Assembly (NCBI GenBank): GCA_008373205.1 | Contig: RQOS01000022.1 | Location: forward strand, 1,995-65,994 | Direction of reading: 5' to 3' | From: SAR202 cluster bacterium | GTDB taxonomy: Bacteria > Chloroflexota > Dehalococcoidia > Lucifugimonadales > Lucifugimonadaceae | Length of the DNA stretch: 64,000 nt | In this document: positions 1-64,000 of the stretch, piece by piece | Numbering within the stretch: position 1 is the first letter of the stretch | Layout of the letters: each line of letters opens with the position of its first letter | Notes under the pieces: generated by a model | Databases searched by the model: none | What the model was told of the DNA's origin: nothing | Seen by the model: the letters and a program-made list of their open reading frames with translations, nothing else | Translations under genes and position numbers: made by a program

Positions 1-101
1 ACAATATACTATCTCCCATTATGATAAGTCCTAATGGTAGAATAGTGAATGTAATTTGTGAGGGAATATTTATACGACTGATCTTATGAAACATTAGAAA
101 T

Positions 102-755
102 TTATGATAATATTTTTCTTCTAGAATTAGATCTATTTGAAGAGTTAGTATCTTTTGTTTGAGCAGGTCTTCTTTTTTTGTAATTAGAATATCCTAGTTT
201 TCTAGGCCTTCTTTTAGGCATCCATAAACCATTAAAAAAAGCTTTGTAAAGCTTTAGCACTTTATCAGCAGAATCACTAGCTTCTTTAGATATATTTGAT
301 TCAAAAGCTGCTACTTCTACTTTTTTGCCTTCTTTTTTTACAGTTTCAATTGCTGGGAAAAAATCACCATCACCACTTACAATAATTGCTGTATCAAAAT
401 TATTTTTTACTGCATGTAAAACAAGATCTGTTGCAAGCATTACATCGACTCCTTTTTCAACAATGGAGCCATTTTGTTCTTTCCAAATACCTAATTTGAC
501 TTCAAATCCAGGTATTTTATGAAGGCTGTTTAAGAATTTTTTTTGTTCTTCTGGAATTTTGATTTTTCCTTCTAATTCCTGCCTGACATTATAATAAAAT
601 ATTTTTTCTAATTTCCTACCGGAACCTGTAAGTTTTTTCGCAAAATCTTGAAATTTCAAATCACTTCTGCCACAATTCTTCAAAAGAACATGATAAAGAT
701 TAGATCCATCAATAAAGATCATAACTTTTTTATTTTTCTTAAAAATTGAAAACAT
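102..755 (-). CDS. NYN/LabA-like (DUF88) PIN-fold domain protein with basic C-terminal tail
   Basis: 217-aa ORF. VMIFIDGSNLYH near the N-terminus and AIIVSGDGDFFPA later match the acidic motifs of NYN/LabA-type nuclease domains. The last ~45 aa are K/R/S-rich (KRRPRKLGYSNYKKRRP...SRRK). Confidence 0.65.
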   Translation of the reverse strand: MFSIFKKNKKVMIFIDGSNLYHVLLKNCGRSDLKFQDFAKKLTGSGRKLEKIFYYNVRQELEGKIKIPEEQKKFLNSLHKIPGFEVKLGIWKEQNGSIVEKGVDVMLATDLVLHAVKNNFDTAIIVSGDGDFFPAIETVKKEGKKVEVAAFESNISKEASDSADKVLKLYKAFFNGLWMPKRRPRKLGYSNYKKRRPAQTKDTNSSNRSNSRRKILS

Positions 756-873
756 TTTTTTACTAACTAATATATAAATAAATAAATATTTGTATAATTA
801 TTGCATTATTTTCATCAAATCACATGAATAAAATGAAGCAGATCAGATGAATAAAATTAAGAGAGGTTAGACA

Positions 874-1566
874 ATGTTGAGCACAGAAGTATTTGATTCC
901 CCATGTAAACATCCGAATGGACTTCAATGGACTAAAGATGGATTATACGTTATGGATCAGGAATTAGATGACGTATATATTCTTGAAGAATCTGGAAAAA
1001 TTTCCAAAAAACTACAAACTATTACAGAAAATGGTTCAGGTATAACTGTCGGAGGAGGTTATATTTGGACTGCTTCAAATGGAGAAACTCAAGCGAGACC
1101 ATTTAAGAAAACTGACACTCATAAAGGATTAATTTATAAACTTGATATCGATACGGGTGAATTTATTGATAAATTTGAAACTCCGGATAAAGGCGGGGTG
1201 CACGGTTTGGAATGGGATAACGGAATAATTTGGATTACTGCTTTTAATCCAAAGGCAATATATAAAGTAGATGCTGATTCATACAAGATTATTGATAGAT
1301 TCCTTGTTGAAGAAGAAAGATTACATGGATTAGCTAGGCAAGATGATGGAATCTGGTGCGCGCATACTTCAACCAAAAAGATAATTAAGTACAATATTGT
1401 AAATGGATTGGTAATTGATGAAATACAACTAGAAGAGGATGATCCCTACCCACATGGTATGTCTATCAAAGCAAATAAGATGTGGATATCTGATGCAAAT
1501 TTTGGTGGAAAAATGCACAGCAACACTCTTATGGGAAAACCAAGTTTTAATACTATAGATTTATAG
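874..1566 (+). CDS. beta-propeller repeat protein (glutaminyl-cyclase/NHL-like), function unknown
   Basis: 230-aa ORF with a purine-rich GAGAGG upstream. Repeated units carry G-[LI]-x-W ... [IL]-W-[IV] (GLQWTKDGLYVMD, GGGYIWTAS, GLEWDNGIIWITA, DGIWCAHT, NKMWISD). No signal peptide seen. Confidence 0.4.
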   Translation: MLSTEVFDSPCKHPNGLQWTKDGLYVMDQELDDVYILEESGKISKKLQTITENGSGITVGGGYIWTASNGETQARPFKKTDTHKGLIYKLDIDTGEFIDKFETPDKGGVHGLEWDNGIIWITAFNPKAIYKVDADSYKIIDRFLVEEERLHGLARQDDGIWCAHTSTKKIIKYNIVNGLVIDEIQLEEDDPYPHGMSIKANKMWISDANFGGKMHSNTLMGKPSFNTIDL

Positions 1567-2748
1567 TTAGCTAACTATATGCTTTTCTAAAACTTTAGGA
1601 TCAAACTCAACTCCTAAACCTGGGCCTGTAGGAATTTCTATAAACCCATTTTCAAATACAACCGGATCTTTGAATATTTTTTTGTGAAGAGGTCCTTGGT
1701 TCGCTTCAGCTATCATAAAATTTGGTGCACAAGTGGCTACCTGTAATGCTGCTGCTGCCGCAACAGGTCCACAATACATATGTGGAGCAATAACTGCATA
1801 ATTTGCCTCAGCCATTGCAGCAACCTTTTTACCTACTAAAATCCCTCCAGCTTGACCTATATCAATTTGAATTATTTGAGCAGCTTGCTTTTTTAGTAAT
1901 TCAGAAAATTGAAAAACTGTGGCAAGTCTTTCTCCTGTTGCAATAGGTATACTTGTATGAGCAGCTACCCTTGCCATCTCATCTATATTTTCAGGTGAAA
2001 CAGGTTCTTCAAACCAAAAAGGTTGATACGGTTCAATAGCCTTAGCTACTCTTATAGCGCTATATGTAGTTAGTTGTCCGTGAGTTCCTAGTCCTACTTC
2101 TAGATCATTCCCCACTGCAGATCTTATACTCTTAAAGATGTTTTCAGTATAAGTAATTTCTTTCAAGCTAATGTCTCTAGGAACACCTGTTATAGGGTGG
2201 AAAGGATCAAATTTACAGGCAGTATTTCCTTCTTTTAATAATTGCTCTGCAACTGCACCAGCGTTATCTGGATTACCTTCAGGTATTGGAGGCATATAAG
2301 CATAAGCTCTTAATTTATCCCAGCATTTTCCTCCGAGTAAATTATAAATTGGCTGATTAGTTGCTTTGCCTACTATATCCCATAAAGCCATTTCAATTCC
2401 TGATAAAACCATTCCAAAGTGTAAACTAGGAAGTCTGTAATCGTGCCTTCCTGCGTACATATCATAGTAAATTTTTTCAATATCAAATGGATTTTTCCCA
2501 ACTACGAATGCTTCAACAGTTTCATGAACCAATTGTATTTGAGATTTAAAATCTTTCCATGTCATTTTTCCAGTAAAAGAACTTCCTGTAAGCTTTTCGC
2601 CTAAACCAATTATTCCTTCATCAGTTGATAGTTCCAAGATAAGAAAATACTTACCTCCAATATACCAATCACCCGTTTGTTCTCCTCCACCTGATCGTGG
2701 TGCAGACTCATTTTCTATAACATAAGTCTTTACTCCAGTTACTTTCAT
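1567..2748 (-). CDS. enolase-superfamily enzyme (mandelate racemase/muconate lactonizing, acid-sugar dehydratase-like)
   Basis: Capping domain MKVTGVKTYVIEN...STDEGIIGLGE, then a barrel region with FEEP and IQIDIGQAGG-type metal and acid/base segments. Start moved to ATG 2748, which follows a GGGGGAA SD; the track ORF extends to 2784. Confidence 0.8.
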   Translation of the reverse strand: MKVTGVKTYVIENESAPRSGGGEQTGDWYIGGKYFLILELSTDEGIIGLGEKLTGSSFTGKMTWKDFKSQIQLVHETVEAFVVGKNPFDIEKIYYDMYAGRHDYRLPSLHFGMVLSGIEMALWDIVGKATNQPIYNLLGGKCWDKLRAYAYMPPIPEGNPDNAGAVAEQLLKEGNTACKFDPFHPITGVPRDISLKEITYTENIFKSIRSAVGNDLEVGLGTHGQLTTYSAIRVAKAIEPYQPFWFEEPVSPENIDEMARVAAHTSIPIATGERLATVFQFSELLKKQAAQIIQIDIGQAGGILVGKKVAAMAEANYAVIAPHMYCGPVAAAAALQVATCAPNFMIAEANQGPLHKKIFKDPVVFENGFIEIPTGPGLGVEFDPKVLEKHIVS

Positions 2749-2759
2749 AATTCCCCCTA

Positions 2760-3458
2760 TTATTTTCTTTGACCAGAATTCCATTCCCAGTTATCTGGTG
2801 GCCATATATTCTTTCCTCTTCTACCATTTTGGCCTTTTCTAGACTCATCATACATGTCCTTAACAGTCTCTTGCCAATTTTTTATATGAGGAGTACCTCT
2901 ATGGTATTCAAATGCATCTGCATTAGAATAAACCTCATAAAGATAAAGCTCTGTAGGATCATTCACATTTTGATATACATCAAATCTCAAACATCCAGGT
3001 TCTTCATTGGTTGATCCAATACTATCTAATGTTATTGAATCAATAAATTCATCAACATTTTCTTCCTTAACGTACTGGGGTGCTGCTATAACCATTAGAG
3101 ACGAATTTGAAAAATATTCATGGTCTGAAGAATTTTCTCTCAATGAATCCCATATAACATTTTCATTTGGATATACTGGTTTACAAAACGACACCTCTGT
3201 CTCAGCAGAATAAAAATCTTCTGTATTTTTAGCCCATATCTTAAAGTGTTCATAAGTGGTGTGAGCCTTAAAAGCTTCTTCATCATCATACACTTCACAA
3301 AAAGCAAATTGGGTTGGATCTGTTGAATCTTGAATAATATCAAATCTTCTGCATCCGGGTTCATTCCTCACTGAACCTTCTGCATCCCCTATAGATTCCT
3401 TTATAAACTCATCTACTTTATCTTTTTTTACCGAAAGCCTAACCATTAATATATACAT
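2760..3458 (-). CDS. tandem antibiotic-biosynthesis-monooxygenase (ABM/Dabb) domain protein
   Basis: Two ~100-aa repeats: RNEPGCRRFDIIQD...CEVYDDEEAFKAHTTYEHFK and NEEPGCLRFDVYQN...YEVYSNADAFEYHRGTPHIK. Start set to ATG 3458, preceded by GAGGG plus 6 nt. Confidence 0.75.
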   Translation of the reverse strand: MYILMVRLSVKKDKVDEFIKESIGDAEGSVRNEPGCRRFDIIQDSTDPTQFAFCEVYDDEEAFKAHTTYEHFKIWAKNTEDFYSAETEVSFCKPVYPNENVIWDSLRENSSDHEYFSNSSLMVIAAPQYVKEENVDEFIDSITLDSIGSTNEEPGCLRFDVYQNVNDPTELYLYEVYSNADAFEYHRGTPHIKNWQETVKDMYDESRKGQNGRRGKNIWPPDNWEWNSGQRK

Positions 3459-3501
3459 ATTCAACCCTCTCATTTTTTTTATTATTATACGAAATTATTT
3501 T

Positions 3502-4245
3502 TTATCCTCTACCAATAAATTCTTGTTTTATAGGTAATACCGTCGCATCAAGCATATTAGTTCCTTCAGGCAAAGTAGCCATAAGGAGCGCTGTCCTAGC
3601 AATATCATTTGCATTAATTAAAATTTCAGGGCCTTGATCCTTGCCAGTTCCAGATCTACCATCTGCTCTTCTTTCAACCATGGTATTCCCAGGATTTAAG
3701 CAGCTTACAGATATTCCGTACTCTCGTCCATCAAGAGCTGCAGATTTAGTTAGTCCTCTAACTGCATGTTTACTAGTAGTATAAGGAGAAGAAAACATTC
3801 GTGGAGATTCTCCAGCTATCGAACCAATGTTTATAATTTTTCCTCCTCTAGATTTCATGTACTTGAACCCTTCTCGAGTACACTTAAATGTACCAGTAAC
3901 ATTAACAGATATAACATTATCCCATTGCTCATCTGAGACTTGATCTATTGGATTTCCATCCATCACTCCACTGTTATTTACTAAAACATCAACGGCACCA
4001 TGCCTATTAAAAGCAAAGGAAAAAAGATTAGCAACATCTTCGGTATTTGTTACATCAGTCTTATAATAATCAATTTTTTCATTTCCAGTTTGTCTAATTT
4101 CATTAACTGCATTAATCAAATTTTCTTGATTTCGTGATGCAATAATTACTTTTGCATTTTCTGAACAGAATAATTTTGCAATAGCTTTTCCAATTCCAGT
4201 TCCACCGCCAGTTATAATTACTACTTTATTTTCCAAATTATTCAT
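3502..4245 (-). CDS. short-chain dehydrogenase/reductase (SDR)
   Basis: TGGGTGIGKA Rossmann motif, NNSG, and catalytic YTTSK (YxxxK). Confidence 0.85.
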   Translation of the reverse strand: MNNLENKVVIITGGGTGIGKAIAKLFCSENAKVIIASRNQENLINAVNEIRQTGNEKIDYYKTDVTNTEDVANLFSFAFNRHGAVDVLVNNSGVMDGNPIDQVSDEQWDNVISVNVTGTFKCTREGFKYMKSRGGKIINIGSIAGESPRMFSSPYTTSKHAVRGLTKSAALDGREYGISVSCLNPGNTMVERRADGRSGTGKDQGPEILINANDIARTALLMATLPEGTNMLDATVLPIKQEFIGRG

Positions 4246-4256
4246 AGTGCCACCTC

Positions 4257-5660
4257 CTATTTTGTTTTGTATGAAGCAAAAACAGATATAAAGACTATAA
4301 TACTAGAAATTATTAATGTTGTTCTCCAGCCATTAATAAATAAACTTAATATTTCTTCTGATGAATTAGAATTAATCTCACTTAATTGAATAGAGATAGA
4401 TCCTGAAGCTAAGAAAATTATTATTATTGTAGCCGCTAGACTTTGACCAAATGTAGTACCAATATTTCTGATTAAATTTAAGTAAGCACTTACAGATCCA
4501 TATTGATCTTTAGTTACACTACTTAACACTGCACTCATATTGGGTGCCATCCACATACCAATACCAAATCCATTTATGAACATTATTATAGTAAATATAG
4601 TTAGATTGAAATCATTTGCTATAAAAGAAAGAGATAAATTTGCAAAAGCAGAGAAAAGCATTCCTGTTACAGTAAATATTTTATGTCCAAATTTATCAGA
4701 TAAACGACCAGAAATAGCAGAAGCAATCACAGTACCCGTTCCAGAATAAAACAATGTTGTACCTACTGAAGTTTCACTCAGTCCAATAACTTTTTGTAAA
4801 AAAATAGGATTAATAAACATTAAAACTGAAAATCCAACAAAACCAAACATTCTAGAAATTGATCCCCAAAAATATGCAGGTTTTTTATAATTCTTAAAAT
4901 CTAAAATCGGCTTGGGATGATTATTTTCATGTTTATAAAAAAACATTACTAATACCAAAAAAATAATTATTTGAAGAATATGAATAATAGAAAAAAATCC
5001 AAATGATAAAGGATCATTAATTATAAAAACAAATAAAGTCATTATTAAAATGAAATATATCATTCCTATAATATCCATGGAATTTCTATCAATTTCAGGT
5101 TTTTCCATTTTAGGAACAAACAGTAATGCCATTAAAACTGTAAATATTCCTAAAAATCCAATTAGTCTGAATGCAAATCTCCAACCATAATTATCTAATA
5201 ACACCCCTCCTATGAACGGAGTAATCATCATTCCTAGAGCTACAGATGTTGTAATAATACTTAATCCCATTCCTTGGTATTTTTTTGGGAAGGTAGCTGT
5301 AACAATTACAAACATCATTATTGAAGTACCCGTTGTGCCCACGGCAGATATTGTTTTACACAATATTAATATATATACATCAGATGCGTAGCTAGCAGAG
5401 ATAATTCCTGAGAGAGAAATTATGAGAGCAATTATATAAAATAATTTTCTACTTACTAGATCAGCTATTCTACCTATGGGCATTAAGAATGCAGTCATAA
5501 TAATTGATGCTGAAAGAATTATCCAAGAAGCCAGCCTAAGAGATAAATCAAATTCATCAGAAATTGAAGGGATAGCTATTATTGTTGTATTAAAATCTAA
5601 AAGAAAAATATTTGCAGTAAATACAACAGGAAAAACAACTAACAATAATTTTTTATCCAT
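4257..5660 (-). CDS. MFS transporter (14-TM, DHA2-like)
   Basis: 467 aa, hydrophobic throughout with about 14 helices. MFS loop motif MPIGRIADLVSRK after TM2. Confidence 0.75.
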   Translation of the reverse strand: MDKKLLLVVFPVVFTANIFLLDFNTTIIAIPSISDEFDLSLRLASWIILSASIIMTAFLMPIGRIADLVSRKLFYIIALIISLSGIISASYASDVYILILCKTISAVGTTGTSIMMFVIVTATFPKKYQGMGLSIITTSVALGMMITPFIGGVLLDNYGWRFAFRLIGFLGIFTVLMALLFVPKMEKPEIDRNSMDIIGMIYFILIMTLFVFIINDPLSFGFFSIIHILQIIIFLVLVMFFYKHENNHPKPILDFKNYKKPAYFWGSISRMFGFVGFSVLMFINPIFLQKVIGLSETSVGTTLFYSGTGTVIASAISGRLSDKFGHKIFTVTGMLFSAFANLSLSFIANDFNLTIFTIIMFINGFGIGMWMAPNMSAVLSSVTKDQYGSVSAYLNLIRNIGTTFGQSLAATIIIIFLASGSISIQLSEINSNSSEEILSLFINGWRTTLIISSIIVFISVFASYKTK

Positions 5661-6426
5661 TAATATTCCTTTTCAGAAATAAATTATATAAAGTTATGCC
5701 TGTAGCTACAGAAACATTTAAAGAAGAAATTTCTCCACTCATAGGAATTGATAAAACTTTATCAGAATTTTCCAAAATTCTTTTTGAAACACCATCATGT
5801 TCTGAACCAACAACTAAAGCAATAGGTAATGAGTTATCTATATCTACGTTTGATAAATTTTCACCATTCATATCTAAAGATAATATTTGGAAGTTCATTT
5901 TTTTAAGGTAATCTAAACTTTTACTTATTGAATTTACAATAGTAAATTCAATATGCTCCAAAGCTCCAGCTGATGATCTAATTGCTCCTGGCGATATTTT
6001 TGCAGATTCTTTAGAAGGAACTACTAATCCATGCACTCCAAAAACTTCAGCTGTTCGGGCAATTGCTCCAAGATTATGAGGATCTTGGACTCTATCTAAA
6101 AATATAATTAAGGGAACTTCTTTTTTTTTGTCAGCTAAAAAAATCATATCTTCAATTGAAGATTGAAAATTATCATCTAAATATAAAATAACACCTTGAG
6201 ATTTTTTAGTAGCAGATTTTTTTTCTAAAGCTTTTCTAGATAAAAAATTAATACGAATTTTCTTTTCTTTAGCTAAATTAAGAATCTTTTGTATCTGTTC
6301 ACCTTGGTCATTTGAATCAGATATATCAATGAAAGAAACTTTTTTATCAGATAATAAAGTTTCAATTACTGAATGTCTTCCTTCTATTTGCCTGAGACTG
6401 GTTTTGTTTCTTGAATAACGTGACAA
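5653..6426 (-). CDS. rlmB: SpoU/TrmH-family rRNA 2'-O-methyltransferase (RlmB-like)
   Basis: N-terminal substrate-binding domain (EGRHSVIETL). SPOUT motifs DRVQDPHNLGAIARTAEVFG, LVVGSEHDGVS and IPMSG..SSLNVSVATGITLY. TTG start. Confidence 0.75.
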   Translation of the reverse strand: MSRYSRNKTSLRQIEGRHSVIETLLSDKKVSFIDISDSNDQGEQIQKILNLAKEKKIRINFLSRKALEKKSATKKSQGVILYLDDNFQSSIEDMIFLADKKKEVPLIIFLDRVQDPHNLGAIARTAEVFGVHGLVVPSKESAKISPGAIRSSAGALEHIEFTIVNSISKSLDYLKKMNFQILSLDMNGENLSNVDIDNSLPIALVVGSEHDGVSKRILENSDKVLSIPMSGEISSLNVSVATGITLYNLFLKRNING

Positions 6427-6523
6427 ATTAGCCTTTTCGAATGAATTATAAACTGAATTCTATTATAAAATGTTCACAAAAATATACATTTATTTTTGTA
6501 AATTCTTATAAAAAGGTGAAAAA

Positions 6524-7405
6524 ATGAAAACAATAAATATTACCGCATCAAGACATGCTGTGTTTTACTCTCCACTTTTAGCTCTTGTAAATGGCGGTTT
6601 TTTAGAAGAGGAAGGACTTGAGGGTAAGTATCACATACCAGAACCAAATGTAAATGTTTATGAAAAAATAAAATCTCAAGAAATTGATGTGGCACAATCA
6701 GCTGTTTCAGGAAGTTGGAACTTCTTCGAAAAAAAATTAGATTTATCAATAAAACATTTTGCTCTTATAAATTCAAGAGATGGATTTTTTATAATTTCTA
6801 AAAATAAAGATAAGTTTCAATGGGAAGATTTATATAAGAAAGATTTTTATTATGTTAGAGGCGGTCAACCTCAAGCAATGTTATCTTATGCACTATCAAA
6901 AAATAACATAGACTTAGATAAGATTGATCTTGTTTCAGACAAAGTTCTTTCAACTCAAGAAATGATTCAAGAATATAAGGATAGTAGTGATGCTTTTTTT
7001 CATGAACAAGGAGCATATCCTCACCAGCTATCTCTAGAAAACCAAGGCGAAATAGTAGCTTCAGTTGGAGAACAAATAGGACCAGTTGCATTTTCAAGTT
7101 TATGTGCTGAAAAAGAATGGATCAACAGTGATAAAGGTAAGAAATTTTCAAAAGCCTTCGAGAAATCTAAAAAATGGGTCAATACAGCAAATCCAGATGA
7201 TATTGCCAAAACAGTTAAGATATATTTTCCTGATTTTGAGGAAAAATCTATTTCAGCTGCTATAAAAGATTATCAAGAATTAAAAACATGGGACTCAAAT
7301 ATTGAAGTTTCAAAGGACGAGTATGAAAAAGCATTAGAAGTATTTCATCACTCAAAATTAATTTCTAAAGATCATAATATAAATGACGTTGTCGAATATG
7401 CATAG
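6524..7405 (+). CDS. NMT1/THI5-like (SsuA/TauA-fold) substrate-binding-type protein lacking a signal peptide
   Basis: N-terminus INITASRHAVFYSPLLALVNGGFLEEEGLE resembles NMT1/THI5 and NitT/TauT binding-protein folds. No hydrophobic leader. SD AAAGGTGAAAAA precedes the ATG. Confidence 0.5.
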   Translation: MKTINITASRHAVFYSPLLALVNGGFLEEEGLEGKYHIPEPNVNVYEKIKSQEIDVAQSAVSGSWNFFEKKLDLSIKHFALINSRDGFFIISKNKDKFQWEDLYKKDFYYVRGGQPQAMLSYALSKNNIDLDKIDLVSDKVLSTQEMIQEYKDSSDAFFHEQGAYPHQLSLENQGEIVASVGEQIGPVAFSSLCAEKEWINSDKGKKFSKAFEKSKKWVNTANPDDIAKTVKIYFPDFEEKSISAAIKDYQELKTWDSNIEVSKDEYEKALEVFHHSKLISKDHNINDVVEYA

Positions 7406-7416
7406 GAATAAATTTT

Positions 7417-8331
7417 TTGGAAAGTAAAAAAATAATTATTACTGGTGGATTAGGTTTTTTGGGTTATTCATTACTAAAAAAGTTTCAAAGTAAGAATAAT
7501 ATCTTAGTAATAGATAATCTTTCTTCCAATGTTCATAAAATTGAAGAAATAAAGAATTACAAATCATGCGAGCTAATTAATTTAGATATTACTGATAATA
7601 AAATTAATAAGGTAATTAAGTCTTATAATCCGGATTATATTATTCATACAGCTGCCCAAACTAGCGTTATTAACTCAATAAATCAACCAGAGAAAAATAA
7701 TAAAATAAATATTGATGGCACAAGAAATATTATTGAATCTGTAAAAGAATTATCAGACTGTTTCTTTATGTTAATATCATCAGGTGGAGCTGTGTATGGA
7801 ACTCCTAATTATTTACCTGTTGATGAAAATCATATTTTAGATCCAATTTCTCCTTACGGAATTTCAAAAATGGAAGCAGAAAAAATAACTTTAGAGCACC
7901 TAAAAGACACAAAATATAAATATTCAATTATTAGACCTTCAAATATTTATGGAGCTCATCAAAAAGAAGCTAATGTAATTCCGAAATTTATTAGTTTAAT
8001 GAAAAAAAACAAAACAGTATCAATTTATGGAGATGGAAATTCAACAAGAGATTATGTGTTTATAGATGATATTGTAGAAATAATAAATAAGATTTGTGAA
8101 AAAAAAACAGAAGGAATTTTTAATGTTTCTTCCAACGAAGAAGTCAAAATAATTGAAATATTTAATAAATTAAAGAGTGAACTAGATTATAAAAAAAATC
8201 CAAAATATATTTCAAAAGTAGATGGAGAAATCATGAATATTTATCTTGATAACTCAAAAATATTAAATCTTATTAGAAATTTTAAATTTACTAATATTGG
8301 CAATGGATTAAAAAAGACTTTGTCTGATTAG
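7417..8331 (+). CDS. NAD-dependent epimerase/dehydratase (GalE-like)
   Basis: TGGLGFLG dinucleotide motif, catalytic S...YGISK (YxxxK), extended-SDR length. TTG start. Confidence 0.8.
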   Translation: MESKKIIITGGLGFLGYSLLKKFQSKNNILVIDNLSSNVHKIEEIKNYKSCELINLDITDNKINKVIKSYNPDYIIHTAAQTSVINSINQPEKNNKINIDGTRNIIESVKELSDCFFMLISSGGAVYGTPNYLPVDENHILDPISPYGISKMEAEKITLEHLKDTKYKYSIIRPSNIYGAHQKEANVIPKFISLMKKNKTVSIYGDGNSTRDYVFIDDIVEIINKICEKKTEGIFNVSSNEEVKIIEIFNKLKSELDYKKNPKYISKVDGEIMNIYLDNSKILNLIRNFKFTNIGNGLKKTLSD

Positions 8332-8765
8332 TTTTTTCTTAAAATTTCTTCAAGTGCAACCCAAGATAACATTGCACATTTTATTCTCACAGGAAATTTT
8401 TTCACACCCGACAGTGAGGATATATCTCCTAACTTATCTAGTTCTTGTTCAGATAGTTCCTCACTCTTAATAAGTTTTCTAAATAAATTAACATTATCCT
8501 GAAGTTCTGAATAGGGTATTCGATGAATTTGCTCTGCCATTAGGGATCCTGATGCTTGAGATATTGCACATCCTCTACCTGTAACACTGACTGAAACATT
8601 TTTGTTTTCATCTAAGGAAATTTGAATTTTTATTTCATCTCCACAAAAAGGATTATTTTTCTCAACCTCAAAGTCAGGTTCAGAGATTAAGTCTGTATTT
8701 CTTGGGTTATGATAATGATCCATAACTATCTCTTCATACATTTCATTTAATTCGTCGTTGACCAT
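8328..8765 (-). CDS. sufU: SUF-type Fe-S scaffold / sulfur acceptor SufU
   Basis: Ligand motifs CGDEI, GRGCAISQAS and KCAMLSW. Last gene of the suf operon. Confidence 0.85.
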   Translation of the reverse strand: MVNDELNEMYEEIVMDHYHNPRNTDLISEPDFEVEKNNPFCGDEIKIQISLDENKNVSVSVTGRGCAISQASGSLMAEQIHRIPYSELQDNVNLFRKLIKSEELSEQELDKLGDISSLSGVKKFPVRIKCAMLSWVALEEILRKN

Positions 8766-8767
8766 TA

Positions 8768-10075
8768 TTACATTATTCCCTGAATATCTAAAATGTTTAT
8801 TTTTTCCTTTAATATTTCTTCTAGAGCATTTGTAATATTTTCATCTTCAAATTCATCAATAATTTCTTGAGCAAATCCTCTAATTAACATTGATGTAGCT
8901 TCATCCTTATCAATTCCTCTACTTTGAAGATAAAACAACATATTTTTATCCATATTACCTGCTGTTGCTCCATGGCTACATTCGACATCATCAGCATAAA
9001 TTTCTAAACTAGGCTTGGTATCAACTTCAGCATCTTTAGAAAGTAAAAAATTTAAGTCTTTTTGAAATGCTTTAGTTTTTTGAGCATCTTTTTTTACCAG
9101 TACTTTTCCACTAAAAACTGCTCTAGATTTACCAGCTAATATACCCTTAAACATTTGATCACTTGAACATTTTCCAACAGTATGAGTTGTTGAAATTTCA
9201 TTTTCCTGATGTTGATCTTTATCAGTTATATATAAACCATGAAATGAGCATTCAGAATTAATTCCAATTAAATCACTATGAATATCGTACCTAGACAGTT
9301 GACCTGAGGTCGAAAAAGACACAGAAGATAATTTAGAATTTTCCTTTTGAAGAATCCTATCAAAATTAAAAAAATAGGAATTTTCTGAAGATAACTGGAC
9401 TCTTCTATGATTTACTTCACTTGAAATATCAATCAGATATTCAAGAACTGGGATTGTTAGATTTTGTAATTCATCAGAGGACAAATCTACATATATTTCG
9501 TTTATATTTGAGCAGGTATTTTTTGAAGCTTCAATAAACAATCTTGGAGAGGATGAAAATTCTTTTTTTTGGTGAGTTGTAATTATAAAGATATTTATAG
9601 AATTTTCTTTTTTCTGGTTTTTTATAGATATAAAAACAGGGTCTAGCATAATTGAAGAATTTAGTGCTATCAACTCATTCTCTTCATTTTTAGCAATAGT
9701 TCCTAAAGATGACTTTAAATAATCAAGTTTGTCTAAAGTAGATGAGCTTTCAACAATAATGTCTTCTGTAAAGTTTGATTTATTAGAATCAAAAAAACCG
9801 TTTACTATAAAAATATTATTAGGTGTATTATCAACCAAATTATTCAAATTTCCTTCCAAATCAAAATTTGAATACTCAGCATTTGAATATTTTATATTTT
9901 GAAGATTTGAAAAATTTGAATATTTCCATAATTCTCTAGTATGATCATTGGGAGGTAACCCAAGATCTTTAAATCTTTCCCATCCGTCCTTTTTTACTTC
10001 ATTAATATCTTTATTTGATATTAAGTTTTCTTGAACGATATTATCGATACTTTCAAAGAAATCTTTAGTACTCAT
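8768..10075 (-). CDS. sufD: Fe-S cluster assembly protein SufD
   Basis: 435 aa. C-terminal SufB/D beta-helix region (CSHGATAGNMDKNMLFYLQSRGIDKDEA). Sits between sufC and sufU. Confidence 0.8.
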   Translation of the reverse strand: MSTKDFFESIDNIVQENLISNKDINEVKKDGWERFKDLGLPPNDHTRELWKYSNFSNLQNIKYSNAEYSNFDLEGNLNNLVDNTPNNIFIVNGFFDSNKSNFTEDIIVESSSTLDKLDYLKSSLGTIAKNEENELIALNSSIMLDPVFISIKNQKKENSINIFIITTHQKKEFSSSPRLFIEASKNTCSNINEIYVDLSSDELQNLTIPVLEYLIDISSEVNHRRVQLSSENSYFFNFDRILQKENSKLSSVSFSTSGQLSRYDIHSDLIGINSECSFHGLYITDKDQHQENEISTTHTVGKCSSDQMFKGILAGKSRAVFSGKVLVKKDAQKTKAFQKDLNFLLSKDAEVDTKPSLEIYADDVECSHGATAGNMDKNMLFYLQSRGIDKDEATSMLIRGFAQEIIDEFEDENITNALEEILKEKINILDIQGIM

Positions 10076-10076
10076 T

Positions 10077-10835
10077 TTATTTTTTCACTTCTGAGATAAT
10101 TTTTTCATACCCATTATTTTCAATATCAAGAGCTAAATCTTTATTACCTGATTTTACAATTGAACCGTCTACCAAAACGTGAACAAAATCAGGTTCAATG
10201 TAATTTAATATTCTTTGGTAGTGAGTAACTATTATGAAAGATCTATTAGAAGATTTTAGTGCATTTACTCCATCAGAAACTTCTCTCAAAGCATCAACAT
10301 CAAGTCCTGAGTCTGTTTCATCAAGTATGGCTAAACTTGGTTCTAAAACAGACAATTGCAATATTTCATTTTTTTTCTTCTCACCACCAGAAAAACCGAA
10401 ATTCAATGATCTTTTTGTTAGATCAATATCAATACCTAAATCTTTAACTTTTTGATCATATAATTTTGAAAATTCTCTTACGCTGAGTTTCTTTTCTTTA
10501 TAATATTCTTTTTTAGCATCCAATGATGATTTGAGCATTTGAAAAGACCTTACACCTGGAATCTCAGATGGATATTGAAATGCAAGAAACATTCCTAAAT
10601 GAGATCTTTCATCTGGTGGCAAATCGTTTATTAATAATGATTTGAAATGTATTTCTCCATCAGTAATTTCATAGTCAGGTCTTCCTGCTAGAACATTAGC
10701 CAAGGTACTCTTTCCAGAACCATTAGGCCCCATAATAGCATGAATTTCTCCTTCATTAACAGACAAATCGATTCCATTCAAAATCATTTCATCGTTATCT
10801 ATAACTTTTGCTTTTAAATTATTTATTTTTAACAA
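10077..10835 (-). CDS. sufC: Fe-S cluster assembly ATPase SufC
   Basis: Walker A GPNGSGKST, signature FSGGEKKK, Walker B LAILDETDSGLD, H-loop VTHY. Confidence 0.9.
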   Translation of the reverse strand: MLKINNLKAKVIDNDEMILNGIDLSVNEGEIHAIMGPNGSGKSTLANVLAGRPDYEITDGEIHFKSLLINDLPPDERSHLGMFLAFQYPSEIPGVRSFQMLKSSLDAKKEYYKEKKLSVREFSKLYDQKVKDLGIDIDLTKRSLNFGFSGGEKKKNEILQLSVLEPSLAILDETDSGLDVDALREVSDGVNALKSSNRSFIIVTHYQRILNYIEPDFVHVLVDGSIVKSGNKDLALDIENNGYEKIISEVKK

Positions 10836-10895
10836 TTATTTCTCCAATATATGTATATATTTTTTTAAAGATTTAATAAATTTTTATCTAAAAAT

Positions 10896-12359
10896 TTATC
10901 CAACTGCACCTTCAAGACTAACTTTCAAAAGTTGAGAGGCTTCAAGAGAGAATTCGAAAGGCAATTCTTTAATAACATCTTTACTCCATCCAGTAATAAT
11001 CATATGATTTGCTTCTTCTTCTGATAATCCTCTAGACATAAGGTAGAATAATTGATCCTCTGACACTTTTGAAGTTGAAGCTTCATGCTCTAATCTGGCA
11101 GAAGAATTTTTTACTTCAATATAAGGTACAGTGTGAGCACCACATTTATCTCCTATTAACAATGAATCACACTGAGTATGGTTCATAGCTCCGTCTGCAG
11201 AAGGCATAATTTTGATTTGGCCTCGATAAGTATTTTGTCCTTGTCCAGCAGATATTCCTTTAGAAACAACTGTAGATTTAGTATTTTTACCTATATGAAT
11301 CATTTTGGTGCCTGTATCAGCTTGTTGATGATTATTAGCTAAAGCAACTGAATAAAACTCACCAATAGAATTATCACCCTGTAAAATAACAGATGGATAT
11401 TTCCAAGTAATTGCTGAACCTGTTTCAACTTGAGTCCACGAAATCTTCGAATCTTTGCTAGCTTTTCCTCGTTTGGTTACAAAATTATATACACCACCCT
11501 CACCTTCTTTAGTCCCTGGAAACCAATTTTGAACAGTTGAATACTTAATTTCAGCTTTCTCTAAAGCTACTAGTTCAACAACTGCAGCATGCAATTGTGA
11601 TGTTTTTCTAAAAGGAGCTGTACAACCTTCTAGATAAGAAACATATGCATCTTCATCAGCAATAATTAGAGTTCTCTCAAATTGGCCTGAGCCTTCAGTA
11701 TTAATTCTAAAATAAGTCATTAATTCTATAGGGCACCTAACCCCAGGTGGAATATAAGCAAACGAGCCATCTGAGAATACAGCTGAATTCAAAGATGCAA
11801 AAAAGTTATCTGAATAAGGGACAACAGATCCTATATATTTTTTTACTAAATCAGGATGATTTTTTACAGCATCATTAAATGAGCAAAATATTATACCCAT
11901 ATCTTTTAATTGATCATCTAGAGTATTTGCAACTGAAACTGAATCAAATACTGCATCAACAGCAACACCGGCTAATTTTTCTCTTTCATTTATTGGAATT
12001 CCAAGTTTTTCAAAAGTTTCTAGCATCTCTGGATCAACATCATCTAATGATTTCGGTGTCTCAGTCATAGATTTTGGTGCGGCATAGTAGTATATATCTT
12101 GATAGTCTATTGGTGGATAATTTACTTTTGCCCAAGTCGGCTCTTTATGATTTTTGTTGATTTTTTCCCAATGTTTATATGCCCTCATTCTCCAATCAAG
12201 CATCCATTGAGGTTCATTTTTTTTCTTAGATATTAACTCAACTATTGATTCATCAATTCCCTTAGGAGCAAGTTCTGTTTCTACATCAGTTGTAAATCCC
12301 CATTTGTACTCCATTCCGGAAAGATCTGTCTCTCTAGAAATGCTATCTGGTGTTGGCAT
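10896..12359 (-). CDS. sufB: Fe-S cluster assembly protein SufB
   Basis: 487 aa. Contains [13 protein letters not shown] and [27 protein letters not shown], typical of SufB. Confidence 0.9.
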
Positions 12360-12467
12360 ATAAGTTATCTCCTGAAATAATTTTTTTTGTCTACTTATAT
12401 ATTATAATCTTATAATAACTAATATAAAATGATTTCTTAGACTAAATATTAATTTTCAAAATTTATA

Positions 12468-13928
12468 ATGCAATATGAAGCAGTAATAGGACTAGAAACA
12501 CATGTCCAACTAAATACAAACTCTAAAATGTTTAGTAAATCTAGTGCTAAATATCAAAATTCAGAGCCAAATACATTAGTAGACCCAACTTCTATGGGTT
12601 TACCTGGTGCACTTCCAGTAGTAAACAAAAAAGCAGTTGAAAGCGCAATTAAAATTGGGCTTGCATTAAATTGCGGAATTTCAAAATTCACAAAATTTGA
12701 TAGAAAACAATATTTTTATCCTGACTTAATGAAAGGCTACCAAATTTCCCAATTTGATGAACCTATTTGTGTAGAAGGTAATTTAATTTTGTCTAATGAA
12801 AAGAAAATCAGAATAAATAGAGTTCATATGGAAGAAGATGTTGCAAAATTAACTCATATAAATACAAGAGATTCAAATTATAGTTTGTTAGACATTAACA
12901 GATCTGGGACTCCATTAATGGAAATTGTCACAGAACCAGACCTTAGCTCTTCTGATGAAGTTGTCGAATACATAGAAAAACTTCAACAAATAATCAGGTA
13001 TATCCAAGTTGGATCAGCAAATATGGAAGAAGGTTCTTTTAGGTGTGATGCAAATATAAGTGTTCGAGAAAAAGGATCTAAGACACTTGGAACTAAGGTA
13101 GAAATAAAAAATATGAATAGAATTTCAGCAGTTGCTGAAGCAGTTAATTATGAAATTAAAAGACAAATAAAGTGTATTGAAAATAGTGAAAAAATTATTC
13201 AGGAAACTAGAGGATGGCTTGAAGAAAAATCTATGACTATTTCTCAAAGAACTAAAGAAGAATCAAATGATTACAGATATTTTCCTGAACCTGACATACC
13301 TCCATTAAGATTAGACGATAATTGGATAGATAATATCAAGCAAAATCTTCCAGTATTACCTGAAACAAGGAGAATGAAATATATAAATGAATATCAACTT
13401 AGTGATTACGATGCAAAGCTACTAAGTGAAGATATAAATTTTTCAGATTTTTTTGAAGAAACAATACTAGGTATAGATAAAAAATATCAAGATAATGAAA
13501 CAATTAAATATATTGCAAACATAATGAATGGTGAGTTCAATAGATTATTGAACCTTGATTCTGGGATGAAGGTTTCAGATATAAAATTTAATCCAAAAGA
13601 TTTATCTAAACTAGTTGAAATATACAAAGATAACTCAATTAATAACAAAATACTTAAGTCTGTTTTTGAGGATATGTGGAATACAGGAGCAAATGCAGAA
13701 GAAATAATTTCTAAACAAAATTTGGGAATAATATCTAATAGTAATGAGCTAGAAGATAAAATTAATAATATAATTGAAAATAATCCAAAAGCTGTAGATG
13801 ATTTTATAGCGGGAAAAGAACAATCAAAAAAATTCCTTCTTGGACAAGTAATGAAAGAAACTAAAGGACAAGCTGATCCAAGAATTTCAATGGAAATAAT
13901 ATCAAAAATTTTAGAATCAAAAAAATAA
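12468..13928 (+). CDS. gatB: Asp/Glu-tRNA amidotransferase subunit B
   Basis: YEAVIGLETHVQL, GLPGALPV, MEEDVAKL, and a C-terminal GatB/YqeY tail (FLLGQVMKETKGQADP). Confidence 0.9.
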   Translation: MQYEAVIGLETHVQLNTNSKMFSKSSAKYQNSEPNTLVDPTSMGLPGALPVVNKKAVESAIKIGLALNCGISKFTKFDRKQYFYPDLMKGYQISQFDEPICVEGNLILSNEKKIRINRVHMEEDVAKLTHINTRDSNYSLLDINRSGTPLMEIVTEPDLSSSDEVVEYIEKLQQIIRYIQVGSANMEEGSFRCDANISVREKGSKTLGTKVEIKNMNRISAVAEAVNYEIKRQIKCIENSEKIIQETRGWLEEKSMTISQRTKEESNDYRYFPEPDIPPLRLDDNWIDNIKQNLPVLPETRRMKYINEYQLSDYDAKLLSEDINFSDFFEETILGIDKKYQDNETIKYIANIMNGEFNRLLNLDSGMKVSDIKFNPKDLSKLVEIYKDNSINNKILKSVFEDMWNTGANAEEIISKQNLGIISNSNELEDKINNIIENNPKAVDDFIAGKEQSKKFLLGQVMKETKGQADPRISMEIISKILESKK

Positions 13929-13943
13929 CTTAAAGGATGTAAT

Positions 13944-14156
13944 TTGGATCAATTATTCACAATACTAATGATGGTTTTTGCGGTAATTATAGTAATCATA
14001 ATTCTAATGCAAACCAGAGGAAGCACAACTGGGCTATTTGGTCAATCAGACGGATCCTTTAGATCAAGAAGAGGCATAGAACAAATCCTTTTCAGATTAA
14101 CCATTGTATTAATTGTAGTATTTGTTGGTGTTGCTGTTCTAAATGTAAGATTCTAA
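13944..14156 (+). CDS. secG: preprotein translocase subunit SecG
   Basis: 70 aa with two TM helices flanking a Gly-rich loop (QTRGSTTGLFGQSDGSF). AAGGA SD 6 nt before the TTG start. Confidence 0.65.
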   Translation: MDQLFTILMMVFAVIIVIIILMQTRGSTTGLFGQSDGSFRSRRGIEQILFRLTIVLIVVFVGVAVLNVRF

Positions 14157-15487
14157 ATCTTTCTATAAGTTGAACCATCTTTAGAATCAAGAATTTCAAT
14201 ACCTAAGTCTAAAAGTTGATCTCTAATCTTATCAGCTTGATCATATTTTTTTTCAATTCTAAAATTATTCCTTTTTTCTAATAAATCTATAATGTCTTTA
14301 TCTTCTAATTTATTATTCTCAGTATCAAATCCCAGTATATTTAATAGGTTCTTCAGAAGATTTACCCCTTCTGCAATTCCTTGGCTTTTACTATTTCGAA
14401 CATTTATTTCATGAACTAAATCAAAAATTGTAGCTACAGCTGAAGGAGTACCTAAGTCATCATTCATTGATTCTTCAAAATCATCTAGATATTTATTAGT
14501 ATCAAAACCATTTTTTCCTTCAAGAGATAAAGCCCTTTCAATTCTCTGATACGATTTCTGAGCAATTGATAATGAATCATCGTCTAATGTACTTGGTTGC
14601 CTGTAATGACTTTGTAAAATCCAAAGTCTTATTGCATTTCCAGAATAGTTTTCCAAAGCATCCCTTACATCAAAAGAATTTCCTAGAGATTTACTCATTT
14701 TTTCATCTCCAGCTCTTTTTAATAGTCCGTTATGTACCCATATCTTAGAGAATGGCTTTAGTCCAGTGGCAGATTCACTTTGAACAATTTCATTTTCATG
14801 ATGAGGGAAAATCAAATCTAGTCCTCCTCCATGAATATCTATAGTTTCACCTAAATGTTTTTTTGCCATTGCAGAACATTCTATATGCCATCCTGGTCTA
14901 CCTATTCCCCATGGACTTTCCCAATGCGGTTCATCAGGTGGAGCTTTTTTCCATAAAGCAAAATCTTCAACATTTTTTTTATCTGGATCATTTTCAATTC
15001 TAGTTCCGTCAATTTCTTCGTCGACATTTCTTCGAGAAAGTTTACCATAATCTGATGAGTATGAAACATCAAAATAAACACTACCATTAGAACTGTAAGC
15101 TGCTTTATTATCAATAAGTGAAGATATAAGTTCGATGATTTCTTTCATATCTTCAGTAGCTCTAGGATGGACATCAGCTCTTCTTACACCTAATGCATCC
15201 ATATCTTCGAAAAAACTATCTATATATTTTTCAGCAACTTCTTGAGCTGAAATATTTAATTCTTTGGATTTATTAATAATTTTGTCATCAACATCTGTAA
15301 AGTTTTGAACTCTTTTAACATCATAGCCACTGTATTCTAAGAATCTATGTAGAACATCAAATGTAACTGTAGATAAAGCATGTCCTAAATGCGGACGGTC
15401 ATAAACTGTAACTCCGCAAACATACATTTTGATTTTATCTTTTGATAGTTTTTCTTTTTTTCTAGTTAATGAATTATATAAAAACAT
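14153..15487 (-). CDS. cysS: cysteine--tRNA ligase
   Basis: Class I HIGH (HLGHA) and KMSKS (KMSKSLGN) motifs, WHIECSAM zinc site, C-terminal anticodon-binding helical domain. Confidence 0.88.
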   Translation of the reverse strand: MFLYNSLTRKKEKLSKDKIKMYVCGVTVYDRPHLGHALSTVTFDVLHRFLEYSGYDVKRVQNFTDVDDKIINKSKELNISAQEVAEKYIDSFFEDMDALGVRRADVHPRATEDMKEIIELISSLIDNKAAYSSNGSVYFDVSYSSDYGKLSRRNVDEEIDGTRIENDPDKKNVEDFALWKKAPPDEPHWESPWGIGRPGWHIECSAMAKKHLGETIDIHGGGLDLIFPHHENEIVQSESATGLKPFSKIWVHNGLLKRAGDEKMSKSLGNSFDVRDALENYSGNAIRLWILQSHYRQPSTLDDDSLSIAQKSYQRIERALSLEGKNGFDTNKYLDDFEESMNDDLGTPSAVATIFDLVHEINVRNSKSQGIAEGVNLLKNLLNILGFDTENNKLEDKDIIDLLEKRNNFRIEKKYDQADKIRDQLLDLGIEILDSKDGSTYRKI

Positions 15488-15497
15488 AAATCAATTA

Positions 15498-16643
15498 TTA
15501 TCGTTTCTTAATCGTTGCGATTGTTTGGCAACCAATTGCATTTTCAGAACCAATTATACCCATTTTATCTGTAGTCGTACTTTTAATATTTATATTTTTT
15601 TCATTTATTCTAAGAATCTCTGATAGTCTATTTTTCATTTGATCTGTGTAATTAGAAATTCTAGGCTTTTGAGCTATAACAGTAACATCAATATATATAA
15701 TCTCAAATCCTTCATCTCTAATAAGTTTAGAAATCTCACTAAGCATTTGAGTTGAGTCTATATTTTTTAATGATTTATCATTTGAAGGGTAAAATTTTCC
15801 AATATCTCCCAAATTACATCCACCTAGAATAGAATCAATAATTGAATGAATTAAGACATCTCCATCAGAATGTCCTTCTAACTTAAAAGGAAAGTCAATA
15901 TCTACTCCACCAAGTCTCAATTTTTTATCAGGGATTAGTTTATGCAAGTCGAACCCAATTCCATAGAATGAAGCTGATCTGACATCATTTTTGGTAGTTA
16001 TTTTTATGTTATTTTCATCACCTGGTAAAACTTTAACTCTATATTTTGTATTATCTAAAAAGGAAGAATCATCAGTAATTTCATTAAGATTTTTATTATT
16101 GTTTATATTTTCTATCAAAATTTCTTTCTTAAAAAATTGAGGGGTTTGGACATTAATTAATTTATCTCTTATTAATGTTTTTTTTACAAAATTATCATCC
16201 GTAATTATTTTTACTGTGTCAGTTGGGGTTAGTCCAAATATTACAGAGTCATAGATTTCAATATTCTTAATACCTTCATAGAACATATCTTTTTTAGTAA
16301 ATGGTCTTGCTCCATCATGCACTACTAGATAATCAATATTTAGTTTTTGATCAGTTATAAAATCTAGTGCGCATAATAACGAATCAGCCCTATTTTTACC
16401 TCCATAAACAGAATATATTTTTTTATCTGAATTTATTTGAATTAATAATTTTTCAATTTTCAATTCATCTTTCTTAGAATTAACTATTAATATTGAATCA
16501 ATATGCTCTACAGAAAGTATATTTTCAATCGTTCTTTGTAAAACAGGTTTACCATCTATTTCAAAAAAAAGCTTATTATCATTAAATCTCTCAGAATTGC
16601 CTGCAGCAAGAATTATTGCAAGTATTTTTTTTGAAGGTTCCAT
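15498..16643 (-). CDS. ispDF: bifunctional IspD/IspF (MEP cytidylyltransferase / MEcPP synthase)
   Basis: N-terminal half AIILAAGNSERF...VVHDGARP (IspD). C-terminal half GIGFDLHKL...EGHSDGDVLIHSI...GDIGKFYP (IspF). Confidence 0.85.
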   Translation of the reverse strand: MEPSKKILAIILAAGNSERFNDNKLFFEIDGKPVLQRTIENILSVEHIDSILIVNSKKDELKIEKLLIQINSDKKIYSVYGGKNRADSLLCALDFITDQKLNIDYLVVHDGARPFTKKDMFYEGIKNIEIYDSVIFGLTPTDTVKIITDDNFVKKTLIRDKLINVQTPQFFKKEILIENINNNKNLNEITDDSSFLDNTKYRVKVLPGDENNIKITTKNDVRSASFYGIGFDLHKLIPDKKLRLGGVDIDFPFKLEGHSDGDVLIHSIIDSILGGCNLGDIGKFYPSNDKSLKNIDSTQMLSEISKLIRDEGFEIIYIDVTVIAQKPRISNYTDQMKNRLSEILRINEKNINIKSTTTDKMGIIGSENAIGCQTIATIKKR

Positions 16644-16657
16644 ATCTTTATTTTTTT

Positions 16658-19183
16658 TTATTTCTTTTTAGATATTATTATTTCATCACCCTTAAGTCTG
16701 AGAGAAACCGTATCTCCTTCTTTTAATTCTTTAGCTATTATCATTTTTGAAATTTTATTTTCTATTTCTTTTTGTAATAATCTTTTCAATGGTCTAGCAC
16801 CATAAAATTTATCAAACCCTTTATCAGCTATCCAATCTTTTACTTTTCTTCCAGCAGTTATACTAATTTCCAAATTTTCTAACTTTTTATCTAAGTCTGA
16901 AAAAACTTTATCAACAATTTTATTTAGATCTTCCTTTGAGAGTGAGTCAAATATTATAATTTCATCAATTCTGTTTAGAAACTCCGGTCTAAAATAAGAT
17001 TTTAATGAATCATTTACACCATCAGATATTTCTTGTTCTGATTTTTCTGATTTTTTATTAAAACCAAGTGCTTCTTTACCTACTATATTGGTACCTATAT
17101 TTGAAGTCATAATAATAACTGTGTTCGTAAAATCCACTGTTCTACCTTGACCATCTGTAAGTCTTCCATCATCAAGTACTTGCAATAATATATTGAATAT
17201 ATCTTGATGAGCTTTTTCAACCTCATCTAAAAGAATTACACTGTAAGGATTTCTTCTTACTGCTTCAGTTAGTTGCCCAGCATCATCGTATCCAACGTAT
17301 CCAGGAGGAGCTCCTATTAATCTAGCCATAGAATAACTCTCTTTGTATTCAGACATATCAACTCTTATCATGCTATTCTCATCATCAAACAAGAATTCTG
17401 CAAGAGATTTAGCTAGTTCAGTTTTACCAACTCCAGTGGGGCCCAAAAAAATGAATGAGCCTATGGGCTTTGTTGGATCTTGTAATCCTGCACGACTTCG
17501 TCTTATCGCATTAGAAATACTTTCAACCGCTTTTGTTTGACCAATTACTCTTTCATGTAATCTCTGCTCTAGTTTAAGTAATTTATTAGCTTCTTTTTCA
17601 ACTAGATTATCAACAGGTATTCCTGTTTTATCTGCTACAATTTTTGCAACATGTTCTGGTTGAACTATATCAATAAGTTGATTATTAAATTTCCATTTTT
17701 CAAATTCTTTTTTTCTTTTCTCTAAAAGTAAAATTCTTTTTTTTCTAATATCATCAGCTGCAGAATCATTGTTTTTTGAAAAAAGAAAATCTTCTTCCTC
17801 CTGAAAGGATTCAATTTGTAAATCATAGTCAATAATTTGACTAGGTATATCTGGGTTATCAATATTTGCTCTAGATAGTGCTTCATCCATAAGATCAATA
17901 GCTTTATCAGGTAAAAATCTATTCTTAACATATCTATCAGACAATATAACAGCAGATTTAATTGCTTCATCAGAAATTTTTAGCCCATGATGATTTTCAT
18001 ACTTTGACCTCAATCCTTCAAGCATACTAATAGAATCAGAAATATTTGGCTCAGCAATAGATACTGGAGAAAATCTTCTTTCTAAAGCTTGATCCGTTTC
18101 AATATATTTTCTATACTCATCTGGCGTCGTGGCACCTATTGTTTGAAGCTTTCCCCTAGCTAGTGCTGGTTTCATCATATTAGATGCATCTAACGCACCT
18201 CCTCCAGAGCCAGCGCCAACAACTGTATGAATCTCATCAATAAATAAAATTATTTCTCCTCTTGCTTCTTCCATTTCTTTCAAAATTGATTGAAGCCTTT
18301 CTTCAAATTCTCCTCTGACACCTGTTCCTGCTAATAATTGACCTAACTGAAGAGATAATAATCTTTTACCTCTCATAGAATTTGGTACATTACCTCCAAC
18401 TATATTTAAAGCCAAGCCTTCTGCTATTGCAGTCTTTCCTACGCCTGCATCACCAATTACTACTGGATTATTTTTAGTTCTTCTGGAAAGTATTTGTTGA
18501 ACTCTTTTAATTTCTTTTTCTCTACCAATTATTGGATCAATAAGGTTTTCTTTAGCTAACGCAGTTAAGTCGATTGAATATTTCTCTAAATTTTCATACT
18601 TAGTTTTGTCATCGGAATTTTCTTCAGGAAGATTATAATCATTAATTGATTTAGTCTTCTTTTCATTTTCAACATTCCTTAAATTATTACCCTGAGAATT
18701 AACAACATTTATCGCAGTAGCTAAGTTCCCAACAGTTAACCTAGACCCCAATATGAGATTTTGGGTTTCAAAAGGTAGTTCATAGGGATAATTCTTGACT
18801 ACTTGAACAATTCCCATCAAAACTAAATCTACTGATATTTCTTGCATGTGATTATACTCAGCTTGCTTAATAGAAAACTCGTAGATTGGATTCATTAAAT
18901 CTGGAACAAAGTCTAATTCCTGATACTTTTGCATAGATTTAATTTTTTGCCCAATTCTAGATTTGTAAGATACTAAAAATTTCTTTTTTCTATCCTCAGG
19001 TGCATTAATTGCTGTCATTAATATTTCTACAGCTCTTTTATTATCAAGAAGTGCTAGCATTAAGTGATCTAAAGTGTAAAAATGACTTTTATAAACCTGA
19101 TCAACATAGTGCCTACCCATTTCATAAACTTCAATCAAGTTATCATCCATTGAATCTTTAGACCAAACCTCAGATGTAATCAT
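16658..19183 (-). CDS. clpC: AAA+ chaperone/unfoldase ClpC-type
   Basis: Two Walker A motifs ([16 protein letters not shown]) about 337 aa apart by my count. Short middle domain, LGF ClpP-docking tripeptide (KEALGFNKK), Clp_N-like N-domain. Confidence 0.8.
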
Positions 19184-19530
19184 AAAAATCTCCTATTTTT
19201 TTCAGGTAACTCTTTCATAGTTCCTCTACTTTTAAAACGCATTAGTTCAGATTCTAGAAATTCAATCTTATTTTCTAGATCATTTATTTCCTTCATTAAT
19301 TCTGTAATAATTTCTATTCCAGCCCTATTGATTCCAAATTTTTCTATCCAATCTTTGACTTTTTCGATTTTCTCTATATCAATTATTGAATAATACCTTG
19401 TACCGCCGGGAGATCTAAAAGGAACAATTAAGTTCCATCTCTCATAATTTCGTAAAGTCTGTTGATGCAAACCAACAATTTTAGAAACTATTCCTATTCC
19501 ATATACAGGGTCTTCTCTTGATAAACTAAT
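19180..19530 (-). CDS. MerR-family heat-shock regulator (HspR-like); start codon uncertain, possibly ATT
   Basis: The track ORF starts at TTG 19470, but the HTH continues upstream in frame (PVYGIGIVSKIVG-LHQQTLRNYERWNLIVPFRSPGGTRYYS). The frame opens at ATT 19530 right after a TAG. There is a 4-nt overlap with clpC. Confidence 0.6.
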   Translation of the reverse strand: MSLSREDPVYGIGIVSKIVGLHQQTLRNYERWNLIVPFRSPGGTRYYSIIDIEKIEKVKDWIEKFGINRAGIEIITELMKEINDLENKIEFLESELMRFKSRGTMKELPEKNRRFL

Positions 19531-19598
19531 CTAATTAACCTTACTTGTATAATTTTTATTATAACATAAATTAATATAATCTATATATATCTAATCAT

Positions 19599-19627
19599 AT
19601 TATCTTATATCATTGTTATAAGATAAT
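19599..19627. promoter_or_regulatory. perfect 11-bp inverted repeat with 7-nt spacer; candidate HspR-type operator
   Basis: ATTATCTTATA (19599-19609), TCATTGT, TATAAGATAAT (19617-19627). Lies about 70-100 nt upstream of the HspR-like/clpC operon in the divergent intergenic region. Confidence 0.35.
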
Positions 19628-19705
19628 TATTTATTAGAATATAATTTATCTTGTTGTTATATAAATAAAATGAGAGATATAATTTATCTATAATGACATT
19701 TCAAA

Positions 19706-20728
19706 ATGAATAATTTATCTTTACCTAAAATTTTTGATCAATATCAAGATGACATAATTTCATACACCAAATCCTTTTATAAAGAATTAAATGATGACTT
19801 ATACACAACTCATAAATATTTTTTAGGTTGGATTGATGAATCAGGTTTAGAATCTAATAGTTCAGGAAAGTCTTTTAGACCTTCACTAATGATGCTAATA
19901 AATGAATCTTTAGGAGGGCAAAAAAATAACATTTTACCCTTAGCCATGTCTATTGAGCTATTCCATAATTTCTCTCTGATTCATGATGATATAGAGGATA
20001 GAGATGAGATAAGAAGAAATAGAAAAACAGTTTGGAAAATATGGGGAGAACCAAAAGGCATTATATCTGGTAATTCAATGCATTCTTTAGCTAGTGAAGC
20101 AATAAATTTATTACCAGAATCACTTAATGAAAAAAAAGTCTTTTTAAGAAAATTGATCAATAGAACCTGCCTATCAGTAATTGAGGGGCAGTATCTTGAT
20201 ATCTCTTTTGAAGATACATTTGAAATTAGAGTTGAAAATTACTTGGAAATGATAAGTAAGAAAACAGGTGCATTAATTGAGACTTCAGCTATTCTTGGTT
20301 GCAGCCTAGAAAAAACAAGTATAGAAAATATTTCTTTATTTACAAAACTTGGTAAATTATTCGGACAAATATTTCAAATCAAAGATGATTATCTAGGAAT
20401 CTGGGGCGATCAAACTTTAGGGAAACCCATAGGTAGTGACATAATAAAGAAAAAAAAGTCTTTACCAATTTTACACCTGATTCAATCCTCAAAAGAGCGT
20501 GATAAAAAAACAATTAATAATATTTTTAGTCAAAAAATAATAGATGAAAAGTCAAAAAAAATAATTCTAGATTTGATGCAAATGTATGATGTTAATTCGT
20601 ATTGCCAAGAAATATTAGAATCAAAGTTCATAATCTGTAAGGAGATTATAGATAAGTTAGATATTTCAGGAGTTTATAAAAAAGATCTTCATAATATAAA
20701 TACATTTCTTATGTATAGGAAACTCTAG
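19706..20728 (+). CDS. polyprenyl diphosphate synthase (FPP/GGPP synthase family)
   Basis: First Asp-rich motif LIHDDIEDRD and second IKDDYLGIWGD. 340 aa. Confidence 0.85.
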   Translation: MNNLSLPKIFDQYQDDIISYTKSFYKELNDDLYTTHKYFLGWIDESGLESNSSGKSFRPSLMMLINESLGGQKNNILPLAMSIELFHNFSLIHDDIEDRDEIRRNRKTVWKIWGEPKGIISGNSMHSLASEAINLLPESLNEKKVFLRKLINRTCLSVIEGQYLDISFEDTFEIRVENYLEMISKKTGALIETSAILGCSLEKTSIENISLFTKLGKLFGQIFQIKDDYLGIWGDQTLGKPIGSDIIKKKKSLPILHLIQSSKERDKKTINNIFSQKIIDEKSKKIILDLMQMYDVNSYCQEILESKFIICKEIIDKLDISGVYKKDLHNINTFLMYRKL

Positions 20729-21388
20729 ATGAATTTAATAATCTTAAATAAAAATATTAAATTATTCAAAAATAACAAATCATGCTTAATTTACTATACA
20801 GATAATAAAGAAGATTTTAGTGAATTAAAAAAAATCATAAGTGAAGAAAAACCTAAAAATATAATTACATTAGACTTTGCAATTCAAACATCTGAACATA
20901 CCAGAAACAATGAAATTATTGTTGCTAAAGAAACAATAATTATTAACTCTAAACCAGTAAACTGGGGAATACCAAGAGTAGACAGATGGACAGAAACTTC
21001 ACATGACTTAAATAAATCCATTTGTGACATATTGGAATCGAACAATATACATCATAGAATAGGCTCGGGTATTCAACTCGAATATAACGATAAAATTTCA
21101 AAAAGAAAAAATGCAAAAAATTGGATATATGAGAATATAAAAGCAAATTTTATTGATGTAAATTCAAGCAGTATTTCATCTTTGATAGAAAGTGAAATAA
21201 TAAATTTTTCAATTATTAGAATCATAAATAAAAAATTTTCGCTAGAAAAGATTAATAATAATGAGAATCTTATAAAAAAAATAATAAGGTTTATAAAATT
21301 GCAATATTTCCATAAAATCACATCAAGGAAAATTACAAATGAACTTAAAGAAAAAAATATATTATATAAATTTTCACAAATAAAATAA
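20729..21388 (+). CDS. hypothetical protein; weak resemblance to a degenerate PNP/HpnG-type phosphorylase fold
   Basis: 219 aa, starts 1 nt after the synthase stop. By eye, IITLDFAIQTS...NEIIVAKE and ANFIDVNSSS...FSIIRIINK echo the LVSFGLAGGL...GDLVVA and AVDMES...IRAISD segments of the family, but key residues are substituted. Very K/N/I-rich. Confidence 0.25.
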   Translation: MNLIILNKNIKLFKNNKSCLIYYTDNKEDFSELKKIISEEKPKNIITLDFAIQTSEHTRNNEIIVAKETIIINSKPVNWGIPRVDRWTETSHDLNKSICDILESNNIHHRIGSGIQLEYNDKISKRKNAKNWIYENIKANFIDVNSSSISSLIESEIINFSIIRIINKKFSLEKINNNENLIKKIIRFIKLQYFHKITSRKITNELKEKNILYKFSQIK

Positions 21389-21389
21389 T

Positions 21390-22289
21390 ATGAATGAGTT
21401 ACTTTTTCCTAAAAACACTAAAGAAATCAACTATGAAAATTCATTAGAAATTTGTCATATGATAGTTAAGCAAAATTATGAAAATTTTCCTATCATAATG
21501 TTTTTCATTGATAAAGAAAAGATGGATGATTATGCAATCATTTATGCTTTTTCCAGGGGGGTAGACTTTATCGGTGATGATTTTATTGGCGATAAGATAA
21601 AACAATTAGGTGTTTGGGAAAGTGAGCTTAAAAATGCATTTAAAGAAAAGGCTAGCCTACCTGTATTCATAGCTTTGCAAAAAACTATATTGAAGCATGA
21701 TTTACGCATCGAACCATTTTTGAGGCTTATTGAAGCTAATAAAAGAGATCAGGAAAAAAAAGAATATAAAGATGTTAATAGCTTATTAGATTATTGTGAT
21801 TTATCAGCAAATCCTGTTGGCGAAATAGTATTACATATTATGGGTTATAAAGATGAAAAATTGATAAATCTATCAAACTCAATTTGCAGTGCTCTTCAAA
21901 TAACAAATTTTTTACAAGATATAGTAAGAGATAAAAAAATAGGAAGAGTTTATATTCCTTCTGAAATAATGAGAAATCATAAGGTATCTAAAGATATGTT
22001 TGAAGAAAAATATCAACACAATGATGCCTCAAAAAAAAATATTACAAATTTATTAAATGAGATGATTCATATCAATAGAAATTTATATAATTCAGGAAAT
22101 ATACTTCCAAAACTACTAACAAAAAAAGATCGAACTATAATACAAATTTTTATCGATTCAGGGGAGAAAATCTTAAGTAAAATCGAAAAAAGAAAATACA
22201 ATTCATTATTTAATAAACCATCAACTAATAAATTTGAAAAATTTCAAATAATCTTAAAATCGATTCTAAAAAGTACTTTTATAAAATGA
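21390..22289 (+). CDS. squalene/phytoene synthase family protein, HpnC-like
   Basis: NYENFPIIM...YAFSRGVDFIGDDFIGD (ENFP plus DxxxD) and second DxxxD FLQDIVRDKKIGRVYIP. Confidence 0.72.
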   Translation: MNELLFPKNTKEINYENSLEICHMIVKQNYENFPIIMFFIDKEKMDDYAIIYAFSRGVDFIGDDFIGDKIKQLGVWESELKNAFKEKASLPVFIALQKTILKHDLRIEPFLRLIEANKRDQEKKEYKDVNSLLDYCDLSANPVGEIVLHIMGYKDEKLINLSNSICSALQITNFLQDIVRDKKIGRVYIPSEIMRNHKVSKDMFEEKYQHNDASKKNITNLLNEMIHINRNLYNSGNILPKLLTKKDRTIIQIFIDSGEKILSKIEKRKYNSLFNKPSTNKFEKFQIILKSILKSTFIK

Positions 22290-23560
22290 TAAATAATAAT
22301 GAAAAAATAACTATAATTGGTTGTGGAATTTCCGGAATATCTTCTGCTATAAATCTAATTGAAAAAGGGTATGAAGTTAGAATTATTGAGCAAAAAAAAA
22401 CTATTGGAGGTAGAGCAGGATCTATTACAAACAAATATGGAAATATTGATATTGGACAACATATATTTTTAGATTCATACAGAAACTTTTTTAATTTGAT
22501 ATCTAAATTAGATCTGGAAAAATACATAACCAAAAATAAAAACTTAAGAATACCAGTAGTAGATAACAATAGAAAATATTATATTAAATCTAATTTCCCT
22601 ACATATCCTTTTTCAATAATATTTGCGGTATTGGGATATAAAAACATTAGATTATTTGAAAGATTAAAGGTTTTATATGGGTTGATAAAAATAAGATTTA
22701 TAAGTAAAAAGAATAATCCAATACCCTTTTTAAGCTGGCTAAAACAAAACCATCAATCTGACAGTTCAATAATGAAGTTTTGGGATATTATATGTAAGCC
22801 AGCTTTTAACTTAAAATTAGAAAATTTTTCTAATCATCAAGCACATGATTTATTTAAATATATGATCTTTGAGCCTAAAAAAAATATATCAATTTGCTAT
22901 TCAAAAAAACCTTTTTCAGATCTTTTTATGAAACCATTTAAAAAATTTCTAGAAGATAATAATTCGGAGATAATATTTTCTGAAAAAATTCAAAAAATAA
23001 TTAACAATTCTCAAGAGATAAAGATTATGAGTGAAAACAATCTTTACTATGCAGAAAAAGTGATTATAGCAACAGATTTAGAAAATTCACTTAAACTTGT
23101 AAACTTATCTAAGAATAAAATTGTCATTCAAAATTCATCAATAATAAATATAATTTTTTGGTTTGATAAAAAAATTATTGAAGATGATTTTATAGCTTTT
23201 TCAAATTCAGAATTACAATGGATTTTTTCAGAAAATGAGAAAAAAGCAGGAAAATTTTCTCAAAAAATTACTATATCTTTAAGTGATGCAGATCATTTAT
23301 TAGAGAAAAAAAATTCAGAACTTATTAAGAATTTTGAGAATATGATTAGAAAAGAATTAAGTGTTAAGCATGACACTAAATTACTAAGAAGTTTAATAAT
23401 TAGATCTCCAAAGGCAACACAAAGAACGAATGATAGAAAAAATATAACAAATTATGGAAAGAATATATTTTTTGTGGGAGATTGGTTAGTAGATGATCTG
23501 CCAAACACTATGGAAGGCGCTAGCTTATCATCGAAATTATTAGTTGAAGAAAAATTTTAA
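22286..23560 (+). CDS. FAD-dependent amine-oxidase-fold oxidoreductase, HpnE-like
   Basis: ITIIGCGISGISSAINL...EQKKTIGGRAGS dinucleotide fold. C-terminal FFVGDW...PNTMEGASLSS. 4-nt overlap with the HpnC-like gene. Confidence 0.62.
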   Translation: MINNNEKITIIGCGISGISSAINLIEKGYEVRIIEQKKTIGGRAGSITNKYGNIDIGQHIFLDSYRNFFNLISKLDLEKYITKNKNLRIPVVDNNRKYYIKSNFPTYPFSIIFAVLGYKNIRLFERLKVLYGLIKIRFISKKNNPIPFLSWLKQNHQSDSSIMKFWDIICKPAFNLKLENFSNHQAHDLFKYMIFEPKKNISICYSKKPFSDLFMKPFKKFLEDNNSEIIFSEKIQKIINNSQEIKIMSENNLYYAEKVIIATDLENSLKLVNLSKNKIVIQNSSIINIIFWFDKKIIEDDFIAFSNSELQWIFSENEKKAGKFSQKITISLSDADHLLEKKNSELIKNFENMIRKELSVKHDTKLLRSLIIRSPKATQRTNDRKNITNYGKNIFFVGDWLVDDLPNTMEGASLSSKLLVEEKF

Positions 23561-24012
23561 TCTAATATAGCTCCTATAATTTTTTCCTTAGAGATACTTC
23601 CATTTGTTATTGAATCACAATTTTTCCCTAAGGAATTAAAGTTGTCAGAAATACAAAAAAAAGAATTTTTGCTAACAATTAAGCTTAATTTTGATTCTCC
23701 ATAATCTATATCTGACATTAATTCATTTTCAACATAAATTTTACCATCGACTATAGTTACTTTTTCTCCTGAGAAAGCTATCAGTCTTTTGAGATGAAAA
23801 ATTTTATGAATATCACATAAAAATAATATTGGTTGCATTCTTACTAATTTAGAAAAATCAATTTTTTTATCGATTATGTAGGTCTCGTTTTCTAAAAAAT
23901 TTGGATACATGCTGTTTCCTTTAATTTTAATTTTTATATATCTATTTCTAAAAATTAATTTATTTAAAGTTTTTTTAAGCATAGACAACATGAAATTTAA
24001 AAAATTTAGCAT
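23557..24012 (-). CDS. sodX: S26 signal-peptidase-like NiSOD maturation protease
   Basis: GNSMYPNF (Ser motif), KRLIAFSGEKV (Lys motif), SDNFNSLGKNCDS. Divergent from sodN. Confidence 0.7.
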   Translation of the reverse strand: MLNFLNFMLSMLKKTLNKLIFRNRYIKIKIKGNSMYPNFLENETYIIDKKIDFSKLVRMQPILFLCDIHKIFHLKRLIAFSGEKVTIVDGKIYVENELMSDIDYGESKLSLIVSKNSFFCISDNFNSLGKNCDSITNGSISKEKIIGAILD

Positions 24013-24056
24013 ATTATATTTTATAAATATAGAAATAAAAATAACAAGGAGAAAAA

Positions 24057-24482
24057 ATGTTAGCTAAATTCTTAGATAAAATTTTACCTATAACTGAAGT
24101 AACTTGTCACTGTGATATTCCATGTGGAATATATGATCCACGTGATGCCATTCAAGCTGCTCAGACAGTAGTAAGAATGACAGAATTACTTGAAGAATTA
24201 GATTATTCAAATGGCCCTTCAGCTTCACTAGGCAACTCAATGGCTAGATTCGTAGCTGCAAAAGAAGAGCATGCAAAAAAGGCTAAAGATGATATTTTAG
24301 TTATATGGACTGATTACTTCAAACCTGAACATTTAGAAAAATATCCAGATTTACATGAAAAAGTTTGGAATGCTTGTAAACTAGGATCTTTTGTAAAAGT
24401 TAATGTAGATCTTGATAAAGCTAAAGAATTTAAGGCTGCATTAGAAGAAATTGGTGAAATTTTTTGGGAAACTAAAAAATAA
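24057..24482 (+). CDS. sodN: nickel superoxide dismutase precursor
   Basis: Leader MLAKFLDKILPITEVTC followed by the Ni-hook HCDIPCGIYDP. AAGGAGAAAAA SD before the ATG. Confidence 0.9.
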   Translation: MLAKFLDKILPITEVTCHCDIPCGIYDPRDAIQAAQTVVRMTELLEELDYSNGPSASLGNSMARFVAAKEEHAKKAKDDILVIWTDYFKPEHLEKYPDLHEKVWNACKLGSFVKVNVDLDKAKEFKAALEEIGEIFWETKK

Positions 24483-24490
24483 TTAGTTAC

Positions 24491-24524
24491 TTTCTATAGA
24501 TGGAATTATTTCCATCTATAGAAA
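24491..24524. terminator. bidirectional hairpin terminator between sodN and the TauE-like gene
   Basis: Perfect 15-bp arms TTTCTATAGATGGAA (24491-24505) and TTCCATCTATAGAAA (24510-24524) around loop TTAT. T-run and A-run at the outer ends. The TauE-like stop codon (24516-24518) lies inside the 3' arm. Confidence 0.6.
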
Positions 24525-25271
24525 TCTTATGGTCATAAATATAGCTAAAAGTATTAAAATAACTCCAAGTAATTTTCTAAGTTGATCTTGGTTGGCTATT
24601 TGAACAAATTTTGATCCAAAATACATCCCCAAAATAGTTGGAAATACTACACAAAAAATCAATATATAATCAAAATTTCCAGAAAATGAATGCCCTAAAT
24701 ATGCTGAAATTCCAACTAAAACCGATAAAAACAAGTTTATCCCTCCAGCAGTTTTGATATTCATCTTCAAAAAATAAACTAATGCAGGCACTCTAAGTAC
24801 TCCTAAGGCTAAGCCAACTATTCCTCCAAAATATGAGACCACCACTCCCACTAATATTTCTTTAGCAGTACTTTTGTTATCATTTTTTAATTCTTTTGAA
24901 TCAATTTGATAGAAAATCATTACTAATCCTGAAATAATCAGGCAAGCAATAATTATTATTAATAGATAAATTTCTGCTATATTTGAAGCAAAATAACCTC
25001 CTAAAAAAGCTGCCAGCATAGATGGGAATGCAATATTAAGAGTTGATCTTATAGGAACTCTTTTTTGCTTAATTGCTGGGAATAAACCTGCAAGAGAGCC
25101 AAATATGACGGCCAAAAGATTAGTAGAAGCTGCAATTATTGGTTCAACCCCCAAAAAAATTATTAGGGGTAATCTAATCGCTCCTAAGGCGATTCCTAAA
25201 AGTCCTCCCAAAAATCCAATAAGTGAGCATAGTACAAGAAGAACTAAGTATATATATATAGATAGCTCCAT
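24516..25271 (-). CDS. TauE/SafE-family anion exporter (DUF81)
   Basis: 251 aa, about 8 TM. Two internal repeats with Gly-rich helices (FLGGLLGIALGAIRLP and FGGIVGLALGVLRVP). Confidence 0.72.
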   Translation of the reverse strand: MELSIYIYLVLLVLCSLIGFLGGLLGIALGAIRLPLIIFLGVEPIIAASTNLLAVIFGSLAGLFPAIKQKRVPIRSTLNIAFPSMLAAFLGGYFASNIAEIYLLIIIIACLIISGLVMIFYQIDSKELKNDNKSTAKEILVGVVVSYFGGIVGLALGVLRVPALVYFLKMNIKTAGGINLFLSVLVGISAYLGHSFSGNFDYILIFCVVFPTILGMYFGSKFVQIANQDQLRKLLGVILILLAIFMTIRFL

Positions 25272-25277
25272 AAGAAA

Positions 25278-26477
25278 TTAACTCACTAATTGTGGAACGA
25301 CTGCTAATAATACACCTGCAACCGTAGCTGTACCAATTACCCCTGCCACATTAGGACCCATTGCATGCATAAGCAAATAATTATCAGGATCTTCCTTAGC
25401 AGCTTCATTTTGAACAACCCTAGCTGCCATTGGAACAGCAGAAACTCCTGCAGCACCAATCATTGGATTTATAGGTTTCTTTAAGAATATGTTCATTATT
25501 TTTGCTAATAAAATACCAGAAATTGTAGCTAGAATAAATGAAACTAATCCTAGTATAAAAATTGAAATTGTTTCAACTTTAAGGAAAACTTTAGCAGGCA
25601 TTGTTGCCCCCACAGATAATCCTAGAAGGATAATAACTATATTCATTAATTCATTTTGAGCAGTTTTAGCTAATCTATCTACTACCCCAGATTCACGTAG
25701 CAAATTACCAAACATCATTATTGAAATCAAAGGAGATGCATCTGGGACTAAAATACTGACAATTATGATTGTTATTACAGGAAAAATTATCTTGGTCTTC
25801 TTGGATATTTTATTAGATGAATATTCCATTCTAATTTTTCTTTCTTTTTGGGTAGTAAATAATCTAATAATTGGAGGTTGAATAATGGGGACCAAAGCCA
25901 TATAGGAATATGCTGCTACGGCAGTAGCACCAACAATATCTTTCATCTCATAGGAAGATAAGCTTAACCCTATTTCTCTCATTCTTGTAGATATAAATAT
26001 TGTAGTAGGTCCATCAGCTCCTCCAATAATTCCTATTGATGAAGCTTCTAATAATCCAAAATCAAAAAAAGGTGTCAAGCTTATTAGTAAAGCTCCTATC
26101 AAGGCTACAAAAACACCTACTTGAGCAGCTGCACCAAGTAACAATGTTTTAGGATTTGATAAAACTGGTTCAAAATCAGTTAGAGCTCCCATACCTAAAA
26201 ATATTAATAATGGTAAAACATCATTTGACATCCCTATGTTTTGAAAAATCCTAAGAAACCCATCAGGTTCTCCATTGCCACCAATTCTAAGAAGTTCACC
26301 CATAGGTAAATTAGCGAGTAATATTCCAGTAGAAATTGGTACTAATAATAAAGGTTCTTTTTTCTTATAAATTCCAAAATAATAAAGTATCCCGGAAATT
26401 ATCCACATTAAAATCATTCCTGGATTAGATATCAGATCCTCTATTCCTTCTAGAAGTGGTTCAATATATTCAATCAT
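25278..26477 (-). CDS. Na+-translocating decarboxylase beta subunit (OadB/MmdB/GcdB family)
   Basis: 399-aa polytopic protein. EPLLLVPISTGILLANLP, GGADGPT and AAGVSAVPMAARV are characteristic of the family. Confidence 0.85.
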   Translation of the reverse strand: MIEYIEPLLEGIEDLISNPGMILMWIISGILYYFGIYKKKEPLLLVPISTGILLANLPMGELLRIGGNGEPDGFLRIFQNIGMSNDVLPLLIFLGMGALTDFEPVLSNPKTLLLGAAAQVGVFVALIGALLISLTPFFDFGLLEASSIGIIGGADGPTTIFISTRMREIGLSLSSYEMKDIVGATAVAAYSYMALVPIIQPPIIRLFTTQKERKIRMEYSSNKISKKTKIIFPVITIIIVSILVPDASPLISIMMFGNLLRESGVVDRLAKTAQNELMNIVIILLGLSVGATMPAKVFLKVETISIFILGLVSFILATISGILLAKIMNIFLKKPINPMIGAAGVSAVPMAARVVQNEAAKEDPDNYLLMHAMGPNVAGVIGTATVAGVLLAVVPQLVS

Positions 26478-26498
26478 AAAATTTCTTTCGTAAGGATT

Positions 26499-26945
26499 TT
26501 ATTCTATCTCAATCATAACTTGATCATATTGAACACTATCATCAACGTTGACAAGAATATTACTAACTTTGCCGGATAAATTAGAATTTATTGTATTTTC
26601 CATCTTCATTGATTCAATTACCAATAGTGGAGTACCATCAGATACTTCATCGCCTACCTTAACAAGAATCTCTAAAACTTTACCAGGCATCATTGCTTTT
26701 ATTTGCCCAGATTTACTAACATTTACAGACTCTACCGGAGTTTTATTTTCTTGCGCCTCACTAGATTTTATTTTCGATGGTTGAGATTTTGGTTCTTGAT
26801 TAGAAATTATATTAGTTTGGGAAGAAGTGTCCTTTACTTCAACTATTGAACCATTAACATTAACTTGAAATATGCCATTTGATTCATTTAAGATTTCAAC
26901 TTCAAAGTTTTGATTATTTATAGTTAGATTATATTTTTTTGACAC
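26499..26945 (-). CDS. biotin carboxyl carrier protein (MmdC/GcdC-type biotinyl subunit)
   Basis: C-terminal biotinyl domain with PGKVLEILVKVGDEV...LLVIESMKMEN (the biotinylated Lys in the MKM context). Ser/Pro/Gln-rich linker. Confidence 0.82.
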   Translation of the reverse strand: MSKKYNLTINNQNFEVEILNESNGIFQVNVNGSIVEVKDTSSQTNIISNQEPKSQPSKIKSSEAQENKTPVESVNVSKSGQIKAMMPGKVLEILVKVGDEVSDGTPLLVIESMKMENTINSNLSGKVSNILVNVDDSVQYDQVMIEIE

Positions 26946-26948
26946 TTT

Positions 26949-27338
26949 TTAATTCCTTCGATTTCTTTTCAAGAGCATCCTTGATCTGTTAACTGTAATC
27001 CATGAAGAATCAGCTACTTCGTTAGCAATATTGTTAGATCCTAAAAGGTTATCTTTCTTATATAAACCTACTGCAACCGCTGCCGCAACATCATTTAGAT
27101 TATTTTTCTCTTTTTTGTAAATACCAACAGCCATAGCAGCTGCAATATTAGATAATTTGTTGAAATCATCTAACTTAGGTTTGCTATTTTGTGAGTTAGC
27201 ATGATCGTTATCGACAATCACACTATTTTCAAATAGGGTAATTACTTTTATAGCTAATAACAAAACTACAAGTACCAAAAATACTACAAGTACACCAACT
27301 CCTGATAGGTAAAGGCCGTCAATTAAAACATTATTCAC
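26949..27338 (-). CDS. OadG-like small membrane anchor subunit
   Basis: N-terminal TM GLYLSGVGVLVVFLVLVVLLLAIKVI typical of the OadG/MmdD family. Internal repeat AAAMAVGIYKK / AAAVAVGLYKK. GTG start at 27338. Confidence 0.6.
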   Translation of the reverse strand: MNNVLIDGLYLSGVGVLVVFLVLVVLLLAIKVITLFENSVIVDNDHANSQNSKPKLDDFNKLSNIAAAMAVGIYKKEKNNLNDVAAAVAVGLYKKDNLLGSNNIANEVADSSWITVNRSRMLLKRNRRN

Positions 27339-27341
27339 AAA

Positions 27342-28379
27342 TCATTCCTTAAATACATTAATTAGTTGTTCATTGGCTATGGATATTATACTATCATTTT
27401 CTGAAATTTGAACTGAAATATGATTATTTTTTATTTTGTGGTTATATAAAAAATAATCTTCCAATTTAATAGAATTAAATTTTAAATCTATTTTTTTGCG
27501 AAAATTATTTGATTCACTTAAGTCTATTCCTTTAAATCTTATCGTAGAGTTAATCTTAGTTTGTGATAGTTTAGGAATTTCAAAATTTGGTATAGAGCCT
27601 AATTTTAAGTATCCTCCAGTTGTTTGAGAATCATTTAATAAAATTATTGGTTGTCCACTTGGGGGCAATTGAACTGTTCCTAAAGATACACCTGAAGATA
27701 TCTCATCTTTAAGTTTATGAGATAAGTTATCATTACCCTTTAATCTTATTCCTTGCCTTGATGCTTCAGCAGATATTGTATACTGATTTGATTCTAAAAT
27801 ATTAATGAAATCAGGAAACTTATTAAGAGTAACTTCATCATAAATTATAGAGATATCATTGGCAGATTTTATATATTTTTCAAAGAAAGAGGAATTAATT
27901 AATTTTTGAAAATTTGAGTTAGGTTTTTTCATATGTAGAATATCTCCTATGTTAACTCTTAGATCATTTGTAATACTTGATGGTTGATGAAAAGAAACAG
28001 AATTCATAATATTATTTACTTTAAAGCCACCGGAAATTGAAAAATAAAATATATTACCATTTTTATTTTCAGGAATATAAAGAGTGTCATATTTTTTTAT
28101 CTTGATGGAAGAATTAATAGATATTTGATCATTATTTATCTTAAAAATACCTGTTGGACCTGAAACTGCAATAGAAACATCTTCCATAAATTCACAACTG
28201 AATCCACCTCCAACGATTTCTATAGCTCCTTCATTTTTTTTATTACCACATAAGAAATTTGAAATTATGAATGAAAACTTGTCTAAACATCCTGATTGAG
28301 ACACCCCAATAGATTTTTTCCCAAATCTTCCTAAATCTTGAAAACTAGATAGTGTAGCTGTATTTAATATCTTAATCAT
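27342..28379 (-). CDS. pxpC: 5-oxoprolinase subunit C / KipA-type carboxyltransferase-fold protein
   Basis: ATLSSFQDLGRFGKKSIGVSQSGCLD and GTVQLPPSGQPIILLNDSQTTGGYLKLG match the KipA ('allophanate hydrolase subunit 2') family. Confidence 0.85.
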   Translation of the reverse strand: MIKILNTATLSSFQDLGRFGKKSIGVSQSGCLDKFSFIISNFLCGNKKNEGAIEIVGGGFSCEFMEDVSIAVSGPTGIFKINNDQISINSSIKIKKYDTLYIPENKNGNIFYFSISGGFKVNNIMNSVSFHQPSSITNDLRVNIGDILHMKKPNSNFQKLINSSFFEKYIKSANDISIIYDEVTLNKFPDFINILESNQYTISAEASRQGIRLKGNDNLSHKLKDEISSGVSLGTVQLPPSGQPIILLNDSQTTGGYLKLGSIPNFEIPKLSQTKINSTIRFKGIDLSESNNFRKKIDLKFNSIKLEDYFLYNHKIKNNHISVQISENDSIISIANEQLINVFKE

Positions 28380-29040
28380 TTTGAATCTTAAATTTTATAT
28401 AAGAGCCACTAATGATTAGATTAGGGGGATTTTTTTTTGAATCAAACAATTTTAAGTTTGTACGACCAATTATGTTCCAGCCTCCAGGTGAGCTAAATGG
28501 ATAAATTCCTGTTTGATCCCCTGCTATTCCAACAGAGCCTTCAGGTACAGCTAATCTTGGTTCATCTAACCTTGGAAAGGAAATTCTCTTATCAAGGCCT
28601 CCTAAATATGGAAACCCTGGCATAAATCCAATCATATGAACCCTATATTTTTGAGATGAATGAATCTGAATAATTTTTTTTTCAGTAATATTTAGAGCTT
28701 TAGACATTCTTTTTAGATCAGGACCAAATTCACCACCATATTTCACAGGAATTTCAATGATTTTATAATGTTTTTTTTCATTATCGGAAGAGTCAAATTC
28801 AGAATTTATTAAATTTATTTTTTCCTTAATATTTTCATATAAGATTTTATTCGGATCATAGTCAATAATTATTGAATTATAAGTAGGATATATATCTAAT
28901 ATTGAAGAATATTCAGAAAATCCTCTAACCAAGGATTCTAAAAATTTATGTACTAAAATATTAATATCTTCATCTATTTTGTCACCAAATTTTATAATTG
29001 CAGTTGAGTCTCCATGATAAAAGATTTTAGGGTTACTCAT
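28372..29040 (-). CDS. pxpB: 5-oxoprolinase subunit B / KipI-type protein
   Basis: IPVKYGGEFGPDL, YRVHMIGFMPGFPYLGGLD and VPEGSVGIAGDQTGIYPFSSPGGWNIIGRT match the KipI ('allophanate hydrolase subunit 1') family. Confidence 0.85.
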   Translation of the reverse strand: MSNPKIFYHGDSTAIIKFGDKIDEDINILVHKFLESLVRGFSEYSSILDIYPTYNSIIIDYDPNKILYENIKEKINLINSEFDSSDNEKKHYKIIEIPVKYGGEFGPDLKRMSKALNITEKKIIQIHSSQKYRVHMIGFMPGFPYLGGLDKRISFPRLDEPRLAVPEGSVGIAGDQTGIYPFSSPGGWNIIGRTNLKLFDSKKNPPNLIISGSYIKFKIQND

Positions 29041-29804
29041 ACTAATATGTCTGACATAGACTTTATACCAATATTGTTTCTTTTGAAAGATTCTTGAATT
29101 TCACTTGCAATCTCTACAGCACCTTTAGTATCACCATGAAGACAAATAGAATCAAAATCTATTGAAATATCTTCACCTTCAAAAGACTTAACTTTACCAG
29201 TTTTGACTAAATCAATTGTCCTATTTACTATTTTTTTTGTATTATCAATGACCGAACCTTTCATCGATCTGGGAGCTAAAGATCCATCATTCATGAACTC
29301 TCTATCTGCATATGTTTCTCTTATATATTTAACATTGTTTTCTTGAGCAAGATTTTCCCAAATGGATCCTGCTAAAACCACATGAATCAAATCTTCGCTT
29401 ATGGATTTTATGGAATTTATTACTGATAACGCAACATTTTCATCCTTAACTGCTTTATTGTACAAAGCACCATGTGGTTTAACATGCTGAATATTTTCAA
29501 TTCCAATAAAGCCCATTAATGCCCCAACTTGGTATTTGATAATATTTTCTATTTCTGTAGGATCAAGATTCATATCACGTCTACCAAATCCAGCTAAATC
29601 AGGATACGAAGGATGCGCACCAATCGAAACACCCATTTCTAATGATAATTTTATTGTATGACTCATCCAGTTTGGGTCACCAGCATGAAAGCCTGTGGCT
29701 ATATTTGCAGAAGAAATATACCTAACAATTTCCTCATCGAATCCTAGTTTATAACTACCAAAAGACTCTCCGATATCTGCATTAATATCTACAAATTTAT
29801 CCAT
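29037..29804 (-). CDS. pxpA: 5-oxoprolinase subunit A (LamB/YcsF family)
   Basis: DINADIGESFG, SSANIATGFHAGDP, IGAHPSYPD, HVKPHGALYN and ICLHGDT align closely with E. coli YbgL/PxpA as I remember it. Confidence 0.9.
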   Translation of the reverse strand: MDKFVDINADIGESFGSYKLGFDEEIVRYISSANIATGFHAGDPNWMSHTIKLSLEMGVSIGAHPSYPDLAGFGRRDMNLDPTEIENIIKYQVGALMGFIGIENIQHVKPHGALYNKAVKDENVALSVINSIKSISEDLIHVVLAGSIWENLAQENNVKYIRETYADREFMNDGSLAPRSMKGSVIDNTKKIVNRTIDLVKTGKVKSFEGEDISIDFDSICLHGDTKGAVEIASEIQESFKRNNIGIKSMSDILV

Positions 29805-29807
29805 ATT

Positions 29808-30866
29808 TTATATTATTATTTTTTGTCCTGTACTAAAAGAATCGTATATAGCATCCGTGAATTTCATATACTTAACTCCATCAGTAAATGAAGTATGAGT
29901 AATTAATTCTTCACGTCTAATTGCGTTAATAAATTCTTCTTCTACTCTCCATCCACCTACTTCATTATCAGGTATTTTTATTTGTTCTAATTCTTTTTGC
30001 CCTTTTTCTGCACCTAGAAGTACTAAGTTTGGAGCTCCTGCATCAGCTGTTGTTTCTGTCTTAACAACTAATGTTCCTTTTGTACCATGTATCCACATCT
30101 CAGATTCAGGAGCCATACCTGATACCATAGTGAACTGAAGATTAGCTGTACCTCCAGCTATCATTTCACAAAGAACATCAAGATGATCTGGAATATCTGT
30201 GAAAACATAATTTCCTGATTCATCAACTCTAGGATTATTAATTGTTTGAGCATTCGCAGTTACAGATTTTGCTGGTCCTACCCACCTCATAATAGCCTCG
30301 TACCATATTCCCATTTGCATAATATTATTACCAGATAAATCTCTATTATTTCTCCAATGAAATTCCTCATTTTCTTTAGGGAAATCATTTCCTGCAGTTA
30401 CCATTCCTCTTAGGTTTATTAAGTCACCTATATAACCTGATGAAATTAATCTTTTTATTGTTTTATCTATTGGTAAAGTATGTGGCGCAGGAACAATTTG
30501 AGAAATCAAATTAGGATACATTTGAGAAACTTCCAGCATCTCTTGAGCTTCATCAGCGTTCATACACATTCTGGCTTCACATAGTACATGCTTTCCTGCC
30601 TCTAGAGCCTCAATAGTCAATCTTTTATGAAGGTATGGCCATGTTCCTATAACTATGGCATCTAATGAATTATCATCAACTACGCTTAGCCAATTATCAT
30701 AATAATTTTTTATTTCAAATTGTGATGCTACTTCACTTGAGGACTTAATAGATCTATTTGCAACCGAAACTATTTCAACTCCATCTATTTTTTGTAAAAG
30801 CGGTATATGTTTTAATGTTGTATTCCCACCAGCACCTATTATTCCAACTCTAATATTTTCGCTCAT
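29808..30866 (-). CDS. Gfo/Idh/MocA-family oxidoreductase
   Basis: N-terminal Rossmann segment RVGIIGAGGNTTLKHIP, conserved CEARM segment after beta-5, C-terminal alpha/beta domain. 3-nt gap to pxpA. Confidence 0.8.
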   Translation of the reverse strand: MSENIRVGIIGAGGNTTLKHIPLLQKIDGVEIVSVANRSIKSSSEVASQFEIKNYYDNWLSVVDDNSLDAIVIGTWPYLHKRLTIEALEAGKHVLCEARMCMNADEAQEMLEVSQMYPNLISQIVPAPHTLPIDKTIKRLISSGYIGDLINLRGMVTAGNDFPKENEEFHWRNNRDLSGNNIMQMGIWYEAIMRWVGPAKSVTANAQTINNPRVDESGNYVFTDIPDHLDVLCEMIAGGTANLQFTMVSGMAPESEMWIHGTKGTLVVKTETTADAGAPNLVLLGAEKGQKELEQIKIPDNEVGGWRVEEEFINAIRREELITHTSFTDGVKYMKFTDAIYDSFSTGQKIII

Positions 30867-30981
30867 TTTATATCCTCATTATTTTGTTTATTTTTTTTTA
30901 GTAAGATTTTTTTAGTTCATTAATATAAAATTCATATAAAATCCATATAGTGAATTAGATATTATTAGGAATATATTATTT

Positions 30982-31323
30982 ATGGAACCAAAAAGTGTAA
31001 ATAGATTAAGTGATGGGTTAGAAATAATTTGGGGAAATGATGTTTCATGTATATACCCATATAAATATCTTAGACTTCAATGTGCATGTGCAAATTGCGT
31101 AGAAGAATTAACTGGTAAAAAATTATTAAAAGTTTCTGAAATCCAAGAAGATATAATTGTTGTAGAATATCTTATTGTGGGGAAATATGCATTGCAATTT
31201 CTATGGTCTGATGCCCATGAAACAGGAATATATCCATATAACAGCTTACTTGGTTATGCTCTAAACGATGAAGCTGTTGTTTGTAGTGATAGAGATAAGC
31301 TTTTGGCAGACTTAAATATCTAG
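30982..31323 (+). CDS. DUF971 (gamma-butyrobetaine-hydroxylase-N-terminal-like) protein
   Basis: YLRLQCACANCVEELTGKK and WSDAHETGIYPY are typical of DUF971. Confidence 0.7.
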   Translation: MEPKSVNRLSDGLEIIWGNDVSCIYPYKYLRLQCACANCVEELTGKKLLKVSEIQEDIIVVEYLIVGKYALQFLWSDAHETGIYPYNSLLGYALNDEAVVCSDRDKLLADLNI

Positions 31324-32370
31324 AATATTTTTTACAGTCTGAACTACATCATCACTATCTGGCATAAACTCATCCTCTAATCCTTTGCTATAGGGAACAG
31401 GTGTATGAGGTGCTGTAACTCTCTTAACTGGAGCATCTAAATAGTCAAATGCCTTGTCAGATACAATTGCTGCAATTTCGCTAGCCATACTTGCTCTAGG
31501 GTTATCTTCATCAACGATAACTATTCTGTTTGTCTTAGACACCGATTCAATTATTATTTGTTCGTCTAATGGTGATAAGGACATTAAGTCTATAACCTCA
31601 GCATCAATATCTAACTTTTCAAGTTTTTCAGCTGCTTCTTTACAAACTACAGATGTATAGCTCATTCCTACAAGAGTTACATCATTACCCTTTCTAAGAT
31701 ATCTACCTTTACCTAACTCTATTCGATAATCTTCATCTGGAACAAATCCTGTCATATTTATCAATTTTTTATCATTAACAACAAACACAGGATCATCATC
31801 TCTAATAGCAGCTGATAACAAGCCTTTCACTGAATAGGGATCTGAGGGAGTTACGACCTTTAATCCAGGTATATGAGCTAATATTGAATAAAAGGCACTT
31901 GAATGCTGCGCAGCGTGACCAGTTCCACTTCCAGATCTTGCAAAAAGAGTAAGAGGGACTTTAGTTTGACCACCAAACATATATCTACTTTTTGCAGCAT
32001 TAGAAAGCAGCTGATCAAAGGCTACAGTTGTGAAATCAAAATACATTAAATCTACAACAGGTCTAAGTCCCGTTAAGGCAGCTCCTATAGCGGCACCAAC
32101 AAATCCTGCTTCAGAAATTGGCGCATCCATGATCCTTTCTACACCAAAATCTTGAACTAAACCTTTTGTTGCTGCAAAAGGTCCACCCCAAGCATCTAAA
32201 GGCTCTTTAGTTTTTTTATCAAAACCTCCTGAAATGTCCTCTCCAATAATGAGTACATTTTTATCATATTCTAACTCACTTCTAAGAGTGTTATTAAAAG
32301 CATCTCTATATCTCATTTCCTGTCCATTGACTTCTAAACCTGGACCAATATTACTATTATTAACTTCCAT
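31312..32370 (-). CDS. 2-oxoacid (pyruvate/acetoin-type) dehydrogenase E1 beta subunit
   Basis: Transketolase-like Pyr and C-terminal domains (IGEDISGG...PISEAGFVGAAIGAA...HAAQHSSAFYS). Immediately downstream of E1 alpha. Confidence 0.85.
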   Translation of the reverse strand: MEVNNSNIGPGLEVNGQEMRYRDAFNNTLRSELEYDKNVLIIGEDISGGFDKKTKEPLDAWGGPFAATKGLVQDFGVERIMDAPISEAGFVGAAIGAALTGLRPVVDLMYFDFTTVAFDQLLSNAAKSRYMFGGQTKVPLTLFARSGSGTGHAAQHSSAFYSILAHIPGLKVVTPSDPYSVKGLLSAAIRDDDPVFVVNDKKLINMTGFVPDEDYRIELGKGRYLRKGNDVTLVGMSYTSVVCKEAAEKLEKLDIDAEVIDLMSLSPLDEQIIIESVSKTNRIVIVDEDNPRASMASEIAAIVSDKAFDYLDAPVKRVTAPHTPVPYSKGLEDEFMPDSDDVVQTVKNILDI

Positions 32371-32385
32371 AATATAACTCCTCGA

Positions 32386-33381
32386 CTATCTTAAACCTTT
32401 AAGGTCATTTGAATAATTTACATAAACATCTTCGTACAATACTTCAGAAGGAGGCAATGGACTTGAAAGTCCAAATTCAACCGCCTCTTCAATTTCTTTT
32501 TGTATTTCACTTTTTAATTTGTTCAATTTACTCTTTGTAAATATTTTTTGCTGAACTACTTTTTCCTCAAAATTTTTAATACAATCTTTCTTGTGCCATT
32601 CTTCTTCTTCTTCTGTAGTTCTATATTTTTCAGTTTGATCTGCATGAAAATGGCCATGATATCTGTAAGTTTTTAGTTCTAGTAATGTTGGGCCCTTACC
32701 TTCTCTAGCTCGCTTGACCGCTTCTTCTGCGGCCTCATAAACTTGAAAAACATCCATTCCATCAACTATCACACCTGGAATATTATATGAAGCAGCTCTG
32801 TCAGCTATGTCTTCAACTGAAACTGCATACCATGAAGGAGTTGCTTCAGCATATTGATTATTTTCACAAGCAAAGATCACAGGAAGTTTCCAAATAGATG
32901 CTAAATTCATTGACTCGTGTAATACACCCTGGGAAGAAGCTCCATCTCCAAAAAAAGCAACTCCTATCGAATCTTTTTCCTTACCCTGATACTTGGCAGT
33001 AAGCGCTGCCCCTACAGCTAAAGGAATAGATGCACCAACTATTGCATTTGCACCCAGCATACCTTTTGAAAAGTCTGCTATGTGCATAGATCCACCTTTA
33101 CCTTTACAGTTTCCCGTATATTTCCCCATTATTTCAGCCATCATTTTGTCAGTTTCTAACCCTTTTGCAATACAATGTCCATGGCCTCTGTGAGTAGAGC
33201 CTATCCAATCATTATCAGACAAATGAGCACATATACCTGTAGGAACGGCTTCTTGTCCATCTGAAGGATGAGTAACTCCCATAGAATTGCCTTTATAAGT
33301 TTGTTCGAGCATTGCTTCTTCAAAAAATCTTATCCTACACATTGTTTGGTACATCCAAATTAATTTATCTTCTTTTATCAA
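32386..33381 (-). CDS. 2-oxoacid dehydrogenase E1 alpha subunit (TPP-dependent)
   Basis: TPP-binding motif FFGDGASSQGVLHESMN...FACENNQYA. HRGHGHC segment. Confidence 0.85.
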   Translation of the reverse strand: MIKEDKLIWMYQTMCRIRFFEEAMLEQTYKGNSMGVTHPSDGQEAVPTGICAHLSDNDWIGSTHRGHGHCIAKGLETDKMMAEIMGKYTGNCKGKGGSMHIADFSKGMLGANAIVGASIPLAVGAALTAKYQGKEKDSIGVAFFGDGASSQGVLHESMNLASIWKLPVIFACENNQYAEATPSWYAVSVEDIADRAASYNIPGVIVDGMDVFQVYEAAEEAVKRAREGKGPTLLELKTYRYHGHFHADQTEKYRTTEEEEEWHKKDCIKNFEEKVVQQKIFTKSKLNKLKSEIQKEIEEAVEFGLSSPLPPSEVLYEDVYVNYSNDLKGLR

Positions 33382-33552
33382 AATCTACTCCAGCTGTTTT
33401 TATTTCTTAAATTTTGTATTTTTTATAGTTTATTTAAATTAATGATTTTTTTTGCAAAAAAGAATACATCTTTTGAAGAAAAAAAATGTACAATGTTCTA
33501 AGATTATATGTACATAATTAAATTTTCTTAAAAAATCAGGAGGAATGTTTAG

Positions 33553-33846
33553 ATGGATCCGTATGCACCAACTGCTGCTGAATGGGATATGATTGGTAAT
33601 AATATTACTTTCTTAACTCTAGCTCTTTTGTCTGCCTTGATAACAGGACCTAGCTTCTTGATTGCTCATGCAATTATTCCATCTGCAGTCGCTACTAGAT
33701 CCATACCAGAAAAATTTAATAAACTAAGACCAATTTTTTACATAGTTGGATTCTTAGGGCTTGCTTCTATAATTACTTTTTTTTGTTTAGCTTATTTTAA
33801 TGTTTACGAAGTATTACAAAGGATATATCCTAGCTTTTGGCAATAA
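33553..33846 (+). CDS. small two-TM membrane protein upstream of the ACIII genes
   Basis: 97 aa. AGGAGGAAT SD 6 nt before the ATG. Two long hydrophobic helices. No recognisable motif. Confidence 0.5.
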   Translation: MDPYAPTAAEWDMIGNNITFLTLALLSALITGPSFLIAHAIIPSAVATRSIPEKFNKLRPIFYIVGFLGLASIITFFCLAYFNVYEVLQRIYPSFWQ

Positions 33847-33896
33847 TTTTTATTTGAAATCAGGAGAAAAAGATCTTAAAGAAATTAATAGCATAT

Positions 33897-34607
33897 TTGA
33901 AGGAGCTTGATCGTTCCACTCCAATTTGGGTTAAGGTTCTAGTTCCTCTTGTGGGGCTTGGAGGCCTTACAACATTGGCAATAATATCTATATTATTAGC
34001 AGGGCTATTTAATGCTTGGCTCGGACAACCTTTACCTGTTTTAGGATTTGAACAAACATTTGATCAACCAATCAATTTTCCACACACTAAACACGCTGCA
34101 CCTGTTTCAGAAGGCGGGCTAGGAATGGATTGTACTTATTGCCATAGAACAGTTGCTAAGGCATCATCAGCTCATGTTCCAGCAGTAGAACTTTGTGCAA
34201 GCTGTCATAGAGCAGTTGGAAGCCCTGAAAGTGAAGACCTGAAAAAATTAAGAATGTCCTCAGGTATATATGAAGATGAAAATACAAGTCAGGTAGTTGT
34301 GGATCCAGAAATGGCTTCTCCTATTAACTGGAGAAGAGTACACAGAATGCCAGATCATGTTAGATTTGTGCATTCAGCACATATTAATTACTTAACCAAT
34401 AACCCATCTGCTATTGGTAATGTCCCAGAATATTTAGATTTATCAGGAGAAGAAAAAGTCCCTGCTTCACAAGTTTGTTCTACTTGTCATGGAGATGTAG
34501 CAAACATGGAGAAAGTTTATCAGGTCGAACCCCTAAAAATGGGGCAGTGTGTTAACTGTCATAGAAAAAACGGTGGTCCAACAGATTGTGCCGCATGTCA
34601 TCACTAA
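33897..34607 (+). CDS. actA: ACIII pentahaem cytochrome c subunit ActA
   Basis: Five CxxCH motifs (CTYCH, CASCH, CSTCH, CVNCH, CAACH) after an N-terminal membrane anchor. Track start is TTG 33897; in-frame ATC 33873 has the better SD. Confidence 0.85.
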   Translation: MKELDRSTPIWVKVLVPLVGLGGLTTLAIISILLAGLFNAWLGQPLPVLGFEQTFDQPINFPHTKHAAPVSEGGLGMDCTYCHRTVAKASSAHVPAVELCASCHRAVGSPESEDLKKLRMSSGIYEDENTSQVVVDPEMASPINWRRVHRMPDHVRFVHSAHINYLTNNPSAIGNVPEYLDLSGEEKVPASQVCSTCHGDVANMEKVYQVEPLKMGQCVNCHRKNGGPTDCAACHH

Positions 34608-34621
34608 GTAAGAGGTAATTT

Positions 34622-36949
34622 ATGAAATTAAATAGAAGAGAATTTCTATCATTGAGTGGTAAATCAGCAGCAGGTGCTGTTATTTTTGCTGCCTGTTCAA
34701 TACCTGAACAAGAATTAATCGTACAAAGTCCAGTTGACATGCCAGAAGACTTAGTTAGAGGAATAGATACATGGTATGCAACTTCTTGGAATGATGGAGC
34801 TTCAGGTGACGGAATTTTAGTAAGAGTACTTGAAGGAAGAATCAAAAAAATTAAAGGTAATCCAGATCACCCTGTAAATAGAGGTGGGGCTAGATCAAAC
34901 CTTGATTCTGCCATTCAGCTTCATTACAACCCTGATAGGCTTCATGAGCATAAAGTCAGAAGGTCTAAACAAGGTATATTATCAAGCGTAACAAAAGATC
35001 AAGCAGATAAACTTATTCAGGAAGCAACATCTAAGGATAAAAAGATAGTTATTGTTACAAACCCTACAAGAAGTTCAGATGGATGGATATCTCAAAAATT
35101 TGCTGAATCAAGAGGAGGAAGATATTTAACTTTTGAGCCTCTAGAAGAATCTAATTTTCATAATGTAATTTCTGATTTATTTGAAACCGAAGAAATCCCT
35201 CATTTTGACATTGCTAATGCTGACAATGTACTTTCTTTTGGTGCAGACTGGATTGAAAATTGGATTTCCCCCGCAGGTTACGGCAAAGCATTTGGAGATC
35301 TAAGATCTGGCAAAAGAGGTTTTATAGCTCATGTAGAACCAAGGTTTTCATTAACTTCAGCTAATTCTGATTTATGGGTCTCTCCTAAACCAGGCACAGA
35401 ATCTGAAATAGCATTATCAATAGCGAATGTAATAATTAAAGAAAAACTCGTTCCTGAATCACAAATCAGCGATTTTCTTAATAAATTTCCTGAAGGAAAA
35501 ATTGAATTTGGTTATTCGCCAACAGATGTTCAAAGCAGAACTGGAGTTTCTGAGAAAAAAATCTCAGAAATAGCACACAGAATTTCTGAAGGTAAATCTA
35601 TCGTATTAGCAGGTGGTTCAACTTCAGCTTATACAAATGGAAAATTTAATACATACGTTGCCTTATCATTAAATATTTTACTAGGATCTATTGGTAAAGA
35701 GGGTGGTGTAATGCTGAATCCAGAAGTAAAGTCAGATTATATTGGAGGAAGTTCTAAACCTAATACAATAGAAAATTGGGAAGAAGAATTGGCACAGTGG
35801 CGTGCAGGATATGTTGATACTGTAATTATTAGAGGTGTTGATTTAGCCTACCTTATGCCCAATTCTTTAGATGTCAAAGGTGCACTTTCTAATGTTGAAA
35901 ACGTAATTTCATTCGGAAATATTATGAATGAAACTTTGGATTTATCTGATATTGTAATACCTGAAACTACATTCTTTGAAGAATGGGGTTCAGAGATACC
36001 AAATCCTATGCCAGGATATAAAGCAATTTCATTACAACAACCTGTGGTTGTCAAAGAAGGCCCAGGAGCAAGCGGAGCTGTAAGTTTTGTTGATAAGTTA
36101 ATAGAACTTGAGCCATCAATTGGTAGTAGCAACAAATCTATAGTAAAAAAAGTATTTGATAATGAATACGACCTATCAAATGGAGCAGGATCAGTTAAGG
36201 CAGAAAATAAATCTTCTTTTATGAATGGTATACAACAAAGAGGTGGTTTCTGGAATACGAATGAAACTGGTACTGATAAAAAAATAAGATTACAAAACCC
36301 ATTTGACTTGAAAAATAATAATTCATTTTCAGAAATAGACTCTTCTTATGGAGAAGAATTTCATTTGATCCCTTTCACAAATATATTGATGGATGGGAAA
36401 TTATCTAATTCTCCTTGGGCCCAACAATCTGCAGATGGAATTACCTCTGCAGCGTGGCAGACTTGGGTTGAAATAAACTCTAAGCAAGCCAAGGACCTTG
36501 GAATTAAAGAAGGAGATATAATTTATTTGAAATCAGATTCTGGAGAAATTAAATGTCTAGCATATCCTCATCCTGCAGTTCAGCCTGGAACATTATGTGT
36601 TCCAACAGGTCAAGGGACTCTTAAGGGAGGAAGATATGCTTCTGATAGAGGTTCTAATGTACTTAAGATTCTTTCTGGATTGAAAGATGAAGAATCTGGT
36701 GCCTTTGCTTGGGCTTCTACAAAAGTTTCTCTAAAAAGAGCTGGTGGAAATGAAAAACTACCAAAATTTGAAGGAACTGTTGAGGCATTCCCTGCTGAGC
36801 CAGGTGTTCCTGTATTAGTTGTAGCGCCAGGTCAAACAGCGCATGAAGCAGAAGAAGAAAATCATCATAAGTATCAAGAAATGCTAAATTTCAGAGAGCA
36901 CCATGATGATAGTCACGGAGATGAAAAACATGATGATGAAAGTCATTAA
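34622..36949 (+). CDS. actB: ACIII molybdopterin-fold subunit (ActB1 part), Tat-exported, cofactor ligands lost
   Basis: Tat motif MKLNRREFLSL, possible lipobox FAAC, MopB fold (IKGNPDHPVNRGG). The FS0 cysteines and the Mo-ligand position are replaced (TSWNDGASGDG, GGARSN). His/Asp-rich C-terminal tail. Confidence 0.82.
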   Translation: MKLNRREFLSLSGKSAAGAVIFAACSIPEQELIVQSPVDMPEDLVRGIDTWYATSWNDGASGDGILVRVLEGRIKKIKGNPDHPVNRGGARSNLDSAIQLHYNPDRLHEHKVRRSKQGILSSVTKDQADKLIQEATSKDKKIVIVTNPTRSSDGWISQKFAESRGGRYLTFEPLEESNFHNVISDLFETEEIPHFDIANADNVLSFGADWIENWISPAGYGKAFGDLRSGKRGFIAHVEPRFSLTSANSDLWVSPKPGTESEIALSIANVIIKEKLVPESQISDFLNKFPEGKIEFGYSPTDVQSRTGVSEKKISEIAHRISEGKSIVLAGGSTSAYTNGKFNTYVALSLNILLGSIGKEGGVMLNPEVKSDYIGGSSKPNTIENWEEELAQWRAGYVDTVIIRGVDLAYLMPNSLDVKGALSNVENVISFGNIMNETLDLSDIVIPETTFFEEWGSEIPNPMPGYKAISLQQPVVVKEGPGASGAVSFVDKLIELEPSIGSSNKSIVKKVFDNEYDLSNGAGSVKAENKSSFMNGIQQRGGFWNTNETGTDKKIRLQNPFDLKNNNSFSEIDSSYGEEFHLIPFTNILMDGKLSNSPWAQQSADGITSAAWQTWVEINSKQAKDLGIKEGDIIYLKSDSGEIKCLAYPHPAVQPGTLCVPTGQGTLKGGRYASDRGSNVLKILSGLKDEESGAFAWASTKVSLKRAGGNEKLPKFEGTVEAFPAEPGVPVLVVAPGQTAHEAEEENHHKYQEMLNFREHHDDSHGDEKHDDESH

Positions 36950-36967
36950 TAAAATAAGGAAGAAATA

Positions 36968-37720
36968 ATGGTAACTGAAGAAAAACGAAGCTGGGGAATG
37001 GTTATAGACACTGACAAATGTAATGGTTGCAGTGGATGTGTGACAGCTTGTCAGGTAGAAAATAATATTCCTTTAAATGATCAAAATAAATTTGAGCGGG
37101 CAAGAGTTATGTCTTGGATCAGAATTGAAAGATATTGGGAAGGCGAATTCCCTGATGTTAAAGCTAGATTTATACCTGTTCTTTGTCAACATTGTGCAAA
37201 CGCACCTTGTGAACCTGTATGCCCTGTTTATGCTACCTATCATAATAATGAGGGTATGAATATCCAAGTTTATAACAGATGTGTTGGTACAAGATACTGT
37301 GCGAATGGTTGTCCTTATACAGTTAGGTTTTTCAACTATTGGGAGCCTGCTTGGCCAGAAGACTTAAGAAATCACTTAAATCCTGATGTAACGATTAGAA
37401 GCAGAGGAATCATGGAAAAATGTAGTTTCTGTGTTCAAAGAATTAGAAGAGGTACCCGTAAGGCTAAAGAAGAAAATAGAGAATTGCAAGATGGTGAGAT
37501 TCAAACAGCATGTCAAGAAGCCTGTTCAACAAATGCTATAACTTTTGGAGATCTTAATGATCCAAATAGTGAGGTATCAAAGTTATCAAAAAGTGAGAGC
37601 GATAGAAAATACACATTAATGCCTCAATTAAACACAGATCCAAATATAGTATATTTAGCTACAGTAGACCCTCTAAAATATAAAGATTTAGGAGAAAAGA
37701 CAAATAAAGATGAGCACTAA
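36968..37720 (+). CDS. actB: ACIII 4Fe-4S ferredoxin subunit (ActB2 part, NrfC/PsrB-like)
   Basis: Cys clusters CNGCSGCVTAC, CQHCANAPCEPVCP, CVGTRYCANGCP and CSFC...CQEAC. Confidence 0.85.
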   Translation: MVTEEKRSWGMVIDTDKCNGCSGCVTACQVENNIPLNDQNKFERARVMSWIRIERYWEGEFPDVKARFIPVLCQHCANAPCEPVCPVYATYHNNEGMNIQVYNRCVGTRYCANGCPYTVRFFNYWEPAWPEDLRNHLNPDVTIRSRGIMEKCSFCVQRIRRGTRKAKEENRELQDGEIQTACQEACSTNAITFGDLNDPNSEVSKLSKSESDRKYTLMPQLNTDPNIVYLATVDPLKYKDLGEKTNKDEH

Positions 37721-39098
37721 CGAACATCATATGGATTGGCCTCCTAGTGACCCTAAGGTTGTTAAAGAAGAGCTAATCCAAACTACTAAAAGAGGAACTT
37801 CCATTCTTAAGAAGGTATCTTGGGTGATGGCAATTCTTGGAATATTAGGAGTAGTTGGTCTTATAGGAAAATTCTTTATTGATGGAGATGATCAAACACA
37901 ATGGGGGTATGTAGCCGCTAGTTTGGCCTTCATATTCAGTGTAACTGGAGGAGCACCAATGGTAGCAATTGCTCCATTTATTGCAAAGGCTAATTGGGCC
38001 AGGCCAGTTTCACGAATTGCTCATATTATTGGTGCATCAGGGGTTCTAATTAATATAATAATTATGATTCCTCTATTGTGGATGTTACCTCCTTTAGTTG
38101 TTGAAGGTGCTAGAAGGAGATCAATATGGTTTGAAGCTCCTGTGTATAGTCCTCATTTCTGGGATTTTCTAAGTCTTATTATGCTAGCAATAGCTGGTAT
38201 AGGATTACTTTATGTATCTGCTCTTCCTGACTTTGCTTTAATGAGAGATAATGCATCTGGTTTTAGAAAAAAAATCGGAAATTTTCTAGCAGGTGGATTT
38301 GTTGGGACAACAGTTCAATGGAGCACATTAAGAATGAGAGTAGGTATTATGAGTACCCTTTACTTCTTCATATATATTTTTGTTCACGTGGTAATATCTA
38401 TTGATTTCAGTCTTAGCATGGTTCCAGGGTGGAGGGATGCAATTTATCCTATGGCTCATGCAATGGGTGGTATTCAAGGTGGAGTTGCATTAGTGATTAT
38501 TTTAGCTTGGATAGTGAGAAAATATGGTAATTATGAAAATTACCTTAATATAAATGTCTTTTGGGCTCTTGGAAGATTAATGTTTGCAACAAGCTTAATG
38601 TGGATTTACTTTTTCTACTCTGCATTTATTGTCTTTTGGTATGGAAAATCTATGACTGACGTAGCTTGGCTGGACCTTTTAATTAGAGGGCCAATGATGT
38701 ATGTATTTATCCTAGGAATGCTATTTAGCTTTATTCTTCCTTGGTGGTGGCTAATTTGGAATAAAGTAAGAAACTCGATTAATGGCCCTTTCATTGGTGC
38801 TTGTATTGCTTTGCTAGGAGTATTCTTTGAAAGAATAAGATTATATGTTCCTGCATGGTCAGTTGATCCAAAATTGATACATGATAAGTGGCTTTCAGTA
38901 ATACCTGAAACACTTTACCCTGATATTTGGGACATATTAACCATAGTAGGCTCAGCTGGTGCAGTAGTGCTAGTGCTTATAACGATCACAAGATTAATAC
39001 CTATTATTGGAGTTTGGGAAGTTCAACAATTTAATTTGTTAGCTACACCTATGAAATATATTAAAGCTCATGGAATTAGAGTAGCTAAACCTGATTAA
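37710..39098 (+). CDS. actC: ACIII NrfD-like polytopic quinol-interacting subunit (ActC-like)
   Basis: 462 aa, about 10 TM, NrfD/PsrC-type topology. Follows the Fe-S subunit with an 11-nt overlap. Confidence 0.78.
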   Translation: MSTNEHHMDWPPSDPKVVKEELIQTTKRGTSILKKVSWVMAILGILGVVGLIGKFFIDGDDQTQWGYVAASLAFIFSVTGGAPMVAIAPFIAKANWARPVSRIAHIIGASGVLINIIIMIPLLWMLPPLVVEGARRRSIWFEAPVYSPHFWDFLSLIMLAIAGIGLLYVSALPDFALMRDNASGFRKKIGNFLAGGFVGTTVQWSTLRMRVGIMSTLYFFIYIFVHVVISIDFSLSMVPGWRDAIYPMAHAMGGIQGGVALVIILAWIVRKYGNYENYLNINVFWALGRLMFATSLMWIYFFYSAFIVFWYGKSMTDVAWLDLLIRGPMMYVFILGMLFSFILPWWWLIWNKVRNSINGPFIGACIALLGVFFERIRLYVPAWSVDPKLIHDKWLSVIPETLYPDIWDILTIVGSAGAVVLVLITITRLIPIIGVWEVQQFNLLATPMKYIKAHGIRVAKPD

Positions 39099-39110
39099 TT
39101 AGAGGAAAAA

Positions 39111-40514
39111 ATGCAACAAAGAGATAACGAAAATAGGCTAAGCCAAGAATATACAAATAGAGTACTATTGAATGGTACTCTTCAAACACCTAGATGGTGG
39201 TACCCTGTATTTTCAGTTTTACTTTTCTTCGTAGTTATTGGATTTGTTCTCTTTGCCATTCAAATCAAGTATGGCCTTGGAGTGACAGGTTTAAACAGAC
39301 CGGTCTATTGGGGACTATACATTACAACTTTTGTTTTCTGGGTTGGTATATCTCACGCAGGAATTATGATTTCTGCTATTTTGAGAATAACTCAAGCTGA
39401 ATGGAGAAGGCCTGTCACTAGAGCTGCTGAAATTCTTACTATTTTCTCTCTAGCAACTGCATTAGTATTTCCTCTTATCCACGCAGGAAGAACATGGAGA
39501 ATAGTTTACTGGTTAATTCCATATGATGCTGCTAGAGGCATTTGGCCAAACATTCGATCTCCATTATTTATGGATCCAATAGCTATATCTACTTACTTAA
39601 CAGGATCTACATTATTCTTATTTGTTGCTTTATTACCTGACCTAGCAGTTCTAAGAGACAGAACTACCGGTTTTAGAAAAGGCTTTTATACAATATTAGC
39701 AATGGGATGGAGAGGAAATCCTAGACAATGGAAAATGCAAGTCGTAGGAGGAATACTATTATCTGCACTTATGCTTCCTATTTTCGTTTCAGTTCATTCA
39801 ATAGTTTCTTGGGACTTTGCAGTAACAACAGCAGTTGAAGGATGGCATTCAACTATTTTTGCACCATATTTTGTTATAGGTGCTGTACATTCAGGTGTAT
39901 CTGCAGTTGTTACTATGATGGCTCTGATGAGATGGGGATGGGGATGGAATGATTTTATTAGACCAGAACATTTTGATGCTTTGGCAAGATTACTTACTGT
40001 AGTAGCTACAGCATGGTTAGGATTTACTTTCTTAGAATTATTATTCGCATTGTATGGACTTGATGCTCCAGAGATTGCATTAAGAGAAATGCAAATATTC
40101 CAATATCCTTGGAATATTCTATTCCTTTTGTTTTTACTTACAGGTTATATACTTCCTGTTCCAATGTGGTTATTTAAGAGAGTAAGAACAAACATAGGAT
40201 TGATGTTTTGGAGTTCAATTTTGGTCAATATAGGAATGTGGCTTGAAAGATTCTTAATTATCGTTCCTGGGCTGGCTAGAAAAAGTCCATTTGTATTTAC
40301 TTGGGAAGCTTACAGCCCAAGTTGGTTTGAATGGTATGTTTTATTTTGGTCATTCTGTTGGGTAACTATGTTAATGCTACTTTTTTCAAGAGTCTTTCCA
40401 TTAGTCCCTTTATTTGAACAAAAAGAAAGTGAAGTATTTAGCGATTCAATAAAAATTGGTCGTGCAACTGTTCCTACTATATTTAGAGAGGAAGAGGAGG
40501 AGGAAGAGGATTAG
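39111..40514 (+). CDS. actF: second ACIII NrfD-like polytopic subunit (ActF-like)
   Basis: 467 aa, homologous in layout to the preceding gene (LPDLAVLRD vs LPDFALMRD). Poly-Glu C-terminus REEEEEEED. Confidence 0.72.
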   Translation: MQQRDNENRLSQEYTNRVLLNGTLQTPRWWYPVFSVLLFFVVIGFVLFAIQIKYGLGVTGLNRPVYWGLYITTFVFWVGISHAGIMISAILRITQAEWRRPVTRAAEILTIFSLATALVFPLIHAGRTWRIVYWLIPYDAARGIWPNIRSPLFMDPIAISTYLTGSTLFLFVALLPDLAVLRDRTTGFRKGFYTILAMGWRGNPRQWKMQVVGGILLSALMLPIFVSVHSIVSWDFAVTTAVEGWHSTIFAPYFVIGAVHSGVSAVVTMMALMRWGWGWNDFIRPEHFDALARLLTVVATAWLGFTFLELLFALYGLDAPEIALREMQIFQYPWNILFLLFLLTGYILPVPMWLFKRVRTNIGLMFWSSILVNIGMWLERFLIIVPGLARKSPFVFTWEAYSPSWFEWYVLFWSFCWVTMLMLLFSRVFPLVPLFEQKESEVFSDSIKIGRATVPTIFREEEEEEED

Positions 40515-40516
40515 TT

Positions 40517-41020
40517 ATGAGTAAAAGTATTTTAGGTTTGTATGTTGATCCAAATAATGCCGCAGACGCTATGGACGGACTTAAGGATTCAGGTTTTGAA
40601 AGAGGCACTTTTGATGTGCTTACTGGAACACCATATCCTGAGGGAGCATTTGGTGAATATGTGCCACAACACAGATTATTTAGATTCCCTGCTTTTGGAG
40701 CAATAATGGGGTTTTCATTATCTTTATTTCTAACTACTGCTACACAATTAGCTTATCCATTAATTACTGGTGGTAAGCCAATTCTATCAATATTTGCAAT
40801 GTTGATTATTATGTATGAAATGACTATGCTATCAGCTGTAATATTTAGTGTTATTGGTATTATTTTTGAGTCTAGATTACCAAATATTAATCCAGGAGTT
40901 TATGATGCAAGAATAACGGAAGGTTATATTGGCGTTGTTATAACAGTTGATGATGACGATTTGGATAAAGCAAAAAAGGTACTAGAAAAAACAGGTTCAG
41001 AAGATATAAAGGTTGCATAA
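40517..41020 (+). CDS. actD: ACIII subunit ActD (DUF3341)
   Basis: ILGLYVDPNNAADAMDGLKDSGF soluble head, then two TM helices. 167 aa. Confidence 0.75.
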   Translation: MSKSILGLYVDPNNAADAMDGLKDSGFERGTFDVLTGTPYPEGAFGEYVPQHRLFRFPAFGAIMGFSLSLFLTTATQLAYPLITGGKPILSIFAMLIIMYEMTMLSAVIFSVIGIIFESRLPNINPGVYDARITEGYIGVVITVDDDDLDKAKKVLEKTGSEDIKVA

Positions 41021-41035
41021 AAAGGAAATATTATT

Positions 41036-41557
41036 TTGATTTCAATAAATAAAAATTTAATAGCTATTTTTGCCTTATCAGCATTTTTATTTGCGGGATG
41101 TATTCAACAATCTAATACTTATCCTGTGGAAATTTTTAGTGAAATGCATTACAACCAAGCTCAAAAATATCAAGAACCTCCTAGGGTCCCTGCTCATCCT
41201 GATAGTGTTCCTTTCAATGGTATTGGAGAAAAATCCAACTTGGATATGTCCCAAAAGATTCAATCTGTAAATAATGGATCTGAGCTTTACTCAGTAAATT
41301 GTGCGTTTTGTCATGGAGATATGGGAGATGGCTATGGTCCAGCTGCTGAAAAAATTACATCTAAAGATAATTATTGGTATAGCGTTACAGGAGAAGCTCA
41401 TAAAAATCCTGCAAACTTAATTGTGTCAGAATTAAGTAAAGAAAATGCAGTAGTATTTATAAAAGGTGGAGCTGGTCTTATGCCTGCTTACAAAAATATG
41501 CTTACAGAGGAAGAAATTGAATCTATTGTAGATTATGTTTGGGATGACTTACGTTAG
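41036..41557 (+). CDS. actE: ACIII monohaem cytochrome c lipoprotein ActE
   Basis: Lipobox LFAGC. Single CAFCH haem site with a downstream Met (GLMPAY). TTG start. Confidence 0.75.
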   Translation: MISINKNLIAIFALSAFLFAGCIQQSNTYPVEIFSEMHYNQAQKYQEPPRVPAHPDSVPFNGIGEKSNLDMSQKIQSVNNGSELYSVNCAFCHGDMGDGYGPAAEKITSKDNYWYSVTGEAHKNPANLIVSELSKENAVVFIKGGAGLMPAYKNMLTEEEIESIVDYVWDDLR

Positions 41558-41939
41558 TAATTTCAAATCAATTCGTTTTTTTTCTATAATATCTTTTCTT
41601 ATTTTAATATCCTGTATTATTCCTACTGAACAAACTAAAGATGATCTGTACATAAAGCTTGAAAAAGAAATAATGTGCCCAGTATGTGATGGACAAACTT
41701 TAGATCAATCTCAATCCTTAATTGCTGAAGATATGAAAAATAGTATCAAGGAAAAGATTTCCGAAGGATATAATGAAGAAGAGATTAAAAATTATTTTAT
41801 AGATAGATACGGACAAAACGTAGTAGCATATCCATCAACTACTGGGTTTAATTTATTAGCTTATTTTGTACCTATCTTTGGATTAATTCTGAGCATACTA
41901 ATTTTTACTTTTTATATTCGAAGACAAAAAGTGGGATAG
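41535..41939 (+). CDS. ccmH: cytochrome c maturation protein CcmH/NrfF-like
   Basis: N-terminal anchor, CPVCDGQTLDQSQS redox motif, C-terminal TM helix. Confidence 0.7.
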   Translation: MFGMTYVSNFKSIRFFSIISFLILISCIIPTEQTKDDLYIKLEKEIMCPVCDGQTLDQSQSLIAEDMKNSIKEKISEGYNEEEIKNYFIDRYGQNVVAYPSTTGFNLLAYFVPIFGLILSILIFTFYIRRQKVG

Positions 41940-41944
41940 GCTTA

Positions 41945-43894
41945 ATGAACAATTTTGGTTTCTATATTTTGATACTTGGATTGGTACTTTCAGTTCAATC
42001 TACATTATTATTTTTTATTGGTGAAAAATTACATAATAATAAAATACTCATTAGTGCTAAAAGAAGTTTCTATTTAGTAAGTCTTATGGTTTCTATAGGA
42101 GCTTTTGCTCTAATTTATTCCTTTCTAACAAATGATTTTTCAAATATTTATGTTGCTAATCATTCTAGTTTGGATATGAATCCTGCATTAACATTTGTTG
42201 CTTTTTATTCGGGTAATGAAGGATCATTATTATATATTCTTTTAGTACACGTTTTGCTTAGTAGCGTAATGTATAGATTTGCACAAACTGCAATTAAAGA
42301 AAAATTAAGTTATCCTTGCGCTATTCTGTCATTTATAAGCTCATTCTACTTAATTGTTTTGATATTTTTTGCAAATCCTTTTGAAGTATCAGAATTTATC
42401 CCTGCTGATGGTAAGGGTATTAATCCTTTATTGAGACATCCAGGAATGTATATTCATCCTCCATTACTAATGTCTGGATTAGCTTCTATTTCAATCCCTT
42501 TTGTTCTGTGTCAAGGATCATTATTTGATAAATCAGGAATGGTCCCTTGGTATAGTACTCTAAGAATTTGGTGCTTAATTTCTTGGGCAGTTTTGGGTGC
42601 TGGTTTACTTATTGGAGCATGGTGGGCGTACACAATATTAGGCTGGGGTGGTTATTGGGGATGGGATCCAATAGAAAATGTAGGATTAATGCCTTGGTTA
42701 GTATTAACAGCATTAATTCATTCATTAATGGTTGAAGAAAGAAGAGGGATTTTTAGACTATGGAATATAATTTTGGTTTCTCTAACTTTTATACTAGCTC
42801 TATTAGGAACATTTATTAATAGAGGTGGCCCTGTTGTATCAGTACATTCTTTCGCAGCTTCTACTCTAGGATTTTTATTCTTAGCATTTATGATAGTTTT
42901 GACTTTCTATAGTGTGATTTCTATAATTTATAACTACCAAAACTTAACTAAAAATAATATCAAAATAGAATCATATTTATCAAGAGAAGCCTCATTTTTA
43001 TTAAATAATATACTTCTAGTAATGACTTCATTAATTATTTTATGGGGAGTTATTTTCCCCGTTGTTTCAATCCTTTTAAATGGAACCGAAATAAGTGTTT
43101 CTGCTCCTTATTTTAATAAAACTGCGGGACCTTTACTTTTATTAATAATAATTCTTATGGGGATTGGTCCAATACTATCATGGAGAAGAACAACAAAAAG
43201 AGCTACTTTTTTTAGATTATTACCCTCAATAATTATTACAACTTTTATGGGTTTTTATCTTTTCATTTATGGCATAAGAGAATTCTTTCCATTGATTTCA
43301 TTTTTATCAATAATTTTTGTATTAACTATTATTCTTAGAGAATGGATAGGAGGAACTAAATCTAGGATGGGTAAATCTTATAATCCTCTACCCTCTTTTT
43401 TTAAAATGATTGTTTCAAATAGAGGAAGAAATGGAGGATACGTAGTCCATCTTGCAATACTTGCTTTAGCTTTCGGTGTAGTTGGGACAAAATTTTATGA
43501 TGAACGATTAGACCTGAATCTTTCAATTCAAGATGAAGTTGAGTTTAAACACTACTCAATCATATTTGATAGCATTCAACAGGAATTTATAGCAGAAAAT
43601 TCTATTACTAAAGCAAATTTTATTATCTCAAATAAAGAATCAAAAGAAAATTTAGGCGATATTACTGCAATGCATTCTTACTATCCAAATTATAATCAAA
43701 TAAGTGTCAGATCAGGTATCTTGAGCAACCCAATTGAAGATCTATATATAATTCCAAAGGATTTTATTGATGATAAAAATATGACTATTAGAATTGCTAT
43801 TAATCCACTTGCTTGGTGGATTTGGTTATCTGGACCTATTTTAATCATTGGAACTCTGATTACTCTTTGGCCAAGTAAGACAAGAAAGGAATAG
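41945..43894 (+). CDS. ccmF: cytochrome c haem lyase CcmF
   Basis: 649 aa polytopic. W-rich haem-handling motif WGGYWGWDPIEN. Confidence 0.85.
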   Translation: MNNFGFYILILGLVLSVQSTLLFFIGEKLHNNKILISAKRSFYLVSLMVSIGAFALIYSFLTNDFSNIYVANHSSLDMNPALTFVAFYSGNEGSLLYILLVHVLLSSVMYRFAQTAIKEKLSYPCAILSFISSFYLIVLIFFANPFEVSEFIPADGKGINPLLRHPGMYIHPPLLMSGLASISIPFVLCQGSLFDKSGMVPWYSTLRIWCLISWAVLGAGLLIGAWWAYTILGWGGYWGWDPIENVGLMPWLVLTALIHSLMVEERRGIFRLWNIILVSLTFILALLGTFINRGGPVVSVHSFAASTLGFLFLAFMIVLTFYSVISIIYNYQNLTKNNIKIESYLSREASFLLNNILLVMTSLIILWGVIFPVVSILLNGTEISVSAPYFNKTAGPLLLLIIILMGIGPILSWRRTTKRATFFRLLPSIIITTFMGFYLFIYGIREFFPLISFLSIIFVLTIILREWIGGTKSRMGKSYNPLPSFFKMIVSNRGRNGGYVVHLAILALAFGVVGTKFYDERLDLNLSIQDEVEFKHYSIIFDSIQQEFIAENSITKANFIISNKESKENLGDITAMHSYYPNYNQISVRSGILSNPIEDLYIIPKDFIDDKNMTIRIAINPLAWWIWLSGPILIIGTLITLWPSKTRKE

Positions 43895-43895
43895 A

Positions 43896-43994
43896 ATGGA
43901 ATTTATATTATCAATAATTTTTTTAGGATTAGTTTTGATTTCTACATATCTAATAATTATTCCATTTTATAAAAATACGGATAAAGATGACTAA
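43896..43994 (+). CDS. 32-aa hydrophobic peptide (not in the ORF track)
   Basis: My translation: MEFILSIIFLGLVLISTYLIIIPFYKNTDKDD. AAGGA SD 5 nt before ATG 43896. Starts 2 nt after the ccmF stop and overlaps the next start by 8 nt. One TM helix. Confidence 0.3.
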   Translation: MEFILSIIFLGLVLISTYLIIIPFYKNTDKDD

Positions 43995-44754
43995 AAAAAT
44001 AAAACAGATCAATATTTTTTTTCTATCATTATTTTTGATGATTCAGATATCAAGTTCAATAAATTATACTTTTGCAGATGAAGACTTAAGTATTAACGAA
44101 ATAAATATAAATGAATACAATATGTCAGTATTATCAGTTAATCAAAATGATCAAATTATTTCCGCAATAACTGCAGTTAAAATTGAAAATCCTACGGAAA
44201 AAACATTTGCACCTAATTTTACAGATGTAGCTTCCACTGGCATGAATTTTCTTAGATTCAGTCTCCCCGAAGGCTTCACTGATTTATATGTTGAAACAGA
44301 TCTACCAGATGGGAGCTTAATTGAATTGGCAAAAGGTTTTGCTATCACTTCAGATATACCTCCAGGAAATTTTAATTTAATATTTAATTTCAATGTGAAG
44401 TATAACTCGTCAGAACTAATTTTCCCCTTACATTTACCACATGGTGCCAAAAGCTTTAAAATTATTATTCCTGATGAATCAGGTTTGATTTCTGGTAATA
44501 ATATTTCTTTCTCTAAAGAAATAAGCATCTCATCAAAAATATTTGATGAATATGTTGGTGAAAATTATTCAAAAGGAGATTACTTAAATATCAAAATGGA
44601 TAATATTCCTACATCTTTTATTAAGAAGATTACTGGGAGTCTGAATTATGAAATAATAAATTTAGTAATTATAATCATAATGATTAATTTTATTCTAGTT
44701 TTTTTTCTAGTCAGATTTTTCTTAAATAAACGAAAGAAAAATGAAACTGCTTAG
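43987..44754 (+). CDS. secreted, C-terminally anchored beta-rich protein of unknown function
   Basis: Signal peptide (IFFLSLFLMIQISSS), about 190-aa polar domain, C-terminal TM plus basic stop-transfer (FLNKRKKNE). Sits between ccmF and the thioredoxin gene. Confidence 0.5.
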   Translation: MTKKIKQINIFFLSLFLMIQISSSINYTFADEDLSINEININEYNMSVLSVNQNDQIISAITAVKIENPTEKTFAPNFTDVASTGMNFLRFSLPEGFTDLYVETDLPDGSLIELAKGFAITSDIPPGNFNLIFNFNVKYNSSELIFPLHLPHGAKSFKIIIPDESGLISGNNISFSKEISISSKIFDEYVGENYSKGDYLNIKMDNIPTSFIKKITGSLNYEIINLVIIIIMINFILVFFLVRFFLNKRKKNETA

Positions 44755-45328
44755 TACAAAAAACTTAATAGCTTTTATGTCATTCTTATTTTTGATTTTA
44801 TTTTTTTCTTTAATGATTGCCGGAAGTTTGAGTGAAAAAACTCCCAAAATAAACTTAGGAGTTAATAGTGTTTTAGGGGAAGTTGATATATCTGCTCCCG
44901 AAGGAACAAATTTTAGCTTAGAAAACTTAGATGGTAAAAATGTAAATTTATCAGATTATCAAGGAAGTCCTTTAGTAATAGATTTCTGGTCTTCATGGTG
45001 TGGACCTTGCATTAAAGAAGCCTCGATTTTGTCTGAAGCTGAAAAAGAATGGAGTTTCAGAGGAATCAAATTCATTGGAATAGCTGTATGGGATGAATCT
45101 GATCAAATAAAAGAATTTATGAATAAATATAATATTCAGTACGATATAGTAATTGATAAAAATGGTAGCACTGCAGTAGACTTTGGAGTAATAGCTGTGC
45201 CTGAAAAATTTTTTGTCACTAGTGATGGATCTTTCGCCTTTAAGATTAATGGTCCAAACAACAAAGAATCATTGGATGGTTACCTAAACAGACTTCTGGA
45301 AGAGGATAAAAAACATAATGGCAATTAA
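44741..45328 (+). CDS. membrane-anchored thioredoxin-like protein (TlpA/ResA/CcmG family)
   Basis: N-terminal anchor. FWSSWCGPC active site. AhpC/TSA-like fold length. Confidence 0.8.
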   Translation: MKLLSTKNLIAFMSFLFLILFFSLMIAGSLSEKTPKINLGVNSVLGEVDISAPEGTNFSLENLDGKNVNLSDYQGSPLVIDFWSSWCGPCIKEASILSEAEKEWSFRGIKFIGIAVWDESDQIKEFMNKYNIQYDIVIDKNGSTAVDFGVIAVPEKFFVTSDGSFAFKINGPNNKESLDGYLNRLLEEDKKHNGN

Positions 45329-45707
45329 TAATTATGAAACAGGTCATAAATTTGGCCCTTATGAACTTAATTATGACGAAAAATCTTCAATAGAATATTC
45401 TAAAGCGATTAAAAATAGAGATATAAATTTTCATTCTCCATTTTATTTGATTTCTTCAAGTTTTGGGATTCTTTTGGAAGAAATTGATTTAGAAGAAGGA
45501 GCAGTTCATTTAAATCAATCTGTTAATTGGATAAATGAGTTTGATAAAGTAGAAACTATTTTTGCATCTCCTGAAATAATCTCTAAATCTGAAAGAAGAG
45601 GGAATGTCTTCATTAAGATTAAAATTGAATACTGTAATAAATCTAAAATGAAGTTAGGAGAATCAGTTAGTACAATCTTAATAAATAATTCAGGAGAAAA
45701 AGATTAA
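45318..45707 (+). CDS. hot-dog-fold protein, MaoC-dehydratase N-terminal type (HadA-like)
   Basis: 129 aa. The layout resembles the non-catalytic N-terminal hot-dog of two-part (3R)-hydroxyacyl dehydratases. Directly precedes the catalytic MaoC-type gene. Confidence 0.5.
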   Translation: MAINNYETGHKFGPYELNYDEKSSIEYSKAIKNRDINFHSPFYLISSSFGILLEEIDLEEGAVHLNQSVNWINEFDKVETIFASPEIISKSERRGNVFIKIKIEYCNKSKMKLGESVSTILINNSGEKD

Positions 45708-46068
45708 AGATATTTATGAAATAGTTGTAACTCAGCAAATGATTAACGATTATGCTAATGCTTCAAAAGATTTCAACCCAATTCATATTGATGAAAATTT
45801 TGCAAAAAAAACTCCATTCAAAAAAAGAATTGCACATGGAATGTTAAGTTTATCTATAATTATGGAATATCTTTATAAATATTACTCAAAGGACTGGTTC
45901 AATAATTCAAGCTTTGAAGGTAGATTTAAGAATCCTTTATTTGCAGAAGAAAAGATAAAAATAATTTTGGAAGAAAAAAATACTGATGGAAGTAAAAAAA
46001 ATATAAAAATTCAATGTTTAAAAGAAAATGGTGATGAAGTAGTTTCTGCTTCATTTACTACAGAATAA
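45703..46068 (+). CDS. MaoC-type (R)-specific hydratase/dehydratase hot-dog protein (HadB-like); start probably ATT 45703
   Basis: Catalytic segment SKDFNPIHIDENFAKKTPFKKRIAHG. The track start ATG 45739 lacks an SD. AGGAG (45692-45696) plus 6 nt precedes in-frame ATT 45703, which restores the first strand (KDIYEIVVTQQ). Confidence 0.7.
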   Translation: MKDIYEIVVTQQMINDYANASKDFNPIHIDENFAKKTPFKKRIAHGMLSLSIIMEYLYKYYSKDWFNNSSFEGRFKNPLFAEEKIKIILEEKNTDGSKKNIKIQCLKENGDEVVSASFTTE

Positions 46069-46080
46069 AAGAGGGGAAAA

Positions 46081-47079
46081 ATGGAAAAATTTAATGGAGT
46101 CATAGCTTTAGATGCAATGGGTGGAGATTATGGACCAGATGTAACTGTTCCAGCAGCTATTAAAGCTATAACTGAATTAGGAATAAAAGTTGTATTAGTT
46201 GGTGATGAAAATGAAATTAATACAGAGCTAAAAAAATACCCAAAGGAAATATCAGAAAAAATGAAGATAATTCCATCAGAAGGTATCGTTATGGAAGGAG
46301 AAAGTCCTGTTAATGCTTACAGAAATAAACCAAAGGCTTCAGTATTTATTTCAGCTGGATTAGTTAAAAAAGGTATTGCACAAGGTTTTGTAAGCATGGG
46401 CTCTTCTGGAGCTACTTTAGCTGCTGCTACTATATTATTTGGGACTATAGAAGGAATAGAAAGAGGTTCAATAGGAGGACCAGTAATCGGTTATTCACCT
46501 GAAATGATCTTGTTAGACTTAGGATCAAATGTAGATACAAAACCTACTCAATTAGTAGATTTTGCAGCTATTGGTGATCAAGTATCAAAATTGATGTTTA
46601 ATAAAGATAATCCTAAAGTCGCGCTATTATCAGTAGGTTCTGAAAAAGGAAAAGGAAATATGCTCATAAAAGATTCTTACGAACTTTTATCTAAAAGCTC
46701 ATTAAATTTTGTTGGGAATATAGAACCGGAAGATCTATTTGAACAAAAGGTGGATGTAGTAATTTGTGATGGATTTGTTGGAAATATTTTACTAAAAATA
46801 ACAGAAGGATTAGGTAAAAAAATATCAAATGAAATATTAGAAAAAACTGGTAATGACGAATTAGCTAAAGAAATTTATAACAAAACAAATATTGTCTCTG
46901 AATCTTATGGAGGAGGACCAATTTTTGGAATTAAAGGAATTGGCATAATAGGGCATGGAGCTTCAAAGGTAGATACAATTGTAAGTGCTATAAATACAGC
47001 AAAGATTACTATAGAAAATAATTGGGTTGAAAAACAAATAGAAGCTATAAACAAAATCAGATCAGAAACTAAGGAATAA
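46081..47079 (+). CDS. plsX: phosphate acyltransferase PlsX
   Basis: IALDAMGGDYGP and VICDGFVGNILLK motifs. 332 aa. Confidence 0.9.
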   Translation: MEKFNGVIALDAMGGDYGPDVTVPAAIKAITELGIKVVLVGDENEINTELKKYPKEISEKMKIIPSEGIVMEGESPVNAYRNKPKASVFISAGLVKKGIAQGFVSMGSSGATLAAATILFGTIEGIERGSIGGPVIGYSPEMILLDLGSNVDTKPTQLVDFAAIGDQVSKLMFNKDNPKVALLSVGSEKGKGNMLIKDSYELLSKSSLNFVGNIEPEDLFEQKVDVVICDGFVGNILLKITEGLGKKISNEILEKTGNDELAKEIYNKTNIVSESYGGGPIFGIKGIGIIGHGASKVDTIVSAINTAKITIENNWVEKQIEAINKIRSETKE

Positions 47080-47081
47080 AA

Positions 47082-47825
47082 ATGGAAGAATTATCAAGAG
47101 TAGTACTTATTACTGGTGCATCTAGAGGAATAGGAAGGGCTATAGCTTTAAGACTTGCAGAACAGGGTCACAGAATTGCTGTCAATTATAACTCCCACAA
47201 AGAAGATGCTGAAAAAGTATTAGAAGAAATTAATAAATTAGGTGCCAGTGGAATAATTGTAAAAGCAAATGTATCTGTTCTTGATGAAGTTCAAGAAATG
47301 ATAAAAACAGTTGAAAATTCTTTGGGGAACATTGAAATTCTATACAATAATGCAGGAATTATTTCAGATTCGCTTCTTATGAGAATGAAACCTGAAGACT
47401 TTGATAAGGTAATAGATACTAACCTTAAAGGTACTTTTTATTGCACTAAGCTTTGTATAAATAATATGATAAAAAATAGATGGGGCAGAGTAATAAATAT
47501 CTCGTCTGTTGTAGGAATAAGAGGTAATATAGGTCAATCCAATTACTCAGCATCAAAAGCGGGAATCCATTCATTTACTAAGTCTGTAGCAAAAGAAGTA
47601 GCAACTAGAAATATTACAGTAAATGTTATTGCACCAGGATATGTATCAACAGCTACAACTAATGTTCTGTCCGAAAAAGTAAAAAAAGAAGTTATGTCAT
47701 GGATACCTATGCAAAGATTTGGAGAACCAGAAGAAATTGCTCCGATTGCTGCATTCTTATCTAGAGAAGAAGCAAGATATATCACAGGTGAGATAATCAG
47801 AGTAGATGGTGGAATGGCTATATGA
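47082..47825 (+). CDS. fabG: 3-oxoacyl-ACP reductase FabG
   Basis: TGASRGIGRAIA, NNAG, SS..YSASKAG, and the IRVDGGMA tail. Confidence 0.85.
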   Translation: MEELSRVVLITGASRGIGRAIALRLAEQGHRIAVNYNSHKEDAEKVLEEINKLGASGIIVKANVSVLDEVQEMIKTVENSLGNIEILYNNAGIISDSLLMRMKPEDFDKVIDTNLKGTFYCTKLCINNMIKNRWGRVINISSVVGIRGNIGQSNYSASKAGIHSFTKSVAKEVATRNITVNVIAPGYVSTATTNVLSEKVKKEVMSWIPMQRFGEPEEIAPIAAFLSREEARYITGEIIRVDGGMAI

Positions 47826-48574
47826 TTCTAAAAGATAAAACTGTAATAATCACTGGAGGTACAAGAGGGCTAGGTAAAGAACTGTGCTTAGAATTTGCAA
47901 AAAATGGATGTAATGTGATCTTTACATACTCTAGAAGTCAAACAGAATCGAAAAAAGTAAAACTTGAAATTGAGAAAATTGGTGTAACTGCTAAATTTTT
48001 TAAGCTTAATCTATTAAATCCAGATAATATAAATGAATTTTGCGAAATCATAAAAAAGGAAAATATCAATTTTGATTTCTTAATTAATAATGCTGCATCT
48101 GGCGTAATGAAAAATTCAATAGAAACTACAGAAAAACACTGGGATTGGACAATGCAAGTAAATGTTAAGGGACCTTGGTTGTTATCAAAAAACTTATCAA
48201 AAAATATTAACAAAAAAGGGAAAATAATAAATATTAGCTCGCCTGGTTCAAGTAAGGTACTTAATAATTATTTTTCTATAGGAGTATCTAAAGCTGCTCT
48301 TGAATCCTTAACTAGATATATGGCTTATGACTTAGCTAAATATGATATAAGTGTAAATTCTATATCAGCATCACTTCTAGAAACTGATGCTATTAAACAT
48401 TTCCCAAATCAAGAAGAGATAAAAAGTATACTGGGCAGAAAAAATCCTAAGCAAAAAAAACTTCTCCCAAACGATGTAGCTAAGTTTGCTGTATCATTAT
48501 GTTCTGAGGCTGGAGATATGGTTATAGGACAAAATATACTTGTTGATGGTGGAGATACTTTGCTTCTTCGTTAA
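47822..48574 (+). CDS. SDR-family enoyl-ACP reductase candidate (FabL-like)
   Basis: TGGTRGLGKE, NNAASG and Y..GVSKAALE. 4-nt overlap with fabG. The function is inferred from context. Confidence 0.55.
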   Translation: MILKDKTVIITGGTRGLGKELCLEFAKNGCNVIFTYSRSQTESKKVKLEIEKIGVTAKFFKLNLLNPDNINEFCEIIKKENINFDFLINNAASGVMKNSIETTEKHWDWTMQVNVKGPWLLSKNLSKNINKKGKIINISSPGSSKVLNNYFSIGVSKAALESLTRYMAYDLAKYDISVNSISASLLETDAIKHFPNQEEIKSILGRKNPKQKKLLPNDVAKFAVSLCSEAGDMVIGQNILVDGGDTLLLR

Positions 48575-49419
48575 ATCAACAAAAAATCTGAAGAAATTTT
48601 TCCAACATCTTTTTTCTTAATCAAACATAATCCAACAAATTCTGTTTTATCCTTAGTTATACTTAAAATCTTTCCAGATATATTATCCTGTGATTTAAAT
48701 GGGGCATTTATAATCATATTCTCACTAGATTGAAATTTTATTATTTCTCTAGATATTTTTTTATAATTATGAAGACGAGCTATGACTTCCTGTCCTACGT
48801 AACATCCTTTATTGAAGGAAATATAATCTATAAGACCAGTTTCTAAAGGATTTATTTTCTTTAACTTAGTATCAAATTCAAATAAATTATTTTGAATATC
48901 AATTCGTTTTTTAGTAGTTTCACTTATCTTTTCGAACTCCTCTAAACTAAGGTTAGTTATATTAAAGTTACCCTTAAAATAAATCTCGTATCTAATCATA
49001 TCTTCTAGTTTATCGATATTGTAAAAACAAAATGAAAATAAATTCTTTTCAGCAATAATTTCTTTTCTTGAATATATTGTTATTTTTTTTATGGGATCAT
49101 CTTCAAAAATTTCAACATCCTCTACAATAATTAATTTTTTAAGGTAATCAATCGTTTGTGGATTATTAGATTCAAGGTTAAAAATAATATTATTATTATC
49201 TAAAACTTTATAATTCAGTATGTCTATAATCGATCCTTTATTATCTGTTAATATAGTTTTAGAAGATGTTTTTTGATCAAAAATTTCTATTTTATTTGTT
49301 GAAATTCGATCTAGAAAAGAAATAGAATCACTGCCAGTTAATTTATAAGAATTATTTTTCTGAGTAATGTTAAATAAAGGAAAATTTAGGTTTTTTAAGA
49401 AGTTTTCTTGTTTATACAT
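48571..49419 (-). CDS. ygfZ: folate-binding YgfZ/GcvT-like Fe-S repair protein
   Basis: Signature KGCYVGQEVIARL. Start set to ATG 49419 (MYKQENF), 1 nt after the iscA stop; the track ORF runs on into iscA. Confidence 0.7.
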   Translation of the reverse strand: MYKQENFLKNLNFPLFNITQKNNSYKLTGSDSISFLDRISTNKIEIFDQKTSSKTILTDNKGSIIDILNYKVLDNNNIIFNLESNNPQTIDYLKKLIIVEDVEIFEDDPIKKITIYSRKEIIAEKNLFSFCFYNIDKLEDMIRYEIYFKGNFNITNLSLEEFEKISETTKKRIDIQNNLFEFDTKLKKINPLETGLIDYISFNKGCYVGQEVIARLHNYKKISREIIKFQSSENMIINAPFKSQDNISGKILSITKDKTEFVGLCLIKKKDVGKISSDFLLI

Positions 49420-49420
49420 A

Positions 49421-49768
49421 TTAAACTGAGAAAGAATCACCACAACCACAAGATGATTTAGCATTAGGATTAATAAATTCAAATCCCTTTCCATTAAGGC
49501 CATCTGAATAATCTAGAAAAGTCCCTGCTAAAAATATATAGGCTTTCTTTGGTATATAAACTTCTAATCCATTTTGTGAAATGATCTTATCATTTTCATC
49601 AGGTCCGTCCACTATCTCTAAGATATATTCAAGCCCAGAGCATCCTCCTGCTCTTACTGCCACTTTTAAACCATATTTGTCTCTAGATTCATTCGCAGCA
49701 AATTCTTTAACTTTCTCACAAGCTTTTTCAGATATTTTTATTGTATTAAGAGGTATTTTACTAGTCAT
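49421..49768 (-). CDS. A-type Fe-S carrier (IscA/ErpA/HesB family)
   Basis: GGCSGLEY and C-terminal SSCGCGDSFSV cysteine ligands. Confidence 0.85.
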   Translation of the reverse strand: MTSKIPLNTIKISEKACEKVKEFAANESRDKYGLKVAVRAGGCSGLEYILEIVDGPDENDKIISQNGLEVYIPKKAYIFLAGTFLDYSDGLNGKGFEFINPNAKSSCGCGDSFSV

Positions 49769-49869
49769 ATAAATACAGCTTTTTCTTTTAATCCATATAC
49801 TTGATTGGTATTAAAATTATAAAATCAATGTAATATTTATTATATAAAAAAAAACTTAAAAAAAAAGAT

Positions 49870-50430
49870 TTGGCTAAACTTTACACTAAAAATGGAGATA
49901 ATGGAGAAACTTTTTTATTATTCGGTAAAAAAGTTTCAAAATTAGATGCTCGAGTTCAATGCTACGGTGCCATTGATGAGTGCATATCTAACTTGGGGGC
50001 TGCATATTCTTTATCAGTAGAAAAAAATGATAAAGATATTTCAGATTTAATATTAAAGATTCAGAGAACTCTTTTTATAATATCCTCAGAAATAGCATGT
50101 CCAACTGAAAAATATAATGATTTAAAAGAAAAGTATAAATATATAGATGAAGAAGTAATTACTGATTTAGAAAAAAAGATTGATAAATATCAATCAATAA
50201 CTCCAAAAATAAATTATTTTGTACTGCCAGGTGGAAGCTTAATTTCCTCATTTATAGATATTGCTAGAACTTCATGCAGAAGATCCGAAAGACTATGTGT
50301 AGAAGTTAGAGATCTAAGTCAATTAAATAACAAAAATATATTAATATATCTAAACAGACTTAGTGACTTATTATTTATCCTAGCAAGGTATATTGATAGG
50401 GATAAAGAGTATCTTAGGGCTACGGAATAA
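49870..50430 (+). CDS. PduO-type ATP:cob(I)alamin adenosyltransferase
   Basis: N-terminus LYTKNGDNGETFL. Helical bundle with RTSCRRSER. TTG start. Confidence 0.78.
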   Translation: MAKLYTKNGDNGETFLLFGKKVSKLDARVQCYGAIDECISNLGAAYSLSVEKNDKDISDLILKIQRTLFIISSEIACPTEKYNDLKEKYKYIDEEVITDLEKKIDKYQSITPKINYFVLPGGSLISSFIDIARTSCRRSERLCVEVRDLSQLNNKNILIYLNRLSDLLFILARYIDRDKEYLRATE

Positions 50431-50433
50431 ATA

Positions 50434-51063
50434 ATGATAGAAATATCTATACTGGACACCAAATCTGCAAATTTTCACAGCGTAAAAAAAGCTGTAGATC
50501 AATATAATCCTAATAACGAAATTACATCAAATATAGATATTATTGAAAAAAGTAAGGGGTTAATAATTCCTGGAGTCAGTACAACAGATACGGTTTTGAG
50601 TAACATAAAAAAATTAGGCCTAGAAGAAACTATTAATGATTTTTATAATTCAGGAAAACCAATACTTTGTATTTGTGTTGGAATGCAAATATTATTTGAA
50701 AAATCTGAAGAAGGTAAAATTCCAGGACTAGGAATTTTAAAAGGATCTGTAAAAAAAATTCCAGAGTCAAAAAATAATGAAAAGTTTAAAGTACCTCATA
50801 TGGGTTGGAATCAATTGAATCTAAATAAAAATAATAAACTTTTTGAAGGAGTTGATAATAATTCAAACTTTTACTTTGTTCACTCGTATTATTGTGATCC
50901 AGAAGAAGATAAAATCATTTCTGGAACTACAAAATATTCTATAGAAATGTGTGCATCTATAAAACAAAATAATCTTTATGCAGTTCAATTTCATCCAGAA
51001 AAAAGTGCTGCTGATGGTCTAAAAATATATAAAAACTTTATTAATATTGTAGGGAGTTATTAA
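50434..51063 (+). CDS. hisH: imidazole glycerol phosphate synthase glutaminase subunit
   Basis: Catalytic Cys in PILCICVGMQILF. VQFHPEKS His/Glu pair. Confidence 0.85.
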   Translation: MIEISILDTKSANFHSVKKAVDQYNPNNEITSNIDIIEKSKGLIIPGVSTTDTVLSNIKKLGLEETINDFYNSGKPILCICVGMQILFEKSEEGKIPGLGILKGSVKKIPESKNNEKFKVPHMGWNQLNLNKNNKLFEGVDNNSNFYFVHSYYCDPEEDKIISGTTKYSIEMCASIKQNNLYAVQFHPEKSAADGLKIYKNFINIVGSY

Positions 51064-51064
51064 G

Positions 51065-51775
51065 ATGAAAATATTTCCTGCATTAGATATAAGAAATGGT
51101 AAATGTGTAAGGTTAATTAAGGGTAATTACAATAATGAAATAATTTTTGATGAAAATCCAATTGATGTTGCAATGAAATTTGAAGAGGATGGAAGTAGCT
51201 TTATTCATATCATTGATCTTGATGGAGCGAAGGATGGAGATTCAACTATAAAGAATATAATTGCTCAGATTCTTAATAAAACTAATCTAAAAATTCAGGT
51301 AGGAGGAGGAATTAGAACTTATGAAAAAGCTTCTTCATACTTAAATTTAGGAGTTTCTAGAATTATATTTGGAACAGCTGCATACGAAAATAAAAAAGAA
51401 GTTATTAGGGCTATTCAGAACTTTGGTAAAGCCATAGTAATTAGTATAGATGCACTAGAAGGAGAAATTAAAACAAAAGGATGGTTAGAAAATTCAAGCT
51501 TGAGTATTGAAAATATAGTTCAAGATTTCGAGAAAGAGGGATGCAAATCATTTATTTATACTGATATAGCAAAAGATGGTACTCTGTCTCACCCAAACTT
51601 TGATTATATTTCTAAATTTAGAAGTTTTTGTTCAGTAGAATTAAATATTGCAGGAGGTATATCTTCATTTGAAGATTTAATTCAGCTAAAGAATAATAAA
51701 ATAGATGGCGCAATTTTAGGTATGTCCATATATAAGAAAAATATAAATCTAAAAGAAGTTTTGGAAAAATTATAA
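51065..51775 (+). CDS. hisA: ProFAR isomerase
   Basis: [21 protein letters not shown] and QVGGGIR motifs. Confidence 0.85.
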
Positions 51776-51786
51776 TAAATAATGTT

Positions 51787-52542
51787 ATGTTAACTAAAAG
51801 AATTATCCCATGCTTAGATATTGATCAAGGAAGAGTAGTAAAGGGTGTTAATTTTATAAATATTAAGGATGCTGGAGATCCTTCTGAGCTAGCAAAGTTC
51901 TATGATGAAGAAGGAGCTGATGAGCTTGTTTTTTTAGATATAACTGCCACACATGAAGGAAGAAAAACTATAGTTGAAGTAGTAAAAAAAGTTTCTTCTC
52001 AGGTTTTTATACCATTAACAGTTGGCGGAGGAATCAGAAATGTACTAGATATGAAACAGATGCTAGAAGCAGGAGCTGACAAAGTTTCTATAAACTCTTC
52101 AGCAGTGGCTGATCCATCAATAATAAATGAGTGCTCTAGTGAATTCGGTTCACAATGCGTTGTAAGTGCTATAGATGTTAAAAAAATCCAAGATAAATGG
52201 ATTGTTCATACTCACGGTGGTAGGAAAGAAACAAACCTTGATGCATTAGATTGGGTACAAGATATAGAAGAAAGAGGAGCAGGAGAAATTTTGTTAACCA
52301 GCATGGATAAAGATGGATCAAATATTGGATATGATAATGAATTATTACAAAAAGTAAATGATAAAGTTAACATACCTGTTATTGCTTCAGGAGGTGCTGG
52401 AAACCTAAGGCATTTATATGAAGCATTTAATGTAGGTAAATCAGATGCTGTATTAGCCGCAAGTATTTTTCACTTTGGAAAATTTTCAATTAAAGAAGCA
52501 AAAGAATATCTTATCAATAAAAATATTCCAATTAGATTATGA
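51787..52542 (+). CDS. hisF: imidazole glycerol phosphate synthase cyclase subunit
   Basis: [26 protein letters not shown] and ASGGAG motifs. Confidence 0.9.
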
Positions 52543-53261
52543 GTATAAAGATTACATCTCCTAAGGTTATATTATTTGACTGTTTTGAAACCATTGTCGA
52601 AAATGATTTGAATGGATGGAAGTCACTCTTTGCTGAAATAATTAAAAAAAATCATTGGGATTTAGATCCTTTAGAATTTTGGAATTTATGGAAAAAATAT
52701 GAGGTTAATTTTAGAGAAATCAGAACCAATATGGAAAAGATTGAAGAAAGCCCACCTTTTATTACTTATGAAAAAGCATGGAAAGATTGCTTTGATATAG
52801 TTTTCAGAGAACTAAATATAGATGGTAATTCTAAATTATGTGCAGAATTATGTATAAATAATATGGCAAAAAATAAGCCGTATAGTGACTCTGCTGAAAT
52901 GCTAAATAAATTAAGCCAAAATCACAAAATAGGAGTTATATCAAATGCAGATAATAATTTTTTATATCCTGTATTAGATAAACTAAATATAAATTTTGAC
53001 TTTACAATGTCTTCAGAAGAAGCTGAATGCTATAAACCTAATCCTAATATTTTCAAAAAATTTATATATAAAAATAATCTAAATCCAAAAGATTGTTGGT
53101 ATGTTGGAGATAAAGAATTTGATGATGTAACAGGTTCAAGTTCATTAGGAATGCAACCAGTTCTGATTAATAGAAGCGTATATAATGATTTAAGATACTT
53201 AGATAAATATATACAGATATCTGATCTAAGACAATTGTATGAAATAATTAAATCACTATGA
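52539..53261 (+). CDS. HAD-superfamily hydrolase (subfamily IA-like, DxF/Y variant) embedded in the his operon
   Basis: Motif [12 protein letters not shown] (nucleophile Asp present, Asp+2 replaced by Phe). Motif II ISNA. Motif [14 protein letters not shown]. 4-nt overlaps on both sides. Confidence 0.7.
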
Positions 53262-53860
53262 ATCCAAATTTTAAAAAATCTGAATTATTGCCTGTTATAG
53301 TTCAACACTTTACTAATAAAAAAGTGTTAATGCTTGGATATATGAATAGTGAAGCTTATGAAAAAACTTTAGAAAGTAAACATGTATGGTTTTTTTCCAG
53401 ATCAAAAAATAGACTTTGGGAAAAAGGAGAATCTTCAAAAAATTTTCTTAGAGTTAAAAAAATAGTTTTAGACTGTGATAAAGATGCGATATTAATCTTG
53501 GCTAGTCCTGAAGGTCCAACATGTCACACTTTGGCAGACTCATGCTTTGAAGCTGAGGGAAGCGTTGAAGGGAATTTTATATTTACTCTTGAACATTTAG
53601 AAAAGATTATTGAAGAAAGAAAAAATCTAATGCCAAAAGGGTCTTATACTACTACACTCTTTGAAGAAGGGATAAATAAGATTACAAAAAAAGTAGGAGA
53701 AGAAGCATCTGAAGTAATTATTGCTTCTTTAGCAGAACAAAAAAAAGACTTAATTTATGAATCTGCTGATCTAATTTATCACCTACTTGTTCTTTTAGCT
53801 AATGAAGGCATAAAACTAGAAGAAATTATTCAAGAACTTAATAAAAGACATAATAAGTAG
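53258..53860 (+). CDS. hisI: bifunctional PRA-CH / PRA-PH
   Basis: N-terminal half LLPVIVQH...LDCDKDAILILASPEGPTCHT (cyclohydrolase). C-terminal half YTTTLFEEG...KVGEEASEV (pyrophosphohydrolase). Confidence 0.85.
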   Translation: MNPNFKKSELLPVIVQHFTNKKVLMLGYMNSEAYEKTLESKHVWFFSRSKNRLWEKGESSKNFLRVKKIVLDCDKDAILILASPEGPTCHTLADSCFEAEGSVEGNFIFTLEHLEKIIEERKNLMPKGSYTTTLFEEGINKITKKVGEEASEVIIASLAEQKKDLIYESADLIYHLLVLLANEGIKLEEIIQELNKRHNK

Positions 53861-53863
53861 AAC

Positions 53864-54748
53864 TTATTCAGAATCCAGCCTTATAGACTCATTTATAGCA
53901 GCTAATGCAACTTCTACCATTTCATCTTCAGGTTCTGCTGTAGTTAATTTTTGCATCCAAATATTAGGTAGAGAAAGAACTTTAGAAATAATATTTTCAG
54001 AAGTCTTACTTGAAAGTCTAATCAACTCATACGAAAGACCAGCAATTATAGGAAATAATAAAATTCTAGACAAATAAAGTAGTAAAGCTGGTTCTCTTGG
54101 AATAAATACATGAAGAACTATTGAAACAACAATGACTGTCATAATAAAACTTGTTCCGCATCTAGGATGTTCTTTATTATATTTTTGAATTTTATTTATA
54201 TTATTTGAATTAATCTCAACATTATCTTCATATGCTGCAATAGTTTTGTGTTCAGCACCATGATAAGCAAACACTCTCTTAATATCCTTATTTAGACCAA
54301 TAATATAAACATACAAGATAAAAAAAATGAGTCTAATTATTCCTTCTAAAATATTATTTATTACATAATTATCTTCTATGAACATAATTCGATCAGATAA
54401 AAAAAGTGGAACTAAAAAAAATAATGATAAAACAATTATTAAGAAAGCAGAACTAAAAATATATGAAAAAACTTTTTCGATATTAGAAAGTTCTCCTTCC
54501 TCAGATTGTTCTACAATTTCAGAGGATTTAGTTAATGATCTGTAACCTATAACCATCATTTCAATTAGAATAATGACACCTCTGAAGAAGGGTATTTTTT
54601 TATAGACAGATTTAGAAAAAGAAGGAATCTTTACTTCATTAATTATAATTTCATTTTGAGTGTTTCTGACTGCAACTACACAATTCTTAAGACCACGAAT
54701 CATTACACCTTCGATAACAGCTTGACCACCGTAAAAATGCTTTTTCAT
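53864..54748 (-). CDS. DUF1385 membrane protein
   Basis: YGGQAVIEGVMIRG, AYHGAEHK and HPRCGTSF motifs with internal TM helices. Downstream of rpmE. Confidence 0.75.
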   Translation of the reverse strand: MKKHFYGGQAVIEGVMIRGLKNCVVAVRNTQNEIIINEVKIPSFSKSVYKKIPFFRGVIILIEMMVIGYRSLTKSSEIVEQSEEGELSNIEKVFSYIFSSAFLIIVLSLFFLVPLFLSDRIMFIEDNYVINNILEGIIRLIFFILYVYIIGLNKDIKRVFAYHGAEHKTIAAYEDNVEINSNNINKIQKYNKEHPRCGTSFIMTVIVVSIVLHVFIPREPALLLYLSRILLFPIIAGLSYELIRLSSKTSENIISKVLSLPNIWMQKLTTAEPEDEMVEVALAAINESIRLDSE

Positions 54749-54756
54749 CTAAGAAA

Positions 54757-54963
54757 TTACTTTAGATTATATCTTCTATTCATTCTCTCTACTCTTCCTT
54801 CAGTATCAACAATTCGTTGTTCTCCAGTCCAAGCAGGATGACATTGGCTACATATTTCAACAGATATTCTTTCTTTCGTTGAAATTGTTTTCCAAACATT
54901 ACCACTACCACATTGGCAGTGAACTTCAGTTTCAAATAAATTTGGATGTATTTCTTTTTTCAC
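54757..54963 (-). CDS. rpmE: 50S ribosomal protein L31 (zinc-ribbon type)
   Basis: MKKEIHP..., CQCG...CSQCHPAWTG. Confidence 0.9.
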   Translation of the reverse strand: MKKEIHPNLFETEVHCQCGSGNVWKTISTKERISVEICSQCHPAWTGEQRIVDTEGRVERMNRRYNLK

Positions 54964-55229
54964 TATTTTTCTACACTTTCAGTGAGAACGTTTAATCTTC
55001 TCTTACCTTTAGAAGCCCAATCAAAGGAAACGATTCCATCTACTTTAGAAAATATTGTATGATCTCGTCCAATACCCACATTTTCACCTGGAACAAATCT
55101 TGTTCCTCTTTGTCTAACGATTATAGATCCAGCAGTCACGAATTTTCCACCAAATGCCTTAACTCCAAGTCTTTTACCGGCACTATCTCTTCCGTTCCTA
55201 CTTGTTCCTCCACCTTTTTTATGAGCCAT
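54963..55229 (-). CDS. rpmA: 50S ribosomal protein L27
   Basis: [23 protein letters not shown]. No N-terminal propeptide. Confidence 0.92.
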
Positions 55230-55563
55230 TAGATTTACTCCTTGATTTTTTTACTGAAATACTCTGTATGGTCACATTAGTTAGCTTTTGTCTGTGTCCA
55301 GTCTTAACCCTATGTCTCGTCTTATTTTTGTATCTCAATGATATAACTTTTTTACCTTTAGTTTGATCTTCTATTTTAGCTTTTACTACAGCTCCACTAA
55401 CAATAGGTTCTCCAATACTAAGTTGGCCTTTAAGGGAAGTTAATAGGACTTGATCGAACAATACTTCATCACCTGAATCTCCTTCAAGTTTTTCTACGGT
55501 TAGAAAATCACCTTTTCTAACTCTGTATTGTTTGCCGCCTGTTTTTATTATTGCGTAGTCCAT
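55219..55563 (-). CDS. rplU: 50S ribosomal protein L21
   Basis: [15 protein letters not shown]. Start set to ATG 55563; the track ORF begins 27 nt further upstream. Confidence 0.85.
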
Positions 55564-55630
55564 GAAATTATCTAAATTTTGTTTATACAAAACTTAATTG
55601 TACACAAAAAAGAATATTTTTGCTGAAGAT

Positions 55631-56971
55631 TTATGATGAAATTAATATCTTTTCATCTAAGGCCTTTTGAGAAATATTATCAACAAAAAATATCTCTTTA
55701 TTTAGGATTTTAAATTTATTTTCAAAGTTATCTAGCCAACCCTTATAATCATGATAAATTTTATTCTTATTCATAAAACACCATGGTGATAAATCATATT
55801 TTTTCCCATCAATTTTTGAGTAAAACTGATTAGTATTATTTTTATAACCTTCTTTAAAACTAGGATTAGTAAATACTTCAATATAGCGATCTATCATAGA
55901 ACTTAAATCATAATCCATAATTACCTTTTCCCTACCAGCTAAAATTTCATTTTTAGAGCCTAATAATTCAAGTCCTTTTTTAACAAAACTTTTTGTATCT
56001 CCATATGGAACGACCCTAATTCCATCGAAACCATCAAATTCTCTAAATGCACCAACAGAACTACAAATAGCTGGAGTACCGTTTGAAAGAGATTCTAGAG
56101 GAACTAAACCAAATGATTCAATAAAATTTCCTGGGCAGAGAGTTAAATCACCAGATTTATAATAATCACTCATCTGATTAAGTGGTATCCAATCATGAAA
56201 TAAAATATTTCCTCCGCAAGAAATAAATTCGTTCATTAATTCTTGATCAATATAAGAAGAGTTTTTTTCATCTTTATCAAGTTTCTCATTAAACTTTGGA
56301 ACCTTAAGAGTTACTGACTTCCAATTTTTTGTAAGAATAAACTCTAAAGAAATCTTCATAGCATTATTGAGACCTTTTCTGATATCTGGTCGATGTGGAA
56401 ATAGTAAGATTAAATTATCATTACTAATAGAATCGTTTATTTTTATTGATTTTGAAAAATTATCAATAGAATTCTTTATAACTGAAATATTTGTTTGATT
56501 AAATTTTTCATTACTTAGTGAATACCTAATAGTATCCCTTAAGTAATTTGAAGGTACAATGATTTTGTCAGATTCAGAGAACATAACAGAAGTTACTGAT
56601 TCTTGATAAACCAAATCATGAATTCCACTTATGATAGTAGAGTCAAGAAATTCATTTCTCATAAACCATCCATCTCCATGAAAATACAATCTGTCAGCCC
56701 AAGATGAGATTTTTTCAAGTTCTTCTTGAAGACTTTGAAGTTCATATAAAGGAATTTCAAAAGGGCTTGGGAATGAACCTTTCAAACTTAATTTATTTTC
56801 AATTTCTACATCTCCAATAAATGATTTAGGGTTATCATTTTTTGGAGAAAACAATCTTACATTTATATTATTTTCTCTTAATCCTAGAATTATCTTTCTA
56901 AGTATATTTTGAGATCCACCTAAGACATAATCAGGGAAAATTTCAACTAAAGATAAACATGCTATTTTCAT
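55631..56971 (-). CDS. GT-B glycosyltransferase (family 4-like) with a ~100-aa C-terminal extension
   Basis: Donor-binding segment ESFGLVPLESLSNGTPAICSSVGAFREF (E-x7-E type). 4-nt overlap with the flavin reductase gene. Confidence 0.65.
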   Translation of the reverse strand: MKIACLSLVEIFPDYVLGGSQNILRKIILGLRENNINVRLFSPKNDNPKSFIGDVEIENKLSLKGSFPSPFEIPLYELQSLQEELEKISSWADRLYFHGDGWFMRNEFLDSTIISGIHDLVYQESVTSVMFSESDKIIVPSNYLRDTIRYSLSNEKFNQTNISVIKNSIDNFSKSIKINDSISNDNLILLFPHRPDIRKGLNNAMKISLEFILTKNWKSVTLKVPKFNEKLDKDEKNSSYIDQELMNEFISCGGNILFHDWIPLNQMSDYYKSGDLTLCPGNFIESFGLVPLESLSNGTPAICSSVGAFREFDGFDGIRVVPYGDTKSFVKKGLELLGSKNEILAGREKVIMDYDLSSMIDRYIEVFTNPSFKEGYKNNTNQFYSKIDGKKYDLSPWCFMNKNKIYHDYKGWLDNFENKFKILNKEIFFVDNISQKALDEKILISS

Positions 56972-57444
56972 AAATTATTATTACTAAATTTTCCTTTATA
57001 CCAAATTAGAGGGGAACATTTTTCATTCAAATCCATCTGATCAACTTTCAAGGAAAAAACAGTATGATCACCTACTAAATAAGAATTCATCACTTCACAA
57101 TAAAAATAGCAGAGTGAGTCTTTTATGTAGTAAATATCTTTTGAATTATAAAAAAAATTATTATTTTCTAGTAAGTTTTGAGTAGAAGATGAAAAAAATT
57201 CAGCAACATTAGATTGTTCACTAGATAAAATTGAAACACTAGCATTTTTAGTTTCCTGTAAGAATTTCAATATTGACCTATTATTTCCAACTGAAACCAT
57301 TATTATTTTAGGATTCAAAGATATACTCATAACAGAATTAGCTGTCATCCCTAAATAATTTTCATTATCGTCTTGTGTCGCTAATATAGATACACCAGTA
57401 GGGAAAAAACTCCAGGATTTTCTATATTGAGAATCATTTATCAT
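56968..57444 (-). CDS. flavin reductase-like FMN-binding split-barrel protein
   Basis: SWSFFPTGVSILAT...GMTANSVMSISLNPKIIMVSV is typical of the HpaC/flavin-reductase domain. Starts immediately after the gyrA stop with no gap. Confidence 0.7.
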   Translation of the reverse strand: MINDSQYRKSWSFFPTGVSILATQDDNENYLGMTANSVMSISLNPKIIMVSVGNNRSILKFLQETKNASVSILSSEQSNVAEFFSSSTQNLLENNNFFYNSKDIYYIKDSLCYFYCEVMNSYLVGDHTVFSLKVDQMDLNEKCSPLIWYKGKFSNNNL

Positions 57445-60126
57445 CTAGCTTTCTTTGTCTGATTCCTCAATTTTATCCTCAGATGTAGAGTCCTGCAAAT
57501 TATCATTTTCAATTTGTTCTATATTTTCTTCAGATATAGATTCATTCAAATCAGCATTTACCATTTCTTCTGATTTTTCAATTTCCTCAATACTAACGGT
57601 TTTTCTAACCTTTCTATTATCTTGAACATAATTTATAAATAGTCCACTTATAGCATCTCCAGCATTTGGTTTTACAATAGTAACTCCTTGAGCAACCCTA
57701 CCAGTTCGTCTTATTTCTCCTAAATTAGTTCTTATAATTTGAGCCTTATCTGTCAACAAGAACAAAAATCCTTCTTCTGTCTTTCCTTTTGTTTTGCCTT
57801 TGTTTTCATCCTTTATGGCTTTTGCAGCATTAATTACTTCTTCAGTAACTACTGCACCTCCTGCCACTTTACCTGTCTTATCAGTCACCTTAAGAGTCAA
57901 GACTCCAGATCCACCTCTATTTTGGATTCTGTAGTTTCTAAATTCACTTATTTTACCTATTCCTCTTCGCCCTATAATTAATAAGGAGTCTTCATCATTT
58001 ACAACTCCACTATAAACAACTACGTCTTGTGCAGTCTTCATTTTGATTCCTCTAATTCCTCCCGCTCCTCTTTGAGTAGGCCTAACTTGTGAGGAAGGGA
58101 ATCTAATAGACATTCCATCTCTAGTAATTATTGTTACGTCTTCATTTTCATCTGCTAAAGAAACCGAAATCAATTCATCATCCTTAGAAAGCTTAAATGT
58201 ATTTAGCCCCGCTCTGTTTATATTTCTTACCAGAGGTAGGTGCATTCTTTTTACTTTACCTGCCTTTGTAATCATTATTAAATATGTATCTTCAAGCAAA
58301 CTTGTAACAGTTAACATGGCTGTGACTTTTTCGTTTGGAGCCAAATTAATTATATTTGAAACAGGTGTTCCCCTAGAGGTTCTAGATTGATCAGCAGGTA
58401 ATTCAAATACCCTTAATTTAAATACCCTTCCTTTATCTGTAAAAAACAACAAAGTATCATGTGTGTTAGCAACCTGAAGGTATGGAACAATATCACCATC
58501 TTTTGTCATTTTCTGACCTACCTTACCCTTACCTCCTCTATGCTGAGCTCTATATGTAGTTTCTAAAATTCTTTTTACATACCCACCTTTTGAAAGAGTG
58601 ATAACAACATCAAGACTAGGTTCCATATCTTCTCTTTTCCATTCCTTAAGGTCCATTTCATTGACCTTTGTCCTTCTTTCTTCACCGTACTTTCTTTTTA
58701 ATTGCAATGTTTCTGTTTTAATAACGCTCAAAATTCTTTTCTGATTTGACAAAAGATCTTCTAAGTCTTCAACAAGTTCAGATAATTCCTTAAATTCGTT
58801 CTCAATCTTTTCTATTTCTAATGCAGCTAATCTTCTTAATTGCATATCTAATATAGCTTGTGCTTGGATTTCACTCAAATCAAATTCTGTGATCAAAGCG
58901 TTACGAGCAGTTTCAACGTCTTCTGAAGCTCGAATTAATTCTATAACTTTATCTAGATTTTTAATTGCTATTCTCAGACCTTCTAAAACATGCAGCCTAG
59001 CCTTAGCTCTTTTTAGATCATATTCTGCACGTCTTCTAATAACCTCTTCTCGGAAAGAAATATAATGATTTATAGTTTGCTTCAAATTCAATATCTGAGG
59101 AGTACCATCAACTAAAGCAATCATATTTACGGAGAAAGAAGATCTAAGTTGAGTTTGCTTATATAGATTATTCAAAATAAGACTAGAAGATGCCCCTTTC
59201 CTTAGCTCAAGAACAATTCTCATACCTTTTCTATCAGATTCATCTCTAACTTCTGAAACGCCTTCTAATTTTTTACCCTTAATCAATTCAGCTATCTTCA
59301 TAACCAATGTGGCTTTGTTTACCTGATAAGGTATTTCAGTAAAAACCAATCTTTCCCTATCTTGTTTTTTTACATCTTCAATAATATGTTTCGCTTGTAC
59401 AACTACTCTTCCTCTTCCGGTTGCAAAAGCATCTCTTACCCCTGAAAGACCCCATATCTCTGCACCTGTTGGAAAGTCAGGAGCCTTTACAACTTTCATT
59501 AGATCATCCACATTAGCCTGAGGATTTTCAATCACAAGAGTTATACCATCACAAATCTCACTAAGATTATGAGGCGCAATATTTGTTGCCATGCCAACTG
59601 CAATACCAGAAGCCCCATTGACTAGAAGATTAGGTAAAATAGCAGGTAATACAGATGGTTCTTGTAAAGATTGATCAAAGTTATCTACCCAATCAATAGT
59701 TTCTTTTTCAATATCTCCTAGAAGGCTTTCAGTAATAGGTGAAAGTTTACATTCGGTATATCTCATAGCAGCTGCAGGATCTCCATCAACACTACCATAG
59801 TTTCCTTGCCCATCCACAAGTGTATGTCTCATGGAAAAAGGCTGAGCCATTCTTACTTGAGCAGCATAAACAGAAGAGTCTCCATGAGGATGATATTTAC
59901 CTAAAACCTCTCCAACTAGTCTCGCACTTTTTTTATAAGATGAATTAGGCCTCATACCTTGATCGTGCATTGCATAAAGCACTCTTCTTTGCACAGGCTT
60001 AAGTCCATCTCTAACATCAGGTAGAGCTCTTGAAACAATTACACTCATTGCATAATCAAGATATGAACTTTTCATTTCATCTTGAATATCTACTTTTTTT
60101 ATTTCACCAAGATTATCTGTTACCAT
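57445..60126 (-). CDS. gyrA: DNA gyrase subunit A
   Basis: [26 protein letters not shown], catalytic Tyr in AAMRYTE. Beta-pinwheel CTD and a long acidic tail. GAGGG SD. Confidence 0.95.
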
Positions 60127-60161
60127 TTGAACCCTCGAATTTATTATTCATTATTGTGTAA

Positions 60162-60201
60162 TTTATATATTTTCCCACGCGCGCGCGCAAGCGCGCGAGG
60201 G
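60162..60201 (-). promoter_or_regulatory. GC palindrome (possible cruciform, Z-DNA or hairpin) overlapping a predicted gyrA promoter
   Basis: Plus strand CCCACGCGCGCGCGCAAGCGCGCGAGGG (60174-60201). The 7-bp stem is 60180-60186 paired with 60191-60197. On the minus strand, TTGCGC (60190-60185), 17 nt, TATAAA (60167-60162). It is the only GC-rich block I saw in the window. Confidence 0.45.
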
Positions 60202-60214
60202 ATTATTTACGTAG

Positions 60215-60790
60215 TTATGAATTGCTTTCTAAGCATTTGTCCAAAAAGACTGTTATGAGGTTGTTAAAACCTTTAGGCAAATTAGAATCAGTGGGATCAA
60301 AATTAATACCAAAAACCCAATTTTCACCAGGTTTTTCAAAACCAATAATTTCACCTTCTTCTGAAATTATAGATGCAAAAAAAAATTCTGATAATTCTTT
60401 TTGAAAAATAGTATAAGATGGATCTAAATCAGATTTCACCCATCCAGAGCCTCCTATAATATGAGAAAGTTTAGAGCCTGGACTTAAAAAAAGTTGAGGA
60501 GAAGAATTAACCATTTTAATATTTTGAGATTTTTTACCACCAAAATAGGTATTTAAGCCTTCAAATCCTTTATTTATTCCTAAAATTGGAATATTTTTCA
60601 TAAAAATTTCATGAATAATTTTTTTATTTTGATCATTTAGTTTATTTGTAAGTAAAATCAATCCTGATAAATCTTCAGTTAATTTATTTTCTAGTAAAAT
60701 TTCAATTTTTCTATCAACTAACATCTCAGCCAGTACTTTATTTATACTATTTTCTGAAATTATCAAAATACTCAAATTGGAATCCCCCAT
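60215..60790 (-). CDS. class-I glutamine amidotransferase-like (peptidase C26/PuuD-like) protein with the catalytic triad lost
   Basis: PILGINKGFEGLNTYFGG aligns with PxLGICRGxQxLNVxxGG (Cys to Asn). GINFDPTDS aligns with GVQWHPE (His to Asp, Glu to Thr). Start set to ATG 60790. Confidence 0.55.
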   Translation of the reverse strand: MGDSNLSILIISENSINKVLAEMLVDRKIEILLENKLTEDLSGLILLTNKLNDQNKKIIHEIFMKNIPILGINKGFEGLNTYFGGKKSQNIKMVNSSPQLFLSPGSKLSHIIGGSGWVKSDLDPSYTIFQKELSEFFFASIISEEGEIIGFEKPGENWVFGINFDPTDSNLPKGFNNLITVFLDKCLESNS

Positions 60791-61341
60791 AAGCCTAACC
60801 AATTTCTTTTATTATTTTCTAGATTTATTTTTTTAGATTTCAAAAAATCAAATAAAAATTTTTCCATTTCTTCATTTCTATCTCCTACATTATGTGAAGT
60901 TGGAGCAAATGGATAAAAAGATTGTAAATCCATACGATAAATCAAAAAACATTTTTCAGTAAGATCATTGAAATTAATTGAAAATTTCAATGCTACTCCA
61001 ATTACATTTTTAATGCTTTCGTGACTGTTTATTGCATTAATAGTTGTATAAATTGATGAGAGTAAATCAAATGATTGATCATCAGATAACATTATCCAAT
61101 TCATATCTTCACTATCTTTAATTATTTGAACTTTAGTATCTGTTGATCCTTCACCATCATTTAGTATAACCTCGAGATTTGATTGTAAATTTTTAAAAAA
61201 ATCATTTTTTGATAAGTTAGATACTAATAGCCCTGAAATAGGCATAATATTAAAATCATATTCATCATTCTTAATATTTAATAATTTTTCAAAATCTAGC
61301 CATAATTCATTCAAAAAATCTTTCTTAAAAAAACTAATCAA
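60772..61341 (-). CDS. hypothetical acidic protein
   Basis: 189-aa ORF with no motif I recognise. Overlaps the next gene start, so it is co-oriented and probably co-transcribed with the GATase-like gene. Confidence 0.4.
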   Translation of the reverse strand: MISFFKKDFLNELWLDFEKLLNIKNDEYDFNIMPISGLLVSNLSKNDFFKNLQSNLEVILNDGEGSTDTKVQIIKDSEDMNWIMLSDDQSFDLLSSIYTTINAINSHESIKNVIGVALKFSINFNDLTEKCFLIYRMDLQSFYPFAPTSHNVGDRNEEMEKFLFDFLKSKKINLENNKRNWLGLWGIPI

Positions 61342-61402
61342 AAAATACTCCTCTCATTTTTATATTTAATCAATTATCATTATAATCTCATAAAAAAAAT
61401 AT

Positions 61403-62317
61403 ATGGATAAAACAACAAATAAAAAAATCAATAACGTGCTTCATGATTCTATAAATCAAGCTTTAGAATTAATTAAGACATCTATTACTAAGAGCTACGA
61501 AATCTCAGACAAAAATAAAATCAAAGGAGATAATCCTGTCACTGATATTGATATAGAAACTCAAAACTTAATCCTAAAAAAAATAAAAAAAGAGTTCCCC
61601 GAACATGGAATTTTAGGAGAAGAAGGTGACACAACAGAAAAAGTGCAGTCTGATTATTTATGGATTATAGACCCAATTGATGGAACAAAAAATTTTATAA
61701 ACCAAATACCTTTATATTGTGTTTCCATAGCAGTATTTTATAAAGGAGACCCTATAATGGGCGCTATAGGACTTCCATGGGATAAAAATAGCATTATTTC
61801 AGCTGTAAAGGGAGAAGGCATAGTTTCTAATTTTAAAAAACAAAGATCAGAAAAAACAGAATCTAAACCATCTGCTGGAATATTAGCGTTTGCACCTTCA
61901 CATTTCACTATAGGAAACATAGTAAAAAAGAAATTTTTCCTAAATTCAGGTGAATTAAGAAATTTAGGTTCAACTGCAGCTGAATTAGCACTTGTAGCTA
62001 ATGGTAATGCTCAATTAGCTATTTCTGGATATGCCTTTACATGGGATTTTGCAGCAGCTTGGATACTAGTTAAAGAATCTGGAAAAAAAATTTATTCTGG
62101 TGATATGTCAATGAATCAATGGATCGAAAATAATCCATGGAAAAAGTTTTTCAATGAAGGAAATTATAATCTAAAAGAATTAAAAAATTGGAGAGGTAAA
62201 TTTTTAGGGTGTGATAAAAATATTGCAGAATTTATGATCTCAAATATTAAGCCAAATGGAAGAAAAAGTAATAACTTATTTCGTAAAATCAGAAGGTTTT
62301 TTTATATCAATGGATAG
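61403..62317 (+). CDS. inositol monophosphatase-family phosphatase (SuhB/CysQ/HisN-like)
   Basis: GILGEEG, WIIDPIDGTKNF and TWDFAAA motifs. Confidence 0.85.
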   Translation: MDKTTNKKINNVLHDSINQALELIKTSITKSYEISDKNKIKGDNPVTDIDIETQNLILKKIKKEFPEHGILGEEGDTTEKVQSDYLWIIDPIDGTKNFINQIPLYCVSIAVFYKGDPIMGAIGLPWDKNSIISAVKGEGIVSNFKKQRSEKTESKPSAGILAFAPSHFTIGNIVKKKFFLNSGELRNLGSTAAELALVANGNAQLAISGYAFTWDFAAAWILVKESGKKIYSGDMSMNQWIENNPWKKFFNEGNYNLKELKNWRGKFLGCDKNIAEFMISNIKPNGRKSNNLFRKIRRFFYING

Positions 62318-63042
62318 GGAACGTTTGCATTGGGATCAAGTATAGGTAATTTTTTATGATGTATAAGTTCTTTACATCTAGAAATCAAAGAATTAATTTC
62401 CTCCTCAGAAATTAATTCAGATAATATAAGATAAATTTTCTCTTTATTTTCTATTTCATTTACAAGTTTTTTTATTTGTCTTAACTGTTTATCACTTATT
62501 TCAGAGTTGTTGAATTCAAACATTACTGTTCTAAATCTAGTGTAAGGGTTGAAAGTTAATGCTTGGTCGATAGCCCAAATCTCATTAGAATCATCTAAAA
62601 TTATTGATCCAGCCTTTCTATCAGTATTCAATATTATAAAATCAAAAATTATTACTTTCTTTAATTCTTCCTTATGGGATTCATACAAAGTGAAGTAATT
62701 TTCCTTGGGATTATGTTTGATAAATAATTGAAAACTTCCTAAACCATAAGGGCCTTCACGTATTATTAAGGGAGGTAAGCTAGGCCAACCAAAGAATTTT
62801 GAAATTTCATAAGCAGCTTTTTCTCTAGAAAAAAGATTCCCTGTAAAGAAATCTACAAGAGGCCTCTCTCCTCTTAATGGTTTATAGACTGATAAAAATG
62901 TTTGTTTTTCGGACTCTAATTCACACAGAAAAACTCTATTTGAACCTTCATAAATCTCGTTTACAGTCTTAATTTTATAATTTATTAATTTATTTTCCGA
63001 AAATTCTAATTCAGACAATTTTAATATTCTCAATATGACCAT
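62302..63042 (-). CDS. SCO1664-family protein (PI3/4-kinase-like fold, function unknown)
   Basis: GSNRVFLC...VYKPLRGERPLVDFFTGNLFSREKAAYEIS..GWPSLPPLIIREGPYGLGSFQLFI matches the family consensus as I recall it. The start could instead be an internal TTG (63033 or 63018). Confidence 0.72.
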   Translation of the reverse strand: MVILRILKLSELEFSENKLINYKIKTVNEIYEGSNRVFLCELESEKQTFLSVYKPLRGERPLVDFFTGNLFSREKAAYEISKFFGWPSLPPLIIREGPYGLGSFQLFIKHNPKENYFTLYESHKEELKKVIIFDFIILNTDRKAGSIILDDSNEIWAIDQALTFNPYTRFRTVMFEFNNSEISDKQLRQIKKLVNEIENKEKIYLILSELISEEEINSLISRCKELIHHKKLPILDPNANVPYPLI

Positions 63043-63517
63043 TCAGCTTAATACAAAAATGACCATCTTCATTTATTGGATTAAAACATAGGCCACATAT
63101 TGGCCTTCCTTTTGAAACTATTACTAGGGCTTCTTTAGATGTTTTTTGAGCTAATACATTCTGATATGTGAAGGTAGCAGCTAAAGTTTTATCATCTCCA
63201 TCAACAGCTACAAAATAAAAGTCTATATAATCTTCATTTGATTGATATTCTAAAGCAAAGTCAACAAGTTTATATTCAAGTGGACTTTCTGAATTGGAAA
63301 GATTTAAATTTTGAAAAGATTTTTTATTAGAAAAGGATTCAAATTTTTTAACATCTTGAAACATTAAAGCAAGCTGTTGCTTTTCAAGCCATAATTTTAT
63401 GAAATGATCTTTACAAGAGATTTCAATAATAAAAGTCCTATGACCTGGCTTCCCATAGGAATTTGGAGTAATTTGAAAACATTCTCCTAAATTTAAATAT
63501 TTTTCTTTATCTTTCAA
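63011..63517 (-). CDS. DUF3090 protein
   Basis: YGKPGHRTFIIE...LWLEKQQLALM and the C-terminal zinc-ribbon-like KGRPICGLCFNPINEDGHFCIKLNGH. Confidence 0.78.
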   Translation of the reverse strand: MKDKEKYLNLGECFQITPNSYGKPGHRTFIIEISCKDHFIKLWLEKQQLALMFQDVKKFESFSNKKSFQNLNLSNSESPLEYKLVDFALEYQSNEDYIDFYFVAVDGDDKTLAATFTYQNVLAQKTSKEALVIVSKGRPICGLCFNPINEDGHFCIKLNGHIENIKIV

Positions 63518-63628
63518 AACAAATTTTCTTAGAAATTATTTAACATTTTAATGAGATTATATTAGATTATTACCCTAATAATAGATATATTGGATATATC
63601 ACCTTAAATTTTTCTAGATAAATTATTA

Positions 63629-64000
63629 ATGCAAGCAGAAAATAAAATAGAAATTTACGATACCACTTTGAGAGATGGAACTCAACAAAGTGGAATAAAT
63701 CTATCTTTGGAAGAAAAGATCCTAATAACCCAAAAATTGGATGAACTTGGTGTCGATTTTATTGAGGGAGGATTTGCTGGATCAAATCCAAAAGATGAAG
63801 AATACTTTAAGAGAGTTAAGAAACTTAATCTAAAAAATTCTAAAATTGTTTCTTTCGGTCAAACCAGAAAAGCTAATAATAACGTTGAAAATGATATTTT
63901 TATGAATGCTTTAATATCTGCTGAGACTGATTATGTAACTATAGTAGGCAAAGCGAGTGCCTATCAAACTGAAAAAATTCTTAAGACATCTCTAGAAGAA
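63629..64000 (+). CDS. citramalate / 2-isopropylmalate synthase family (CimA-like), 5' fragment running off the window
   Basis: My translation from ATG 63629: MQAENKIEIYDTTLRDGTQQSGINLSLEEKILITQKLDELGVDFIEGGFAGSNPKDEEYFKRV. Open to the window end. Confidence 0.8.
   Translation, partial: MQAENKIEIYDTTLRDGTQQSGINLSLEEKILITQKLDELGVDFIEGGFAGSNPKDEEYFKRVKKLNLKNSKIVSFGQTRKANNNVENDIFMNALISAETDYVTIVGKASAYQTEKILKTSLEE

What the first reader, a model, noticed from the sequence alone, without database searches (positions are those of the whole stretch)
24516..30866. pxpABC (LamB/KipI/KipA) operon carries a Na+-pump decarboxylase membrane module (OadG-BCCP-OadB) but no canonical carboxyltransferase or biotin carboxylase
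Seen: eight minus-strand genes are packed with junctions of -8 to +21 nt. They are a Gfo/Idh/MocA oxidoreductase (29808-30866), PxpA/LamB (29037-29804), PxpB/KipI (28372-29040) and PxpC/KipA (27342-28379). These are followed by an OadG-like anchor (26949-27338; internal repeat AAAMAVGIYKK / AAAVAVGLYKK) and a 148-aa biotinyl carrier with the ESMKME site (26499-26945). The last two genes are the polytopic OadB/MmdB/GcdB-type subunit (25278-26477) and a TauE/SafE exporter (24516-25271). Nothing in the window resembles an OadA/MmdA/GcdA carboxyltransferase or an ATP-grasp biotin carboxylase. Established: characterised Na+-translocating decarboxylases need a soluble carboxyltransferase to load biotin before the beta subunit decarboxylates carboxybiotin. 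PxpB/PxpC (the old 'allophanate hydrolase subunit 1/2') are free-standing homologues of the carboxyltransferase domain of urea carboxylase. PxpABC is known as an ATP-dependent 5-oxoprolinase. Na+ decarboxylases are reversible in vitro. Inference: PxpBC may be the missing carboxyltransferase. That would make a new class of biotin enzyme coupling an N-carboxy-amide or lactam-type substrate to the Na+ gradient. It could work as decarboxylation-driven Na+ export. Alternatively, Na+-motive force could drive carboxybiotin formation, replacing an ATP-dependent carboxylase in lactam activation before PxpA ring opening. The co-operonic oxidoreductase and exporter argue for a dedicated pathway rather than chance adjacency.
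Basis: partly seen in the sequence, partly recalled or inferred. Interest (0 to 1): 0.85.

Follow-up and report, generated by a model that had tools for sequence, protein, structure and literature searches.

The report
Sodium-pump biotin module wired to PxpABC
A marine SAR202 bacterium, several relatives and one unrelated anaerobe put the lactam-opening PxpABC genes where a sodium-pumping biotin decarboxylase normally keeps its carboxyl-transfer subunit, which points to an undescribed enzyme that links amide or lactam chemistry to the sodium gradient.

Summary
Eight tightly packed minus-strand genes encode GFO oxidoreductase, PxpA, PxpB, PxpC, OadG-like anchor, BCCP, OadB and TauE. The 64-kb window holds no canonical carboxyltransferase and no biotin carboxylase.

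The linkage is not chance. I found pxpABC beside BCCP and OadB in four gene orders:
- colinear in SAR202
- divergent in a second SAR202 type
- in the cultured Halanaerobiales species Natroniella sulfidigena
- in a sediment contig

The OadB and PxpC partners are polyphyletic. None of these loci has a canonical alpha subunit. By contrast, 30 of 34 ordinary OadB loci do. PxpC sits in the alpha slot of an alpha-delta-gamma-beta operon.

Natural PxpC::BCCP and PxpB::PxpC::BCCP fusions exist in Acidobacteriota. A 2026 cryo-EM study shows a PxpC homologue gripping BCCP-bound biotin.

Best reading: PxpBC is the carboxyltransferase of a membrane biotin complex. I favour sodium-motive force making carboxybiotin to activate a lactam for PxpA hydrolysis, in place of ATP. 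Direction and substrate are unproven.

The main rival is an alpha subunit encoded elsewhere. The closest relative, L001, has BCCP-OadB without pxp. I found no prior description. I class it as a new variant of known kinds, of high interest.

The parts
29808..30866 (-). Gfo/Idh/MocA oxidoreductase, first gene of the packed run. It is an accessory gene: present in the low-GC SAR202 type I loci and near the type II locus L091, and absent from L003/L004, Natroniella and L137.
   Evidence: Pfam GFO_IDH_MocA plus C-terminal domains. tblastn conservation. L091 gene list.
29037..29804 (-). PxpA / LamB-YcsF family hydrolase, the proposed ring-opening step.
   Evidence: PF03746, 299.7 bits. NF003814, 321.5 bits, above the cut-off of 226. 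Co-linear in every pxp-oad locus that is not cut off upstream.
28372..29040 (-). PxpB / KipI-type CT subdomains C-D.
   Evidence: PF02682, 230.7 bits. TIGR00370, 208.7, above 145.55. Partial match to urea carboxylase TIGR02712.
27342..28379 (-). PxpC / KipA-type CT subdomains A-B. It sits in the alpha slot directly upstream of the OadG-like gene. It is diverged, at 26-31% identity to its orthologues in sister SAR202 loci.
   Evidence: PF02626, 188.6 bits. NF045499, 151, below 500. Matches E. coli YbgK 5DUD at residues 1-295 and MSMEG_0435 at 2-282. Alignment A3.
27345..27482 (-). C-terminal tail of PxpC of about 45 aa, absent from E. coli and M. smegmatis PxpC. It resembles the N-terminal association-domain-type hairpin of the neighbouring BCCP.
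   Evidence: hhalign of the tail profile against the BCCP-head profile gives Prob 95%, E 4e-8. The window's own tail-head pair is only z=1.6. A single-hairpin version also occurs on PxpC that is not linked to OadB.
26949..27338 (-). OadG/MmdD-like membrane anchor: one TM helix plus a cytoplasmic Ala-rich amphipathic helix motif. The motif is duplicated here, at nt 27054-27143.
   Evidence: TIGR01195, 36.6 against 36.05. Orthologues carry one copy of the motif. The role of the gamma tail in binding the alpha association domain is described in PMC7274780.
26499..26945 (-). Free-standing biotin carboxyl carrier protein: N-terminal hairpin domain, linker, and biotinyl domain with ESMKME.
   Evidence: PF00364, 64.6 bits. 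N-terminal part aligns to OadA/PycB positions of about 456-590. Hairpin HMM.
25278..26477 (-). OadB/MmdB/GcdB-type carboxybiotin decarboxylase and Na+ channel subunit, apparently catalytically intact.
   Evidence: PF03977, 473.8 bits. TIGR01109, 464 bits. Alignment to Salmonella OadB 6IVA keeps E40, D203, Y229, R304, N311, N373, G377, S382, R389 and N412. PMC7274780 names E40, D203, R304, N311, S382 and N412 as essential; the importance of Y229, N373, G377 and R389 is recalled from older Klebsiella OadB mutagenesis, not from a paper I read here.
24516..25271 (-). TauE/SafE-family anion exporter. It lies downstream of OadB in all SAR202 type I loci, and also in L001, which lacks pxp.
   Evidence: PF01925, 141.3 bits. 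tblastn.
31312..33381 (-). E1 beta (31312-32370) and E1 alpha (32386-33381) of a 2-oxoacid dehydrogenase. This is a variable neighbour: directly upstream of GFO on the same strand in L002 and probably L008 (by ORF sizes only), and separated here by a plus-strand ORF.
   Evidence: NCBIfam and Pfam. ORF maps.

Best explanation
PxpB and PxpC form the carboxyltransferase, the alpha-subunit equivalent, of a membrane-bound biotin enzyme. Its other parts are the co-encoded BCCP, the OadG-like anchor and the Na+-conducting OadB. PxpA is the attached hydrolase.

Proposed cycle (inferred):
1. Na+ flows in through OadB and drives carboxylation of BCCP-biotin from CO2. This is the documented reverse reaction of these pumps.
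2. PxpBC transfers the carboxyl group to the amide nitrogen of a lactam. This is the chemistry of the homologous urea-carboxylase CT domain. The lactam would be 5-oxoproline in Natroniella and possibly another lactam in SAR202.
3. PxpA hydrolyses the activated ring.
4. The N-carboxy product loses CO2.

The net result is lactam hydrolysis paid for by about 2 Na+ instead of ATP.

What is shown: gene content, intact catalytic residues in OadB, conserved and repeatedly re-invented gene linkage, absence of any other carboxyltransferase nearby, and PxpC-BCCP fusions elsewhere.

What is inferred: physical complex formation (about 0.7-0.75 likely), direction of coupling, substrate and stoichiometry.
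For: (1) Linkage in four gene orders:
- SAR202 type I: pxpA-B-C-oadG-BCCP-oadB in the window and in L002-L006 and L008.
- SAR202 type II: divergent oadG-oadB-BCCP <-> pxpA-B-C in L088, L091 and L159.
- Natroniella sulfidigena: oadG-like-BCCP-oadB-pxpA-B-C.
- Sediment contig L137: pxpC-BCCP-oadG-oadB.

(2) The OadB and PxpC partners are polyphyletic, so the modules were joined repeatedly.

(3) A canonical alpha lies within 10 kb in 30 of 34 full-flank ordinary OadB loci. It is present in none of the pxp-linked loci and nowhere in the window.

(4) Operon order matches mmd-type alpha-delta-gamma-beta, with PxpC in the alpha position.

(5) PxpC::BCCP and PxpB::PxpC::BCCP fusions are common in Acidobacteriota.

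(6) pxpABC sits next to birA and an OadA-like gene in L134 and L148.

(7) Cryo-EM shows MSMEG_0435 (a PxpC homologue) binding the biotin of a BCCP domain, positioned for carboxyl transfer (PMC13012033).

(8) PxpC carries a C-terminal hairpin of the type otherwise specific to BCCP N-termini and OadA-type alphas. The hairpin HMM hits 38 BCCP, 1 alpha and 1 other protein among 981 background ORFs. It hits 20 of 127 PxpC, all at the extreme C-terminus. The SAR202 tail and BCCP head match by hhalign at E 4e-8. The gamma tail binds association domains at 1:2 (PMC7274780).

(9) All essential OadB residues are conserved.

(10) No biotin carboxylase is present in the window or in any of 172 loci.

(11) Reversal of these pumps is documented (Dimroth & Hilpert 1984, cited in PMC7274780).

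(12) From my own knowledge: 5-oxoproline hydrolysis is endergonic and canonically ATP-driven. My estimate is that a marine sodium-motive force of about 20-24 kJ per mol Na+, times two, is comparable to ATP hydrolysis.
Against: - No biochemistry exists for any of these loci.
- L001 has the OadB most similar to the window's (73%). It has BCCP-OadB-TauE with no pxp within 10 kb. It lies next to an ATP synthase operon and prpBCD.
- L009-L011 also have BCCP-OadB alone. The module can therefore exist without adjacent pxp.
- Canonical PxpABC was reported to work with ATP and without added biotin components. This is Niehaus 2017, known to me only from its abstract; the paper was not retrievable.
- The hairpin tail also occurs on PxpC with no OadB nearby.
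- The window's own tail-head similarity is weak (z=1.6), and there is no within-cluster covariation (p=0.14).
- All characterised family members run physiologically in the decarboxylation direction.
- PxpC here scores far below the PxpC equivalog cut-off, so the substrate is uncertain.
Confidence: 0.4

Rival explanations
1. Same complex, opposite direction. PxpBC takes a carboxyl group from an N-carboxylated (allophanate-like) or other activated carboxyl donor. PxpA would make or consume that donor. PxpBC loads biotin, and OadB decarboxylates carboxybiotin and exports Na+. This would be a new substrate class of decarboxylation-driven sodium pump.
For: All characterised members of the family work this way (PMC7274780). 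All linkage, fusion and alpha-slot evidence fits equally well. Natroniella is an anaerobe with Na+-based energetics, where such pumps are typical (my knowledge).
Against: No plausible abundant carboxyl donor for a urea-carboxylase-type CT is evident. The known Pxp reaction, 5-oxoproline hydrolysis, needs energy rather than yielding it. 5-oxoproline's own carboxylate is not chemically transferable to biotin. SAR202 are aerobes (my knowledge). This argument is inference only.
Confidence: 0.25
2. Two separate enzymes in one operon. PxpABC is an ordinary ATP-dependent 5-oxoprolinase or lactamase. OadG-BCCP-OadB is the membrane part of a conventional methylmalonyl-CoA, glutaconyl-CoA or oxaloacetate decarboxylase whose alpha subunit is encoded elsewhere. 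Adjacency would reflect co-regulation only.
For: 4 of 34 ordinary OadB loci with full flanks lack an alpha within 10 kb. L001 and L009-L011 carry BCCP-OadB with neither alpha nor pxp. In L001 the neighbours are methylcitrate-cycle genes. From memory, Acidaminococcus gcdA is encoded apart from gcdDCB. NCBI names this OadB a glutaconyl-CoA decarboxylase beta subunit. Whole genomes could not be searched.
Against: This reading needs the same coincidence four times, with unrelated OadB and PxpC lineages and different gene orders. Genes overlap or are 3 nt apart in the window. It does not explain PxpC::BCCP fusions, the biotin-binding PxpC homologue (PMC13012033) or the hairpin tail.
Confidence: 0.2
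3. PxpBC uses carboxybiotin made by another enzyme. The source would be a housekeeping ATP-dependent biotin carboxylase acting in trans, or a second carboxyltransferase acting as a transcarboxylase. OadB would only tether the carboxybiotin pool or bleed it off.
For: Acidobacterial pxpA-pxpB-pxpC::BCCP loci have neither BC nor OadB within 10 kb, so a trans-acting source must exist there. Mycobacterial PxpBC docks on the AccA3 BCCP (PMC13012033). L134 and L148 pair pxpABC with an OadA/PycB-like CT. The window has fatty-acid synthesis genes (PlsX; FabG-like seen by eye only), so an AccC very probably exists elsewhere in the genome.
Against: It gives no reason for OadB and OadG, with all catalytic residues intact, to be co-inherited with pxp in four arrangements.
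Confidence: 0.1

Closest known systems
Na+-translocating decarboxylases: oxaloacetate (OadGAB), methylmalonyl-CoA (MmdABCDE), glutaconyl-CoA (GcdABCD) and malonate decarboxylase
   Same: A beta subunit with all essential residues. An OadG/delta-type anchor with a cytoplasmic amphipathic helix. A free BCCP with an N-terminal hairpin, as in MmdC/GcdC. Operon order alpha-delta-gamma-beta.
   Different: The alpha subunit is replaced. Instead of a TIM-barrel (OadA) or crotonase-fold (MmdA/GcdA) carboxyltransferase, the slot holds the two-protein urea-carboxylase-type CT PxpB/PxpC plus a LamB-family hydrolase. The host is an aerobic marine oligotroph, and the direction may be reversed.
PxpABC prokaryotic 5-oxoprolinase (E. 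coli YbgJKL, B. subtilis YcsF/KipI/KipA)
   Same: The same three protein families in one operon. PxpA and PxpB pass NCBIfam cut-offs. PxpC aligns to YbgK over residues 1-295.
   Different: PxpC is far below the equivalog cut-off (151 against 500). The operon continues into OadG-BCCP-OadB. It lacks the typical neighbours Nramp and D-Glu cyclase, which were seen in L083 and L084. The canonical enzyme is described as ATP-dependent without biotin components.
Urea carboxylase / urea amidolyase (BC-CT-BCCP plus allophanate hydrolase)
   Same: CT subdomains A-D and a BCCP. The same logic: N-carboxylate an amide, then hydrolyse it.
   Different: There is no biotin carboxylase domain or gene. The CT is split into two proteins in B-then-A order. 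The hydrolase is LamB-type, not an amidase-signature allophanate hydrolase. The proposed carboxybiotin source is a Na+ channel subunit.
[quoted passage not shown]
   Same: A free-standing PxpC/PxpB pair engages the biotin of a BCCP domain belonging to another biotin enzyme.
   Different: There the BCCP belongs to an ATP-dependent BC-BCCP subunit, and the authors read the interaction as regulatory. No OadB is present, no activity was found, and the genes are not clustered with the carboxylase.
Uncharacterised '5-oxoprolinase/urea amidolyase family' fusions PxpC::BCCP and PxpB::PxpC::BCCP (Acidobacteriota)
   Same: A Pxp-type CT coupled to a biotinyl domain without a cis BC. pxpA and pxpB lie upstream.
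   Different: The BCCP is fused rather than free. OadB and OadG are absent. The linker lacks the hairpin.

Membership tests
Na+-translocating decarboxylase family (OAD/MMD/GCD/MAD) | Polytopic beta subunit (OAD_beta) with the Na+-binding and catalytic residues | tested here: met
   PF03977, 473.8 bits. TIGR01109, 464 bits. E40, D203, R304, N311, S382 and N412 are conserved in the alignment to 6IVA; these are the residues named essential in PMC7274780. Y229, N373, G377 and R389, whose role I recall from older mutagenesis work, are conserved too.
Na+-translocating decarboxylase family (OAD/MMD/GCD/MAD) | Small gamma/delta anchor: N-terminal TM helix plus a cytoplasmic helix that binds the alpha subunit | tested here: met
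   TIGR01195, 36.6 against a cut-off of 36.05, which is marginal. Pfam OAD_gamma, 18.4, is below the gathering score of 27. The TM helix and Ala-rich helix motif are conserved in orthologues, in Natroniella and in L088, L091 and L137.
Na+-translocating decarboxylase family (OAD/MMD/GCD/MAD) | Biotinyl carrier (domain or subunit) with the MKM lysine | tested here: met
   PF00364, 64.6 bits. ESMKME is present.
Na+-translocating decarboxylase family (OAD/MMD/GCD/MAD) | Alpha carboxyltransferase of OadA (HMGL-like plus PYC_OADA) or Carboxyl_trans (MmdA/GcdA) type. The malonate type (MadC/D) was not separately modelled. | tested here: not met
   No HMM hit in the six-frame window or in any pxp-linked locus. 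Whole genomes were not searchable.
Na+-translocating decarboxylase family (OAD/MMD/GCD/MAD) | Substrate decarboxylation coupled to Na+ export | not testable with these tools
   Needs proteoliposome assays.
PxpABC 5-oxoprolinase | PxpA (LamB/YcsF) and PxpB above the curated family cut-offs | tested here: met
   NF003814, 321.5, above 226. TIGR00370, 208.7, above 145.55.
PxpABC 5-oxoprolinase | PxpC above the curated equivalog cut-off | tested here: not met
   NF045499, 151.2 against 500. TIGR00724, 193.3 against 230.2. Only the Pfam CT_A_B domain passes.
PxpABC 5-oxoprolinase | ATP-dependent hydrolysis of 5-oxoproline by the three proteins alone | not testable with these tools
   Enzyme assay needed.
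Urea carboxylase / urea amidolyase | ATP-grasp biotin carboxylase domain | tested here: not met
   The AccC probe gives no hit in the window or in 172 loci. The probe was validated by Pfam. All window ORFs of 380 aa or more were assigned to other families or have no Pfam hit.
Urea carboxylase / urea amidolyase | CT subdomains A-B and C-D plus a BCCP | tested here: met
   PF02626, PF02682 and PF00364, as three separate proteins. There are matches to TIGR02712 and to the urea carboxylase structure 3VA7.
Urea carboxylase / urea amidolyase | Residues needed for urea carboxylation (Fan et al. 2012) | not tested
   The paper was not retrievable, and I could not recall the residue list reliably.

The most novel reading that the evidence does not exclude
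This is the first enzyme in which a Na+-decarboxylase beta subunit runs physiologically in reverse. Sodium-motive force makes carboxybiotin. A urea-carboxylase-type transferase (PxpBC) uses it to N-carboxylate a lactam so that PxpA can open it. The result is an ATP-free, sodium-driven amidolyase.

By extension, the whole PxpBC family would be biotin-dependent carboxyltransferases that draw carboxybiotin from interchangeable sources: a fused BC, a trans-acting BC, an OadA-like CT, or OadB.
Probability: 0.35. Interest if true: 0.9.

Novelty: new variant of a known kind. Interest (0 to 1): 0.78.

Why it matters
If PxpBC really is the carboxyltransferase of an OadB complex, the sodium-pump decarboxylase family gains a new class. 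Its transferase would have a third, unrelated fold and a nitrogen-centred substrate.

If the complex runs in reverse, it would be the first natural case of ion-gradient-driven biotin carboxylation. That would be a cheaper energy quantum than ATP for energy-starved cells, such as deep-ocean SAR202 and soda-lake anaerobes.

It would also bear on how the very widespread PxpABC 5-oxoprolinase couples to energy. I do not know of an identified ATP site, and a homologue was recently seen holding BCCP-biotin.

The hypothesis is directly testable, because Natroniella sulfidigena is a cultured isolate.

Tried and rejected
- **Promoter and terminator scan of 24000-31500.** Counts equal the shuffled expectation. 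The two 'terminators' fall inside the Ala-rich OadG repeat. Uninformative.
- **Tail as an OadB-specific docking tag.** Rejected as a specific marker. Single-hairpin tails occur on PxpC in loci without OadB (L082-L086, L090, L092).
- **Covariation of PxpC tail with its own BCCP head.** Not significant (p=0.14). The window's own pair gives z=1.6.
- **The 446-aa ORF at 55631-56971 as accC.** Rejected. It is a glycosyltransferase.
- **Reading a substrate from the SAR202 neighbours** (E1 alpha/beta, DHDPS-family, ALS-like TPP enzyme, cupin, TauE). NCBIfam gives only sub-threshold generic hits, so no pathway could be assigned.
- **Retrieval of Niehaus 2017 and Fan 2012.** Failed. The PxpABC reconstitution details and the urea-carboxylase active-site residues could not be checked.
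- **Whole-genome search for alpha subunits or accC.** Not possible.
- **Structure prediction.** Not run. The tool is single-chain and returns no contacts, so it could not test complex formation.

Full report
**1. The observation**

The region 24516-30866 carries eight minus-strand ORFs exactly as described. Junctions are +3, -4, -8, +3, +3, +21 and +6 nt. Pfam and NCBIfam assign them as follows:
- Gfo/Idh/MocA oxidoreductase
- PxpA (LamB_YcsF; NF003814, 321.5 bits against a cut-off of 226)
- PxpB (CT_C_D; TIGR00370, 208.7 against 145.55)
- a PxpC-like CT_A_B protein, well below the PxpC equivalog cut-off (151 against 500)
- a marginal OadG-family anchor (TIGR01195, 36.6 against 36.05)
- a 148-aa BCCP with ESMKME
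- OAD_beta (474 bits)
- TauE

The OadG repeat is real, at residues 66-76 and 85-95. The window has about 30% GC. Its OadB is identical to proteins that NCBI names as SAR202/Dehalococcoidia.

The negative part of the observation also holds. HMMs built from 24 OadA-type and 22 Carboxyl_trans-type alpha subunits find nothing in the six-frame window. An AccC probe finds no biotin carboxylase, and Pfam shows the probe to be a genuine one. Every other ORF of 380 aa or more belongs to an unrelated family or has no Pfam hit.

**2. The module looks functional**

Aligned to Salmonella OadB (6IVA), the window protein keeps E40, D203, R304, N311, S382 and N412. The 2020 cryo-EM and mutagenesis study names these residues as essential (PMC7274780). 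It also keeps Y229, N373, G377 and R389, whose importance I recall from older mutagenesis work.

PxpC aligns with E. coli YbgK (5DUD) and M. smegmatis MSMEG_0435 (3MML, 9YX5). It aligns more weakly with the urea carboxylase CT domain (3VA7).

**3. The linkage is conserved and was assembled more than once**

A scan of one genome per GTDB species with OadB returned 80 loci. Six Dehalococcoidia species (L002-L006, L008) carry the co-linear pxpA-pxpB-pxpC-(oadG)-BCCP-oadB. Their OadB is 65-71% identical to the window's, their PxpC only 28-31%, and their GC ranges from 30% to 60%. L007 is cut off just upstream.

A PxpC-profile search and context look-ups added other arrangements:
- The cultured Halanaerobiales species Natroniella sulfidigena has oadG-like-BCCP-oadB-pxpA-pxpB-pxpC, next to three M42 peptidases and CstA.
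- A second SAR202 type has the two halves divergent: oadG-oadB-BCCP <-> pxpA-B-C (L088, L091, L159).
- A 47%-GC sediment contig has pxpC-BCCP-oadG-oadB (L137).

In NJ trees the pxp-linked OadBs fall in three separate places, and so do the PxpCs. The association was therefore built repeatedly from unrelated modules. That is hard to reconcile with chance.

**4. PxpBC sits where the alpha subunit should be**

Among loci L012-L080, from other phyla, 49 of 69 carry a canonical alpha. Among those with full 10-kb flanks the figure is 30 of 34, and none carries pxp. In the Dehalococcoidia clade none carries a canonical alpha and six carry pxpABC.

Bacteroidales mmd-type loci read alpha-OadG-BCCP-OadB. 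The window reads PxpABC-OadG-BCCP-OadB.

**5. Independent links between PxpC and biotin**

- In a metagenome scan of 80 PxpC loci, six encode PxpC::BCCP fusions (CT_A_B plus Biotin_lipoyl, EAMKMQ). Pfam confirms two of them directly; the other four rest on my own HMM hits falling in a single reading frame.
- A search with one fusion shows it is common in Acidobacteriota. It occurs alongside PxpB::PxpC::BCCP triple fusions, which amount to urea carboxylase minus its BC domain.
- One such locus is pxpA-pxpB-pxpC::BCCP-MFS, with no BC or OadB within 10 kb.
- Two loci place birA and an OadA/PycB-like gene right after pxpC.
- No biotin carboxylase is present in any of the 172 loci.

**6. A possible docking element**

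SAR202 PxpCs have a C-terminal tail of about 45 aa that E. coli and M. smegmatis PxpC lack. Its profile matches the profile of the neighbouring BCCP N-termini (hhalign Prob 95%, E 4e-8).

An HMM of the N-terminal hairpin of 30 canonical BCCP subunits is highly specific. Among 981 background ORFs it hits 38 BCCPs, one OadA-type alpha and one other protein. It hits 20 of 127 PxpCs, always at the extreme C-terminus, including Natroniella's.

In OAD the gamma tail binds the alpha association domain at a 1:2 ratio (PMC7274780). One hairpin from PxpC and one from BCCP per OadG helix would fit that ratio.

There are caveats. The single-hairpin tail also occurs on PxpC with no OadB nearby. The window's own tail-head similarity is weak (z=1.6). 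There is no within-cluster covariation (p=0.14). I treat this element as supportive, not decisive.

**7. Mechanism**

I put the probability that PxpBC works with this BCCP/OadB/OadG as its carboxyltransferase at about 0.7-0.75.

For direction, I favour sodium-motive-force-driven carboxybiotin formation, for four reasons:
- The reaction is documented in vitro (Dimroth & Hilpert 1984).
- N-carboxylation of a lactam amide is the known chemistry of this CT family (urea to allophanate).
- Ring hydrolysis by PxpA and loss of CO2 would follow.
- The known Pxp reaction needs an energy input rather than providing one, and no obvious carboxyl donor exists for the opposite direction.

My own estimate is that two Na+ at marine gradients deliver roughly the energy of one ATP hydrolysis.

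The peptidase and CstA context in Natroniella suggests 5-oxoproline as the substrate there. In SAR202 the divergent PxpC and the variable neighbours leave the substrate open. Those neighbours are GFO, E1 alpha/beta, DHDPS-family, an ALS-like TPP enzyme, a cupin, TauE, and in type II loci RraA-like, ADH and ApbA.

**8. Counter-evidence and rivals**

L001 has the OadB closest to the window's (73%). It has BCCP-OadB-TauE without pxp, beside an F-ATPase operon and prpBCD. L009-L011 also have BCCP-OadB alone. An alpha encoded elsewhere therefore cannot be excluded, and whole genomes could not be searched.

The rivals are:
- the same complex running as a decarboxylation-driven pump (0.25)
- two independent enzymes sharing an operon (0.2)
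- carboxybiotin supplied in trans, with OadB in an accessory role (0.1)

**9. Novelty**

Full-text searches found no description of this linkage. The terms covered PxpA/B/C with biotin, allophanate-hydrolase subunits with decarboxylase beta, SAR202 with sodium decarboxylase, and KipA/KipI with biotin carboxylase. One SAR11 paper mentions biotin-enzyme genes and a PxpA-like gene in the same gene cluster (PMC10308929).

I class the finding as a new variant of known kinds. It is either a Na+-decarboxylase family with a new alpha type, or PxpABC with a new coupling. It is of high interest and directly testable in a cultured organism.

Noticed in passing
L114, L129, L132, L154, L157, L168, L173; proteins P0303-P0413: Natural PxpC::BCCP fusions (about 430 aa) and PxpB::PxpC::BCCP fusions (about 660-675 aa; urea carboxylase without its BC domain) are common in Acidobacteriota/Vicinamibacterales. 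In the locus examined (L173), pxpA and pxpB lie upstream and no BC or OadB lies within 10 kb. Function is uncharacterised.
   Followed up: partly
L134:273-4724 and L148:8370-14041: pxpA-pxpB-pxpC is followed directly by a biotin protein ligase (birA) and an OadA/PycB-like carboxyltransferase with BCCP. This is another recurrent pairing of Pxp with biotin enzymes, and a possible transcarboxylase.
   Followed up: partly
L001:1600-19319: This is the OadB closest to the window's that lacks pxp. BCCP-OadB is divergent from a full F-type ATP synthase operon that includes an AtpI-like gene. It is followed by TauE, prpB-prpC-prpD (methylcitrate cycle) and the same 560-aa TPP enzyme seen in SAR202 type I loci.
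   Followed up: partly
L082-L086, L090, L092 (PxpC proteins P0127, P0136, P0142, P0160, P0164, P0170, P0173): Many PxpC of about 340 aa from Bacillota-type and other loci end in a BCCP-type hairpin (for example KHYNIKVNGEKYDVELKE), although no OadB or BCCP is nearby. Several of these loci carry hydrogenase genes, so the hosts may be anaerobes. Its role is unexplained.
   Followed up: partly
window 27054-27143 (-): The Ala-rich helix motif of the OadG-like protein is duplicated only in the window's protein. The orthologues I compared from other SAR202 loci, Natroniella, L088, L091 and L137 have one copy. The two 'terminator-like' hits of the scan fall inside this repeat and are artefacts.
   Followed up: partly
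window 23557-24482: A nickel superoxide dismutase (sodN, 168.8 bits) lies next to a divergently oriented S26-family peptidase, probably its maturation protease. Both sit immediately downstream of the operon.
   Followed up: no
window 30982-31323 (+): A 113-aa ORF with weak similarity to the N-terminal domain of gamma-butyrobetaine dioxygenase (DUF971-like) sits antisense between E1 beta and the GFO gene. It interrupts an arrangement that is contiguous in L002 and, by ORF sizes, in L008.
   Followed up: no
window 33897-41557 (+): An alternative-complex-III-like cluster: a multihaem cytochrome, a molybdopterin-family subunit, an Fe-S subunit and NrfD-like membrane subunits. It is followed by cytochrome c maturation genes, including CcmF at 41945-43894.
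   Followed up: no
window 19706-23560 (+): Polyprenyl synthase, an unannotated 219-aa ORF, a squalene/phytoene synthase and an amine-oxidase-family flavoprotein lie in a row. The arrangement resembles Hpn-type squalene or carotenoid genes.
   Followed up: no
L091:1156-4217 and L159:4473-6209, 11125-12816: The SAR202 type II pxp-oad loci examined in detail (L091, L159) share RraA-like (aldolase / oxaloacetate decarboxylase family), Zn-ADH, ApbA-like reductase and a VTT/DedA membrane protein. L088 shares only the VTT/DedA gene and instead has a beta-lactamase-family hydrolase and an MFS transporter. Only L091 also has a GFO oxidoreductase. These may hint at the substrate.
   Followed up: no
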